Shown here: positions 1-64,000 of the stretch, piece by piece
Layout of the letters: every line of letters begins with the position of its first letter
How positions within the stretch are numbered: the stretch's first letter is position 1
From: Glaucostegus cemiculus
Taxonomy: Eukaryota
DNA length: 64,000 bases
Direction of reading: 5' to 3'
NCBI GenBank assembly: GCA_976551045.1
Contig: CDPCPM010000326.1
Span: forward strand, 248,001-312,000
Made by a program: the position numbers and the translations under genes
Notes under the pieces: generated by a model
The model's database searches: none
What the model was told of the DNA's origin: nothing
What the model saw: only the letters and a program-made list of their open reading frames with translations

Positions 1-99
1 CTTTTGAATGACAATGACTGCAAAGCAAGTTTTAAAGATGTTCAAAACTAAAGATGTTTAAAATTCGTATTATAGAATCTACAAGGATAGAGAAGGAAC

Positions 100-192
100 T
101 TTCATTCCCGTTATCTCCATCCTCTGGACATTCCAAAGCTCCATGCAGCCGATGAATATCGCTGAGGTGTGGTCACTTCTACATTGAAGGAA
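100..192 (-). mobile_element. Deu-domain SINE (SacSINE1/AmnSINE1-like) 3' fragment, old
   Basis: ggacattccaaagctccatgcagccgatgaa...gtgtggtcactt resembles the reverse complement of the DeuSINE 3' region as recalled. Related copies occur elsewhere in the window. Confidence 0.55.
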
Positions 193-602
193 ATAGCTTT
201 ATTGCTGCTCGACATCACACCCATGTGGGATAAAAATCTGCCCTCTCAACAAGCACATGTTCTGTTACAGTGTTTATATCACATCTGCCCCACCCCAGCA
301 ACTCCTCCCCCATTTACAGACTGCTTTAAAGAGTGAGTTCTTACTTAGTTTTTACAGCCAGTAAACACATCTGTTTTTTAATCATTTTACATGAGCAATT
401 CTAGATAATTTATAATAATTTTATAATAACAATTGAAGCAATTAAGACTGTTGATTGCTTTCTCTCTTCAGATTTGCTCCTTAATGCCTGAGCTACTTGC
501 TTAAAGTTTCACGAAGGAAATCTTCAAAGAGACTCTTAGCTGCGCAGCAAGTGCCTCCAGGTATCAGTACAAATGAGATTGCAACTTGGTTTTGGGACCA
601 CT

Positions 603-647
603 TCAAGCCTGCTTTGTTCCTTCAGCAATTGAAACAACCTTGAGGAG
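603..647 (-). CDS. Candidate last coding exon of unrecognised minus-strand gene (LLKVVSIAEGTKQA*)
   Basis: Acceptor gtttgtattgtAG at 649-648, phase 0 matching the preceding exon, TGA at 605-603. Downstream minus-strand ATTAAA (377-382) and AATAAA (198-203). Alternatives: acceptor at 674-673 (KIKMVCIVAPQGCFNC*) or read-through of the previous exon to TAA at 738-736. Confidence 0.3.
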   Translation of the reverse strand, partial: LLKVVSIAEGTKQA

Positions 648-762
648 CTACAATACAAACCATCTTAATTTTCTGTGCACAAAGCATAAGGCAGGTTTCA
701 TGCTTGCTCAACATTAAATATATATTTCCTACTTTTTATTCAATGGTGCTCCCATTATTTAC

Positions 763-907
763 CTTTGGACAGACTGAGTCCAGGTTGTCTTGTAAACCCT
801 TCATCTCTGCAATAATGCTGGAGTTTCTTCTGTCCATTGTAGCAAGGGGTGGAAGTTTCATTAACACTGACTCTGCTGCCACTCTGATACACAGTTGGAA
901 CTGGGCA
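763..907 (-). CDS. Candidate coding exon, 145 nt (AQFQLCIRVAAESVLMKLPPLATMDRRNSSIIAEMKGLQDNLDSVCPK)
   Basis: Acceptor ttccttcgttttccacattgacAG, donor AAG|GTAAAT. Lies within ORF 736..1023(-). Enters in phase 2 in frame with exon 1854-1952. Not recognisably repeat-derived. Confidence 0.55.
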
Positions 908-1853
908 CTGTCAATGTGGAAAACGAAGGAATAAATAATTGAAGTGGAAAAGATGGCAGGAATGTGAAGAAAGAGCAGGGGGAATGGAGCTAGTTGGTCC
1001 CCTCTTTCAAAGAACTGACACAAGCATGATGGGCTGAATGGCCTTCAGTGTTGCATCAATCTATGAAGAGCTACAATGCAGTGACTATAAATCTATTCAG
1101 GCAGATCAATGGCATCATGGTTTAGCCCAATTTTATTGCTGACACAGTTCCATTTTCTACAGTTATTGTAAGATGATCTTCATATTAACTTGCACTCATT
1201 CATTCAACTCAGCGCACATTGTTTGTTCAGATTATTGGAAATACTTGTAGTTATGGGTTCAAGTTGCACTCCAGGACTTTGCCAAGCAGAATAGCAGAAC
1301 AGAGGGAGTGCTGCAAAATCAGAGGTATAAGTTGGGTGAGGCTGAGATTTCATCTGACTGCTAAGGTGAAAATAGAGAACCCAATGGCACAATTACTCAC
1401 AGAATCCAGATTGGCAACTCTTTCTTCACCAAACCCATGAAGAACAGATTAACCATTGCTCTAGGTGCAGTTTTACTGTGTACAAACTGCCTGTCATGTT
1501 TGCCAACAAATCAGCACTTCAAAAGCATTTATGATGTCCTGAGGGAACTGCACTACATTTTAATTCAGAATTTTTCTCACCCTTTTTTTAAAATCCCAAG
1601 TAGAAAAGATCCATTAAATTTTGCTGTTGGCAATTTTTAATCTACGGCCTGACCTTAATGTGCTGTTTACCAAACAGTGCTCAAACATTGTAAAGCCCAC
1701 AATCCTAGTGGCAAATTAAAAGACTCTTGAGCTCTACAAATGGTTTGTCTTCAATATTTCAAACTGGCAGCACAGACATCAGTCTCTGTGCAGTTTCCCA
1801 ATGATCTTCAGATACACCACTGTGCCTTTTTGAAAACCCTAAGCGGTGCTTAC

Positions 1854-1952
1854 CACACAACATTCTTCATGGTGTTCACCTTCATTTCAGAACACTGGGA
1901 CAAACTCTTATTGTCTTTGGGCATTTGACATTGGTAGCAAAGTTTTCTAAAC
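1854..1952 (-). CDS. Candidate coding exon, 99 nt, phase 2-2 (FRKLCYQCQMPKDNKSLSQCSEMKVNTMKNVV)
   Basis: Acceptor tttgctttgccttttccatgatgtAG, donor GTG|GTAAGC. Only one of three frames is open, and it is the frame that joins both neighbours. Confidence 0.55.
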
Positions 1953-1999
1953 CTACATCATGGAAAAGGCAAAGCAAATTGATAACTTTTTTCCCAAAT

Positions 2000-2480
2000 A
2001 AAACATCCAAGATCCTTGGCCTCATGAACAGAGGGATGGTACACAGAAGCAATGAAGTCACACCGAACCATTGTAAATCAATGTTTGGGCCCCAGGTATA
2101 ATGCTGTGTAAAATTCCAAGCTCACTGTCTTAGGAAGGGCACCGAGGTTAGAAAGAGAGCACATGAAGTTCATGAACATATAGCCAGGACGGAAGACTTC
2201 AGTTATGAGGAGAGACTAGAGATACTGGGGCTGTTCTTCTTAGAAGAGGGAAGGTCAAGGGGAATTTAGAGAGGCAGACAGAAGAATGGAAGGTTTTATT
2301 ACAGTTAGTAAGGAGAAACTGTCTCCATTATCAGGAGGGTTAGAAACTGAATTGAAGGTAACTAAAAACCTCAAGGTGACATGAGATTGAAATATAAAAG
2401 GCACAAAGTTGTTATGAACTGGAAGGCACTGTTCAAAACAGTGTAGAATAGAGATTCTATGGAAACTTCCAAACAGGAAT
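2000..2480 (+). mobile_element. Highly decayed CR1-group LINE 3' fragment
   Basis: Degenerate match to the 3' ORF2/UTR of the younger CR1 copies (agttatgaggagagactagagatactggggctgttcttcttagaaga). Confidence 0.55.
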
Positions 2481-3208
2481 TGGATTGCAAAAGAAAAGAA
2501 AATACAGGACAATAGTGAAAAAGATCTGGGTAGAGAAGAAACTTTCAAAAAGTCAGCAGGGTAAGCAGGCCATACATGTCTCCCTCTTTCCAAAACATGT
2601 GTCAACAAAGTTTGTTCATTTCCTATCAAAACGATGGCTTTTATATGTTCAGCAGCGATCTGCATTAATAGTTTTAGCTGCACATTACAAAACATTGGGA
2701 GATTTTATTTTTTAACAGAAAAGCCAAGTGGACAGTAGCAGGAAGTAAAAACACTTAAGTGGATGGCGGTCAGATGGGTTCCGAGAATGTTTCGAAAAGA
2801 AGGGCGGACGTCCAAGCGACAGAGAGAATTAGTAGGAGGCGAGAATGTGAGTGAAGTGACTCATGGAAGAAATGAATGAGGGGTTGTTTGGTTTTATAAA
2901 AGTATAAAATGTGTGGTGTACTTGGTAAGAGTTTAGAAGTATTATTTTAGTTTATTCATTTGAAGGTTAAACTGAGTTCAAATTACAAAGCAACTATGAT
3001 TTTTGCTCATTACATATGTGAATGAAAACAGAGGTATTTGCAGATAATACACAAAGAAAGTCAATTGCAAAACATTCTAAAAATGGCATTTTGCAGAAGA
3101 AAGTCAGACTAGTTTGTAGCATTGCAACTTTGTGGTTACAAAGGTGAACTCCATTAGGAGACTTTGATGTACTCAATGCCCAAAATTCATTTTCAGCTAC
3201 GTTGGTCT

Positions 3209-3440
3209 GTAGGAGGAGAAACAGTCAAAGGTTCAGAGTGGAGACCCTTCATCAGTACTGAAACATTGACTCCGCTTCTCCTGAGCAGCCCAGACGCTGT
3301 GGGCCGAAGGGCCTAACCCTGTGTTGTACTGTCCTATGTTCTTCCCATAGATGTGGCCTGACCTGACCTGCTGAGTATTTCCAGAGTTTTCTGACCGAGG
3401 TTTAGATTCCAAGCATCTGCAGGATTTTTTAAATTTTCAA
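3209..3440. mobile_element. Penelope-like element terminal (pLTR) remnants in inverted arrangement, interrupted by a CR1 tail (3281-3340)
   Basis: gagacccttcatcag (CTGATGAAGGGTCTC on minus) and ctgacctgctgagtatttccag...ccaagcatctgcag, shared with copies at 4.8, 16.3, 25.9, 31.4, 48.7 and 57.4 kb. Confidence 0.55.
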
Positions 3441-4829
3441 TCCCTCTCCAGTCATAGCGATTATGGTAAATTGATACACCTTGATCTCAAAGAAAAGCTG
3501 ATTACTGTTGGTGGGGAAGTCTTGAAATCAGTAAATGGTCTATCCCAAGCAGGGGGAGGGGTGGGTGGGTGGGAGAGGAAGAGGACAATCAGGGCAGAAT
3601 TGTAGTTGGGAGTTGGAGGTTGGGAGATTGGGTGGGAATGAGTATGATTGTGGCCAGTATTGAGCAGGGTGGTCAGGAAGATCATAGGGACCTCAGGAAG
3701 ATGGGAGTGGATGCCAGAGGGTGTAAATATGGGACATGCAGGGGGCCCAATCCATGAGATGATTAAAATAGTTATGTAACTAAAGATGGTCACTCCCAGA
3801 ACTGCTGAATAGTACTCTGCTGCCAAAGATACAGCACAAGGAGAATGAAGTCATCCCATTCAAGGCTAAGTCACATTCAGTCACACACCAGTTAACTTTA
3901 CAGGTTGTTGCAAAAGTGATCTGGTGTTGGTTATTAACACATTTTACAAGAGGGATTAATTTAGATTGGCATCATGGCTGGTGCACCCCAGGACCTGCAC
4001 ACTGAGTCTCACAGGGGGAAGTTAGGACAATCACCTACAAACAGTTCAGATTAGCCTTCAAGGAGCATCTTAAAGGAGAGAAGGATAAAGGTTTAGAACC
4101 TAAGAAATAGGAGGAGGCTTTTTTGGGCCTTTGATCCTATTTTGCAATTTATCAAGATCATGGCTAACCTTTTATCTCAGAGCGATTTCCCTGCTCTACC
4201 CCCATATCTCTTCTTCCTAATAACACAATGACTGAGCCTGTACAACCCTCCAGATCGAGAATTTCAAATGTTCACCATCTTCTGTGTGAAGAGACTTCTC
4301 CTCATCTCAGTCCTACATGGCCTACCTCTTATTCTGAGACTGTGAACCTCTAGTTCCAGACTCCTCATCCAGGGGAAATGTCATGTTAAACCCTGTAAGA
4401 ATTTTGTAAGTTTCATTGATTTTTCCTCTCATTCTTCTAAACCAGAGGGACTACAGGCTGGTTCTATTCAATCCCTCCTGTATGGTAAACTCACCATCAT
4501 TAGAACCAGTCCAGTTAAGCTTTAAGAAGGGAATTTTGGAGATTAGTATGCCAGCATCTGAAGGCAGCAATGTGATAAATGTGGGAATAAGCAAGAGATC
4601 ACAGTAAAAATGCAGAGATGTCAGAGGTTTCAGAGATGGGGAGAGGCAACATAATGGAGGGAGGAGATGATTAAAGCTCTACTATTTGTGGTTGGTCTGT
4701 GATCTATGTCCTGATCATGTTACTGAGAAACAGCACACAATCAATTTCAACTTTGAAATTAAGAACTGATTTGGCATCAACTGCTCCTTGGAAAGGAGAT
4801 TTCCAAATTTCCAGCACCCTTTAAGTGCA

Positions 4830-4955
4830 GAGACAGAAGAGGCTGCAGATGCTGGAATCTGGAGGAACAAACAGTCTGCTGGATGAACTCAGCAGGTCGA
4901 GCAGTATCTGTGGGAGGAAAGGAATTGTCACTCCCTGTTCAGGCTGAAACCCTTT
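4830..4955 (+). mobile_element. Penelope-like terminal fragment
   Basis: ctgcagatgctggaatctggag...ctgctggatgaactcagcaggtcgagcagtatctgtgg, the same dispersed family as above. Confidence 0.55.
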
Positions 4956-5689
4956 GAGTGTAGATGTATCTGTTAAATTCACTGCTGACAGAGCAGGCTT
5001 TCACTACCAGTGAAAACAGGCTGGGAGGAGAGAAACAAAGTATTCCTCTTATCCATTCCCAAGATATCAATTTGGTTCAAATCAACTTTGAACTCCATTA
5101 ATTCTAGGATCTGTAAAAAAGGAGGGAATTGATAAGTTAGTGACTGTGAAACCAGTTTGTCTGGGAGTGTGGCATTTGGAAATTTGCACTTAACTGGTGC
5201 TGTTTGACCTGCTCAGTCTGTCAAAGCTCAAGAAATTCAGATTCAGCTGTGAATCAGTCGTGCAAAGTATGACCCTGGTTGATGCAGTCAGTTTCCCACT
5301 TTGAATTCTTTTGCTTCTGACTGAGTCGCATATGATGTGTTACAAAGACGCACTTCATATGCAAGCCACCAAATACAGACTCTCCTTCCCCATTCGAAAC
5401 AAAAAAGATGTTTGTGATCATGCAAATGCTGTACTAAGTCCAACGTTTCAGATTCTGTTCTCAATTAAGGCTCACTCAATTCCTGCCATCCATTATTCAC
5501 TAATTTAATTTAATTCATTAAGTCACTACTGACTAATTGAGAGCATCTGTTTGCTGCACAAGGCACTCTGTATTCTTGGATAGATTTCAACAGTCCTAAT
5601 TTAGGATCAAGTTACATTAATGTCAAAAGATATTTGGAACCCTTCTGTGGCCTTGGCTGTTGTAACTTAATGACCACTCACTAACTTAC

Positions 5690-5806
5690 ATCCCCAGCAA
5701 GTTCATTTTTCTTGGAAAGACAGGCTCTTTCTTCACTCTTCCTGGCCACCGCTGAAAGCATGCCGATTTTTTGGCATTTTCAACCCACCACTTCCCTGCC
5801 TCATTT
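5690..5806 (-). CDS. Candidate coding exon, 117 nt, phase 2-2 (NEAGKWWVENAKKSACFQRWPGRVKKEPVFPRKMNLLG)
   Basis: Long pyrimidine tract then aagcAG acceptor, donor GAT|GTAAGT. Only one frame is open (3' part of ORF 5686..5985). Confidence 0.55.
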
Positions 5807-7993
5807 CTGCTTTTAAAAGGGCAGGGTTGAGGGGTGGGGGAGGAGGAAGAGGAGCAAATATTGCAATAAAAGGAGGCTTCAGATGATTTGACAGGGAAAG
5901 TGAATGGTGTGGAGCAACAGTGTGATGTAGAGGAGGTAAGGCTGTTAGATCCAGGGCTCAGGGAGTTAATCCTATAACAGGACAAGGTTGTTCAGGAGAG
6001 AAGTTAGGAAACATTTCCTTGTAATGGTTGGTTGGTATAAAACACTCTCCCACAAAAAGCAATAGATATTAGCTCAAATGATCCATTTAAAATTCAGTGT
6101 TAAGTTATGGAGCCAAGTTCAGACAAAGATCTCGTCAATGCCGGAATAGGCTCAAGAGTTGAATGGCCTCCTCTTGGTCTGAGATTTCTTTCTCTTCTCT
6201 CCCCAAAAACTCTTTTGCTTTATTCCTCTTCCTACTTTTTCTCTGTCCTCTTCAACTAAAGTACTTTTAAAATAGATTGATTTAAGGCTTGATTTGCTGT
6301 CTTAGCGCTGTTCTTCACATCACCATTTGGACTGGAGGCGGTTATGAGGTCTCAGAGGCAGGGAGTTATGTGTGACATTCAAAGTTTGCGTAAATTGAGA
6401 CCTCTAACATAAAACAAAACAAGCTGTGGAGGGACAGTTGAACAGAAGTGAAAACCACATGAGTAATATCAGATTTATACAGGAAGTTGTTTAGATCACG
6501 ATTGATAACTGTTCTCCATGCAATAAAAATTACATTGAGACACTAGAGAAGGATTTAGTGTAGCAGTAGATGGGGTGATAACTATCAAGATAGAACATGC
6601 TGGAATTTGTTCAATAGAAGGGAAATACAAGGGGTGATGTGCATTAAAGGATAGTGAAGCAGTTGGATGGGGAAACAAGAAACAAAGCACTTGTCTCCGC
6701 GTGTTGGAGATTACGAAGCAGAGTCATAAATGAAGGATAGTCCCTACACCAGTGGGAAATCCAGGAGAAACATTACTACACTTTGGCTGTAAAGTTTGGA
6801 GCCCACCATACAGACAACAAGCAGTTGTATTTAACAAGAAGCTGAATAAATACATAAAGGAGAAAGGTTTAGAAAGATGTGTTGAATGGACAAGCTGGAG
6901 ACAGGCTTACTCGGGGCAGAAACACTAATTGGGCCGAATGGCCTGTTTCTGTACTGTAAACAATCAGATGTGATGTTACTGGTCAGTTGCTCACAGCACT
7001 ACACAGACATTGGAGATGTCCTTAGCTTTTCTTTAAATCAGTGTCTGTCTCCCCTGCCCCCCTCCAGCAACATTTACAATGGTCAGCTCACTGCAGCCTG
7101 AACCTTTCATTAGTTGTAGTTCTCATCATTTAATTTGCAGAAGAAGATTAATTAATTTGTATTCTGTTTCAATTCTCACATTGTAACTTAAAGTTTATCC
7201 AAGCGCCAATCAATACCTCAGCAGTAAAACTACTTGACCTCACATTTTTTCACAAAGATTCTGCTTTTTACACAAAAAATAGTGAAACATTCACCTCAGT
7301 GTTTATGAAATTTCACCTCCTGCTTGAAAGTAAAGTGACTAGAAGGAAAGGAACAGAGCGGAAAGTGTTAGAAGGTGGTGTCACCTGGACAGTGGTAGGA
7401 GGTACTGGTGAATGCTGGACACCAGGTGCACATGCTCAGCTGGCACCAGGTGAACCACCCAGGTCACCCCTATCCAAAGCTCAGACCTGCTGTCAATCTG
7501 TTCCCAGTACAGGCCACCCTCGCATTACAGCCATCCGGGTAGCGGAAAATTACTCTTCTTGAATTCATGGTCTCCTGTATCTTCTACCCGATGGAAGAGG
7601 AGAGAAGGGAGAATGTCCTGGGTGTGTGGGGTCCTGAGCTGGATAATGTTCGACTTGTTCACACATTGAGTTGTAGTTCCCATCATCTTATTCAGAGAGC
7701 TGTGAGGTTACTCAGGTCCTGGGGTGGTTTTCCTTCAGTGATCTGCCCCCTCCAACAGCTCCATGGAATGTACAAGCCCTCAATGGGACCACCGTCTGGA
7801 GATGGGACCAAAGGGAAGGGAAAGGGGGGAGGGTGGATACAGTGGCAGTGCTGGGAGGGGAGGGGTCCGGCAACACTCCCCACCACTGGTCACTACTGTA
7901 CTTGACTGTGGAGTGTGGGAAAGTGGGCTGTGAAAGAACAGGTTTGGATCAACTGTGGAAGCATGAGCATGATGAATTAGGATCACCTATAGC

Positions 7994-8760
7994 CTCGAGT
8001 TTTCTGGTTCCCTTTACCTGGGAAAAAGACTGTGTGCATCCACCCTTTCTATGCCCCTCGTTTTATGCACCTCTAAAGTCCTCACCTGCCCAAACCTCTT
8101 CCTATAACTCAGACCCTCAAGTCCTGGCAACATTCTCGTAAATCTTCTTTGCCATTTTTCCAACTTAATGATGTTGGAACAGGGTGAACAAAATTGTACA
8201 CAATACTCCAAGCACTGCCTCCCCATCATCTTGTACAAGTGGAACGTAACATCCCATCTCTTATATTCAATGCCCTGACTGATGAAGGCCAGCGTGCCAA
8301 ATGCCTCTCCACCACCCAGCAAACCTGTGACATCCCTTTTAGGAAACTATACGCCTGTACTTCTAGATCTCTCTGTTCCACAACTCTCCCCAAAGCCCAA
8401 CCATTCTCCCTATAAGTCCTACCCTGATTTGACTTCCCAAATTGCAATACGTTACACTTTTGATAAGATTGGATCAGGTTTCTTTATTAGTCACATGTAC
8501 ATCGAAACACACAGTGAAATGCATCTTTTGTGTAGAGTGCTCTGGGGGCAGCCCGCAAGTGTCGCCACACTTCCGGCACCAACATAGCATGCCCACAACT
8601 TCCTAACCTATACATCTTTGGAATGTGGGAGGAAACTGGAGCACCCGGAGGAAACCCACACAAACACGGGGAATTGAATTGGATGTCATTTGCCAATCCT
8701 CAGCCCACTTACCCAGTTGATCAAGATCTCCATGTAATTTCTGATAACTTTCTTCACTGT
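7994..8760 (-). mobile_element. CR1-type LINE fragment interrupted by a SINE at about 8461-8670
   Basis: ORF 8014..8322(-) has LEYCVQFCSP and QRRFTRMLPGLEGLSY; ORF 8226..8447(-) has EQRDLEVQ. Confidence 0.85.
8461..8670 (-). mobile_element. 5'-truncated V-SINE (same family as 40727-41017)
   Basis: V-domain text tctttggaatgtgggaggaaactggagcacccggaggaaaccca and tail tttattagtcacatgtacatcgaaa. Confidence 0.8.
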
Positions 8761-9150
8761 TTTACCACCTATTTTAGTATCACCTTCTATGGTAGGATGA
8801 GAGACTGAGCAGCCACTCTGAGAAAACTAACCTGTGACCAAGTGTTTACATGTCAGACAAGCTTCCACTACACACAGTGTGACACTCTGGGCAGAGCGAT
8901 ATCCTCAAATCCACCTGCAGCAAGCAGAAGAACAGTCCTGCTGGTGGCAGTTATACATCAGTGAATGTATACTGTATCTGCTTTGGTGACTTATGGACTG
9001 TTTCACATAGTGTGGCTCACAATAAATTAGAGGATGTAATGGGGAATAGAGGGAGGTGTGGATTTAGAGAGGAGACAGGATGAGCAGTGTAGCAGGGATG
9101 AGGGAGGAAAAGGAAGAAGTGTGGGCAAGTGTGTGTTCGTGGGTACATGC

Positions 9151-9156
9151 ATGTGC

Positions 9157-9207
<51 letters not shown>

Positions 9208-9216
9208 TGTGTGTGT
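9151..9216. repeat. (GT)n microsatellite
   Basis: About 30 GT/GC dinucleotides; explains the poly-HT and poly-CV ORFs. Confidence 0.97.
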
Positions 9217-9874
9217 TTACAATCTTGGTGGAACAATTAAACATGGGATATGCAAGAGGTCGATGATGGAGCAAATATTGGAGGGAAGATTTGGAAACAG
9301 GGTGAGAATGTTAAACTCAAGTTAACCCACTGCAGGCCAACATAGGTAAAAGGCAGTGGGCAGTGGGTTAGCAGCATGTTGGGTGACCTTGACTTTACAA
9401 AATACTAGAGTTTGAGGGTGTGATGGCATTTGGGTGCATGCCCAGAGCTTTAACTGGCACAGATATGGGATGATGATACTTATCTGTGCTGTATATTAGA
9501 GGAATGTGCCTCTTATTCCTTAATATGAAAGTCCAGGACAAGGTAATCTATGGGACGGCACAGTTTGAATGACCTAAATGAATTTTCATTTTTGTTGCAT
9601 CAGGAGCAAATGTAATCTCCTAACAGGGGGCCTGAAGAAACATTGAAAAGACAAAACCTAATAAACATTTGATTCAGAAACAAAATCAGTCTCATTCTCC
9701 TGAAGGCAGAGATTAATGGAATGGGATTTTGTTAATTGCAAAGCACTGATAACAGGGATGTGTGTCCAGGCCCCAGCTATCAGTGTACAACAAGATAATT
9801 AGGTTTCCTGTGGCAATTATGCTCTGGTGTGGCTCTGTCTTAATCCAATTTGCCAGAGATAGGGCTGATCATGA

Positions 9875-10090
9875 ACAACTTTTTGCACAGAGTGGTGGGT
9901 GCCTGGAACGCACTGCCAGGGGTGGTGGTGGAAGCAGATATGATAGAAATGTTTAAGAAGCATTCAGAGAAGGACATGAATAAGCAGGAAATGGAGGGAT
10001 ATAGACTTTGTGCAGATCAAGGGGATTAATTCAAATTGGCATCATGGTGAGACAAAGGACCATTCCTGTGCTCTGGTGTTCTGTATTCTG
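9875..10090 (+). mobile_element. CR1 3' UTR fragment
   Basis: cacagagtggtgggtgcctggaacgcactgccaggggtggtggtggaagcagata matches the 3' UTR of 13140-14913. Confidence 0.8.
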
Positions 10091-10164
10091 TGATTTCTCC
10101 TACTTCAAGGTAATGTTTGAATACATTCATGTCCACCTGAGAGCAGGTGGGACTTTAACATAAC

Positions 10165-10478
10165 ATGACACAGCCCCAGCAGCACAGGTTCAATCCTGAC
10201 ATCAGGTGCTGTCTGTGTGGAGTTTGCATGTTCTCCCTACAGCTACATGAGTTCCCTCTGGTTTCCTGTCACATCCTAATGAGGTGCAGGTCAGTAGGTT
10301 AGTTGGACAATGTACCTCACCCCCAGTGTGTAGGTAAGGAGTAGAATCTGGAGAGAATTGATGGGAATGTGGGGAGAAGGAAATAGGATCAATGTAGGAT
10401 TGGTGTAAATGGGTGCTTGATGGTCAGCACAGGTTTAGTGTGATGTAACGCTTGTTTCCTTACTGTGTGACTTTGTGG
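10165..10478 (+). mobile_element. V-SINE (HE1-like)
   Basis: B-box-like ggttcaatcc, then gctgtctgtgtggagtttgcatgttctccc V domain and CR1-like tail. Confidence 0.7.
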
Positions 10479-10579
10479 CTAATGTCTCACCCAAAAGATA
10501 GCACCTCTGACATTGTGGGGTTCCCTCAGTTCAGCACTGGGAGGATTAGTTTGTGATTTTGCTGAAGGTGGGGCTGGTG

Positions 10580-11335
10580 TACATGCAACAATGGTGCTGA
10601 GGTCAAGAGGGTTGAGAACTTCAAGTTCCTGGGTGTGAACATCACCAACAGCCCGCTCTGGTCAAATCACATAGATGCCATGGCCAAGCAAGCTCAGCAG
10701 CACCTGTACTTCCTCTGAAGGCTAAAGAAATTTGGTTTGTCCCCTTTGACTCTCACCAGCTTTTACTGATACACCATAGAAAGTATCCTATATGATGAAT
10801 CATGGCTTGGTAAGGCAACTGCTCTGTCCAGGACCACAATAAACTGCAGAGAGTTGTGAACACAGCCCAGCACATCATGGATCCCAGCCTCCTCTCCCTT
10901 GGACTCTGTCTTTACCTCTCATTGTCTTGGTGTAGCAGCCAGCATAATCAAAGATCCCACCCACCTGGGACATTCTCTCTTCTCTCCTCTTCCATCGGGT
11001 AGAAGATACAGGAGCCTGAGGGCACGTACCACCAGACTTAAGGACAGCTTCTGCCCCACTGTGATAAGACTATTGAACAGTTCCCTTATACAATGAGATG
11101 GACTCTGACCTCACGATCTACCTTGATGTGACCTTGCACCTTATTGCACTGCATTTTCTCTGTAGCTGTGACACTTTACCCTGTACTGTTACTGTTTTTA
11201 CCTGTACTACATCAATGCACTTTGTACTAACTCAATGTAACTGCACTGTGTAATGAATTGACCTGTACGATTGGTTTGTAAGACAAGCTTTTCACAGTAC
11301 CTTGGTACAAGTGACAATAATAAACCAATACCAAT
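10580..11335 (+). mobile_element. Rex1/Babar-type LINE 3' fragment
   Basis: FKFLGVNIT-like coding, HLGHSLFSPLPSGRRYRSLRARTTRLKDSF, and a tail ending gtgacaataataaaccaataccaat. Confidence 0.85.
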
Positions 11336-12667
11336 TGTTATCCAGTTCTGTACTTAAGACTATGGATTCAGTTGTCATACTGTAGTCCTGGATCAATAAC
11401 TCACAATTAAGCTGTCTATTTATTTATAGCTATTGTCTGCAAACTTTGACTTTACTGTTTGGTAATGGAGCAGGTTTCAGGCAGTGAACATGTCTATCAA
11501 TCAGCCAGCAGATTAACTAGTTACTGCACAAGGTGGATTAACTAGTTAATGCACTTCCAGCTGGAAGGTCTACTGTACAAACTGTGACCATAGTTGAGGT
11601 ACTCCATATCCAAATGAACAACAGCACATGGATCAAGGTCAGAGACAGATGTAAAGAAATCTTGCAAAGAAACATTATGAGATTACATCCTTTCAAATTT
11701 ACAGTGCAGGTACGGCTCATTCAGTTGAAAGGACTGTGCTGGCCTTCAGAGATGTACACAGCAGTGTGCCAGCAGGGCAGTGGTTCACCAAGTATGTTCA
11801 GTCATGGGATTATGTATGTACTTGTATGATATACACCTGTGTAAATTGCCCCTTTGAAGAGGTCAAATTTAATTTCCTTTGCATGTCTTTGGTGGTGTTA
11901 CTGCTCCATCTGGGGCTCCTTCAACCCCTCATCTCATCCTATGACTCCACCTGCCTATTCCACGGAGCGTCATGGTTGTGACATCTGAATCAAATATGAG
12001 CTGAGACTATGCAAAAAAATACAGTAACAGTAAAACAGATTGAGTTCCTCAGTGAAGCAAATCTGACACATTGGATATACTTTTCCACAAGGACAGTTTT
12101 GATTGCAAAGTCATGTCTGCCCATGAGACTCTTTTTCTCAGGCGAATAATGCCCACTGACTACTTCAGTAGTGAGGAGCGAAGTGAATATCATATGGTCA
12201 CTGGCGGAATATCGTCTCATGCAGGCAGATTAACTTTCCTCCCTCCCATCCATTTCCTTTGCTGCTGGTTCTGACGTTCCACACACTCACAATACTCTCT
12301 AAATGTGGGTGACAGATTATACTTGCAGTTCCTCCTGACCTGGTGACAGGGACATGGCTCCTGACTTTCGCTTCATCAAGCCTTTACTTTGTGCCTCTTT
12401 TGAAGGTCGGTTCAAACTTTAGAACTAAGTACTGGCACAAGGAGCACATAACACTTCTTTACATCTTACTGTGTGTTGGAGTTTGTGATTAATTAAACAC
12501 TTCCAGCTGATTGACTAATATATTCCTTTACTGAGCAGGACTCTTATTGAAAATGTTCTGTTTTTCTGTTCAGATCTAATTGTATACTTATGTGATGTAT
12601 TTACTGGTCTCTTTGTTTGCAGGTACTACTGAACAACAGAACAATCAGAACAAAACAATTGACTCAC

Positions 12668-12682
12668 CGAACAACGTGATCC
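12668..12682 (-). CDS. Candidate 15-nt microexon, phase 2-2 (xDHVVR)
   Basis: gcttttgtgcttttccataatcgtAG|GGATCACGTTGTTCG|GTGAGTC. Near-consensus sites on both sides, frame-preserving and stop-free in the gene's frame. Confidence 0.4.
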
Positions 12683-13139
12683 CTACGATTATGGAAAAGC
12701 ACAAAAGCACTTGATAGAAACATTCATGTTTAAGTATGCTGACACATTGGGTGTGCAGGTGTGCAGTTGCATGTGAGACCATGTTTGTGCATGGCCATTT
12801 GTGGCTGCATGCATGCAGATGCACACATCTGTATTTGTGGAGTTACATAGCCATGGAAGTTGCAGCAATTTCAAGCCAACATGCAGAACTGAGTGTCAGT
12901 AGGGCAAGTTCATCTTGCAGGTAATTTTCATCTACGTGGGGGTGTTATCAGGTCAAAGGCTAACGAGAGGTTGACAAGATGGTTCATGGTGGATCCTGCA
13001 CTATGTCAGCCTGAAAGGATCATGTTGTCTGTGTCCTTCTGGTGTCTGTGTCAGCTCACAATAGTTCACAACATCTCTCCTTATGACACTGGGGCTGCCT
13101 GAAGTCTCCACCAATAGATTATTGCGTTTCAGGACCAAC

Positions 13140-14913
13140 ATTGCAAGCAATGTGAGGAACAGGAGAATGACAAGGGTGAGGGTAGGGCAGCTCAGGGATA
13201 AAGGGGGAAGTGTGCCTGGAAGAGAAGGAGGTAGAGGAGGTCCTTAGTGAATACTTGCATAGGTGTTCACCAGGGAGAGGGACTTTGATGAATGTGAGAG
13301 TGCAGAACAGGCTAATGTGCTGGAGCATACTGAGGTTAAGAGGCAGTGCTAGAGCTGCTGAGAACCATTAGGATAGATGTCCCTGGAGCCAGATGTAATA
13401 TACCCCAGGCTACTACAGGAAGTGAAGGAAGAGATTGCTGGGATGTTGGCGATGATACTCACATCCTCCCTGACCACAGGAGTGGTTCCAGAGGATCAGA
13501 GGATGGCAAATGTGTTCCATTATTCAAGAAAGGGAATAGAGATAATCCTGGGAATTATAGACCGGTGAGTCTTACGACAGTGGTGGGTAAACTATTGGAG
13601 AAGACTCCTAGGGATAAGATTTACAAGCATTTGGAGAAACATGGTCTTATTAGGGATAGTCAGCATGGCTTTGTGAGGGGCAGGTTATGCCTCACAAGCC
13701 TGAGTTTTTTGAGGAGGTGACAAACAAATTGACGTAGAGCTGTGGCTGTGGTGTATGTGGACTTTAGTAAGGTGTTTGACAAGGTTCCTCATGATAGGTT
13801 CAACCAGAAATTCACAAAGCATAGGTTTCATGGAAACTCGGCTGAGTTGATTTGGAATTGGCTTACACACAGAAGGCAGAGGATTGTAGTAGATGGAGAA
13901 TATCCTGCATTGAGGTCGGTGACTAGTGGTGTTCTGCAGGGATCTGTTCTGGGACCCCTATGTGATTTTTATAAATAACTTGGATGAGGAAGTGGGGGGT
14001 GGGTTTGCAGATGACATGAAGGTTGGAGGTGTTGTGGACAGTGTAGAAGGTTGTCATAGACAGGGATATAGACAGGATGCAAAGTTGGGCGGAGAAGTGG
14101 CAGATGGAGTTCAATCCTGAAAAGTGTGAAGAGATACACTTTGGAATAACAAACCTGAAGGCAGAATACAAGGCCAATGGCAGGATTCTTAGTGGTGTGG
14201 AGGAACAAAGAGATCTTGGGATCCAAGTCCATAGATCCCTCAAAGTTGCTGTGCAGGTTGTTAGGGTGGATAAGGAGGTGTATGGTGTGCTGGCCTTCAT
14301 TAGTTGGGGAATTGAGTTCAAGACCGTGAGGTAATGTTGCAGCTCTATAGAACTCTGGTTAGACCACACTTGGAGTATTGTGTTCAGTTCTGTTCACCCC
14401 ATTATAGGAAGGATGTGGAAGATTTAGAGAGGGTGCAGAGGAGATTTACCAGGATGCTGCCTGCATTAGAGAACATGTTTCCTGAGGAAAGGTTGAGCGA
14501 GCTAGGGATTTTCTCTTTGGAACAATGCAGGATGAGATTGACGATAAAAATGTATAAGATTATGGGAGGCATAGATAGAGTGGACAGCCAGCACCTTTCC
14601 CCAGGGCGGCAATGGCCAATACCAGAGGACATCCTGTTTATGTGAGTGGAGGAAAGTTTAGGGGAGATATCAGGGGCAGGTTTTTACACAGAGAGTGGTG
14701 GGTGCCTGGAATGTTCTGCCGGGGGTGGTGGTGGAGGCTGATACAATAGGAACATTTGTAAGACTCTTAAATAGGCACATGGATGTCAGAAAAATGGAGC
14801 TTTATGGGCTGTGTTGGAGGGAAGGGTTAGATTGATCAAGGAGTAGATGTTTATATAGGTCAGCATGACATTGTGGGCCAAAGGGCCTGTACTGTGCCAC
14901 ACTGTTCTATGTT
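13140..14913 (+). mobile_element. CR1 (HER1-like) LINE, 5'-truncated, disrupted ORF2 (reverse transcriptase)
   Basis: PLFKKGNRDNPGNYRPVSLT, QHGFVRGR, VDFSKVFDKVPH, GVLQGSVLGP, FADDMK, WQMEFNPEKCE, LVRPHLEYCVQF spread over several frames; tail gggcctgtactgtg...ttctatgtt. Confidence 0.95.
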
Positions 14914-15244
14914 AATCCTAGAGCTACAGCCTTGCCTTAGGTTTTATTATTATGGAATTATTTGTGCTGAGGGCAGGCGTGGCAGGGAGAGTGGGGAAGA
15001 GTTATTTGACCAGCTGAGGGTGATGGGCTAGGGAGAAATCATGGCTGGACAGCTCCAGGAATGTATTGAACCAGATGCTGAACTTACAAACAGCCTGCAG
15101 CCAGGATCTGCGGTCAAGGCTGGGGCACAAACCCAACAGCAAATTTCACCCAGCTCTGTTCTATCAGATTAACATGAAATTCAACCAAAATGCTGGACAT
15201 AAATTAACAGCCCATGCTGTGTTATTATGTAGTTATAATAAAGA

Positions 15245-15268
15245 ACTACAGTTCCCAGCAGGCAATGC
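15245..15268 (+). promoter_or_regulatory. ZNF143/Staf (ACTACA-extended SBS)-like motif in the Gypsy LTR
   Basis: ACTACAGTTCCCAGCAGGCAATGC versus the known ACTACAnnTCCCAnnATGC motif; ETS-like CAGGAAGT about 20 nt downstream. Confidence 0.5.
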
Positions 15269-15635
15269 AAGTGGTCACATGGGAGAACAGGAAGTAGCTG
15301 GAAAGAGCAGGAAAAGCCTGTCAGTTGTAATTCTGTGCAGCCTGTTGTTGTTTTGTTGTCTTTCAATAAAAGTTCAGATGTTAAACACACGCCAAATTTG
15401 TCTTCTGATGAAGAACAAACATAACATGGTGTCAGAAGTTGGTGTGAGGTCTGAACAAGGGAGGTAAACAAATACTGTGTGCAGTTGAGAAAGAGACTCA
15501 GTGAGTACGAAAGAAAAGCTGTAAAAAGAAGGAGAAAAAGCCGGCCGGCGTGGTGAGGGAGCACATTGCTCCTGAGGTTCAGCAGTCACCGGATTTGCTA
15601 AGCGAGATTCAGGTGAGAGCCCGAAAGTTCCCGTT

Positions 15636-15792
15636 ATGGATAAGCTAAGTCCTCCCAAGCCTATGCAGTTTACTGGCAACCTAGCCGATAATTGGAAATG
15701 CTTCAAACAGCGAATCAGCATATATTTAGATGCTAGTTGAGTGGGAAGGAACGATGAAAAATTGAAAGCGTCTATTTTTCTGCACATGATTG
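15636..15792 (+). pseudogene. gag: Gypsy gag N-terminal remnant
   Basis: MDKLSPPKPMQFTGNLADNWKCFKQRISIYLDAS*VGRNDEKLKASIFLHMI fits the Gypsy gag N-terminal pattern (GNLAENWxxFKQ...KxAxLLH). One internal stop, then truncated. Confidence 0.8.
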
Positions 15793-16324
15793 TCTCGTGA
15801 TGGAGAACAAACATAACACGTGCCTCATTTATAATGTGGGTGCAGTACAAATAGTTGAATTTAATTACTAAAATCCTCCAATATATATTCAGCACACAAA
15901 AGATAAATGACTAAAAATTCAGACAGTTCTCTGAAATGTACACAGAATAGACCCAATGTTATTAGTACCTATAGAGAAAATCGTGTTCCTTAAATCGTGT
16001 AGATTGGTTGTGCTTGCATTCAATAGCGTAATTATATCTCCTGTTTACTTCCTGCACCACATTCCCTGTGTCTGGGGGATACAACTGCAATTCAAGTGCA
16101 GCTGGATGATGAGAAGATGCTGGATTTAGTTATTTTGTGACCTTACAGACACCGTTATTATTAAGGTGGTTACAGTGAAGGTGTTTCTATCTGAGGGCCA
16201 GTGTCCATTAGTGAGAGCAGACAGCAGACAAGTCTAAAGGAATTCAGCAGAGAACTCCTTCCCAGGAGAGCAGTGAACATGTGGGACTTGAGGTGGAAAG
16301 AAAGGTGTTATAGAGAAACCAGAT

Positions 16325-16450
16325 TCAGGGTCTTGGCCCCAAAACGCTGACTATGGCTTTACCTCCACAGATGCTGCTTAACCTGCTGAGTTCCTCCAGC
16401 AGTTTGTCATTTGATCCAGATTCCAGCATCTGCAGTGTCCTGTGTCTCTA
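16325..16450 (-). mobile_element. Penelope-like terminal fragment
   Basis: agggtcttggccccaaaacg...ccacagatgctgcttaacctgctgagttcctccagca...ccagcatctgcag. Confidence 0.55.
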
Positions 16451-17369
16451 TTGATGAGGTTATCAGGTTGGTCGATATGATTTTAGAGAGAGGATGGTTA
16501 CAGAGAGAGAACACAAACAAAGGAACATTGAAAGCCCTGGCAGAATTAGTGGGAGAGAAACACTGAGTGAATATTACAGATGGAAAACCTGCAGCAAAAC
16601 CGGCTGGGTCTGATACAACAGAAGAAACAAGTTACCTGAAATGACTGAATTTGATATAGAGTCTGGAAGGCTATAATAAGCTGAGAATGGTACCGTTCTT
16701 CAAGCATACCTTGGAAGGAGATGGTGATGGGGAGATGGAGAGGGATGGGAGATCAGTTGCCACAAACTGATTAGTCTGTTGTAAAATATTTCTCCTAGTC
16801 AAGAACTATTTATTAGAAATATAAGGTCAATTTTTTAAAAATATTCTGAGTTCAAGGAACTATCTAAAGGCCAATGGAATATGGAAGTATAAGACAATTG
16901 CTTTAGGAGGAACGTTACATTGTGTATCATCCACAAAATGCACTGCAGTAACATGTAAAGGCTTCTTCCATTTCATGTCCCAAACCTGAGAGCTCTACTG
17001 GCAAGGAGGACAAAGACAGCGGGTGCATGTGAACGTCACCAAGTTATCCTTTAAGTCTTGCACCTTTCTAACTTCAAACGATATTTGAAACTATATAACA
17101 TAAGGAGCTATCAGGGCAGGTGTACAAACAATCTGCTGAAAGAAGTAGGCTTGAGGAACATCCTAAATGAACTTGGGGCCCTGGCAGATGAGAACAGCCA
17201 CAGAAGTGGAATGATGAAAGCTGGTGATGATCATTGTCAGAGTTGGAGGAGGTGCCAGTGATAAGGACGAGCAAGGTCAGGTGCACCATGAAGGTGATAG
17301 CCTGCACACATACAGTTCAGGTCACAGGGAGCTGGCAATTACATCAATTGGCTTCTACGTGACAACGTG

Positions 17370-17730
17370 AACGATTGTTCAGGTATGTCCAAATAACAGA
17401 TCATCCAACTTGGCTCGTTGCCAATCTACCTGCAATCATCTGTGAAGTGAGGAAAAGGCTCATCAGCAGTGCCATAAAGCAGCACGCTCCAACCAACCAC
17501 CTGCTCGCTGATTCCCAGCTTTGGTTTCATCAGGATCACTTCACTTCAGACCTCATCACAGCCTTGATCCAATCATGAGTCAAAGGGCGGTATTCCAGAG
17601 GTGAGTGCACCCAGTCAGCATGGGACTGAGTGTGGCATCAAGGAGCCCTGGTAAACCTGGAGTCAATGGGCATGAATGGGGAAACCCTCTAATAGCTGGA
17701 TTCTTATCTCAAACAAAGAAAGATAACAAA
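17370..17730 (+). mobile_element. Old CR1-group LINE RT fragment (family of 31620-33140)
   Basis: Shares cagacctcatcacagccttg and aagtcaatgggcat text with 32190-32330. Confidence 0.6.
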
Positions 17731-17823
17731 AGCTACTATAAGTGAGCCAGGTGCTGAGCTACTGGGATTTCTGAACAGTTGGATACTGGATTATCAGGAA
17801 TTTACTCCATAACCCAAACTCAC

Positions 17824-17910
17824 AGCATGTGTCGTTGTTGTCTTGTTGAATGGTGACGCTTTGTTTTGGGGGCTCTTTGCTGGGAGGTCATACACCAGTC
17901 AGGGCAGTTA
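17824..17910 (-). CDS. Candidate coding exon, 87 nt (NCPDWC-MTSQQRAPKTKRHHSTRQQRHM), with possible start ATG at 17891
   Basis: Acceptor ccttgtgttcactgagctctcAG, donor GCT|GTGAGT, phase 2-2 and in frame with the downstream candidate exons. Confidence 0.45.
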
Positions 17911-19500
17911 CTGAGAGCTCAGTGAACACAAGGACTAGGGTTTGGAATGTGGGCTTTCAGAGAATGCTTATGTCAAGGGGAAGGAGCCTGGATATTCCTG
18001 AATCATTTCTCAATGCCTGTAGCCAAGACAATTTCACCTTTTCTAAAATTTGCTGCTTATAATATACATTCAACCAAGCTTTTGGTGATCTATTCTCACA
18101 CCTCTGTACTTTTAGATCTCTTAAGATCAGATCTGTGATCCTTTGAGACCTCAGAGTTCCTCCAGTTTGTGGCCTCTTGATCATTCTTGACTTTTCAATG
18201 GACCGCAGGCAACTGTGACCACAGCTCACTGCCCCTAAGCTTAGAATTGCCTTCCTTGCTCTCTACACCTTGCTTTCTTTACTGAAGATAATAAGTTTAT
18301 GATTTATAACTTAAAAGTTGCAGTTTACTTGAGTTTACAATTCCATAGTACATTTATTTCAAGCAAAACTATATTTATTGGTAAGTCTGTGTCATTGGAT
18401 GAGTTGGAGATATTACTCACTGCAAACACAGTCGGCTTGCACAGCAAACCAGACCGTGTGAAGAATGTGGAAATAGAAACAACTTTGCTCAGAATTTGGA
18501 ATGCAATTTTTCTCTAGAAGACTGAGTAAGTGAAGGATTGTTACATACAAATTAGGTTTATAAAATCAGTCTCAGTAAAAACAGTAGTATGGTCACTAAA
18601 CTTGATTGGCAGAATAATTACCCAATCATTTCCAAGCTGGTGATTGTGGGAATGTCACTAAAGGAGATGCGGGCTTTTTCTAAGATGGTGATATGCAAAT
18701 CATTTCCATCAGAAACACAAGGTAAAAAAAAGTACTTGAAATCAGTGCCGTTCTGGCTGCAGTGTGTGCCTGGGTCACTGATTGCCCTTTCAGTTTACAC
18801 AACTGTAGGTGCAGCTTTACGAATTGAGTGAATGATGTGGTATGATCTTTGTGCCAGACACTAAGGTTGGTTGAGAGCCATTGGCTTCAATGAAGTGTGC
18901 TCTGTAGATGACTTTACCTCAGCCATGTACTTTTTCCAGTACAACAGTGCCTACTAACATTGCATTCTCTTCAGATACAACAGTGCCTATTGGATGCAAC
19001 AGTTCCCAAAGCAGAAAATCTCAACCTGCATCAGTTAACTAGTGTCCACAATGTGGTACACGTTTGCCTGGATTTTCTGATAGTCCACAGGATCGTAGAT
19101 TCTCCAGGGAGTACAAATATCAGCACCTCCTGAGATCTGCAGGATCCTGTAAAATCGAGAAATTCCACAAGCCTTTACACTGGCTATATGGGCAGATAGG
19201 GTGAATTCCTACTATGACACTGCAAACTGCAGTGAGTAATGAGGCACTAAAGTGAGATGCAATTTAAAAAAGATAAACAATGTGAGCACAAGATGGGGTT
19301 CATTAAGTTTCTGTTTAAGTGGGTGTTCCGTGTCAAGCACAGCAGAGCCATAAACCCAGATGAAAATGGATCATTTACTGAGTGCACAAGTGTAGCTTCT
19401 TGTAACTTGTTAGGGCTGATTGAGGTTTGACATCCAAAATAAATATCCATAAAAAGTCAACACATGAAAGTAATATTCTGCAGGAAACAGCATTCCTTAC

Positions 19501-19585
19501 CATGTTCACTCAGAATTAAACCGTTAACTCCACAGCAAGTCTTTACTTTTCGTTGGCGTCCCTCAAACTATGTCAATCATTCCAG
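19501..19585 (-). other. Possible upstream (5' UTR or first) exon of the minus-strand gene
   Basis: Donor ATG|GTAAGG at 19500 and acceptor-like cattccctacactgtgcgcAG in non-repeat sequence. No productive in-frame join to the next exon was found. Confidence 0.2.
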
Positions 19586-21131
19586 CTGCGCACAGTGTAG
19601 GGAATGACAACGGGTTAAGGTCCAGCTGCCAAACCATTAAATGGTCGGTGGTTTCCTCTCAGAATTAGTTTCTCTCCAACATACTATGCATCTTTTTGTC
19701 ACTGGAACTGCTGTATGTTGGGAGGTAGAGCACATTCAGAACTACAACTTGTGTTGAGGTAGCAGAGAAAAACTTCACAGATAGAAAATGTCAAACATGA
19801 TGTGAAGCAAAAGAACAAAACCTAGGAATGGGTGGAGACCATTTAACCCCTTGTGCCACTGAATGAGATCATGGCTGATCTGTGACATAAACCCTTTCTC
19901 CCCATATTCCTTCAAACATTTAAGCGATTTCTTTTTAACCAACCTCAAATTTAAAGTAATGATTGACCAGGAATAAGTGTTTTTTACTGAGTTCCAAACT
20001 TCCACTGCCATCTGTGTTTCCCTTTGTGCCTATATCACCCAAGCCAACCTCTTGTAACCAGTTGTTACTCTCCTTAACATCCTGAAACCTTCCATCAAGT
20101 TGCCTCTTCACCTCCCAGCAGATCCACTCTTAGTTTCTGCAAAACAACCTTGTTATATTCCTTTCAGTAATTATCACTCTATATCGCACTCCGTCTAGGA
20201 CTATACATCCTTCCTTCAGTTGCATGGTGTATACAGAGTTTCTGGAATAGACTGGTGGAGAGTTAACCTAACATCAGTAAGTTCAAGAGGGAATAGACCA
20301 TGCATTAAACAAGCCTTTCATGTGTGAGTTAATAACGTTTCTGTCTAAACTACAGAGCTGCCAAGGAGGACTGATGCATTCTTTTCTGCATTTGTATGTA
20401 TTCACATCTTTCCATCAAACATAAGAAATAGGAGCAGAAGGCCAAATGGTTCCTAGAGCCCACTTCACTAGTCAATAAGATCACGACTCATGAACATTAG
20501 CAGTAACTCTATTTTCCTACTCAATTCCCAGAACCCTCGATTCTTCTGTAGTTCAAAAATTAATGCATCACAACCTTGAATGTACTTCATGAACTCACAT
20601 CCAAACTTCTTGGGGCAAAGAATTCCAAAGATTCACAATCTGCTGAGAGAAAAATAACCGTCCTCATCTCTACCTTAAGCCCCATCATGCTGAGACCATG
20701 TCCCTGGGCCTGGATTCCCATTCCAGGGAAAACAACATGTCCCATGTCCTCCACTCAGTGTCTTATGTATCAGTGAAATCACCTTCCATTCTTCTGCTGC
20801 TCAGGCAGTAGAGGCTGGTGCTGAGCTCAATATTTCTTCACAAGACAAATCCCTCTTCCCAGGTATTAATCCAGTGAATTTTTGCTGCATCATCTCAAAA
20901 ACAAGTATGTCCTTGCTTACGAAGGAGACCAAATCTGTGAATGTTCTTTACTCCATCCCATATTGACTTTCTGCTGTGGCCAGGGTGCTTTTCCAGACAG
21001 CAAGAGGTTGCAAAGCACATCTGTCAATTAAAATGACTAATTCCCTGCTTAAGTACTAAAACATGGTGGAGAAATATTTCTGACTTGAATTCATGACCTT
21101 ATCTTAGCATGCCTTGGATTTGAGATACTGT

Positions 21132-21798
21132 AGAACATAGAAATATTGAAAAATACAGCCGTGGGTCCACCATATCTGTGCCAACAATGATGCCAATTTA
21201 AACTAATCCCATCTGCCTGCACATGGTCCACATCCCTCTATTCCTGCCTGTTAAATTGCCTGTTTCAATGCCTCTTAAACACCACTATTGTATCTACCTT
21301 CAACACCTCCCCTGGCAGAACATTGCTGGCACCTACCACACAGTGTAAGAAAAATGCCTCTCAAATCTCCTTTAAAGTTCCCCCCTCTCACCTTAAAGCT
21401 ATGCCCTCTAATAGTCACTTTGACATTTCCACCCTGATAAAAAGACTCTGACCCTATCTGGCCTCTCATAATTTTATAAATGTCTGTCAGGTCTCCCCTC
21501 AGCTCCAACATTCCAGAGAAAATAATCCAAGTTTGTTCAAACTCTCCTTAGAGCTAATGCACTCCAATCCAATCAATATCCTGCACCCTCTCCAAAGCCT
21601 CGACGTCCTTCCTACATTGTGGCAACCGGAACTGCAGATAGTCCTCCAAATGTGGCCTCACCAAGGTTTTATACAGCTGCAACATGGCATCCAACTTTTG
21701 TACTCACTGCCCCGACCAATGAAGGCAAGCATGCCTTGTGCCTTCTTTACTAATCTATCCACTTGTACTGCCACTTCCATGGAGCAATGGATGTGCAC
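21132..21798 (-). mobile_element. CR1 LINE 3' fragment
   Basis: ORF 21275..21511(-) has LRGDLTDIYKIMRG and RGHSFKVRGGNFKGDLRG; tagaacatagaa tail. Confidence 0.85.
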
Positions 21799-21799
21799 C

Positions 21800-22160
21800 C
21801 TTTTCGTTTGCATGCCATCCAGACATCATTCCGTACATAAGTACCTTAAGGTAGTACAAAAGGGAGAAAAAACAGAATGCAGAATATCGTGTTACAGTTA
21901 CAGAGAAAGTGCAGTGCAGGTAGACAATAAAGTGAAAGGTCAGTGGTGAGGTAGATTGATAGATCAAGAGTTCACCTTTATCATACAAGATGTCTATTCA
22001 ATTGCTTTTAAACAGCAGATCGAAGCTGTCCTTGAGCATGATGTTATGTGTTGTCAGGCTTTTGTTACTTCCCGATAGGAGAGGGGAGAAGAGAGTGTGA
22101 TTGGGGTGGGAGGTGTCCTTGATTATGTTGGCTGCTTTCCCAAGGCAGTGGGAAGTGTAG
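21800..22160 (-). mobile_element. Rex1/Babar-type LINE 3' fragment
   Basis: gttacagttacagagaaagtgcagtgcagg is shared with 35610-36025 and with the reverse complement of the 10580-11335 tail. Confidence 0.75.
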
Positions 22161-22161
22161 A

Positions 22162-24705
22162 CATAGAACATAGAACATTATAGCACAGTACAGGCCCTTT
22201 GGCCCACAATATTGTGCCGACCTTTTAACTTACTCTAAGATCAATCTAACCATTCCCTCCCACATACCCCTCCATTTTTCTATCATCCGTGTACTTATCT
22301 AGGAGTCTCTTAAATATCTCTAATGTATCTGCTTCTACCAGCACCCCTGACAGAGTGTTCCATGCACCCACCACTCTCTGAGTAAAAAAAACTTACCTCT
22401 GGCATCACCCCCTGTACTTTCCTCCAATCACCTTAAAATTATGTCCCCTCGTGTTAGCCATTTCCGCCCCAGGAAAAGCTCTCTAGCTGTCCACTCGATC
22501 TGTGCCTCTTATCATCTTGTACACCTCTATCAGATCACCTGTCATCCTCCTTTACTCCAAAGAGAAAAGCCCTAGCTTGCTCAACCTATGCTCATAAGAC
22601 ATTGTCTTTAATCGAGGCTGCATCCTGATAAATCTCTTCTGCACCGTCTCTAAAGCTTCCACATTCTTCCTATAATGAGGTGACCAGAACTGAATGCAAT
22701 ACTCCTAGTGTGGTCTAACTAGAGTTTTATGGAGCTGCAATATTACCTCATGGCTCTTGAACTCAATACCCTGACTAATGAAAGCCAGCACACCACATGC
22801 CTTCTTAACTACCCTATCAACTTGCGTAACAACTATGAGGGATCTATGGACTTGGATCACAAGGTCCCTCCGTTCCTCCACACTGCTAAGAATCCTGCCA
22901 TTAACCTCATAATTTCCCTTCAAGTTTGTTCTTCCAAAGTGTATCACTTCATACTTTTCCGGATTGAACTCCATCTGCCACTTCCCACCCAACTCTGCAC
23001 CCTGTCTATATCCTGTTGTAACTTACGACAACCTTCTACACTTTCCACAACACCTCCAACCTTCATGTCATCTGCAAACATACTAACCCACCTTCTACTT
23101 CCTCATCCAAGTCATTTATAAAAATCACAAAGAGCAGATATCCCAGAACAAATCCCTGCAGAACACCACCGGTCACCGACTTCCAGGCAGAATACTCTGC
23201 ATCTACTATCACCCTCTGCCTTCTGTGGCAAGCTATTTCTGAATCCACGCAGTCAAGTCTCCATGGATCCCATGCCTCATGACTTTCTGAATGATCCTAC
23301 AATGGGGAACCTTGTCAAACACCTTAGTTAAGTCTATATACACCACATCCACCACTCTACCTTCATCAATTTGTTTGTCTCCTCCTTGAGAAACTCAATT
23401 AGGCTCATGAGACACAATCTGCCCCTCACAAAGCCATGCTGACTACCCCTAATAAGACCATGCTTCTCCAAATGCTCGTAAATCCTGTCCTTAAGAATCT
23501 TCTCCAATAGCTTGCCCCCTACTGATGTAAGGCTCACTGGTCTATAATTCCCAGAATTATTCCTATTACCTTGAACAAGGGAGCAACATTTGACATCTTC
23601 CTGTCCTCTATACCACTCCTGTGGCCAGAGAGGATGCAAGTATCATCATCAATGCCCTAGCAATCTCTTCCCTCACTTCCCATAGTAACCTGGGGTATAT
23701 CCCGTCTGGTCCCAGGGACTTATCTTTCCTAATGTTTTTCAGAAGCTCCAACACTACCTCTTTGTTATTCTCAACATGCTCCAGCACATTAGTCTGTTTA
23801 ACGCTGACCTCACATTCATCAAAGTCTCTCTGCCTGGTGAACACTGAAGCAAAGTGTTCATTAAAGACCTCCCTTACCTGCTCCGACTCCAAGCACATGT
23901 TTCTCCCTTTATCCCTGAGGGGTCCTACTCTCACTCTGGACAACCTCCTGTTTTTCACGTATGTGTAGAATGCCTTGGAGTTTTCCTTAATTCTACTCAC
24001 CAAGGCCTTCTCATGTGACCTTATAGCTCTCCTAAGTATCTTCCTTTGCTCCTTCCTGGCTACCTTACAACTCTCAGGAGCTTTTCGCTCTTGACTAAAT
24101 GTTTCAACTCTCCTGTCAACAATGGTTCCTTCACCCTATCATCCTCTCACTGGGACAAACCTATCCAGAACCCCATGCAAGTGTTCCCTAAAAAGCCTCC
24201 ACATTACTGCTGCGCATTTCCCAGAGGACATCTGTTCCCAATTTATGCTCCCAAGTTCCTGCCTAATACCTTCGTAAGTAGCCTTCCCCCGGTTAAAACC
24301 TTTCCCATATTGACTGCTATGGTAAAGGTCAGGGAGTTGTAGTCACTATTTCCGAAATGCTTGCCCTCTAAGAGCTCTGTCACCTGACCAGTTCATTAGC
24401 TAGTACTAGATCTGCTTTGGCTTGTCCTCTAATTGGCCTGTCCAAATCCCGTCAGGAATTGCCAATCAATATTAGGGAAGTTGAAGTCTCTCATGACAAC
24501 AACTCTGTTATTTTTGCACCTTTCCAAGGAAAGGTGTATATTTGCATATTTGCCTACTTATCTGCTCCTCAGTGCCCCGGTGTATATGGGGGTGGGGAGG
24601 GGAGTCTGCTTTAGAATACTCCCAATAGAGTGATCGCTCCCTTCCTGTTTCTGACTTCCACCCACACTGACTCAGTAGGTGATCCCTCCCTGACCTCCTG
24701 CCTTT
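22162..24705 (-). mobile_element. CR1 (HER1-like) LINE, longest copy, with RT and remnants of the endonuclease/linker region
   Basis: IKENSKAFYTYVKNRR, DKSLGPDGIYPRLL, NYRPVSLTSV, QHGFVRGR, WQMEFNPEK in broken frames; (catagaa)n tail at 22162. Confidence 0.95.
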
Positions 24706-25196
24706 GGACAATTCACTCTCAGCACAGATTACTTAATCTCTGTGATGATTTGAGATTTTTAGTCACCAATTTCAACTAAATGTCTCTTGGTTCCACAAAC
24801 CACTATGGTTCCTACTTCTCACCGTGTGAGCACAGCTTCTTAGGTGGGTTATGGTCACAAATGTGCTTATCTTGCTTAAAACCATATTTATTTTGAAGTG
24901 TATTATAGGGATGTTTTTGATTCGACTGCTCTTGTTCAACTCTGGAAGCCAAACTTGGATGAACGAGACTCATGTGTTCTCAGTCCTTTTTCAACATGAT
25001 GTGATAGTTTGAGCATAGTCACAAGATCTGAAAGGAATTGTCTCAGTATCAAGCTTTCTCAATCCAAAGAGGTAACAATTTATTTACAAGACAGCATCTG
25101 TTTGAATCACTAAGGTTTTGATGCAAATGGAAGCACGGACTGTGAAACTGTTATGTTTCAAAAGCAGTCATACCACGTGACGCTACTGTTCTAATG

Positions 25197-25347
25197 NNNN
25201 NNNNNNNNNNNNNNNNNNNNNNNNNNNNNNNNNNNNNNNNNNNNNNNNNNNNNNNNNNNNNNNNNNNNNNNNNNNNNNNNNNNNNNNNNNNNNNNNNNNN
25301 NNNNNNNNNNNNNNNNNNNNNNNNNNNNNNNNNNNNNNNNNNNNNNN
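25197..25347. other. Assembly gap (151 N)
   Basis: Run of N. Confidence 0.99.
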
Positions 25348-25864
25348 GTATAAAACTGCCCAAACTGTTCCTTTCAGTGACGGCAGCACAGGGATTGCCA
25401 TTGCCTCTGGGGGGGATGATCCGAATCATTACAGAACTCCTGTGATCTGCCAGCACTGACACTGGATACTTGTTCACATTGCACCTTATAAGTGCAGATT
25501 GTGTCAACAATACTGCTGCCCCTGTGCCTTGGAGGTCTGTTTAGTTAGGGAGAGATCAGAGGGATTAATTTCAAATTAAACCCTACTGTCTGTCTAACTG
25601 TTCCAATTTGCACCATTTAAAATGTCAATGCTCTAATTCCTAATCTCTCCTGATAGCCCTGAGGAAAGTGATGGTTCTCTTCCCATGATGTCTACACTCA
25701 CAGAGAGTAGTCATTGATAAACTGCTGTTAGATCTCACAGAATTTGTGCTGGTACAGCAAGAATTTTAAATAACATATTCCTCTGGTCACAGAGACACAG
25801 GCAGCAAGGAAGTCCCTCAGTTGCTAAACTCACCTGGAAAGTACAATACTGGAAAACCCATGGT

Positions 25865-25985
25865 ATTCCCAAAAATATCGACTGTTTATTTCCCTCCATA
25901 GATGCTGCCTGGCCTGCTGAGTTCCTCCGGCATTTTGTGCGTGTGTTGCTCCAGATTTCCAGATCTGCAGAATCTCTTGAGTCTT
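25865..25985 (-). mobile_element. Penelope-like terminal fragment
   Basis: tttccctccatagatgctgcctggcctgctgagttcctcc...atctgcagaatctc. Confidence 0.55.
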
Positions 25986-26584
25986 CCATCAGATGAGTTC
26001 CAGTCCGTCAACAACAGTAGCTTGTCTTTGTGTAACATTTTAAACATTTCACAGGAGCATTATTGAACAAAACTGAATTTAGGTCACAGAGGGACAGACA
26101 ACCAAAGTCTCAGTAAATGAGATGACTCATCCAAAAGAAGGTGAGTGTGAGCAGGAGAGATGGAAAGATTTAGGGAGGAAATTTTGTGGCCAAAGCAGCT
26201 GAAGGCACTGTTGTGAATGGGACAGCTACAGAAATCGAGGGATGGAAACTGGCCAGAATTAAAGACCTTGGAAGCTGTAAAGATGGAAGAGGTTACAGAG
26301 GTAACTCCAACAGATCAATCCATTGGCTACAACTCTGATTACAGAGTTCCCATACTTCTGTGTACTACATAATTCAACAACAATGAAAAATCAATTGCAA
26401 AGGAAAATTGGGAAATCTGCAACTTTTACCAAGTTCGCAAAGTTTTCCTTCTGTAGTCTCCCTGTAGCTAATGATGAACACACTGAGGATTCTAGCTATG
26501 CATATTGGCATGCTAGAGATAGCAGTTCTGGGAGCTTGCATGGTTCAAGAGACTCAGACGGTGGCGGCTTTCACAGTAGAGTCA

Positions 26585-26880
26585 CGAGTCATGAGGTCAT
26601 ATAGCACAGAAACAGGCCCTTCTTAACAGATCTTAACAGATCCATGCCCATCTAAGCTAGTCCCATTTGCCCACATTTGGCCAATATCTCTCTAACCCTT
26701 TCCTATCCATGTACCTGTCAAAGAACCTTTTAAATGTTGATAATGTACCTGCCTCAGCTACTTCCTCTGGATGCTCATTCCACATACCCACCACCCTCTG
26801 TTTCCTATTAAATCTCTCCCCTCTCACCTTAATCCTACACCCTCTAGTTCTTGATTCCCCAACTCTGGGAAATAGACTCT
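26585..26880 (-). mobile_element. CR1 3' UTR fragment
   Basis: atagcacagaaacaggccctt...cattccacatacccaccaccctctg. Confidence 0.75.
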
Positions 26881-28357
26881 TCGGGAATCAAGTGTTGACA
26901 GCTGAGGTGAGCAGGTCACATCCCATCAGAGTCTGGCACTGGGAATGTGCCTCAAGTAAGTTCCTTCAATTTGAATGCCTAATTGTCATGGTGATTCTAT
27001 CTTGGACCATTTTATGTAGGCAGTTAGGAGTGAACAACGTTGGCGTCACATCGAGGCCTCAGGTTTTCTTTCATCATTCTAGCAACTGTTCCATGATCAC
27101 TTTCATGAAAATCTAACTTTTATTTATTTAATTAATCTGAATTTTAAATCCCCATCTACTACAATGGAATTTGAACTATAAATCTTGTTCATTTATCCAG
27201 AGCCCTGAATTAATTTACCCAGGGTCTTGTAATTTAACCATGATGCTATGTTTTTCTACACCTTTCAGCTGAAACAGATGAGGGCACAGTACTTCTTCCT
27301 GTGAACATCACTAGTGCCCTGGATCTGAAAAAGACCCATTTATTCCTCCTCTTTATCATCTGTCCTCTAACAAACCTTCATTCCTGCCCATGTGTTACCT
27401 GTATCACTGTGAGCCTTGATTTTATACAACAATCATTGATGTGAGACATTATAAACTGCTGTTTAAAAATCTAGTGATTTCCCCTTGATCTACCTCTACA
27501 AAATCCTCCACTAATTTTGTGAAACACCATTTTCCTAAAAAAACCCACAGCTTTTATCCCAATTTAATCACTATTTTCTGCTATATTGTCTTCATTCTGA
27601 ATTCTATAATTTTGCCAGTAACTGAATCAGATTAATGTCGATAAATCCTTACTTCCCCCTTTTTTCCTGAGTAATGGGGTCACAGTTTCCTTCTCCCAAA
27701 CTGTTGGGACCAGTCCTGAACCGAAGTGCATTTTGGAAGATTATTACAGAAGCCTCCGTTGTCTTTTCGAATTCTGAGATAAAGGTTGTTTGGTACATGA
27801 GACTTATTGGCATTTATGATTTCTGCTATGATATAAATTAACTTATTTTTTCCTCTCATTGGAAAACTTTCATATGTTTTGGTGCCTTCCACTTTGAGAA
27901 CAGAAGTAAAAAAAGTTTCATATCTCAGCTGTGTCCTTGTCCCATGATAACTCCTGCCTTAGCCACTGGACTCACCTCTCCCTGTACTCTTCATTCTTCC
28001 TGAATTGTAGAAGCTCAGAGAATCAGTTTCTAATTCTCATATTCTAGCTTCAGTCAATATTTTCGGTATTATGTGCTGCTTTTAGAACTCAATTCTCAGG
28101 CTTACTTTTGGGCTTGGCAGGACTATAATGCACTTTTTTCAACCTAATACAATCCTCCACCTCCTTACTTGGCCTTGGACGGGTTGTTTTTTCCTGTGGG
28201 TTGCTTTTACTTAATGAAATGTACATTGATCGACAATTCTGAAATCTGCCTTTACATATTTTCCGCAAAGAAAAGATTTTATGACAATGAATGTTCTATA
28301 ACCTTTTCCTAACTTCATCCTTCCAATGAAAAAATAAACATTATTGATCTGTAAACA

Positions 28358-28887
28358 ATATTGTGTTCATTTCTGGTCGCCTCATTATAGGAGGGATGTG
28401 GAAGCCTTAGAGAGGGTACAGAGGAGATTTACTAGGATGCTGCCTGGATTAGAGTTAGGGTTAGGGTTATGAGGATAAGCTGAGTGAGCTAGGACTTTTC
28501 TTTTTGGAGAGGAGGATGAGAGATGACTTGATAGAGGTGTACAAGATGATAAGAGGCATAGATGCAGTGGACAATCTTCCCAGGGCGAAAATGGCTGACA
28601 TGAGGGGTATAATTTTAAGGTGATTGGAGGAAGGTATAGAGGGGATGTCAGAGGTAAGTTTTTTATACAGAGTGAGGTGGGTGCGTGGAACGCACTGCTG
28701 GCAGAGGTTGTGGGGGCAGATACATTAGGGACATTTAAGAGACTCTTAGATAGCTACATGAATGATGGAGAAATGGAGGGCTATGTGGGAGGGAAGGATT
28801 AGATAGATACTAGAACAGGATAAAATGTCAGCCCAACATCGTGGGCCGAAGGGCCTGTACTTTGCTGTAATGTTCTGTGTTCTGTGT
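28358..28887 (+). mobile_element. CR1 LINE 3' fragment
   Basis: ORF 28620..28802 has IGGRYRGDVRGKFF..VGAWNAL; tail gggccgaagggcctgtac...ttctgtgttctgtgtt. Confidence 0.9.
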
Positions 28888-29524
28888 TGTATCTGTAGGT
28901 GTGAAGCACAGTCGCTCAGAACTCTGGACAGCAGCATCTTGAGTATCAGACCTACCCCGAGGATGAGAAGGATTGGTTTATACCCGGCTCTGCATCTCAG
29001 CTTTCATCACGTTAAACTATTCCGGAATGATGCAAATGCCGGGGCAGGAGGTGGTGGGAAAAGTGGGAAGGGAATCCTTACCAGACCATGAAGAGCTAGC
29101 GACTCATTCACTACAAGAATGACACACCCTCAGGGGAACGCTGTGGACCAATTAAATAGGAAGGAATAAAATAGCCTGTGCATAGTGGTGCACAAAATGG
29201 ATTTTATTAAGTAAGCATTTCTGCATGGTCAGTTTTAAAATATCCAGTATGTGCAAGCTTAAGATTCTGTTCACAGTATTTTCCAGTACACTGGACACAG
29301 AGGTCATTTTGCATTTGTCATGTGCGCACATATTGGTCACATGAAGCTATAAGTGAACTGTCTTGTTGATGGGATGATAGGAATAAATAGATTGGTGATC
29401 AGGGATTGGGCTTCTTCAGTTCACAGGAAATACTGGTCATCACTCAGATCTCAGACTTATGCCTGGCACTTTCAGACACGCTGAACTGGAAGGATTTTGT
29501 TGAAAGACTAGAGGAGATGGAGAG

Positions 29525-31288
29525 GTGAGGGCTTGTGACGGTGACTTCTCCCTACCGGACCAGCTGAATGAATTCTACTCAAGGCTTGAGGCCATGAACA
29601 ACACACCTGCTTCAAAAGCCCTGCCTTTGCCTGGAGAACAGGCTCTGAGTCTCACCCCGATCAACGTGGAGAGAGCCCTGTCACAGGTCAACCCTCGAAA
29701 GGCTGCGGGACCGGACAACATACCGGGACAGGTACTTAGGGACTGTGCGGGCCAGCTAAAAGATGTACTTGCAGACATCTTCAACATCTCCCTACAGCAG
29801 GCTGTTGTTCCTAAGTGCCTCAAATCTGCCACTATCATACCTGTTCCGAAGAAGTCACCTGCAATGTGTCTGAATGACTACCGTCCCATAGCTCTAACAC
29901 CTATTGTCATGAAATGCTTTGAGAGGGTAGTCATGAAGCACATCAGATCAATCCTTCCCCCAACCACAGATCCTCATCAGTACGCATATTGGGCAAATAG
30001 GTCCACAGATGATGCGGTTTCCTCTGCCCTGCACTCTGCGCTATACCACTTAGAAAGGAAGGATTCGTACATTAGACTACTGTTCATTGACTTCAGCTCC
30101 GCATTCAATACCATCATCCCACAACAGTTAATCAGGAAGTTGAGTGCACTGGGCTTTAACACACCTCTCTGCAACTGGATACTGGACTTTCTTACTTGCA
30201 GGCCACAGTTGGTCAAAATTGGTGTAAACACCTTGAGCATCATCACACTGAGCACTGGCTCCCCGCAGGGTTGTGTGCTCAGCTCGCTCCTGTTCACCTT
30301 GTTGACTCATGAATGTATGGCCAGATCCAGCTCCAACCACATTGTTAAGTTCGCTGATGACACAATAGTGGTGGGTCTTGTCACAGACAACGATGAGTCA
30401 GGCTAAAGAGAGGAGGTGAAGCAACTAGCCATGTGGTGCAGGGACAACAACCCCTCCTTGAATGTGGAAAAAACCAAGGAGATGATAGTGGATTTCAGAA
30501 GGGGTCACCGTGTGCATGCCCTGCTGACCATCAACGGGTCTGCTGTAGAACAAGTAGGCAGCACCAAGCTGATGACCTGACTTGGTCCACTAACACCACG
30601 GCCCTCACCAAGAAAGCCCAGGAACGCCTCTACTTCTTGCGGAGACTGAGGAAAGTGAACTCCCATCCTTCGATAATGAAAACTTTTTATAGAGGGACCA
30701 TCGAGAGCATCCTAACTCAATGTATCACTGTCTGGTTTGGGAGCTGCTCAGCTGCTGGGCGGAAGTCCCTCCAGAGGATAGTAAGGGCAGCGGAGAAGAT
30801 CATAGGTGTCTCTCTCCCCTCCGTCGCAGACATATACAAGGACCGATGTGTTAGGAAGGCCAAAAATATAATGTTGGATCCTTCTCACACCTCCCATCAT
30901 CTCTTCACACTCTTGCCGTCTGGAAAGAGGCTCAAATGCATCAGGGCGAGAACGACGAGGCTGTGCAGTAGCTTCTTCCTGCAAGCCATCAGAACTGTGA
31001 ACTCTCTCATTCCTCCATCTACCCTGTTAACACTAAAGGATGCTAGGTGCTCAGAAATGCACCAGCACTTTAAATGCCTGCTACCAGTTCGTTCACTTTA
31101 AAACTATTTATTTAACCTGCTGAATTTAATTTAATTTTTGTGGTTTTAATGTTATTTTTAGTGTGTGTCAGTGTGTCTCTTTTGCTTGTTATTTAATGTG
31201 ACGTGCACCTGTGGAGGACAGTATCTCGCTCCTATGCAGACTGTGTGTGTGTATATGGTTGTGACAATAAAATGATTCTGATTCTGAT
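29525..31288 (+). mobile_element. Rex1/Babar-type LINE, 5'-truncated, RT domain with one stop and one frameshift
   Basis: [70 protein letters not shown]; tail gtgacaataaaat(gattct)n. Confidence 0.95.
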
Positions 31289-31619
31289 TAAATGAAAGCA
31301 GCAAATGTGTCAATTAGCAACTCATGGAAAATACGTAGAGCTGCACTGTAGTTCCAACAGCCTCACTAGTACATACCAACATTTGCTCTCCACACACCAA
31401 ACTATCCAAATCACATTTACCCCTGTTCCCACGTCCACTGGAGCAACACACAAAGGAGCTGAGGAACTCAGCAAGTCAGGCAGCATCTATGGAGGGAAAT
31501 GGACAGTCGGCGTTTCGGGTTGGGACTCTGAGTCCCAATGGAGGTGTTAACAATAGATCATTGCTGGGTAAATCATCACGTACCGGAGAGAAGAGATTCC
31601 ATGAGCAATGGATCAGATC

Positions 31620-33140
31620 AAAGTTCTGCAGTTCTCCCTCATATTGTCATGAATGATTGTGGACAATTAACCAACTAACAGGAAAAGCAGGCTCCAGCAA
31701 CATCCCCATCCTGAATGACAGCAGAGTCCAGTGTGTGAGGACAAAACTCAAACCAGAAGCATTCACAACCATGTCCAGACACAGTGCCAAGTGGATGATC
31801 CACTTTGGGTTCTCCTGAGATCCTCCCCCTCACAGACATGATTCATCTGATTTTATTCACTCCAGATGACATCAGACAACAGAGGAGAGTATTGGATACA
31901 ACAATGCCCATGAGAGCAAATACATCACAGCAGAGGTACTGGAATTGCACATGTGAACAAGCTGTTCTAGTACAGTTACAGCATTGGCATCTACACGATA
32001 ATGTGGAAAATTGTCCTGGTACATCTTGCTTACTAATAAAAAAAGATGTATCCAATCTGGTTGAAAGGTCCACTGTCAATCCATGGCAAAATGAAGGGAG
32101 GCATCAGTGACATTGCTTTGACACAGCACCTGCTCTCAAGAGTCTGCTTGCCGATGCCCAGTTAGGTTCTGTGAGCACCAATCCACTCCAGACCTCATCA
32201 CAGCTTTGGTCTCAATATGGAACAAAGAGCTGAATTCAGAGGTGAAGTGAATGGTGACTTTCCAACACCAGGGCAATGTTTGAGTGTTACATCAAGTAAA
32301 ATTTAAGTCAATGGGCATCAAAGGGAAAACATTTGGTTGGCACCATAACTCACATAAATAAAGCTAATTGTGGATTTGAGGTCAGTTACCACACTCCAGG
32401 ACATCACTACAGGAGTTTCTCAGGGCAGTGTCCTGGGCCCAACCATCTTCAGCTGCTTCATCTGACCTTCCCTCTGTCATAAACTCACAAGTGGGGATGT
32501 TTGCTGATGATTGCACAAAGTTCAATTCCATTCGCAACTTTTCAGCAAGCTTTTGGTTACTTACCCTCATAGTTCCAGATGTGGCTAGCATCAGACTTTT
32601 GGTTACTTAACCTCACAGTTCCAGATGTGGTTAGTGTCAAACTTTGCTTCACCCACCTTCCTTCCACATTCAATGATATTACCATCACTCCTCCCACCAT
32701 CCATATCCTGGGCATTAGCATTGATCAAAAATTCAATGTATAAATACCACAAGAACAGGTGAAGGGGCAGGCATCCTGTGGTAAGTGTCTCCCCTCCTGA
32801 TACCTCAAGACTTTTCCACCAGCTACAAAACATGAATGAGGTGCATGATTGAATATTCACAACTTGCCTGGATGAGCACAACTCCAACAGACTTCAGGAA
32901 GCTCGCCACCATCCAGGGCAGAGCAAATCACTTGACTGGCACCTCATCAACCACCCACTCCCTCCTGCAAATGTCACACTATCTTGGTTTGGAAATAAAA
33001 TCCTGTTCCTTCAGCCCAGTTCTGGAACTCCCAATGAAACAGTACTGTTGGAGAACCTCCACCAACACGCTTCCCAAGGGCAAATGTGGAAGGGCAATAA
33101 ATGCAGACCTTCCCAGCAATGTCAACATCTCCAAACGTGA
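31620..33140 (+). mobile_element. Old decayed CR1-group LINE (RT to 3' end)
   Basis: GVSQGSVLGPTIFSCFI coding at about 32412 and VGMFADDCT in ORF 32428..32610; heavily interrupted. Confidence 0.75.
32550..32645. repeat. 46-bp tandem duplication (2 copies)
   Basis: cttttggttacttaccctcatagttccagatgtggctagcatcaga / cttttggttacttaacctcacagttccagatgtggttagtgtcaaa. Confidence 0.85.
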
Positions 33141-33660
33141 ATAAACATTACTGCATCCAGTCTCATTGTTTGCTATTTTAAAATTCCCCTGATTTTAATC
33201 TCATGTGCCTTCAAAAGGAAGTGAACTTACTGAGGTGTTATGTGGGCACCAGAAAACAACTCATTCATTTTTCTCCCAATCGGGTAGGTTAAATTAACCC
33301 TCATTATCTTGGCAACATTCTAACATTCAGTAACACTCCATCTCACAAGCCCTCTATGTTGCCAGCATGCCTAGAGGCACATGATAGAATGCTCTGAGCA
33401 AAATAACTACAAATCGTAACACTTCTGAAAGCTTAAAAGGAAAGGAAATTGAACATAACAAATGCACCTACTGCACCAGATTGTCCCATTGGGAATGGGG
33501 AAAATGCTCAAATTTCAACATGAAAGAAACTAAGGCTCAATTCCTTCACCAAGTTTCTCACCACTGATGACTATTGTTCAAGTTTCTGCTCACATGCTCT
33601 GACTAAAGTTGTAAACTTTAATCTGGAACTCTTTACTCAAATAAGGGTAAGGTTTTGCCA

Positions 33661-33810
33661 GATCAGAATCAGAATCAGTTTTATTGTCACTACCATATAC
33701 ACATTCAGTATGCATAGGAGCAAAACACCGTACTCCACAGATCAAGGTGCTCGTCACATTAAAAAAACAATGAGAGACACAAAGGCAGAAAGACATTAAC
33801 AACATTAACA
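33661..33810 (-). mobile_element. Rex-type LINE extreme 3' tail (family of the 29.5 kb and 48.9 kb copies)
   Basis: atcagaatcagaatcagttttattgtcac...gtatgcataggagc is the reverse complement of the 50630-50697 tail. Confidence 0.8.
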
Positions 33811-34341
33811 AATCTTCCTCATCTTAAATCTTTTCCTGTGAGCCACTGTACTGTGCTATAATGTTCTATGTTCTATGTTCCTCTGGTGTTTCGAGTTCTT
33901 TCTTCTCAAAGTCTCACAGATCCACATGAAAGTCATTAGACAGCTCTCTGATTGCTCAGCAATGTGCATTTAATACCACATCATTAAATATCCTAAGATA
34001 CCTCCCAGCAGTGCCATTGAGCAAAGTCTGATGCTAGGCCACATCTGGAACTACGAGGTCAAGTAACTTGCTGAAGGGTTTTGGTTATGAGAAAAGAGAG
34101 GTAGAGAGGTTTATTTGAGAGAACCCCACAATTTACAGACTTGGCCATCGGAGGCACAGCCACCAAAGGAGGAGAGACTAACATTACAGGTGATCAGGAG
34201 CCCAAACCTGGAGGAGCTGAGAGGGTTGTTAGGGCTGGAGGAAATTCCAGAGGAAGAGTAGAGTTCCTGGAAGAATTAAAATTATAATTTTAAAATAATG
34301 AAGTCCAGATGCAAAATATTGTCATACTCCAATATCAACTG

Positions 34342-34883
34342 TCATCCATTATGGGCACAACCGTTCCCACCATCAGAATCAGGTTTATTATCAGTGACAC
34401 ATGTTGTGAAATGTGTTGTTTTGTGGCAGCAGTACAGTGCAAGATATACAAATTACTATTACTATAAGTTACAAAAATAGAGTACATCTTCAATAGGCAA
34501 TGTCTCAAGAAGGTAGCATCCATTACCTAGGACGCTCACTATCCAGGACATGCCCTCTTCTCATTACTAGCATCTGGGAGGAGGTACAGGAGTCTGAAGA
34601 CCCACACTCAACGATTCAGGAACAGCTTGTTCCCCTCCGCCATCAGAGTTCTGAACAGTCCATGACCCATGAACACTACTTCATTATTCCTTTTGTTGCA
34701 CTATTCTTGAGATGCTGCCTCTTGAAGATGTCCCCTATTTTTGTAACATAGTAATAGTAATTTTCATGTCTTGCACTGTATTTATTTTGTAATTTATAGT
34801 AATTTATGTCTTGCACTGTACTGCTGCCACAAAACAACAGATTTCATGACATATAAGTCAGTGATAACGAACCTGATTCTGAT
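34342..34883 (+). mobile_element. Rex-type LINE 3' fragment rearranged into a fold-back
   Basis: Collinear with 52478-52838 apart from two inserts: an inverted tail (34372-34480) and an inverted copy of the junction (34704-34780). Confidence 0.85.
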
Positions 34884-35599
34884 AATTTACCTCACCCGAC
34901 TATAGTTTGGGATATTGCTGGTGAGGTAGTGGAGGGTTCAGCTGGATAGAATCAGATCTCTGGAAGTTGACTCTACATGGTTCTGGTAACAACACAAGGA
35001 TGAAGAGGAAGAGAGGTCAAGGATGGTTCTTTAGAGGATGGGTGATGAGATAGAGGCAGGAGGAGAAGCCATTGCACTTATTGACAGAGCTACATCAGTA
35101 AGACTGGAACCATGGATGGACAACACGGGGAGGCATTGATGGAGCATGGTTGATGTAGCAGTGCACATTATAGGTCGACACAGAGAGAGATGATGTCCTC
35201 TGTCACACTCAGCGACATTGATTGGAACTAGTGTTGGAGCAGGAATACTGAAGAGATTCAAAAATGGAGCTAAAAGCATGAGGAAGATACGTTTGGGAAC
35301 TACAATTACAGTCAGGAATGTTGGACTGTGAATGTGTTTTGGAAGAGGGATAGGGTTGGAGCTCTGAGGGGAGTGGAGGTTGTTGCTAATAGTTATGAAT
35401 AGAAGGGGGACAATTGTGTGAGAAGAGGGTCTGCCTCAGGACCTATGTGGGGGCTTGATCAGCACATTGGGCAGTGGGTAGTTTAGTGGGAACAAGGCCA
35501 AGGCAACAGGAGGAAATCACCCGAGGTGAAAGGAAGGCACAGGGTTGGAACAGGAGCCAGGGGAAACAAGCCCATGCCCAACACCCTTGACTCGGGAAA

Positions 35600-36028
35600 A
35601 TTGGTACAGTGAAAAACTGGTCTTGCTTACCCTTCATACAGGTATTTCACTGCAACAGTGTATTGAAGTAGTACAAGGTAAAACAATAATAGAAATCAGA
35701 ATAAAGTGTTACAGTTACAGAGAAAGTGCAGTGCAGGCAGACAGTAAGCTGTAAGTCACAATGAGGTAGATTGAGAGGTCAAGAGTACATCTTATTGTAC
35801 TTGGGAACTGTTTAATAATCTTAAAACAGTGGGATAGAAGCTGCCCTTGAGCCTGGTGGTATGTACTTTCAGGCTTTTGTATCTTCTGCCCAATGGGAGA
35901 GGGGAGAAGGGAGAATGTCCGGGGTGGGTGGTGTCTTTGCTTCACCGAGGCAGCAAGAAGTGTAGACAGTGTCCATGGAGGGGAGGCTGGTTTCCGTGAT
36001 GTGCTGAGCTGTGTCCACAACCCTCTGC
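35600..36028 (-). mobile_element. Rex1/Babar-type LINE 3' fragment
   Basis: LQRVVDTAQHITETSLPSMDTVYTSCCLG in ORF 35869..36084(-). Confidence 0.85.
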
Positions 36029-36079
36029 AGGGAAGCACCCATCTGTATTCCAGTATCCCAGAGGTCAAATGGTACAGCA

Positions 36080-36500
36080 CTCATTCAGCTCTGACAGTGT
36101 TGAGCTCAATCAGTACTGCCTTCCAATACCACCTCACCCCTCAGTACTGCACAAGAAGGTCAGCTTGGAACTTATGCTCAAGATTTTGGAATGGGTCTTG
36201 AATCCATAACCTTCTGACTGAGAACAAAATGTCTTATATTTATGTTGTGCCTTTCATTTACCTTTCAGAATGTCCCAAGTCCTTCTACAGGGTGATGCGT
36301 GATCTCTGTTATGATGCAGGAAATGTAAGCATTGATTTGCACACGGCAAAGGACCCCACATACAATAAAACAACAATCTGTTATGAGAAATAATCATTGG
36401 CCCCGGGATACAGCTAGTCTTCTGTTCTTCATGACAGTACTATGGGATATTAAATAGGGCCTTACTTTAACATCCAACCTGAAAAATGCTCCTCAGGGAG
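36080..36500 (-). mobile_element. Deu-domain SINE fragments (two adjacent pieces)
   Basis: ccctcagtactgcac...tatgctcaag...cttgaatccataaccttctgact (head) and gtgcctttca...atgtcccaag...tttgcacacggcaa (3' part). Confidence 0.6.
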
Positions 36501-37672
36501 TGTCCTTTGGTACAACAATGGACATTGGGTCGGTGGGTTAATTGGCTGCTGCAAATTGTCCCTGGTGTGTAGATGAGGAATAGAACCTGAGGGGACCACT
36601 GCTGGGAATGTGTGGTGAATGAAATGGGATCAGTGTAAATGGGTGCTTGATGGTTAGTAAGGAATTTGTGGCCCAAAGGGCCTGTAACTACACTGCAGGA
36701 CTCTGTGTCAGTCAACAATTGAATCTCTCTGGTGGGCCTGGAACCTGCAACCTCGATCTGCAACTTTATGCGCCCAACCTGTGTTTTTTTAAACTGTTAT
36801 TAAGAAACTAAAACCTTAAGGAAAAGGTTGGGAATGAGCAACAAGAGTCTGCTCAATTAGCGGAGCCCAGGTTGTGGTTCTGAGAGGAGCCATCGTCGCT
36901 GGTGAAAGAACAGAACTATATTTAGCTTTTGGGAAAGTGAAGAATTGATCGCATTTTGAAACACAATGGAGAAAGTCTGTTCCAGTTCTGATAAGATTTA
37001 TAGGTGTGTTCATAAAACTGAAATAGGGACACTTGGGAATAACGTAAATTGAATGAAACAGCTTCCCTCTAAAGCTGGAGTGACATATTTTCCTCGGAAG
37101 TTGAGCTCCCGTGGAATTGTTGGCTCCCTTGGCAATGAGCTGAGCCTTCTTCAGTTCCTGTATGCTGCAAACATCAGCCCTGCTCTACTATGAATAATAC
37201 ATTAAGTATCGGTGAGTTTATCAGGACGACAGCAGTAACAGCCTACAGCAGAATAACAAGGCTCGCAAATTAACTGAGCAGGTAGTGCCTGGAATTTGTT
37301 CCCTCGGTGGGACTGAAGGCACACAGCAGAGCCACTGCATAGTGCTTTCTGAAATAAAGCCCCTCAGTCCCTGGGATCGTGCAGTGCACATATGTGTGTC
37401 AATGTTCCAGAGAGAGGCAGGAGGGATTCAATGCCACTGTACGGGACCCACAGAACCGAGTCCCTCAGCCAGAGTGTGGATGTGAATGGTAATTCTTGGG
37501 AACAACTGTCAGGAATTTGGACCTTCACCCATAACACCAACAGGACATCCTTTATCAGGCACACTTCTGGACGGAGGCTGCTGGGTGTCTCATCTCTCTC
37601 CTCCATGAGTTCATCCCACACCAGTTTGCTCAGTTGTCTTTGGTAGCCCTGGTTATTCTGTGCTGTTGTCAG

Positions 37673-38170
37673 TGGAGCTTGCAATGTGTGTGGCTGCTGC
37701 TTTCCCTACACTGTATCTCAGAAGGTATCTCACTGGGAGCTTGCAATGTGTCTGGCTGCTGCTTTCCCTACACTGTATCTCAGAAGGTATCTCACTGGGA
37801 GCTTGCAATGTGTGTGGCTGCTGCTTTCCCTACACTGTATCTCAGAAGGTATCTGACTGGGAGCTTGCAATGTGTGTGGCTGCTGCTTTCCCTACACTGT
37901 ATCTCAGAAGGTATCTCACTGGGAGCTTGCAATGTGTGTGGCTGCTGCTTTCCCTACACTGTATCTCAGAAGGTATCTGACTGGGAGCTTGCAATGTGTG
38001 CAGCTGCTGCTTTCCCTACACTGTATCTCAGAAGGTATCTCACTGGGAGCTTGCAATGTGTCTGGCTGCTGCTTTCCCTACACTGTATCTCAGAAGGTAT
38101 CTCACTGGGAGCTTGCAATGTGTGTGGCTGCTGCTTTCCCTACACTGTATCTCAGAAGGTATCTAACTGG
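37673..38170 (+). repeat. Minisatellite, 8 x 62 bp
   Basis: Unit gggagcttgcaatgtgtgtggctgctgctttccctacactgtatctcagaaggtatctcact starting at 37673, 37735, 37797, 37859, 37921, 37983, 38045 and 38107; near-identical copies. Confidence 0.97.
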
Positions 38171-39106
38171 CCATCAAGGCTTTGTGGCCTCCTAGGTTTG
38201 TGAAAGGTGCTATAGAAAGGGAAATCTGGAATAAAACTAGGTCTCAATTAGTAACAGTGATGATGAATCCACTGGTTCATTAATGTCCCCGAAGTCTAGC
38301 CCAGAGGTAATTCCAGTTCCAAAGAGCTGACTTTTAATTGCCCTCTGAAATGGCTTAGGGAGTCATTGGCAATAGACCAGAATGTCTGCCTTACCAGAGA
38401 TGTCCATGTCCAATGGGCAAATAAATAAAAATAAATCTTTCTCACTTGCCTTCTACCTCCTCAGATCATTAAAGTCGTTTTTGTAATCTTTCATCCTGTC
38501 ACCGCTGCCTTGGAGGACCTCCATGGGACCCTTGTGTGTTGGCCTCTGCCTTGGATAGACTCCACTTCCCATCCACTCTTCTGCCACTGGCTCTGCTGAC
38601 TCCTGTGCATTCTAATCTGGCTCTCATTTCCAACACCAACTCCCCAGTGACACCCTCAGGTTAAACACAGGATTAAATACAGAAATCAGTTTCAATAATG
38701 GTCATTGGCACTTTGCCATTAGGAACTTGATGAAATACTCTGGATAAATAGTCTTTGTAATTGTCACAGTAAATGGGTTCTATCATTCTTTAATAAATCC
38801 CAGTTACCAGTCGTTCAAAATTCTGTTACTTTTATCTTTTGTCATTTCAGTAAATCACAACGAGCAACTAATAGAGTGAAAGAAGCACAAACGAGACAAT
38901 TCGTGAATCTGTCATTTTGTGATTATAAATTATAGAGACATCCACTGGGCCCTCCTTGTCAACGCTTTTCTCCATGAGTTTTCAGTCTAGTTCCACTTAT
39001 CAGCTCCAGTCAGCTGGGTCACCCTTACTCTCAACATGATCATGCCACACTTGGAGAGTAAACAGGTTGTTCTAGTGCCTGGGGCCAATACGTACCTGTA
39101 TATTGG

Positions 39107-40634
39107 TAGATAGATAAGTCAGTGGGACCGGATGAGATATACCCCAGGGTACTGTGGGAGGTGAGGGAAGAGATTGTTGGGGAGTTGACAATGATATTTG
39201 CATCCTCCCTGGCCACAGGAGTGGTACTAGAGGATTGGAAGATGGCAGATGTTGTTCCGTTGTTCAAGAAAGGTAATAGGGATCATCCTGGAAATAATAG
39301 ACCAGTGATTCTTACATCAGTGCTAGGCAAACTATTGGAGAGGATTTTTAGGGACAGGATTTACAAGCATTTGGATAGGCATGGTCTCATTCAGAATGGT
39401 CAACATGGCTTTGTGAGGGCAGGTCGTGCCTCATGAGCCTAATTGTGTTTTTCGAGGAGGAGACAAAACAGTGTATGTGGTGTAGGTGGATTTTAGTAAG
39501 GTGTTTGACAAGGTTCCCCATAGTAGGCTCATCCAGAAATTGATGAGGCATGGGATCCATGGAGACTTGGCTGCGTGGATACAGAATTGGCTTGCCCACA
39601 GAAGGCAGAGGGTGGTAGTAGGTGGAGAATATTCTGCCTGGAGGTTGGTGACCAGAGGTGTTCCACAGGGATCTGTTCTGGGACCCTTGCTCTTTGTGAT
39701 TTTTATAAATAACTTGGATGAGGAAGTGAAAGGGTGGGTTGGTAAGTTTGTGGATGACACGTAGGTTGGAGGTATTGTGGATGATGTAGGAGGTTGTCAT
39801 AGATTACAACGGGATATAGACAGGATGCAGAGTTGGGCAGAGAGGTGGCAGATGGAGTTCAATCCGGAAAAGTGTGAGTTGTTAGGGTGGTTAAGAAGAC
39901 GTATGGTGTGTTTGCCTTCATTAGTCAGGGGATTGAGTTCAAGAGCCGCGAGGTAAAGTTGCAGCTCTATAAAACTCAGGTTAGACCACACTTAGAGTAT
40001 CGTGTTCAGTTCTGATCACCTCACTATTGGAAGGATGTGGAAGCTTTAGAGAGGGTGCAGAGGACATTTACCAGGATGCTGCCTGGATTAGAGAACACTT
40101 CTTATGAGGAAAGGTTGAGTGAGCTAGGGCTTTTCTCTTTGGAGTGATGAAAGATGAGAAGTGACTTGATAGAGGTGTATAAGATCATAAGGGGCATAGA
40201 TAGAGTGGACAGCCAGCACCTTTCCCCAGGGCAGCAATAGCCAACACCAGAGGACATCCGTTTAAGTGCAGAGGAGGAACGTTCAGGGGAGATGTCAGAG
40301 GTAGGTTTTTTACACAGAGAGTGGTAGGTGCCTGGAACACACTGCTTGGGTTGGTGATAGATACACTAGGGACATTTAAAAGGCTCTTAGATAGGCACAT
40401 GGAAGTAAGGGAAATGAAGGGTTATGGGCTGTGCAGGAGGGAAGGGTTAGATAAGATATGATAAGATCTTTATTAGTTACATGTACATCAAAACACACAG
40501 TGAAATACATCTTTGGTGTAGTGATTTTGGGGGGCATCATGGAGATTGATCATGGAGGAGGTGTTATATTGTTTGTCATAACATCATGGGCTGAAGGGCC
40601 TGTAATATGCTGTACTATTCTATGTTCTATGTTC
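39107..40634 (+). mobile_element. CR1 (HER1-like) LINE, 5'-truncated, with internal deletion and a SINE-tail insertion (about 40452-40540)
   Basis: GPDEIYPRVL, WKMADVVPLFKKG, DFSKVFDKVPH, GVPQGSVLGPLLFVIFIN, KFVDDT; (ttctatg)n tail. Confidence 0.95.
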
Positions 40635-40726
40635 ATCTCAGTCAATGTTACTAAAAGGGACTTTTGTGCCATTGTGATAGAGCTGTTGATGGTTGAGAAA
40701 CTGACTAGGGAACAGGAACTTTTAGG

Positions 40727-41017
40727 ATAAGAGATCTTTTATTAGTCACATGCACATCGAAAGACAGTGAAATGCATTTTTGCATAGAGTGTTCTGGGGA
40801 GCAGCTTGCAAATGTCGCCACTCATCCAGCGCCAACATAGCATGCCCACAACTTCCTAACCTGTATATCTTTGAAACGTGGGAGGAAACTGGAGCACCCG
40901 GAGGAAACCCATGCAGACACGGGGAGGATGTACAAACTCCTTACGGACAGTGACTGGACTTGAACCCAGGTCACTGGCGCTGTAAAGTGTTACACTAACC
41001 GCTACACTACCGTGCCT
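40727..41017 (-). mobile_element. Full-length tRNA-derived V-SINE
   Basis: Head GGCACGGTAGTGTAGCGGTTAG (A box) ... GGTTCAAGTCC (B box), V domain, tail tttcgatgtgcatgtgactaataaaa. Confidence 0.88.
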
Positions 41018-41149
41018 GTATCTAATATTGTGCAATGAGAAAAAAATTAATCAACAGTTTTGCTGCAAAGAGTCCACCTGGGAAAAGGTTGTTGTAATAT
41101 GATAGAATTTTCCATTAAGTTCAAAAATGATATGGTTCAAATTGAGACC

Positions 41150-42420
41150 AGGATTTTCAATTTAAACGAAGCGATCTGAAGTTTAAGGGGAAGGCTGGCT
41201 GTTGTAGGTTGGGAAATGACATCAGTAGGTCTGACAGTGGACAGTGCACTTAAAGAAACAATACACAATTTACAACAAATATTTATCCCTTTAAGGCACA
41301 AACCACAACAGGAAAAGTGGTCCAACTATGGATTACAGGAGAAATTAAAGTCAGTGTTAACGTTAGGGAAATAGCGTTGTCAGAAAAAGTGGCAAACACA
41401 AGATTTTCAGAACCCAACAATGATGACCGAGAGATTTATGAAGAAAAAGGGCAGATAGAGTATGAGGGCAAGCTAGTGAGAAGCACAATAACAGATTGAG
41501 AGAGCATCTGTAGGTGTGTAAAAGGAATCGAATGCAAATGTGGTTCCCTTGCAGATAGATGGGAGCATTTATAATGGGAAAGAAGTAAGTGGCAGAGGAA
41601 CTGAACAAATACTTAGTATTGTCTTTGTTGGAAAAGACCAGGCACTTTGTAGAAATAACGGAAGATTGAAGGTGCAATAGGGGAAGTAAAAGGAATTTGT
41701 AATAGTAACAAAATATGACTGGAGAAGCCGGTGAGTATGAAAAGTGGGAAATCCCAGGAAACTGATGATCAACTTCCCAGAGTGTTGGAGGAGGTCTAGG
41801 ATGCTCAGGTTATCATCTTCCAACTTTCTGCAGATTCTAGAATGGTTCCTGCTGATCGGAGGTAAAAGGTGTGAGCCCACCGTTTAACAAAGAGGGAAAC
41901 TGCTGGAATCTATACTAGAAAATGTGATGTCAAAGCATAGAGAAAATAATATGGTGGATCAGAGTCAACATGGATTAATGAAAAGGGAACTCATGTTTGA
42001 TTTATCTACAGGAGCTCTTTGACAAGGTATCTCTTGGATGGATCAAGAGCAACGTGGAGGTGGTATACCTGTATTTTCAGAACACTCAGCAAAGTTCCAA
42101 TTGATGAACATCAGAACAGGTAGAATTGGAGTAATACAAGTGTGGATTGAGAGCTGGTTAACAGATTGAAGAGAATGAATCAGAAAAACAGTCCTTCTCG
42201 GGTTGGCAGGCTGTGATTTCACAGGGTATAACGGATCGGTGCTTGGGTCCCAGCTCCTGATAATATTTACCACTGAATTGGCTGACGGGACCAAACGCAA
42301 CATTTCCAAGTTTGCTGTTGACACAAAAGTTAAGCAGTAATGTGATGATGATATCGACAGGGTGAGTGTATGCAGGATAGCATGGCTGGTGAGGTGAAGG
42401 TAGGGAAAACTGAAACACAG
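41150..42420 (+). mobile_element. Old decayed CR1 LINE ORF2
   Basis: agagtcaacatggatt (SQHG), ggatcggtgcttgggtcccagct (GSVLGP), tccaagtttgctgttgacacaaa (SKFAxDT). Confidence 0.7.
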
Positions 42421-42859
42421 GTTGTCTGTCTAAAGTAGTAATAGATTAGGAAGTGTGAATGTGCAAACCTTTAATGGTGACAATGATGATGGTTAAACAG
42501 GGTTTCTGATTTGGGAAAAGGTGCTGAGCCTCATTAGGAGATCCTGGGTTTCAGAACTAAAAGCTCAAAAGAGTTTGGTACCAAGAAGCATTTTAGTACA
42601 CCAGAGAAGGATAGAGAGGCAGAGAAATTTGGGAAACTGCAGGCTTGGGCGACAGCTGAAAGGCAGAGCAGCCAATGATGAAAGACTAACTTTAGGGGTG
42701 AGCAAGGACTGGAGGAGCATGGGAGTTACAGGAGGAGCCACTGAGGCAGCGGTGATGGGGGGTGGAATGGAAGCGGCTGGTGGTTGTGATGGAGGGGATA
42801 TGCAATGTGTTAGATTTTTACTGTCATTAATTCTCAGTGGGAGGCAAACAATATATCTA

Positions 42860-43143
42860 CGTTTCGTCTTCAGTCAACGTTGGTTGTTGAGGAAGCCTTT
42901 GCTCACATTTCACCTGACAGCTTGATGAACTGAACTTTAAGAACCATTCCTGGAGTTTGGGAACTGGCCACACACACTTCGAGTTTAGTTTTTGGGGTTA
43001 ATGTTTAAGATTTAACATTTTTACTTCTAACATTCTAACATTTTTACTTTTATATTTCTTTATTATTAGAAGTAGTTATTAATAAAGTAGGTTTTAAACA
43101 CATACATGACTCGGTGTGTTTCTTTTGTTGATGGTTCATAACA
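42860..43143 (+). mobile_element. Probable LTR fragment (3' part)
   Basis: AT-rich run, AATAAA at 43081, U5-like gactcggtgtgtttcttttgttg ending ATAACA. 5' end and TSD not found. Confidence 0.4.
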
Positions 43144-43974
43144 GTACTAAATTATGGAGAGTACTAAACTAACCACCCTGTTACCCAACTCACTTCACAA
43201 CTGGCTAACCAGTTGGCTGGGCTGGACCAAGGCTATTTGAGGTGAAAGGTCAATGCCCTCATTCAATTTTTAATGGCCAAGTTTTTGACTATAATTGAAG
43301 AGTTGAGTTGAGCTTACAACAGGCACTGATGGATTAGAGCAGCTCGGTGCAGTGACAGCCTCAGTGAATGAAGTGCATTGTTGAGGAATAAATGCCTGGG
43401 ATACGAGTACGAACAAAGTGCCAGTGATGGAAGAATATGCAGTGTGGCTCGTGTTATTTAGGTCAACGCAAGTAGAGCAGAGGAAAAAAATCACCCCTAT
43501 GGCTCAATTAATGCAAGGTTCACACTATACCTTTTCCATATCACTAAACTGTAAAAAGCACACATCCTACCAAAATTATTCATAAATTCTGTGGCTCATT
43601 ATGGGATTGAGTGAACGCTAAGCTTATTTTACTGCAGAGCACCTCTCACAGTTGCCTCTTGCCCACCTGACCATCACACAGAACTCAGCTGCCCAACAGG
43701 TCTACAAAGTGAGGAGGTTGCTCTTCACGATAAGATACTTTTCACTTCACAGCGACATTCCTCAGTGGCTCCCAGCACTCTCCAGACCCCAAAGGGATGC
43801 AACCATGGATTTTAGCGGTGAGTGGATCTTCAATCTTGCAGACAAAACTGACCTAAGCATTTGGACTGTCCTAGGAACTCTTCAGACTTTTGATTTTCTG
43901 ATTGCAGACACTCCCCGAGTGCTTCCCTTTGACCAGAGACCTGGCTGTGGGCTATCATACCTGCTTAAACTTCT

Positions 43975-44280
43975 AGTATAGGAGGCCATTTAGCCCAACG
44001 AGTCTCTGCCACCTCCGAGAGCAATCTTGCAACTTATTCTCTCTCACATGCCCAGCTACTCCGCACTTTAGCTTCCTGCCACCCATCTACACAAGGAACA
44101 ATATACCAGTTAACATACCAACACATCTTTGAGATGTGGGAGCTCCTGGAGTGGTGGTGGGAGAGGTAATCCACACAACCACAGGGAGAACGTGCAAATT
44201 CCACACAGACAGCATCGGAGGTCAGGACTGAACCTGGGTAGCAGGAGCTGAGAATTAGCTGAACTGCCTGCCACACCATT
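43975..44280 (-). mobile_element. V-SINE (HE1-like)
   Basis: acagggagaacgtgcaaattccacacagacagca..gaggtcaggactgaacctggg. Confidence 0.75.
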
Positions 44281-44559
44281 GAGCCACTCTTAACATAGTG
44301 AAGTGTCTGAGTGTTTCAAAGGAATGTTATCAAGCAACAGCCTTGAAGGTACACACTGATTGATCACAGAGGGTTGGAGGTGATTGTAGAGGGAGGGAGG
44401 GACAAGGCCATGTTGGGAACTGTAGACGGAGAGGAGAATTTTAATACTGAGGCATTGTCCACCCAATCCCAAGTCGGTGTGCCCAGTGGAAGTCAGATTA
44501 ATGTAACTTGGAATGAAACACAACAACTGCAGAAAGAATGTGTAAAGATCATCACCTCT

Positions 44560-44850
44560 GGTTAGGATGTTTAATGGGCCTGTGTACTTGTTCACGTGCC
44601 CAGAGAAGATATGAAGTGACATTTTTTGAAGAAATTTGCAGAAAGTTCTTCGCTCTGATTGGGCTGACATCTGTCCTTAACTAAGACCATCGAACGCAGG
44701 TTAACCAGTTATGCGTCACACTACTGTTAGCTAGACCTTGCTGAGGTAAGTTGGCTGCTGTATTTGTCCATTTTGCAGCTGATGGGTTGGGTCAGAAGTA
44801 CTTTGAGGCATCCAGTGTATGTGACAAAGTGAGGCAAATGCGAACTGCCT
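44560..44850 (+). mobile_element. Deu-domain SINE, old
   Basis: gacattttttgaagaa...gaccttgctgaggtaagttggctgctgtatttg...tactttgaggcatcc. Confidence 0.55.
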
Positions 44851-45344
44851 CTTTATTAAGCATTAACTTGTGAAGGAGGGAATCAGAGGCAACAGCTCTG
44901 ACAGGGAGACTAGAAGTGCACTTTGCTCATCGATTAATGGCTCCTCTTTGGCCATTATCTAAACTGTCCTTACAAAACCCGGCATGTACACCTATCAAAA
45001 GATGATCTTTTTTCCGTTCCAGGCAGTTGTTATTTTGATGTCTAAAGGAGCAGTCTCAAGAACAGCCAGCATTCCCAGGCACTTTTGACATCCATTGGGC
45101 TGTGACTCGAATGTACTTCAAAGGTCAAGAACAGCAGACGTTCCACTTTAGTGGTTAGATTAAGAAGAGCAATGAATTTGGCAGGATGCCATTAATGCAC
45201 ACTGAAAGTTTGGATTTCAGATATGAGGCTCAAGATTGGTAGATGTGAGGTGATCAATGTATTTGCCTGGGTTATTACTGTCGTAGGCTGAACCATAGCA
45301 AAGAACCATTAGATGGAGCACGAATTGAGGAGAATCCCAAGTCA

Positions 45345-45795
45345 CTGAGGGTGCAGAAGAGATTCACCGGATGTTATCTGTGTTGGAGGACAGTTATTGG
45401 AGAAACTGGATAGGCTGGGCTTGTTTTCCCTGGAGTGAAGGAGGCTGAGGGGTGATGATAGGTGGTGTATGTAAGATTATGAGAGTCAGAGATAGGGCAG
45501 ATGGTTAAAATCTTTTTCCCATGGAATTAACAAACAAGAGGCAACATTTAAGTGAAGGAAGGAGTTTTAAAGGGGATATGAGGGGGAAGTTTTATTTTAC
45601 ACAAAGAGTGGTTGATATCTGGAACACACTGCCTAAGGAGGTAAAATCAGACACAATCACATTTAACGTATTTAGACAGACACTTAAGGTATAGAAAAAT
45701 TCAGACCTCATGTGACCAAACTAGATTGGTGTAGATGGGCAAAAATGTTAGCATGGATGGGATGGGCCAAAGGGCCTTAATCTGTGCTGTCTGAC
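45345..45795 (+). mobile_element. CR1 LINE 3' fragment
   Basis: gagggtgcagaagagattcaccgg...ttttacacaaagagtggtt...gggccaaagggcc. Confidence 0.8.
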
Positions 45796-48734
45796 TCGCT
45801 AACTCTGTAATGGGTTATTTTTCCAGTCTTGTAACTGTGTGGTTCAGGACACCAAATGTGTTTTTCTTACAGTTTATTGCACTTAAAAAGTCAGGAATGA
45901 TTATCCCAGCTCCTGGCAAACCACCAGGACAGTGCGTGAGAGATAAGGGGAGTCAGTGAGGAGTTCGGGGTGGGGGCAGTGTCTGGGGTGGGCAAGTCTG
46001 GAGAGAATTGGGGGAGTCGAATGGGGGTCCAATGGGAGTCCACATTTCCTGGGTGTCAGAGAAGAGCATGAGGCACAAGCCTAGCACTGATGTTGCAATC
46101 AGCGTTGTGGAGACACCTTCAGGTTCCTGGTGCATTTTGTCCTGGTTCTGTCTGTTGGGTAAAGGAATCTAGAAGTACTTCTCAAAGGGTCCTGCCCTAG
46201 ATCCCTGAACAATCTGATCCCAGGGAAGACAGAGAATGCAGCTCAGGAAGACTGAAGCAGTTGGAGCTCTCTGGTTGCAATCACCTCCAGGTTTGGCTGC
46301 TACAACATCCTGGCTGTAGATGTCCTTTACCCTCTCTAATCCTAATCTGTACAAAACTCCTGGCCCTCAGTAACTCTCACTTGTCCCTTGCCTCTTCAAC
46401 GGAACAAACTCTGCATCACAGTCACGTTGGTCTTAAAAAACTTCTCTTTAACCCAGGCCTTCCCTCACCACGTTCTCTGATCCCTTCTTTTTGACCATTT
46501 CAGAACAATACCTCACCCACTTCCCTCCACCAATCCCACCACTGACAGCCATGCCTTCAGCTGCCTGTGTCCTGTGTTCTTCCTAACAGTCACCACCTCT
46601 TTCCCCTGCTGCATCCCCAATTATCCACCTTGCATTGCCCTGGAATCTAAGATTCTGCAGTCTGCAGGGGTTCAAAAACAACACAAGATCTTGAGTCCTT
46701 GGTCTGAAGAGTGGACAAGAACCCACATGAACGCAAGAGCAAGAATAGATCACTGTTCACTCTGACCATGGCTGATCTATACTGACCTCAACTCCTCTTC
46801 TGTGCCATTTCCCTGTAACCCTCAATTCCTTGATCTTTCAAATAGTTACCTTTCTTCACTGTCAATATTTCTAATGAGCTAGCAAGATAAATTGAGAGGC
46901 TGAGTGCTCCGTAACCTTTTGTTATAAAGGCCAAGGCATCCTGTGTCTGCAATAAACTCAGAGCTGCAGGAATCACCGAGAGAAGCTGGAGAGGAGCCCA
47001 GGGAAGGGGTAGGAAGAGCACACCCCAGAGACTTACCCCCCTTGAACAAAACTTATGATCACCCTTCCATCTGTATTCCCTAGGCCCATTATGTTGAAGG
47101 TACTTTATAAATCCAGGCAGCATCTAATCAGCTGTGACCTCAGTGCATCCTGCCTCATCCACAATCCTGCTCTTTCCCAATTGCTCTTCCAAGTGGAGCT
47201 CCTCCTTCCCTGCCGGATTCATTCCCATCCATTATTATCAGATGACTGCTGAGCAGAGCGACCATCTCTGCAGATGAATTATGACAGGCCTTCTTAACAT
47301 ACTAATTGAGACTCTTATTACTTATTACTATCATCAGCTCAGTTGTCCTGAATGTGTTGCCAACTTATTATCAATTATCAAGAGTTCCATAACATCTGAA
47401 GAGAGAAGGAGAAAGAGAGAGACAGACAACATGGTAATTAAACTACTGAGTCCTCAAAAAGGTTGCATAGGTATATGAGGCATTTAATTAAGATTTAGAT
47501 AAATGCCGACTTAACAAGACAGGTCCCTCGATAACAATCAGACAGACATCCTTGTCAGATTCTGTGTAGGGAAACACCTTGATAGAAATTTTATGCAATG
47601 GATTTGCTTTGTAGCACAAGACAGTGCTGATTGCCAGCAGGGGAATGTGGCTCTGAAACCCAGTGTAACCAAGACACAGCTCAGCCTGAGATTCCTTTCT
47701 TCAGGCGGTGAGCTGAGGCTGACACAAGTTTAGAATGTTATGTATATGGAAGAATGTAGTCAAAGGAAGACAGCCCTGCATTTCTGTAGAACCCTTCGTA
47801 TCCTTTCCAAAGCCATATTGCCAATTCCGAACTTGTGTAAAGTTGCAAACATAACAGCTAATTTCTGTAAAAAAAGCTGCCACATACAGCAATGTGATAA
47901 CACCCAGCCTTACCCAGTGTGAGAGAACACCATGGGAAACCACCCCCTTCACTCCATCTGGCCAAGGCAGCTTTTACATCACTGACTGGAGCAGTTTCAC
48001 ATGCTGCCTCCAACAGTACAGCACCTCCTTACTTCCCCACTCCATTGCTGGCCTGGATTTTTGTGCTTCAGTCTTTAAAGTGAGAGACAAGGCCAGAGTG
48101 TGATCCACTGGAACACAGCTGACATGGAGGGTGAGGATTTGCAGAGTGTGGCACACTGCCTGCACACAGCCCCAGGGTACACAGTGATCCCACATACCCA
48201 TAGTGTGAACATGCTGAGCAACACCTCAGTGCCAGCATCTCACACTACATCTAACTATCCCTCATATCCAGAAACACAATGTATCCAAATCAAAGAAAGA
48301 AATTAAAAATATTTTAAAAAACATATAACGTGATCTTTGCCAGGTTTTAGGTGCTTGTTAGTTCCTGTGAATTCAGGCGTTTCTGCTCTACCACAGAACA
48401 AACCTGCATCGGGTGGTAAAGTTCCACCTGATTGACTAGAAAATTTGATGTTCAGTTTCTGGGAGCTGGCTGTGCACAAGTTGACTGCCACGTTTCCAAT
48501 AATACAGCAGTTCTTCCGTGACTGTAAAGCACTTTGTGATGTCCAGAAGGCACAGTGGACATGAGAGAAATGTCCCAATGAGCTGCCTGGAGTGCTCTGA
48601 TTGACACTGACCTGTGCTTCCCCATTTACCCAGGTTATGATCATAAAGACATATTCAATCCCACTTAGAAACCAACATCTGTTACCGACGGTAAAGGAAT
48701 AATGCATGTTGCTGTTCTAGGTTAAAGGATGAAA

Positions 48735-48890
48735 ATAAAAAAAACTGCAGATGCCGTAAAACTGAAATAAAAACAGAGAATGCTGGAAAAACTCAGCAGG
48801 TCAGGCAGCATCTGTGGAGGGAAATGGACTCAGCATTTCATCTGGACTCAAGATTTGCAACCATTTGTCAGAACTGGGAAAGAGAGACAT
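48735..48890 (+). mobile_element. Penelope-like terminal fragment
   Basis: ctgcagatgccgtaaaactgaaataaaaacagagaatgctggaaaaactcagcaggtcaggcagcatctgtggag. Confidence 0.55.
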
Positions 48891-48898
48891 ACTCATCA

Positions 48899-50697
48899 CT
48901 ACCAGACCAGTTGAATTAATTTTGTGCAAGGTTTGAGGCCATGAACAATACACCTGCCTTGAAAGCCCGGCCTTCGCCAGAAGAACAGGCTTTGAGACTC
49001 ACCCCAGCCAGTGTGGGGAAAGCCCTTTTACAGGTTAACCCTCGGAAGGCTGCGGGACCGGATAACATACTGGGGCGGATACTTAGGGACTGTGCGGACC
49101 AGCTTAAAGACGTACTGGCTGACATCTTCAACATCTCCCTACAGCAGGCTGTTGTTCCTAAGTGCCTAAAATCTGCCACCATCATACCTGTTCCTAAGAA
49201 GTCTCCTCCAATGTGTCTGAATGACTACCATCCCAAAGCTCTAACACCAGTTGTCATGAAATGCTTTGAGAGGCTAGTTATGAAGCACATTAGAGCCATC
49301 CTCCCCCATCCTTGGATCCTCATCAGTATGCTTATCGGGCAAACAGGTCCACCGATGATGCAGTCTCCTCTGCCATGCACTCTGCACTATATCACTTAGA
49401 GAAGAAGGATTCATACTGCTGACTGCTATTCATCGACTTCAGCTCCGCTTTCAATACCATCATCCTGCAACAGCTAATCAGGAAGTTGAGCGCTCTGGGC
49501 ATTAACTCTCCTCTCTGCAACTGGATACTGGATTTTCTAACTTGCAGGCCACAGTCAGTCAAAATTGGTGAAAACACCTCAAGCACCATCACACTGAGCA
49601 CTGGCTCCCCACAGGGTTGTGTGCTCAGTCCGCTCCTGTTCACCTTGTTGACTCACGACTGTGAGGCCAGATTCAGCTCCAACCCCATTGTTAAATTTGC
49701 CGATGACACGACAGTGGTGGGTCTTGTCACGAATGACGATGAGTCGGACTACAGAGAGGAGGTGAAACAACTAGCCGTGTGGTGCCATGACAACAACCTC
49801 TCCTTGAATGTGGATAAAACCAAGGAGATGATAGTGGATTTTAGGAGGGGTCACCGTGTGCACGCTCCGCTGACCATCAACGGATCTGCCGTGGAACAAG
49901 TATGCAGCACCAAGTTCCTGGGGGTGCACATCACCGACGACCTGACCTGGTCCACTAACATTACGGCCCTCACGAAGAAAGCTCAGAAACGCCTCTACTT
50001 CCTGCGGAGACTGAGGAAAGCGTACCCCCATCCCTCTGTCATGAAAACCTTCTATAGGGGGACCATTGAGAGCATCCTAACTCAATGTATCACTGTTTGG
50101 TTTGGAAGCTGCTCAGCTGCTGGGCAGAAGTCCCTCGCAGTGGAGTGGATCATAGGTGTCTCGCTTCCATCCCTCGCAGACATATACAAAGACCGTTGTG
50201 TGAGGAAGACCAAAAGCATAATGGCCGACCCTTCTCACCCCTCCCACCACCTCTTCACAATTTTGCCATCAGGGAGGAGACTTAAATGTATCAGGGCAGG
50301 AACGACCAGGCTGAACAATAGCTTCTTTCTGCAAGCCATCAGAACTGCAAACTCTCTCATCCCTCCATCTTCCTTTGTTAACACTAAGAGATGCTAGGTG
50401 CACAGAAATGCACCAGCACTTTAAATGCCCGACACCAGCCCGTACACTTTAATAACTATTTATTTATTTACCAGCCATTTTTAATTTAATCTGCGTACTA
50501 ATTTAATTTTAACTTCTGTAGCTTTTAATGTTTAATGTTTTGTAATGTTTATTCTGTCAAGTGTGTATGTGTGTCTCTGTTGGTTGTTATGTTATTTTTT
50601 ATGGGACGAGCACCTGAGGAGGACGGTATCTCGCTCCTATGCATACTATGTATGTATATGGTTGTGACAATAAAAACTGATTCTGATTCTGATTCTG
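48899..50697 (+). mobile_element. Rex1/Babar-type LINE, 5'-truncated, same family as 29525-31288
   Basis: ORFs 48941..49399 and 49486..50397 carry [47 protein letters not shown]; (gattct)n tail. Confidence 0.95.
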
Positions 50698-50864
50698 AAA
50701 TACGAGTCAGCTTCCCAGAAGGAACCTTCACCATTGAAGGGTTACAGGCACTGTGGCTGCTGTCCCTGACACTTGCATGTGCTCTGCCCTGTGGGAGCTG
50801 TAAGGAGTGAGCTCTTCGTCGAGGAATAGTTAACCACATTCCTTGGGAGAATCTCCAGCCCAAA

Positions 50865-51119
50865 TGTAGGTCACCAGGTTCCTGGGAACGGGATACGATC
50901 GAGTCAACTCGAGGAACTGACTCAGCTGGGTCAGGGTTGGTACACGTGACTCAAGTCTGCTGTAAGCTGTCTCTGTGAACGTGTGCACATTTTTTTCACA
51001 TTTAACTATTTATTATTGTGCACCTTGCTCTTTCTCATCATAGGTTCAACTACCTACGATGATAAAACTTTCATACCGGTGTCCGTCTGTTGTAATCTAT
51101 CAGGATTACACTACCTACA
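50865..51119 (+). mobile_element. Possible solo LTR (255 bp)
   Basis: Inverted termini TGTAGGT...ACCTACA and higher CpG content than the flanks; no matching TSD. Confidence 0.4.
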
Positions 51120-51229
51120 CTCATTTATGTTCCCAATTAGGCATTTCCACTGGCAGTAGAAGGTACTCCATATCTGGAAATAGTTGTGCTCCAAGCTGTT
51201 AACAGAATGAACACAACACAGCATTATGT

Positions 51230-52030
51230 AGCGGGGATGGTTGCTGACAATTGTACAACTCCTTAGAATGTGAAGCTAGTCAAAGACAACATTCAGGCAT
51301 GGAATGAAAAGAGGCAATTAATAATTAATCACATCACACAAGTGCCAGGCAATGATTCATCACCACAACAGATTCAAACCACCTACCCTTGGCATTCAAC
51401 AGCATTACCATTGCCAGGTCCACAATCAAACATCATTGTGTCACCCTTCTCCAGAAATTCAGCCTCACCAACTATAACAACACTGTGGCTGTAAGATCTG
51501 GTCAGAGGTTGAGTATTCTGCAGTGAGTGACTCACCTTGTGACGTCTCAAAGTCTTTCCATCAAATACAGAACACGTTGATGGTGTACCCACCCCCCCCA
51601 CCCCCATCTGGGTGAATGGAGCTCCGACAGGACGTTAGGAGTCAATCACACGGGACAGAGCAGGGCACCTGATCAGTGCCCCATCCACCAGCAACACTCC
51701 AGTGGTGGAGTGTGGACCATCTCTAAAATGCAGTGCAGTTACTCATCTAAGATACTTTGACACCATCCTCTACCACCAAGGAGGTCAGGATCAGTAGATG
51801 CATGGAACACCACCACCTGCAGGCTCCCCTCCAGGTCATCACCATCCTGGCTTGGAAATACATCACTGTCCCTCATCATTATTAAACCCCAGGCCGTCCA
51901 ATTCACAGCTTTGTGGGAGTGCACCACCGCACTGCCTGCAGCTTTCAAAAAGGTGTCTCGCACCCACTCAAGGTAGAGGGAAGGACAACAATGTTGGCCT
52001 TCCCTGTAACATTTGATCCCTGGAAATCAA
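51230..52030 (+). mobile_element. Old CR1-group LINE 3' part (family of 31620-33140)
   Basis: ggggatggttgctgacaattgtaca (degenerate MFADDCT) and a collinear 3' region. Confidence 0.65.
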
Positions 52031-52179
52031 TTTTAAAAACCTGTATCATTGAAATTGGCCTATCAACCACAGGTGCAAGTCCACTGAGCTATCTCTCACC
52101 CCCCCATCTCTTCTTCCTGACCTCCTCACGTGTTTACTCAGGAAGGAATTAATTGTTTACTAAGGAATCAATGTGGACT

Positions 52180-52838
52180 TTGGGAGAACACACACTGTTC
52201 CTCATTGAGGGATTAGCAGTGGAAAGGGTGAGCAGCTTCAAGTCCTTAGGCACCAACATCTCGGAGGATCTACCCTGGGCCCAACACATTGATGCAAACA
52301 CAAAGAAGGCGTGCCAGTGGCTCTGCTTCGTCAGGAGTTTGAGGAGATTTGGTATGTCGCCAAAGACTCTTGCAATTTTCTACAGGTGTACGATGGAGAA
52401 CATTCTGACTGGTCGCATCACAGCCTGGTATGGAGGCTCCAATGCACAGGAGACGGCAGAAGTTTGAAGACTCAGCCAGATCCATCATGGGCACAACCCT
52501 CCCCTCCATTGAGGCCATCTTCAAGAGGCGATGCCTCAAGAAGGTGACATCCATCACTAAGGAATCTCACCATCCAGGACACGCCCTCTTCTCATTACTA
52601 CCATTGGGGAGGTACAGGAGCCTGAAGACCCACACTCAATGATTCAGGAACAGCTTCTTCCCCTCCGCCATCAGATTTCTGAATGGTGCATGAACCCATG
52701 GACACTACTTCATTACACCACTTTTGCACTATTTTGTAATTTATACCGTAGTAAATTCATGTCTTTGCACTGTACTGCTGATACAAAACAACAAATTTCA
52801 CCTCATCTAAGTCAGTGAGAATAAATCTGATTCTGATT
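52180..52838 (+). mobile_element. Rex1/Babar-type LINE 3' fragment
   Basis: VERVSSFKSLGTNISEDLPW, KKACQWLCFVRSLRRFG, HPGHALFSLLP; tail aataaatctgattctgatt. Confidence 0.88.
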
Positions 52839-52930
52839 GTAATCACCTGGGAGTCTACTTCGAGGTTCTCAAACAGAGCGGCAAGCCCAGGACCCAGCTT
52901 TGCCTGAAACACATCACTACTGCTCCTCGC

Positions 52931-53730
52931 CTCAACCCCTCCCCGTGGGAGGGAGCTCCGCACCCCAACCCCTCCCCGTGGGAGGGAGCGCCACCTGCCA
53001 ACCCCTCCCTGTGGGAGGGAGCTCCACACCCCAACCCCTCCCCATGGGAGGGAGCGCCACCTGCCAACCCCTCCCTGTGGGAGGGAGCTCCACACCCCAA
53101 TCCCTCTCCATGGGAGGGAGCTCCGCACCCCAACCCCTCCCCGTGGGAGGGAGCTCCGCACCCCAACCCCTCCCCTTGGGAGGGAGCTCCGCACCCCAAC
53201 CCCTCCCCGTGGGAGGGAGCGCCACCTGCCAACCCCTCTCCATGGGAGAGAGCGCCACCTGCCAACCCCTCCCCGTGGGAGGGAGCTCCGCACCCCAACC
53301 CCTCCCAGTGGGAGGGAGCTCCGCACCCCAACCCCTCCCCATGGGAGGGAGCTCCGCACCCCAACCCCTCCCCGTGGGAGGGAGCGCCACCTGCCAACCC
53401 CTCTCCATGGGAGAGAGCGCCACCTGCCAACCCCTCCCCGTGGGAGAGAGCTCCGCACCCCAACCCCTCCCCGTGGGAGGGAGCTCCGCACCCCAACCCC
53501 TCCCCGTGGGAGGGAGCTCCGCACCCCAACCCCTCCCAGTGGGAGGGAGCTCCGCACCCCAACCCCTCCCCGTGGGAGGGAGCGCCACCTGCCAACCCCT
53601 CCCTGTGGGAGGGAGCTCCGCACCCCAACCCCTCCCCGTGGGAGGGAGCGCCACCTGCCAACCCCTCCCTGTGGGAGGGAGCTCCGCACCCCAACCCCTC
53701 TCCATGGGAGGGAGCTCCGCACCGCAACCA
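52931..53730. repeat. GC-rich minisatellite, 33-bp unit, about 24 copies, two unit types
   Basis: Type A gggagctccgcaccccaacccctccccgtggga, type B gggagcgccacctgccaacccctccctgtggga. Gives 11-aa periodicity in four listed ORFs. Confidence 0.97.
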
Positions 53731-56700
53731 TTCCCTGGTAAAGGGGTTTCTCCTGAATTCTGGGTAAGGTTTACTAGCAACTGTGTCAAATCAATGGCCT
53801 TCAGTTCTGCCTGCCTCAGAACTGGAAACACGAACCTCACATTAAATCAAACCCTTACATAATCTTCAATTACTTGCTTACCTCATGATTTCTTCTTACT
53901 GTTCGTGCACTAGAACATAGGTACATAGAACATAGATATCTGAAGTCAGAAAAATCACTCTAATCAGTTCCAACTGGACCAGTGCGTGGGCTTTGCTCTA
54001 TGAAATTGGGAGTTTCATCCCGCTCTGGTGAATGTGACAAAGGGATTAATGACTTGTTTCCTGCAATACTGATTCAGAGCAGAATTGAGCCCAGAGTCTA
54101 AATTCTAGGCTTGGCACTCTTCCACACTGGGGAGCTGCACTCAGATTTGGCGAGATCAACAACTGCCAGCCCAGCACATGAAGGGTGCTTCCTCCATTGC
54201 CCGAGAACCACATTCTTCATTCAGCCTACACACAACCTCTCTGCAGGGTGGGGACAGTAGACATGCCCAGCCACCCTCATGTCCCCACCACACCATGGAG
54301 TTCCCATGTGCCACAGCTATGCACCCTGTTTGAGAAGTTTCCAGGTGAGTAATTAGCTGGCTACTGGTCTCATTTGCTGTACGCCTTGGCAGGATGGGCA
54401 GAGTGGATCCCATTTGCTTCCTCTCCTGCTCCTGGATTTGCAGCTTTTAATCAGACACACTGCTCGATTTGTCCCGCTGCATTCTCACAAACACACTCTG
54501 CCTAGAGACAGAGAAATGTAGGCTTGATTTCAAAAAGATGTTATCATCCTAATAGTTTTTTGTTACTTAACAGGAATAAAGTACTTTGCCCAAGTGTGCC
54601 TCTTTGTTGGGTTTTGTCTCTCTTAATATATGTTATCTACTGAAAGCAGCTGAATTCTCTCAAAGTATTCCAGACAATTTAGAAAATTTTATTAGTAAGG
54701 CCACCAGGGATGGTGACCTGATAACCCTTCCCGCCCCTCATCTGTCTTCCTGAAGGCTGTGACAGGGATATGGTACAAAAGCTTTTCTGAACCACTAGTT
54801 CCTCCTCTTCTCTTGGGGATGTGGATATGCAATCACTTCCCCCTTCCAACCTCTACACAGTGAAATAAACAGGGAAAACCATGGGAGATAAGTTCACAGA
54901 AGTGAAAGACCATTTTCCTGCCCTGTGGCTGGTTTAAGAAGGGCAGGCAGTATATATTGTTGCAGGAAGGTGAAGATGGCACTGTGACATTTTATGTTGG
55001 GGTATTTTCTCACACTCACAACTTTGTTCTGCAAACAGGTTACACCCATTTAACTTCCCCTGAACACCCCTCCATTGGTGCTGCACTAATCCTTGGTGTA
55101 ATAATTCTACGGGGTCAATGCCTGACTGTTGTGAGGTGGCACTGATCCCCATGTATTCTACCCCTCGCACAATCCCAATGAAGCTCAAATGTGCATGACT
55201 GGGGCTGAACTGAGTTGAGGTGACCCATTTGATTTGCTTTGCCGCTCGATACACATGACTGAGTGCAATTTACAGATAGACACACACCTGCTGGCAAGTC
55301 AGAGTGAGTTGGAAGGCCAGTGACTGAATTTAGAATAGAGTGATAGAATTTCGAATCCAAGAGTTTAGCTGTCACTTAGCACATGGCAAGAAGCAAAGTC
55401 AAGCAACATATGACTTATGTTGTGTGTAAACCTGAGCTGATCCAAGACTCACACTCAGTCCAGTGCAGACAATGCTCGCTGTGCCAGGGATCCACACATC
55501 ACTGCCTTGTTTGTAAAATTCTCATCTTAGGTTACATTTCTCTTTCTTTCTCCTGGTGCCTTTGAACACTTATAAGGCAGAACTACATAGATTCTTTCTG
55601 AGCAAAGGAGTGTAAGTTAACAGGTGTGTGTGGTGTCGAAGATACATTCAGGTCAGCTATGATTTTACTGAATGACGGAACAACAATAAGGGCTGAGTGG
55701 CCATGGGGCAGTGACAAGAGACAGACTGAAATATTCAGAGCCCTTTTCAGCCTCCAGCCTATGAGCAGGTCTGAGCTGGAGCACTGGTGGAAGTGGCTGA
55801 GAGTGGATGTGCCCCTCACTGGGGAAAAGAGGAATGGAAAGATCAGCCCAGGTGGCTCCCAATGAGAGGTTCAGCTGAATGGAGTTGGGTTACATTGTTC
55901 TATAACCCTACTCCTTCTGGCAGCAAGGATACATCCTCCCGGAAAATCATACTCCACACAGGTGGCTACCCAATGCTTCTTCCTGCTTTATCTATAACTT
56001 TTCCTTTTTGGTAGATCCATTTCCTTCTTAGATCCACTTTCACTGCCCTTCTAGATCACAACAACTTGCCATATACAAAAGCAAAAATTCCTCATTTCCT
56101 TCCTTCTATCCATCATCTTCAGTCTGTGCCTCTGGTCTCTGAGCCTCCTTGTTCTCCTTTATCAACATTGTTCAGGTCCTTCAAATCCCCCTCTTCAGCT
56201 TCCCCAGTCCCTCCATGTCTGTGGTGTCCCTCATCCCAGGGAGCAGTCCAGCCTACCTCCCAATTACCCATTCTATGAACAGCATCTACACACTACAGCT
56301 GCCTCTGTGCAAGGCTTGGACACAAGGCATTCTACCTCATCATCTGGGTGGTCCTTGCTTCAACACCAGTCACCAGTCAGTTGTGGAATATCTGGTGCAT
56401 GTAGTGACTGGGACATTCTGCTGTTCTTCAGATTAATTCCCCAGCAGTTCTGTATCTTGAATGTTTCACAAAGTGCACAGAGGCTGAAGTGCGATTGGAT
56501 TGGCTCATTCCCTTACAGTGCTCATTGATTTTTTAAAAAAAAATCACCCATTTCAGTTCTATAAACTGTGTGTGAATTGATCTTGGTCTACGAGGTCCCC
56601 ACGTACTGTTTGATTCAACACTTCACTGCAATGTACACTATCAGCAGACATTGCTCAAGCCCCTGGTGTAGCTATCACAAGCTTTATATTGATTACTTCT

Positions 56701-57396
56701 TTCCCTTCACAACATAGCCTTCCAGTTGACAGTGATCAAAACTGCCTCATAATTCTACCAATTCAGCCACAGAAATCCAATAATAGATGGAAAAAAATCA
56801 TGTTTAGCAGTGGAGATGTAAGATATTAGTTTTTTTGATAATGTTCTTTCTGTGGAACACACAGCCTTGATCAGAATTCAGTGCAGAGATACCAGAAGGA
56901 TTCATTTGTTGGAGACTTTAATGTTTTCATGACCTTATCCAAGAGCCACATGCTTCTGGTGAAATTTCTTGCCATTTGTCGGTATTTAGGAATATCTCTT
57001 ATTCCTCAATGTATAAATTTTCCATTATGAATTTTCACGATAATGCCTTTGAGTTTTTGGGGCTTGTGACTTTGATGTACAATTTTTTCACTACAATGAA
57101 TAGCAGGCCACTTCACCCAGAGTAATACATTGTACCAAAATACCCAGAATCTAGTTCAGCCTTTTGATTTAACAAACTGTAATCCAGATTATAATCACAA
57201 TTTGAAAATTAAAAAAAATACCTGTGCCCATAATTCATTGTGTGTTTTAGCAGCCATGAGAGAGCAATTATCTTCATATAAAATTTTACCCATTTATGTC
57301 CTGCATGTTGCTAACAGCTGTCTTGTGACCAATGGCTTTCCGAATTACTGAACCAGATGTTGGTGGCCCTCAATGGAGAAACCATAATGGAAGAAC

Positions 57397-57592
57397 ATTG
57401 CAGATGCTTGAAATCTGAAATACAAGCAGAAAATGCTGGAAACACTCATCACATTTAGCAGGTTTTCAGTATCTGGAAACGGTTAAAGTCTCAAGTCTGA
57501 CACAGGATCTTCAACCCAGCCGTTCACTCTGTTTTATCTCTGGCAATGTTGCCTGACCTGCTGAGTGTTTCCAGCATTTTCTGTTTGTATAA
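57397..57592. mobile_element. Penelope-like termini in inverted arrangement
   Basis: 29-bp inverted repeat, 57420-57448 versus 57562-57590, with 1 mismatch. Confidence 0.65.
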
Positions 57593-57609
57593 ACAGTTAA
57601 TTTTATCTC

Positions 57610-57692
57610 AAACTCCTTATAAACAGCGGCCGGAATTGAACCCAAGTTGCTTGCACTGTAAAGTGTTATGCTAACTGCTGTACTACCGTGCC
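57610..57692 (-). mobile_element. V-SINE tRNA-derived head fragment
   Basis: Matches 40935-41017 (caaactcctta...ttgaaccca...ctaccgtgcc). Confidence 0.75.
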
Positions 57693-58009
57693 TGGAAGAA
57701 CTCACATCCTGGAGTTAGTGGGTGTGAGTGCGACTCCTGGGGGTTCAGCATGTAACCAGTGTAGAACTTCAGAGGACCAAGGGCAGCTCCCCCTGAGGTA
57801 TGCCTTGCCAATGATGCAGTAAACCTCTCCACAGAACAGAAAAGGTCCTGAAGCCACTGTTCAAACACAAGACCTGTGAACAATCAACAATAGGCCCTTA
57901 ACCTGCTCCAGTGTAAAGAGATTATTTGGTATAATCTTTCCCCTGCTGAGGCGAGCCACTCAGGACTGAAATGAGAAGAAACTTCTTTACTGAGGAGGTG
58001 ATGATTCAG

Positions 58010-58300
58010 AGGTCGGTATGGTAGTTAGTACCGATGACTCACAGCTCCAGGGGCTTGGGTCCCGTCCTGAGCATTGGTCTCTGTACTGAACTTGCATGTT
58101 GTGTTCATGACAGCACCCATTTCCACAGTCCAAACTTGTGCTGGAGATTAACTGTCACTGTAAATGACCCCTAGTGTAGGTTAGTGGTAGAAAGAATCAA
58201 AACAGAAGCAGGCGGACGTGTGCAAGAGAGTGGGGATGGAACTGATGGGATTGTTCCCACAGATGCCGACATGGACCTGATGGACTTAATAGCCTCCTGT
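58010..58300 (+). mobile_element. V-SINE (HE1-like), decayed
   Basis: tagttagtaccgatgactcacagctccagggg...cactgtaaatgacccctagtgtagg. Confidence 0.6.
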
Positions 58301-58934
58301 ATTGTTGGAAGTTTAAGAATCTTTGCAATTCTCCACCCAAGAAGGCTGTGGTGGCTCAGTCAGTGAATATATTCAAACAGAGTTTGCTAGGTTTTAGATA
58401 TTAAGGGTATCAAGGGATAAGCGGAGAGTGCAAGGAAAAGATCACTCATCATTTCATTGAATCAGACAGTGGAGGGTGGGTCCAAATGGTTTTATCCCAC
58501 TCCTGTTTCCTGTACTTTGATGTTTGAAGGCTGATGGGAATGCAGCATTCCAAATGTAAAATGGGATGGGTAATGTTTATGCCAACACTTGTAGAGCAAT
58601 GCTGAGCAGGAGCTGCCCTTGCCTTGGACATAGTCTTTCAGAAGTCTCAATAAACCAAATACTTGCTAAATGTCAGACAAGTGTATACTATACTGTGTGT
58701 TGTTTAATGAACAGCAGGTGCAATCCCCTGGTGTAGCAGTCAATATTCAGTCAATATCACTAAAATAGGTTAACTGGCAGAATTAATAAGTTTACTAGAC
58801 TAGAGTCCAAATGCCTGAACAAAACGTCTGGAAACTTTTCAAATCCCATTAAGCTGAATAGTTTATATTCAATTAGTAATCTGGAATAAGAAGACAGTAT
58901 CAGCAGCAGTAGACATAAAACTATGGATTGTAGG

Positions 58935-59275
58935 ATGAGATAGAAATGTCATGGAGTGATACAGCCCAGGACAGGCACCATCAGCCCCTGTCCACACTGA
59001 CCATTTTGTTCTGCACTAATCTCATTTTATTCTCCTGTCTACCAAATCACCCAGATCTACCGCTCACCCACACACTAGAGGCAATTTACAGTAGGCAGTT
59101 AACCTATCAATCTGAACCTCTTTGGGATATGGGAGGAAGCTGGAGCACCCTGGGGAAAACTCACAGTCACAGGGGAACATGCAACCTCCACGCAGACAAC
59201 GCCTGAGGTCAAGATTGAACCAGGGTTACTGGAGCTGTGAGGCAGCAGCTCTACTAGCTGTTCCAGTGTGCTGTC
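58935..59275 (-). mobile_element. V-SINE (HE1-like)
   Basis: tctttgggatatgggaggaagctggagcaccc...gaggtcaagattgaaccaggg..ggagctgtgaggcagcag. Confidence 0.78.
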
Positions 59276-61549
59276 TTCCTGCATCCCATGACTACTTTGA
59301 TCAGACTGTTCCCACTCACCCGTGGCTGCTCTGCCTCATTCTCTGCTCCATTCCCCTGAGATTCCACACTCTGTTGTCCATTTCCCAACTTCACCATGTC
59401 TGTTCATTGTCTCGTCTTCACTGATCTTGGTTTGAGATAATCTGCTATTTTAAAGTTATCAGTCTTGTTTTCACACCCTCAAGGTCTGATCTACCCATAC
59501 CTCTGACTTGCTGTAGCTTTAGAACCATTCAAATATCTGGACTCCTCCATTTCTGGCCTCTTGATGATCAGACCAGGAATACTTTACAACAAAAGTGTAA
59601 TTCAAAACGTTCCCATATGGAACTCTGCAAGGACAGGAGCCTTTAAAGTCATAAATGTTGATATTTCTTTCTCACTGATGGCTACAGAGAACAACTCCAA
59701 GTAAGCTGAACATATTTGGAAGTGATAAATATGGTAAATCCAATTTCTACTGAGTTTAAGAATGTGGGCCTTGATGTAAAGAGTAAAGGTGCATTTCAAG
59801 GACACCTGAAAAAACACAGGAGGGAAAAGGTGGATAGGGTGGTGGAAGGGGAGTGGGTGCTGGTTCACAGGGACCATAAACACTGGCATTGAATCAATGG
59901 GTTGATGTTCTCTCTCTGAGCTGTCAGTGGCTCTTCTGGAGAACACTACAGATGACTCAATCCATTGTTCTCCTGGATGCTGTAAGGCTGATCTGATTAC
60001 AGCCTTCATCTCTGCATTCTCTTGTGATTGCGATAACCTTGCATGTCCTTGCTGATCAAGAATCTCTCTACCCCTGCCATAAAAATATTCAAAGACCCTG
60101 CTTCCACTGCCCTTAGAAGAGAATTCCAAAGACTCACTACACTCTGAGAAACTATTTATTTGCCTCATGTGGTAGATCCTTGATTCTAAACCCAACAAAA
60201 CATCTTCACATTCAACCTGTCAAGACCCCTCAGGATCTTATTTTTCAGTCGCGTTCCCTTTCACTCTCTTAAACTCTATGGATACAAATTTAGCCTCTCT
60301 ATCCTTTCCTCATCTGGCAAAAGCTAATTCCATTGCAGTAAACATTCTCTGAACTGGTTGTTGTAACATTTCCAGTTCTGAAAGGAATTAGTATCTGGGA
60401 GATCAGGGTGGGTGCTTGCGTGTAACAGCTCTGCTGCCAGCCTTGAAGCTGGGTCTGTTCATTCCATTAAAAACAACATCAGTACTGACAGAGTATTCAC
60501 AATAGTTCTCCGAAACCTTCACAAAACCACCTCTATCAATAAGCAGTGTAACCAGACAAGGGAGTAGAAATTTGTCCTTGGTTCATGGTGCTGAAATGGA
60601 GTATTAAAGCAGCTCCCTTCATACTTTCAAAATTCAGTTCTCTCTGGAATCACAGCACGGAACACATGGAGTCAGGAACGTGTACCTGTGACATTTTGCA
60701 TGTTTAGTTCCAACAACCTAAGATGTATACCTCCACCCTGAATGTTGAGCTTGTCAGTTTGAAAAAGGCATTCAGGTTAATTGGAGTTCCCAGTGAAGGC
60801 TAAATCATTGATGAAATTAAGCACCTCATCAGATTTTGGGATTAGCGGTGAAGGAATGAGTCTCAACACTTATCACACTTGCAGCTGCCCACACTTTCCA
60901 TGGGCCTTTAATATGCAGCTTAAGCCACTTAGACATCCTTTGCAGCATGAGATCTGTGCCTAAAGTGATTGTGGCAATCCAAGGGTTTTGCAATCACCAA
61001 TACCAACTATGCTTTAATTCTATATTTTAGCTGAATTTAAATTTCTCAGCCAACATGGTGGGACCTGAACTCATGTGTCCTGATCTTTAGTTCAAAGCTT
61101 GGGGTTGCTCGGTCACTAACAGTCCAGCTTGATGAAGCCAAAGCTATGGGTCAAGCAGTCAGGTCACACCACCTGGTGTGCAATGTTGCTTTACTTTTGG
61201 TACAAGCCTCTCACGCCAGCTCCATCTGTTTACATTACAAAGATGAGCACACTTCGAGCAACTAGAAGATTTCTTCTCCTGCTAGTTGAAGAATGTTTAA
61301 TTATTTGCAGGTGAGCAGAGTCTTCTGAAAGGTGAACAAAGTGTGGTCCTACCATAAACCATTCATAGACCTCAGTCGTTTGTGACCTCTCCATTCCCAA
61401 ACCTGAACCAGTATCACGTCACGATCAAGTACACACACAGTCTGCAAACCATCTGGAAGTGTCAAGGATGAAATCCCCAGAGGAGGTGCTTGAGCTGCCC
61501 ACAGCTGGAACGTTGGGGAGGTTGGGACCCAGTCAGTGTTAGAAATAAA

Positions 61550-61755
61550 ATAAAGACTTGCATTTCTTTAACAACTTTCCCATCCACTGCAGAACATCCC
61601 ATAGTGCTTTACAGCCAATGAGGTTGCTTGAAGTGCTACATTGGGCAGTGAGGAGCTGCTAGTGAGGGGAATGAGGATGCTGCTGTTGTAATGTAAGAAA
61701 TTCAACAGATAACCTGTAGCTTCCAAATACAGAAATGGTATGATGACCAGCTCAT
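61550..61755 (-). mobile_element. Deu-domain SINE 3' fragment
   Basis: aaagacttgcattt...catcccatagtgctttacagccaatgagg..cttgaagtg. Confidence 0.6.
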
Positions 61756-63024
61756 TCACAGAGTTCTAGAGTCGCAGAGCACAGAAGCTGCTCTCTCGGC
61801 CACTGAGTCAGCGCCAACAACCCCCATTAACACTAATTGCATACTAAACCCATTTTACAGCGTTCTCCCCACATTCCCACTAACTCCCCACATTCCACCA
61901 CTCACCCATATTAAATCAGCCAATTACCTTACTAATCCATCTGACTTTGGGATGTGGGAGGAACTGAAGTAAAAGAACATTGGACCAGGAGTATGCCACA
62001 GCCTCCCTTCAACAGCTGGACCCCGTACTTCACTTTCTGTTTCAACCCACCTTTTAACTTTGTGACAAAAGTATCACCATCTGAAAGGGATGTGATCAAT
62101 ATTTTTAAAAATGTAATTCTTTCTCTCTCCCCACCCCACCTCCCCACAATTCTGCTTGGCATTGTGCAGGACTTCTCAGCTCACAGTCTTGTGAGCTCAG
62201 CAGTAAAATCATGAACTTTCCAAGATTATGCAATCACGCCTCATCGTTGATATTCCGTGGACTCCTGTGGAAAATGGCTCTGGATCAAGGGACCAGTGAG
62301 GAACAGCTCTGTGCCATTAATTATACACCGACAGGAGATGCTGTTCTTGCTTTTCAAATCGTTTCCAGTCCTCTTGCAAATGTTTTCTAGTCACTGACCT
62401 TCAGTTGCCCATTGTAGAAAAGCACTCAAATCTTTTCTTTCCAATATCTTTTCAGCATTTGTTGATTGGCAGTCTCACATTATCAATACCCTGAGCACGA
62501 TTCAAATACACTTTCTTCATTGGAACACTCTGTCACTGCACTCAGTGATCAAAACCATGTCTTCTACAGACTCAATACCACCTTCCTGTTTTTTATAATC
62601 ATTGCCCCTTGGTCTAAAATTCAGAATCCACTTTCCCATTTTGGTGAGATTTTGACCAATATTGATTCAATTTCCTTCATCTCATGTTGAAGTTTTTCAC
62701 TTGCTGGTTACAGGGAAAAGACTATCCTGCTGGAATGGAAATGATTGGCTAATTCCCCTGACAACCACTTCTGGAGACTATACAGTTGAAAGTGACACTT
62801 GGCCTGGTCTTACATTAATCATTTCCTATGTTACTACCTTAAACTCATCACATCTGCCTTGATAATAATCCTGCCTTTACCAGGAGCAGTTGCTATAGTT
62901 TTGATAACGAGTCTTGTTCTCTAACTGCCTACAGACTTTTTAAATAGTTCTGTTTGAGGATTAAATAGACTGCCCGCTAATTCTTAAGTAAATATTGTAT
63001 TTTGTGTGTTCTGACATCAGGAAT

Positions 63025-63570
63025 GTAGAACTTGAAGACAGAATACAAGGTTAATGGTAGGATTCTTAGCAGTGTGAAGGAACAGAGGGATCCTGGGGTC
63101 CAAGTCCATAGATCCCTCAAAGTTGCCACGCATATTGATAGAGTTGTTAAGAAGGTGTATGGAGTGTTGGCCTTCACTAGTCGGGGGATTGTTTTCAAGA
63201 GCTGCCACGTAATGTTCCAGCTCTATAAAACCCTGGCTAGGCCATATTTAAAATATTGTGTTCAGTTCTGGGGTGGAAATGGCTAACACAAAGGGTCATA
63301 ATTTTAAGGTGATTGGAGGGAGGAATTGGGAGGATATAAGAGTCAAGTTCTTTACATAGAGAATGGTGGGTGCATGGAACGCACTGCCAGGGGTGCTGGT
63401 AGAGGCAGATACATTAGGGATATTTAAGAGATTCTTAGATAGGAACATGGTTGATAGTAAAATGGAGGAGTATGTGGGAGGGAAGGATTAGGTTGATCTT
63501 AGAGTTGGTTAAAAGGTTGGCACAACGTTGTGGGCCGAAGGGCCTGTACTGTGCTATAGTGTTCTATGTT
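63025..63570 (+). mobile_element. CR1 LINE 3' fragment with internal deletion
   Basis: YKVNGRILSSVKEQRDPGVQVHRSLKV..LYKTLARPYLKYCVQFW, jumping directly to the 3' region; ttctatgtt tail. Confidence 0.9.
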
Positions 63571-64000
63571 AACCCATTCAGTTGACTCAGAAGTATCGAT
63601 AGATGCTGTAGCCACAGAATCAGATCACATAGTACCTGTTTTTCAGGAGCTGTGAGGTCCAATTTTGATTTTTTTTGGAGTAGATTATTTTAGAACATAG
63701 AATGTAGAACACTACAGCACAGTACAGCCCTTCGGCCCACAATGTTGTGCAGACATTTTGGAGAACATCTGAGTGAAATTGTACAAATGAAAATTAGAAA
63801 TGGCCACACCTCTGTGCTATATCCTGCTATCAGGCACACACCAAATGACACCATTATTCACACAGAGCACATTTTCATCAAACCAACATAAAATGGGGTG
63901 GAGGGTCCCACACTGCGGTGTCATGGAACAAGCTCAGTGTAGTTAGGAACGTATTGCTCATTTGTTGCTTTTTTCACCATTTAAAGAGAGACCTGCTCCT

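What the first reader, a model, noticed from the sequence alone, without database searches (positions are those of the whole stretch)
603..17910. Hidden spliced minus-strand gene with four consecutive phase-2 introns and an unrecognised protein
Seen: exon-like islands in non-repeat DNA (17910-17824, 12682-12668, 5806-5690, 1952-1854, 907-763, 647-603) have good AG/GT sites and splice into one stop-free frame. From ATG 17891 the product is 162 aa: MTSQQRAPKTKRHHSTRQQRHMLDHVVRNEAGKWWVENAKKSACFQRWPGRVKKEPVFPRKMNLLGMFRKLCYQCQMPKDNKSLSQCSEMKVNTMKNVVCAQFQLCIRVAAESVLMKLPPLATMDRRNSSIIAEMKGLQDNLDSVCPKLLKVVSIAEGTKQA. The first four exons are symmetric (87, 15, 117, 99 nt). In two of them only the joining frame is open. 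PolyA signals follow the stop. Inference: a real, possibly uncharacterised or lineage-restricted gene with a basic N-terminus, a CxxC and a helical C-terminus. I see only a weak by-eye likeness of CAQFQLCIRVAAE..SIIAEMKGL to the alpha-catenin/vinculin tail helices (CHQLNICSKVKAE..SLIQAAKNL), not enough to name it. The exons were hand-picked, so selection bias is possible and exons may be missing.
Basis: partly seen in the sequence, partly recalled or inferred. Interest (0 to 1): 0.7.

Follow-up and report, generated by a model that had tools for sequence, protein, structure and literature searches.

The report
Unproven orphan gene tail beside GFRA
Four of the six proposed exons look like the tail end of a real gene that would make a small helical protein with no known relative in this ray-like fish, but the first two exons look arbitrarily picked, no RNA or cross-species evidence could be had, and a chance look-alike is nearly as likely.

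Summary
The six segments, their AG/GT ends, intron phases 2-2-2-2-0, the stop-free 162-codon frame and two polyA hexamers are present as described. The genome is a batoid close to sawfish. The chain lies on the minus strand about 48 kb behind a GFRA gene, in a roughly 560-kb stretch with no other recognisable gene. Exons 3-6 (5806-603) are the credible part: under strict splice and size criteria they are the only three-exon chain outside known genes in 1.08 Mb, and a heptad helix runs across the last junction. But 12 non-gene chains have a higher raw score, and each exon sits where weak real exons and strong pseudo-exons overlap. Exons 1-2 are unsupported (44 equally eligible segments upstream). 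No homologue was found in libraries holding 15 named chondrichthyan species, although a 70%-identical orthologue would almost surely be found. Likeness to alpha-catenin/vinculin, Cas, attractin and saposin failed shuffle tests. No RNA run was available. Verdict: about even odds that exons 3-6 end a real, lineage-restricted or fast-evolving gene (0.45) rather than a pseudo-exon chain (0.38); the 162-residue protein as written is unlikely (about 0.1).

The parts
17824..17910 (-).
12668..12682 (-).
5690..5806 (-). Candidate exon 3 (117 nt, phase 2-2): very strong donor (top 0.1% of background GT), weak acceptor, one open frame, purine-rich, single copy
1854..1952 (-). Candidate exon 4 (99 nt, phase 2-2): good acceptor and donor, one open frame, carries the CxxC
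763..907 (-). Candidate exon 5 (145 nt, phase 2-0): predicted helix-proline loop-helix; best-scoring of the six
603..647 (-). Candidate last coding exon (14 codons and TGA) after a 115-nt intron; continues the heptad pattern of exon 5
377..382 (-). ATTAAA, candidate polyadenylation signal
198..203 (-). AATAAA, candidate polyadenylation signal
926..1062 (+). Old dispersed repeat in intron 4, antisense to the chain and abutting the pyrimidine tract of exon 5 (LINE-tail label recalled, from no call)
   Evidence: 16 of 18 non-self matches fall here
17734..17813 (.). Dispersed repeat just 3' of the exon 1 donor
   Evidence: 40 of 40 non-self matches listed

Best explanation
Exons 3-6 are likely the 3' end of a real but unannotated, lineage-restricted or fast-evolving gene whose true 5' exons are not the ones picked, and they would encode a small intracellular protein predicted to end in a hairpin of two amphipathic helices that likely binds a partner helix or dimerises. 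Shown: splice dinucleotides, phases, open frame, polyA hexamers, single copy, no signal peptide or membrane span in the 162-residue reading. Predicted: helices at exon-5 residues 2-17 and 26-45, and hydrophobic residues at 3-4 spacing (I131, M135, L138, L142, V145, L149, V152, A156) that cross the exon 5/6 junction. Inferred: transcription, splicing, translation, and the adaptor role (bundle-forming helices without a catalytic motif, as in FAT- or vinculin-tail-type bundles by design only). Inferred: narrow expression such as gonad, since no unmasked CpG island lies between -107 kb and +117 kb and no annotation in relatives was hit.
For: An unbiased dynamic-programming search trained on this genome's own exons picks exactly exons 3-4-5-6 as the best chain at this place. 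With donor>=8, 80-200 nt, score>=7, and again with donor>=7, 70-220 nt, score>=6, it is the only phase-compatible triple outside known genes in 1.08 Mb on both strands; the only other triple is in the aminotransferase gene. In 537 kb fetched after the shape criteria were set, those criteria picked chains in real genes (annexin, aminotransferase) in 2 of 2 and 1 of 1 cases for three settings, 1 of 2 for a fourth, and none for the fifth. Codon scores of exons 3-5 (-0.04, -0.06, -0.03) lie above the null mean of -0.22. Hydrophobic moment on the Fauchere-Pliska scale is reached by 1 of 107 null chains and 27 of 500 shuffles. AlphaFold2 on exon 5 alone: pLDDT 74.5 in the proposed frame against 49.4 in the other open frame (one control).
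Against: No homologue: exon 5 in the word search and the full phmmer scan (2 hits, both repeat-protein artefacts), exon 3 in the word search, although the library holds 15 named chondrichthyan species with a 94% match in Pristis pectinata for a control exon, and simulated 70%-identical orthologues of exon 5 are found 299 of 300 times by phmmer. Raw chain score ranks 18 of 185; 12 of the 17 higher chains hold no recognisable gene exon. Looser criteria give 5 and then 15 other triples outside genes. The strict thresholds were set after seeing this chain. Each exon is exceeded by 6-27% of 219 matched null candidates and lies at or below the 13th percentile of 23 real exons (that real set is biased upward). 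On the Eisenberg scale the helix signal is ordinary (23 of 107).
Confidence: 0.45

Rival explanations
1. The chain is a set of pseudo-exons in an intergenic desert: good splice-like words and open frames that a careful reader can string together by chance, never spliced or translated.
For: No homologue at high sensitivity. 12 non-gene chains outscore it in 980 kb, about 0.8 per 64 kb. Single-exon ranks are only 47, 74 and 144 of 1017 in 344 kb. Exons 1-2 are plainly interchangeable. The exon 5 acceptor tract abuts an antisense repeat. Pseudo-exons can outnumber exons 10:1 (PMC4318891, passage seen).
Against: No other non-gene triple passes the two strictest settings in 1.08 Mb; typical exon sizes, three strong donors, a heptad crossing a junction, a near terminal exon and polyA hexamers all coincide.
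Confidence: 0.38
2. Some of the segments are spliced, but as a non-coding RNA running towards the GFRA gene, or as a decaying former gene whose frame has not yet broken.
For: Splice signals are stronger than the coding signal; the locus is a desert behind a developmental receptor gene; no protein homologue.
Against: Only one frame is open in exons 3 and 4 and it is the one that joins to the better-folding frame of exon 5; an open frame over 134 codons is unlikely in a non-coding transcript (my estimate: under 1%).
Confidence: 0.1
3. It is a very diverged member or remnant of a known family, most interestingly a third attractin-type gene in the slot that attractin and attractin-like 1 hold behind the paralogous GFRA genes.
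For: Attractin-domain exons lie on the opposite strand behind GFRA genes on C19 and C164, the same arrangement as here. The C19 attractin tail exon aligns without gaps over 23 residues (8 of 3000 shuffles).
Against: The C164 paralogue does not (512 of 2000), nor does the two-sequence profile (200 of 3000); the alignment crosses an intron that attractin lacks; the MASRPF-bearing exon scores at chance (280 of 300); no GBD_ATRN match on C326. About 30 sequences of four families were tried, so one p of 0.003 is unremarkable. Catenin/vinculin, Cas and saposin also fail.
Confidence: 0.07

Closest known systems
Taxon-restricted (orphan) spliced genes, and fast-evolving vertebrate genes missed by automated annotation (PMC9465101, passages seen: cytokines missed by Ensembl's pipeline were found by HMM plus synteny)
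   Same: Multi-exon, small product, no similarity hit, would have to be found by position and RNA.
   Different: Neither expression nor conservation is shown here; no signal peptide, and three of the four 3' introns' phases differ from the phase-0 pattern of helical cytokines (pattern recalled).
alpha-catenin / vinculin tail (Pfam PF01044)
   Same: Long amphipathic helices joined by a proline-containing loop; a 13-residue look-alike stretch.
   Different: No significant score against this genome's three alpha-catenin tails and vinculin tail (89-241 of 1000 shuffles; profile 136 of 1913; HHalign probability 0.4%); different intron positions; no other PF01044 match on the contig (a floor).
Cas-family C-terminal domain (Pfam PF12026)
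   Same: C-terminal helical bundle of similar size by eye.
   Different: Profile of 69 C-termini: 337 of 2837 scored shuffles reach the score; N-terminal SH3 profile 1319 of 2876; the three Cas genes of this genome lie on other contigs.
Attractin / attractin-like 1 cytoplasmic tail
   Same: Same position and orientation relative to a GFRA gene; one 23-residue alignment with the C19 copy.
   Different: Not held by the C164 paralogue or the profile; no membrane span, no MASRPF motif (importance of the motif: PMC8254101, start of abstract seen), different exon sizes and phases.
Pseudo-exons (PMC4318891, passage seen)
   Same: Canonical AG/GT, exon-like size, no proof of inclusion.
   Different: Here three or four lie in a phase-compatible row with a stop and polyA hexamers, which is rarer.

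Membership tests
alpha-catenin/vinculin (PF01044) | Significant profile similarity to the tail bundle | tested here: not met
   (136 of 1913 shuffles; HHalign 0.4%); no Pfam hit exon by exon
alpha-catenin/vinculin (PF01044) | Upstream head and middle domains in the same gene | tested here: not met
   0 of 53 matches on C326 (stricter first look, weak matches may be missing)
Cas family (PF12026 plus SH3) | CAS_C domain similarity | tested here: not met
   61 of 1868; 337 of 2837
Cas family (PF12026 plus SH3) | N-terminal SH3 domain | tested here: not met
   (1319 of 2876)
Attractin family | Position tail-to-tail with a GFRA gene | tested here: met
Attractin family | Membrane span followed by the MASRPF motif | tested here: not met
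   best 19-residue hydropathy 1.48; motif exon 280 of 300 shuffles, no credible tblastn hit in 544 kb
Attractin family | Tail similarity shared by both paralogues | tested here: not met
   (8 of 3000 for C19) but (512 of 2000 for C164; profile 200 of 3000)
Saposin-like proteins (PF03489) | Six cysteines at saposin spacing (spacing recalled) and profile similarity | tested here: not met
   cysteines at 44, 72, 75, 87, 100, 106, 146; profile score reached by 2240 of 2268 scored shuffles
Four-helix cytokines | Signal peptide and phase-0 introns (features recalled) | tested here: not met
   no hydrophobic stretch in the first 40 residues; phases 2,2,2,2,0. The true N-terminus is uncertain, so the signal-peptide part is conditional
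Taxon-restricted protein-coding gene | Intact spliced reading frame with stop and polyA signal | tested here: met
Taxon-restricted protein-coding gene | No homologue outside the lineage | tested here: met
   with control 34 and sensitivity 82; only exons 3 and 5 were searched, singly
Taxon-restricted protein-coding gene | Spliced transcript | not testable with these tools
   no run could be laid on the locus
Taxon-restricted protein-coding gene | Purifying selection among close relatives | not testable with these tools
   no related genome is held

The most novel reading that the evidence does not exclude
A real, so far unannotated batoid gene for a small helical-bundle protein of no known family sits behind the GFRA2-like gene, in the slot that attractin genes occupy behind the sister GFRA genes, and is either newly born or has diverged beyond recognition from all 15 sampled shark, ray and chimaera proteomes.
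Probability: 0.4. Interest if true: 0.55.

Novelty: new member of a known kind. Interest (0 to 1): 0.27.

Why it matters
Cartilaginous fishes evolve slowly, so a multi-exon gene with no detectable relative even in sawfish, skates and stingrays would be an unusual case of gene birth or very fast divergence, and it would be easy to date across batoid genomes. It would also show what fills the place left by a lost attractin sister gene. If it is a chance chain, the case is a useful calibration: exon chains of this raw score arise about once per window in ray intergenic DNA.

Tried and rejected
RNA: no RNA holder listed for 180-910; this is no evidence either way, and no reads could be laid. ESM Atlas gave no result. 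Pfam on single exons: 0 of 4 and 0 of 5; weak, since 2 of 5 real neighbour exons and the real attractin exon also gave none. PDB by sequence and Foldseek on the 48-residue model: none. Metagenome contigs: none. Rfam in the window: 0. Own genome: no paralogue or processed copy of exon 5 or exon 3 (2 chance-level hits); no paralogue in 200 kb behind the GFRA genes of C19 and C151 (best E 3.4). A first misreading that exon 5 itself was a repeat was corrected: the matches are in intron 4; one of seven copies aligns weakly 25-57 nt into the exon. The second open frame of exon 5 was rejected (codon score -0.32 per codon; pLDDT 49.4). A first hand-set splice matrix was too crude and was replaced by one trained on 61 acceptors, 57 donors and 6532 codons from this genome (sites picked automatically, some wrong; one broken copy left out). 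The branch-point check had a faulty pattern and is not used. By-eye likeness to BAG, Bcl-2, SOCS-box, MYND, Ly6 and PWWP motifs (all recalled) was not pursued beyond the negative Pfam scan. LZTS genes are not on this contig. Literature searches for a gene at this position found nothing relevant (listings only; open-licence PMC and bioRxiv only; no supplements read, and gene tables in supplements could list such a gene). The spliced peptide was compared only with profiles built in scripts; it was not run against Pfam, PDB, the large protein libraries or AlphaFold, so matches that straddle junctions remain untested.
Full report
Observation. All six segments exist with AG and GT ends, and they join into a stop-free frame of 162 codons from the ATG at 17891 to the TGA at 605-603. 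Intron phases are 2,2,2,2,0; only the joining frame is open in segments 1, 3 and 4, two frames in segment 5, all three in segment 2. ATTAAA (382-377) and AATAAA (203-198) follow. None of the segments is masked when 1.08 Mb of the contig is compared with itself and other loci, and exons 3 and 5 are single copy in the 2.85-Gb genome. Dispersed repeats lie at 926-1062, next to the exon 5 acceptor (16 of 18 non-self matches), and at 17734-17813, next to the exon 1 donor.

Organism and surroundings. A control exon of a Cas-family gene is 94% identical to Pristis pectinata and 73-84% to 13 other named sharks and rays, so the genome is a batoid near the sawfishes. The window is C326:248001-312000. 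GDNF/GAS1-domain exons lie on the plus strand upstream, and by eye the receptor's last coding exon starts at window position -48037. The candidate therefore faces the GFRA gene tail to tail. The name GFRA2 is inferred: the GFRA copies on C19 and C164 have attractin-domain exons behind them and that on C151 shares a contig with an alpha-catenin. On the other side no gene could be recognised until an annexin at +517 to +562 kb, followed by GMCL1-like, TGFA-like and aminotransferase exons (Pfam confirms the annexin and, weakly, the aminotransferase; the other two names are recalled and gave no Pfam hit). No unmasked CpG island lies between -107 kb and +117 kb.

Is it more than chance? I trained splice matrices and a codon table on this genome's own exons. 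Donors of exons 3, 4 and 5 are in the top 0.1%, 0.8% and 0.8% of background GT; acceptors of exons 4 and 5 in the top 2-3%; acceptors of exons 1 and 3 are at the 5th percentile of real sites. Codon scores of exons 3-5 are -0.04, -0.06 and -0.03 bits per codon, between the null (-0.22) and real exons (+0.21); exon 1 scores -0.18. Singly they rank 144, 74 and 47 of 1017 candidates in 344 kb; real GFRA exons scored 9.2-12.3 and 42.8 against 7.3-10.7 for these. A chain search recovers exactly exons 3-4-5-6 as the local optimum, ranking 15 of 108 in 444 kb and 18 of 185 in 980 kb; 5 of the 17 higher chains contain exons of recognisable genes and 12 do not. By shape the chain is rarer: it is the only triple outside known genes in 1.08 Mb at the two strictest settings, where the only other triple is in the aminotransferase gene, but 5 and 15 others appear at two looser settings. 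These thresholds were chosen after seeing the chain; the partial safeguard is that in 537 kb fetched later the same criteria picked almost only real genes. A discriminant on codon score, GC step, purine content, T depletion and acceptor leaves the three exons in the overlap: exceeded by 27%, 9% and 6% of 219 matched null candidates, and at the 0th, 9th and 13th percentile of 23 real exons, a set biased upward by how I found them.

Homologues. Exon 5 found nothing among proteins of 85-2000 residues. The full phmmer scan of 1.84 billion representatives gave 2 hits, a low-complexity repeat and a bacterial FIVAR-repeat protein. Exon 3 shared three words with no candidate. The control shows 15 named chondrichthyan species in the word-search library; the phmmer library derives from the same collection by its description but was not controlled separately. 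Simulated orthologues of exon 5 are found by phmmer 299, 262 and 161 times of 300 at 70, 60 and 50% identity, and share three words 267, 143 and 66 times. So a conserved, annotated orthologue is very unlikely; an unannotated one or one under about 55% identity is not excluded. Exons 4 and 6 were not searched in these libraries.

Family likenesses. Against this genome's alpha-catenin and vinculin tails the spliced peptide scores within shuffles (89-241 of 1000; profile 136 of 1913), as for Cas C-termini (61 of 1868; with 69 sequences 337 of 2837) and the Cas SH3 region (1319 of 2876). Position suggested attractin: one tail exon of the C19 gene aligned over 23 residues (8 of 3000), but the C164 paralogue (512 of 2000) and the profile (200 of 3000) did not, and the MASRPF exon scored at chance. 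Saposins failed (2240 of 2268). Many families fit by eye because the pattern is a generic amphipathic helix.

What the product would be. AlphaFold2 without an alignment folds exon 5 as two helices (2-17, 26-45) with pLDDT 74.5, against 49.4 for its other open frame; Foldseek finds no match. Hydrophobic residues at 3-4 spacing run from I131 to A156 across the exon 5/6 junction. The best 25-residue hydrophobic moment is reached by 1 of 107 null chains and 27 of 500 shuffles on one scale, but by 23 of 107 and 218 of 500 on another. There is no signal peptide or membrane span. An in-frame Met at residue 62 has A at -3 and would give 101 residues, but three out-of-frame ATGs precede it in exon 3, so an upstream start is likelier. 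If real, the most likely mechanism is a small intracellular helical adaptor that packs its last two helices into a hairpin and binds a partner helix or itself; this is inference from helix pattern alone.

Weighing. My rough estimate is that strict-quality chance chains and real genes that both pass those criteria and lack any annotated relative each occur in the order of once per 100-500 windows; the helix evidence tips this slightly towards a gene, the empty searches pull it back. I give 0.45 to a real coding 3' end, 0.38 to pseudo-exons, 0.10 to a non-coding or decaying transcript, 0.07 to a hidden member of a known family, and about 0.1 to the 162-residue protein as written.

Literature. 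PMC4318891 (passages seen): pseudo-exons can outnumber exons 10:1. PMC9465101 (passages seen): cytokines missed by automated annotation were found by HMM and synteny. PMC8254101 (start of abstract seen): MASRPF motif of the attractin family. Searches for a described gene at this place gave nothing relevant (listings only). Earlier scan notes held nothing near or like this locus.

Noticed in passing
G000:C326, window positions about -236 kb to -48 kb, + strand (L126, L009-L007): A GFRA gene, probably GFRA2, with a 108-kb intron between the first two GDNF domains and a 135-nt third-domain exon; five GFRA-like multi-exon loci were seen in the genome (C19, C151, C164, C290, C326).
   Followed up: partly
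G000:C326 against C19 and C164: Attractin-domain genes lie tail to tail with the GFRA genes on C19 and C164, but none was found behind the GFRA gene on C326, where about 560 kb are empty up to an annexin gene.
   Followed up: partly
G000:C326, window positions +517 kb to +889 kb (L208-L245): Annexin, GMCL1-like, TGFA-like and aspartate-aminotransferase-like genes follow on the same contig; the middle two names are recalled.
   Followed up: partly
G000:C326, window positions +260641 to +265451, + strand: Another balanced chain of three exon-like segments (116, 101, 80 nt) with a terminal segment, score 35.8, outside any recognised gene; counted as null but could be real.
   Followed up: no
window 29427-29524, + strand: Best-scoring single exon-like segment in the window (15.7), directly before a LINE remnant at 29530; no Pfam hit.
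   Followed up: partly
window 52922-53729 and 37674-38170: Minisatellites of 33-nt (24.5 copies, G+C-rich) and 62-nt (8 copies, 97% alike) units that create long spurious open frames.
   Followed up: no
window 29504-31101 and 48920-50397, + strand: Two long LINE reverse-transcriptase remnants with frames of 234-324 codons.
   Followed up: no
G000:C73:29031786-29032390 (L026): An intron-poor vinculin-like copy with in-frame stops, apart from the spliced vinculin gene on C176; probably a processed pseudogene.
   Followed up: no
G000 whole genome: Only three Cas-family C-terminal domains were found (NEDD9-, BCAR1- and CASS4-like by eye); no fourth, EFS-like copy among 7 scored candidates.
   Followed up: no
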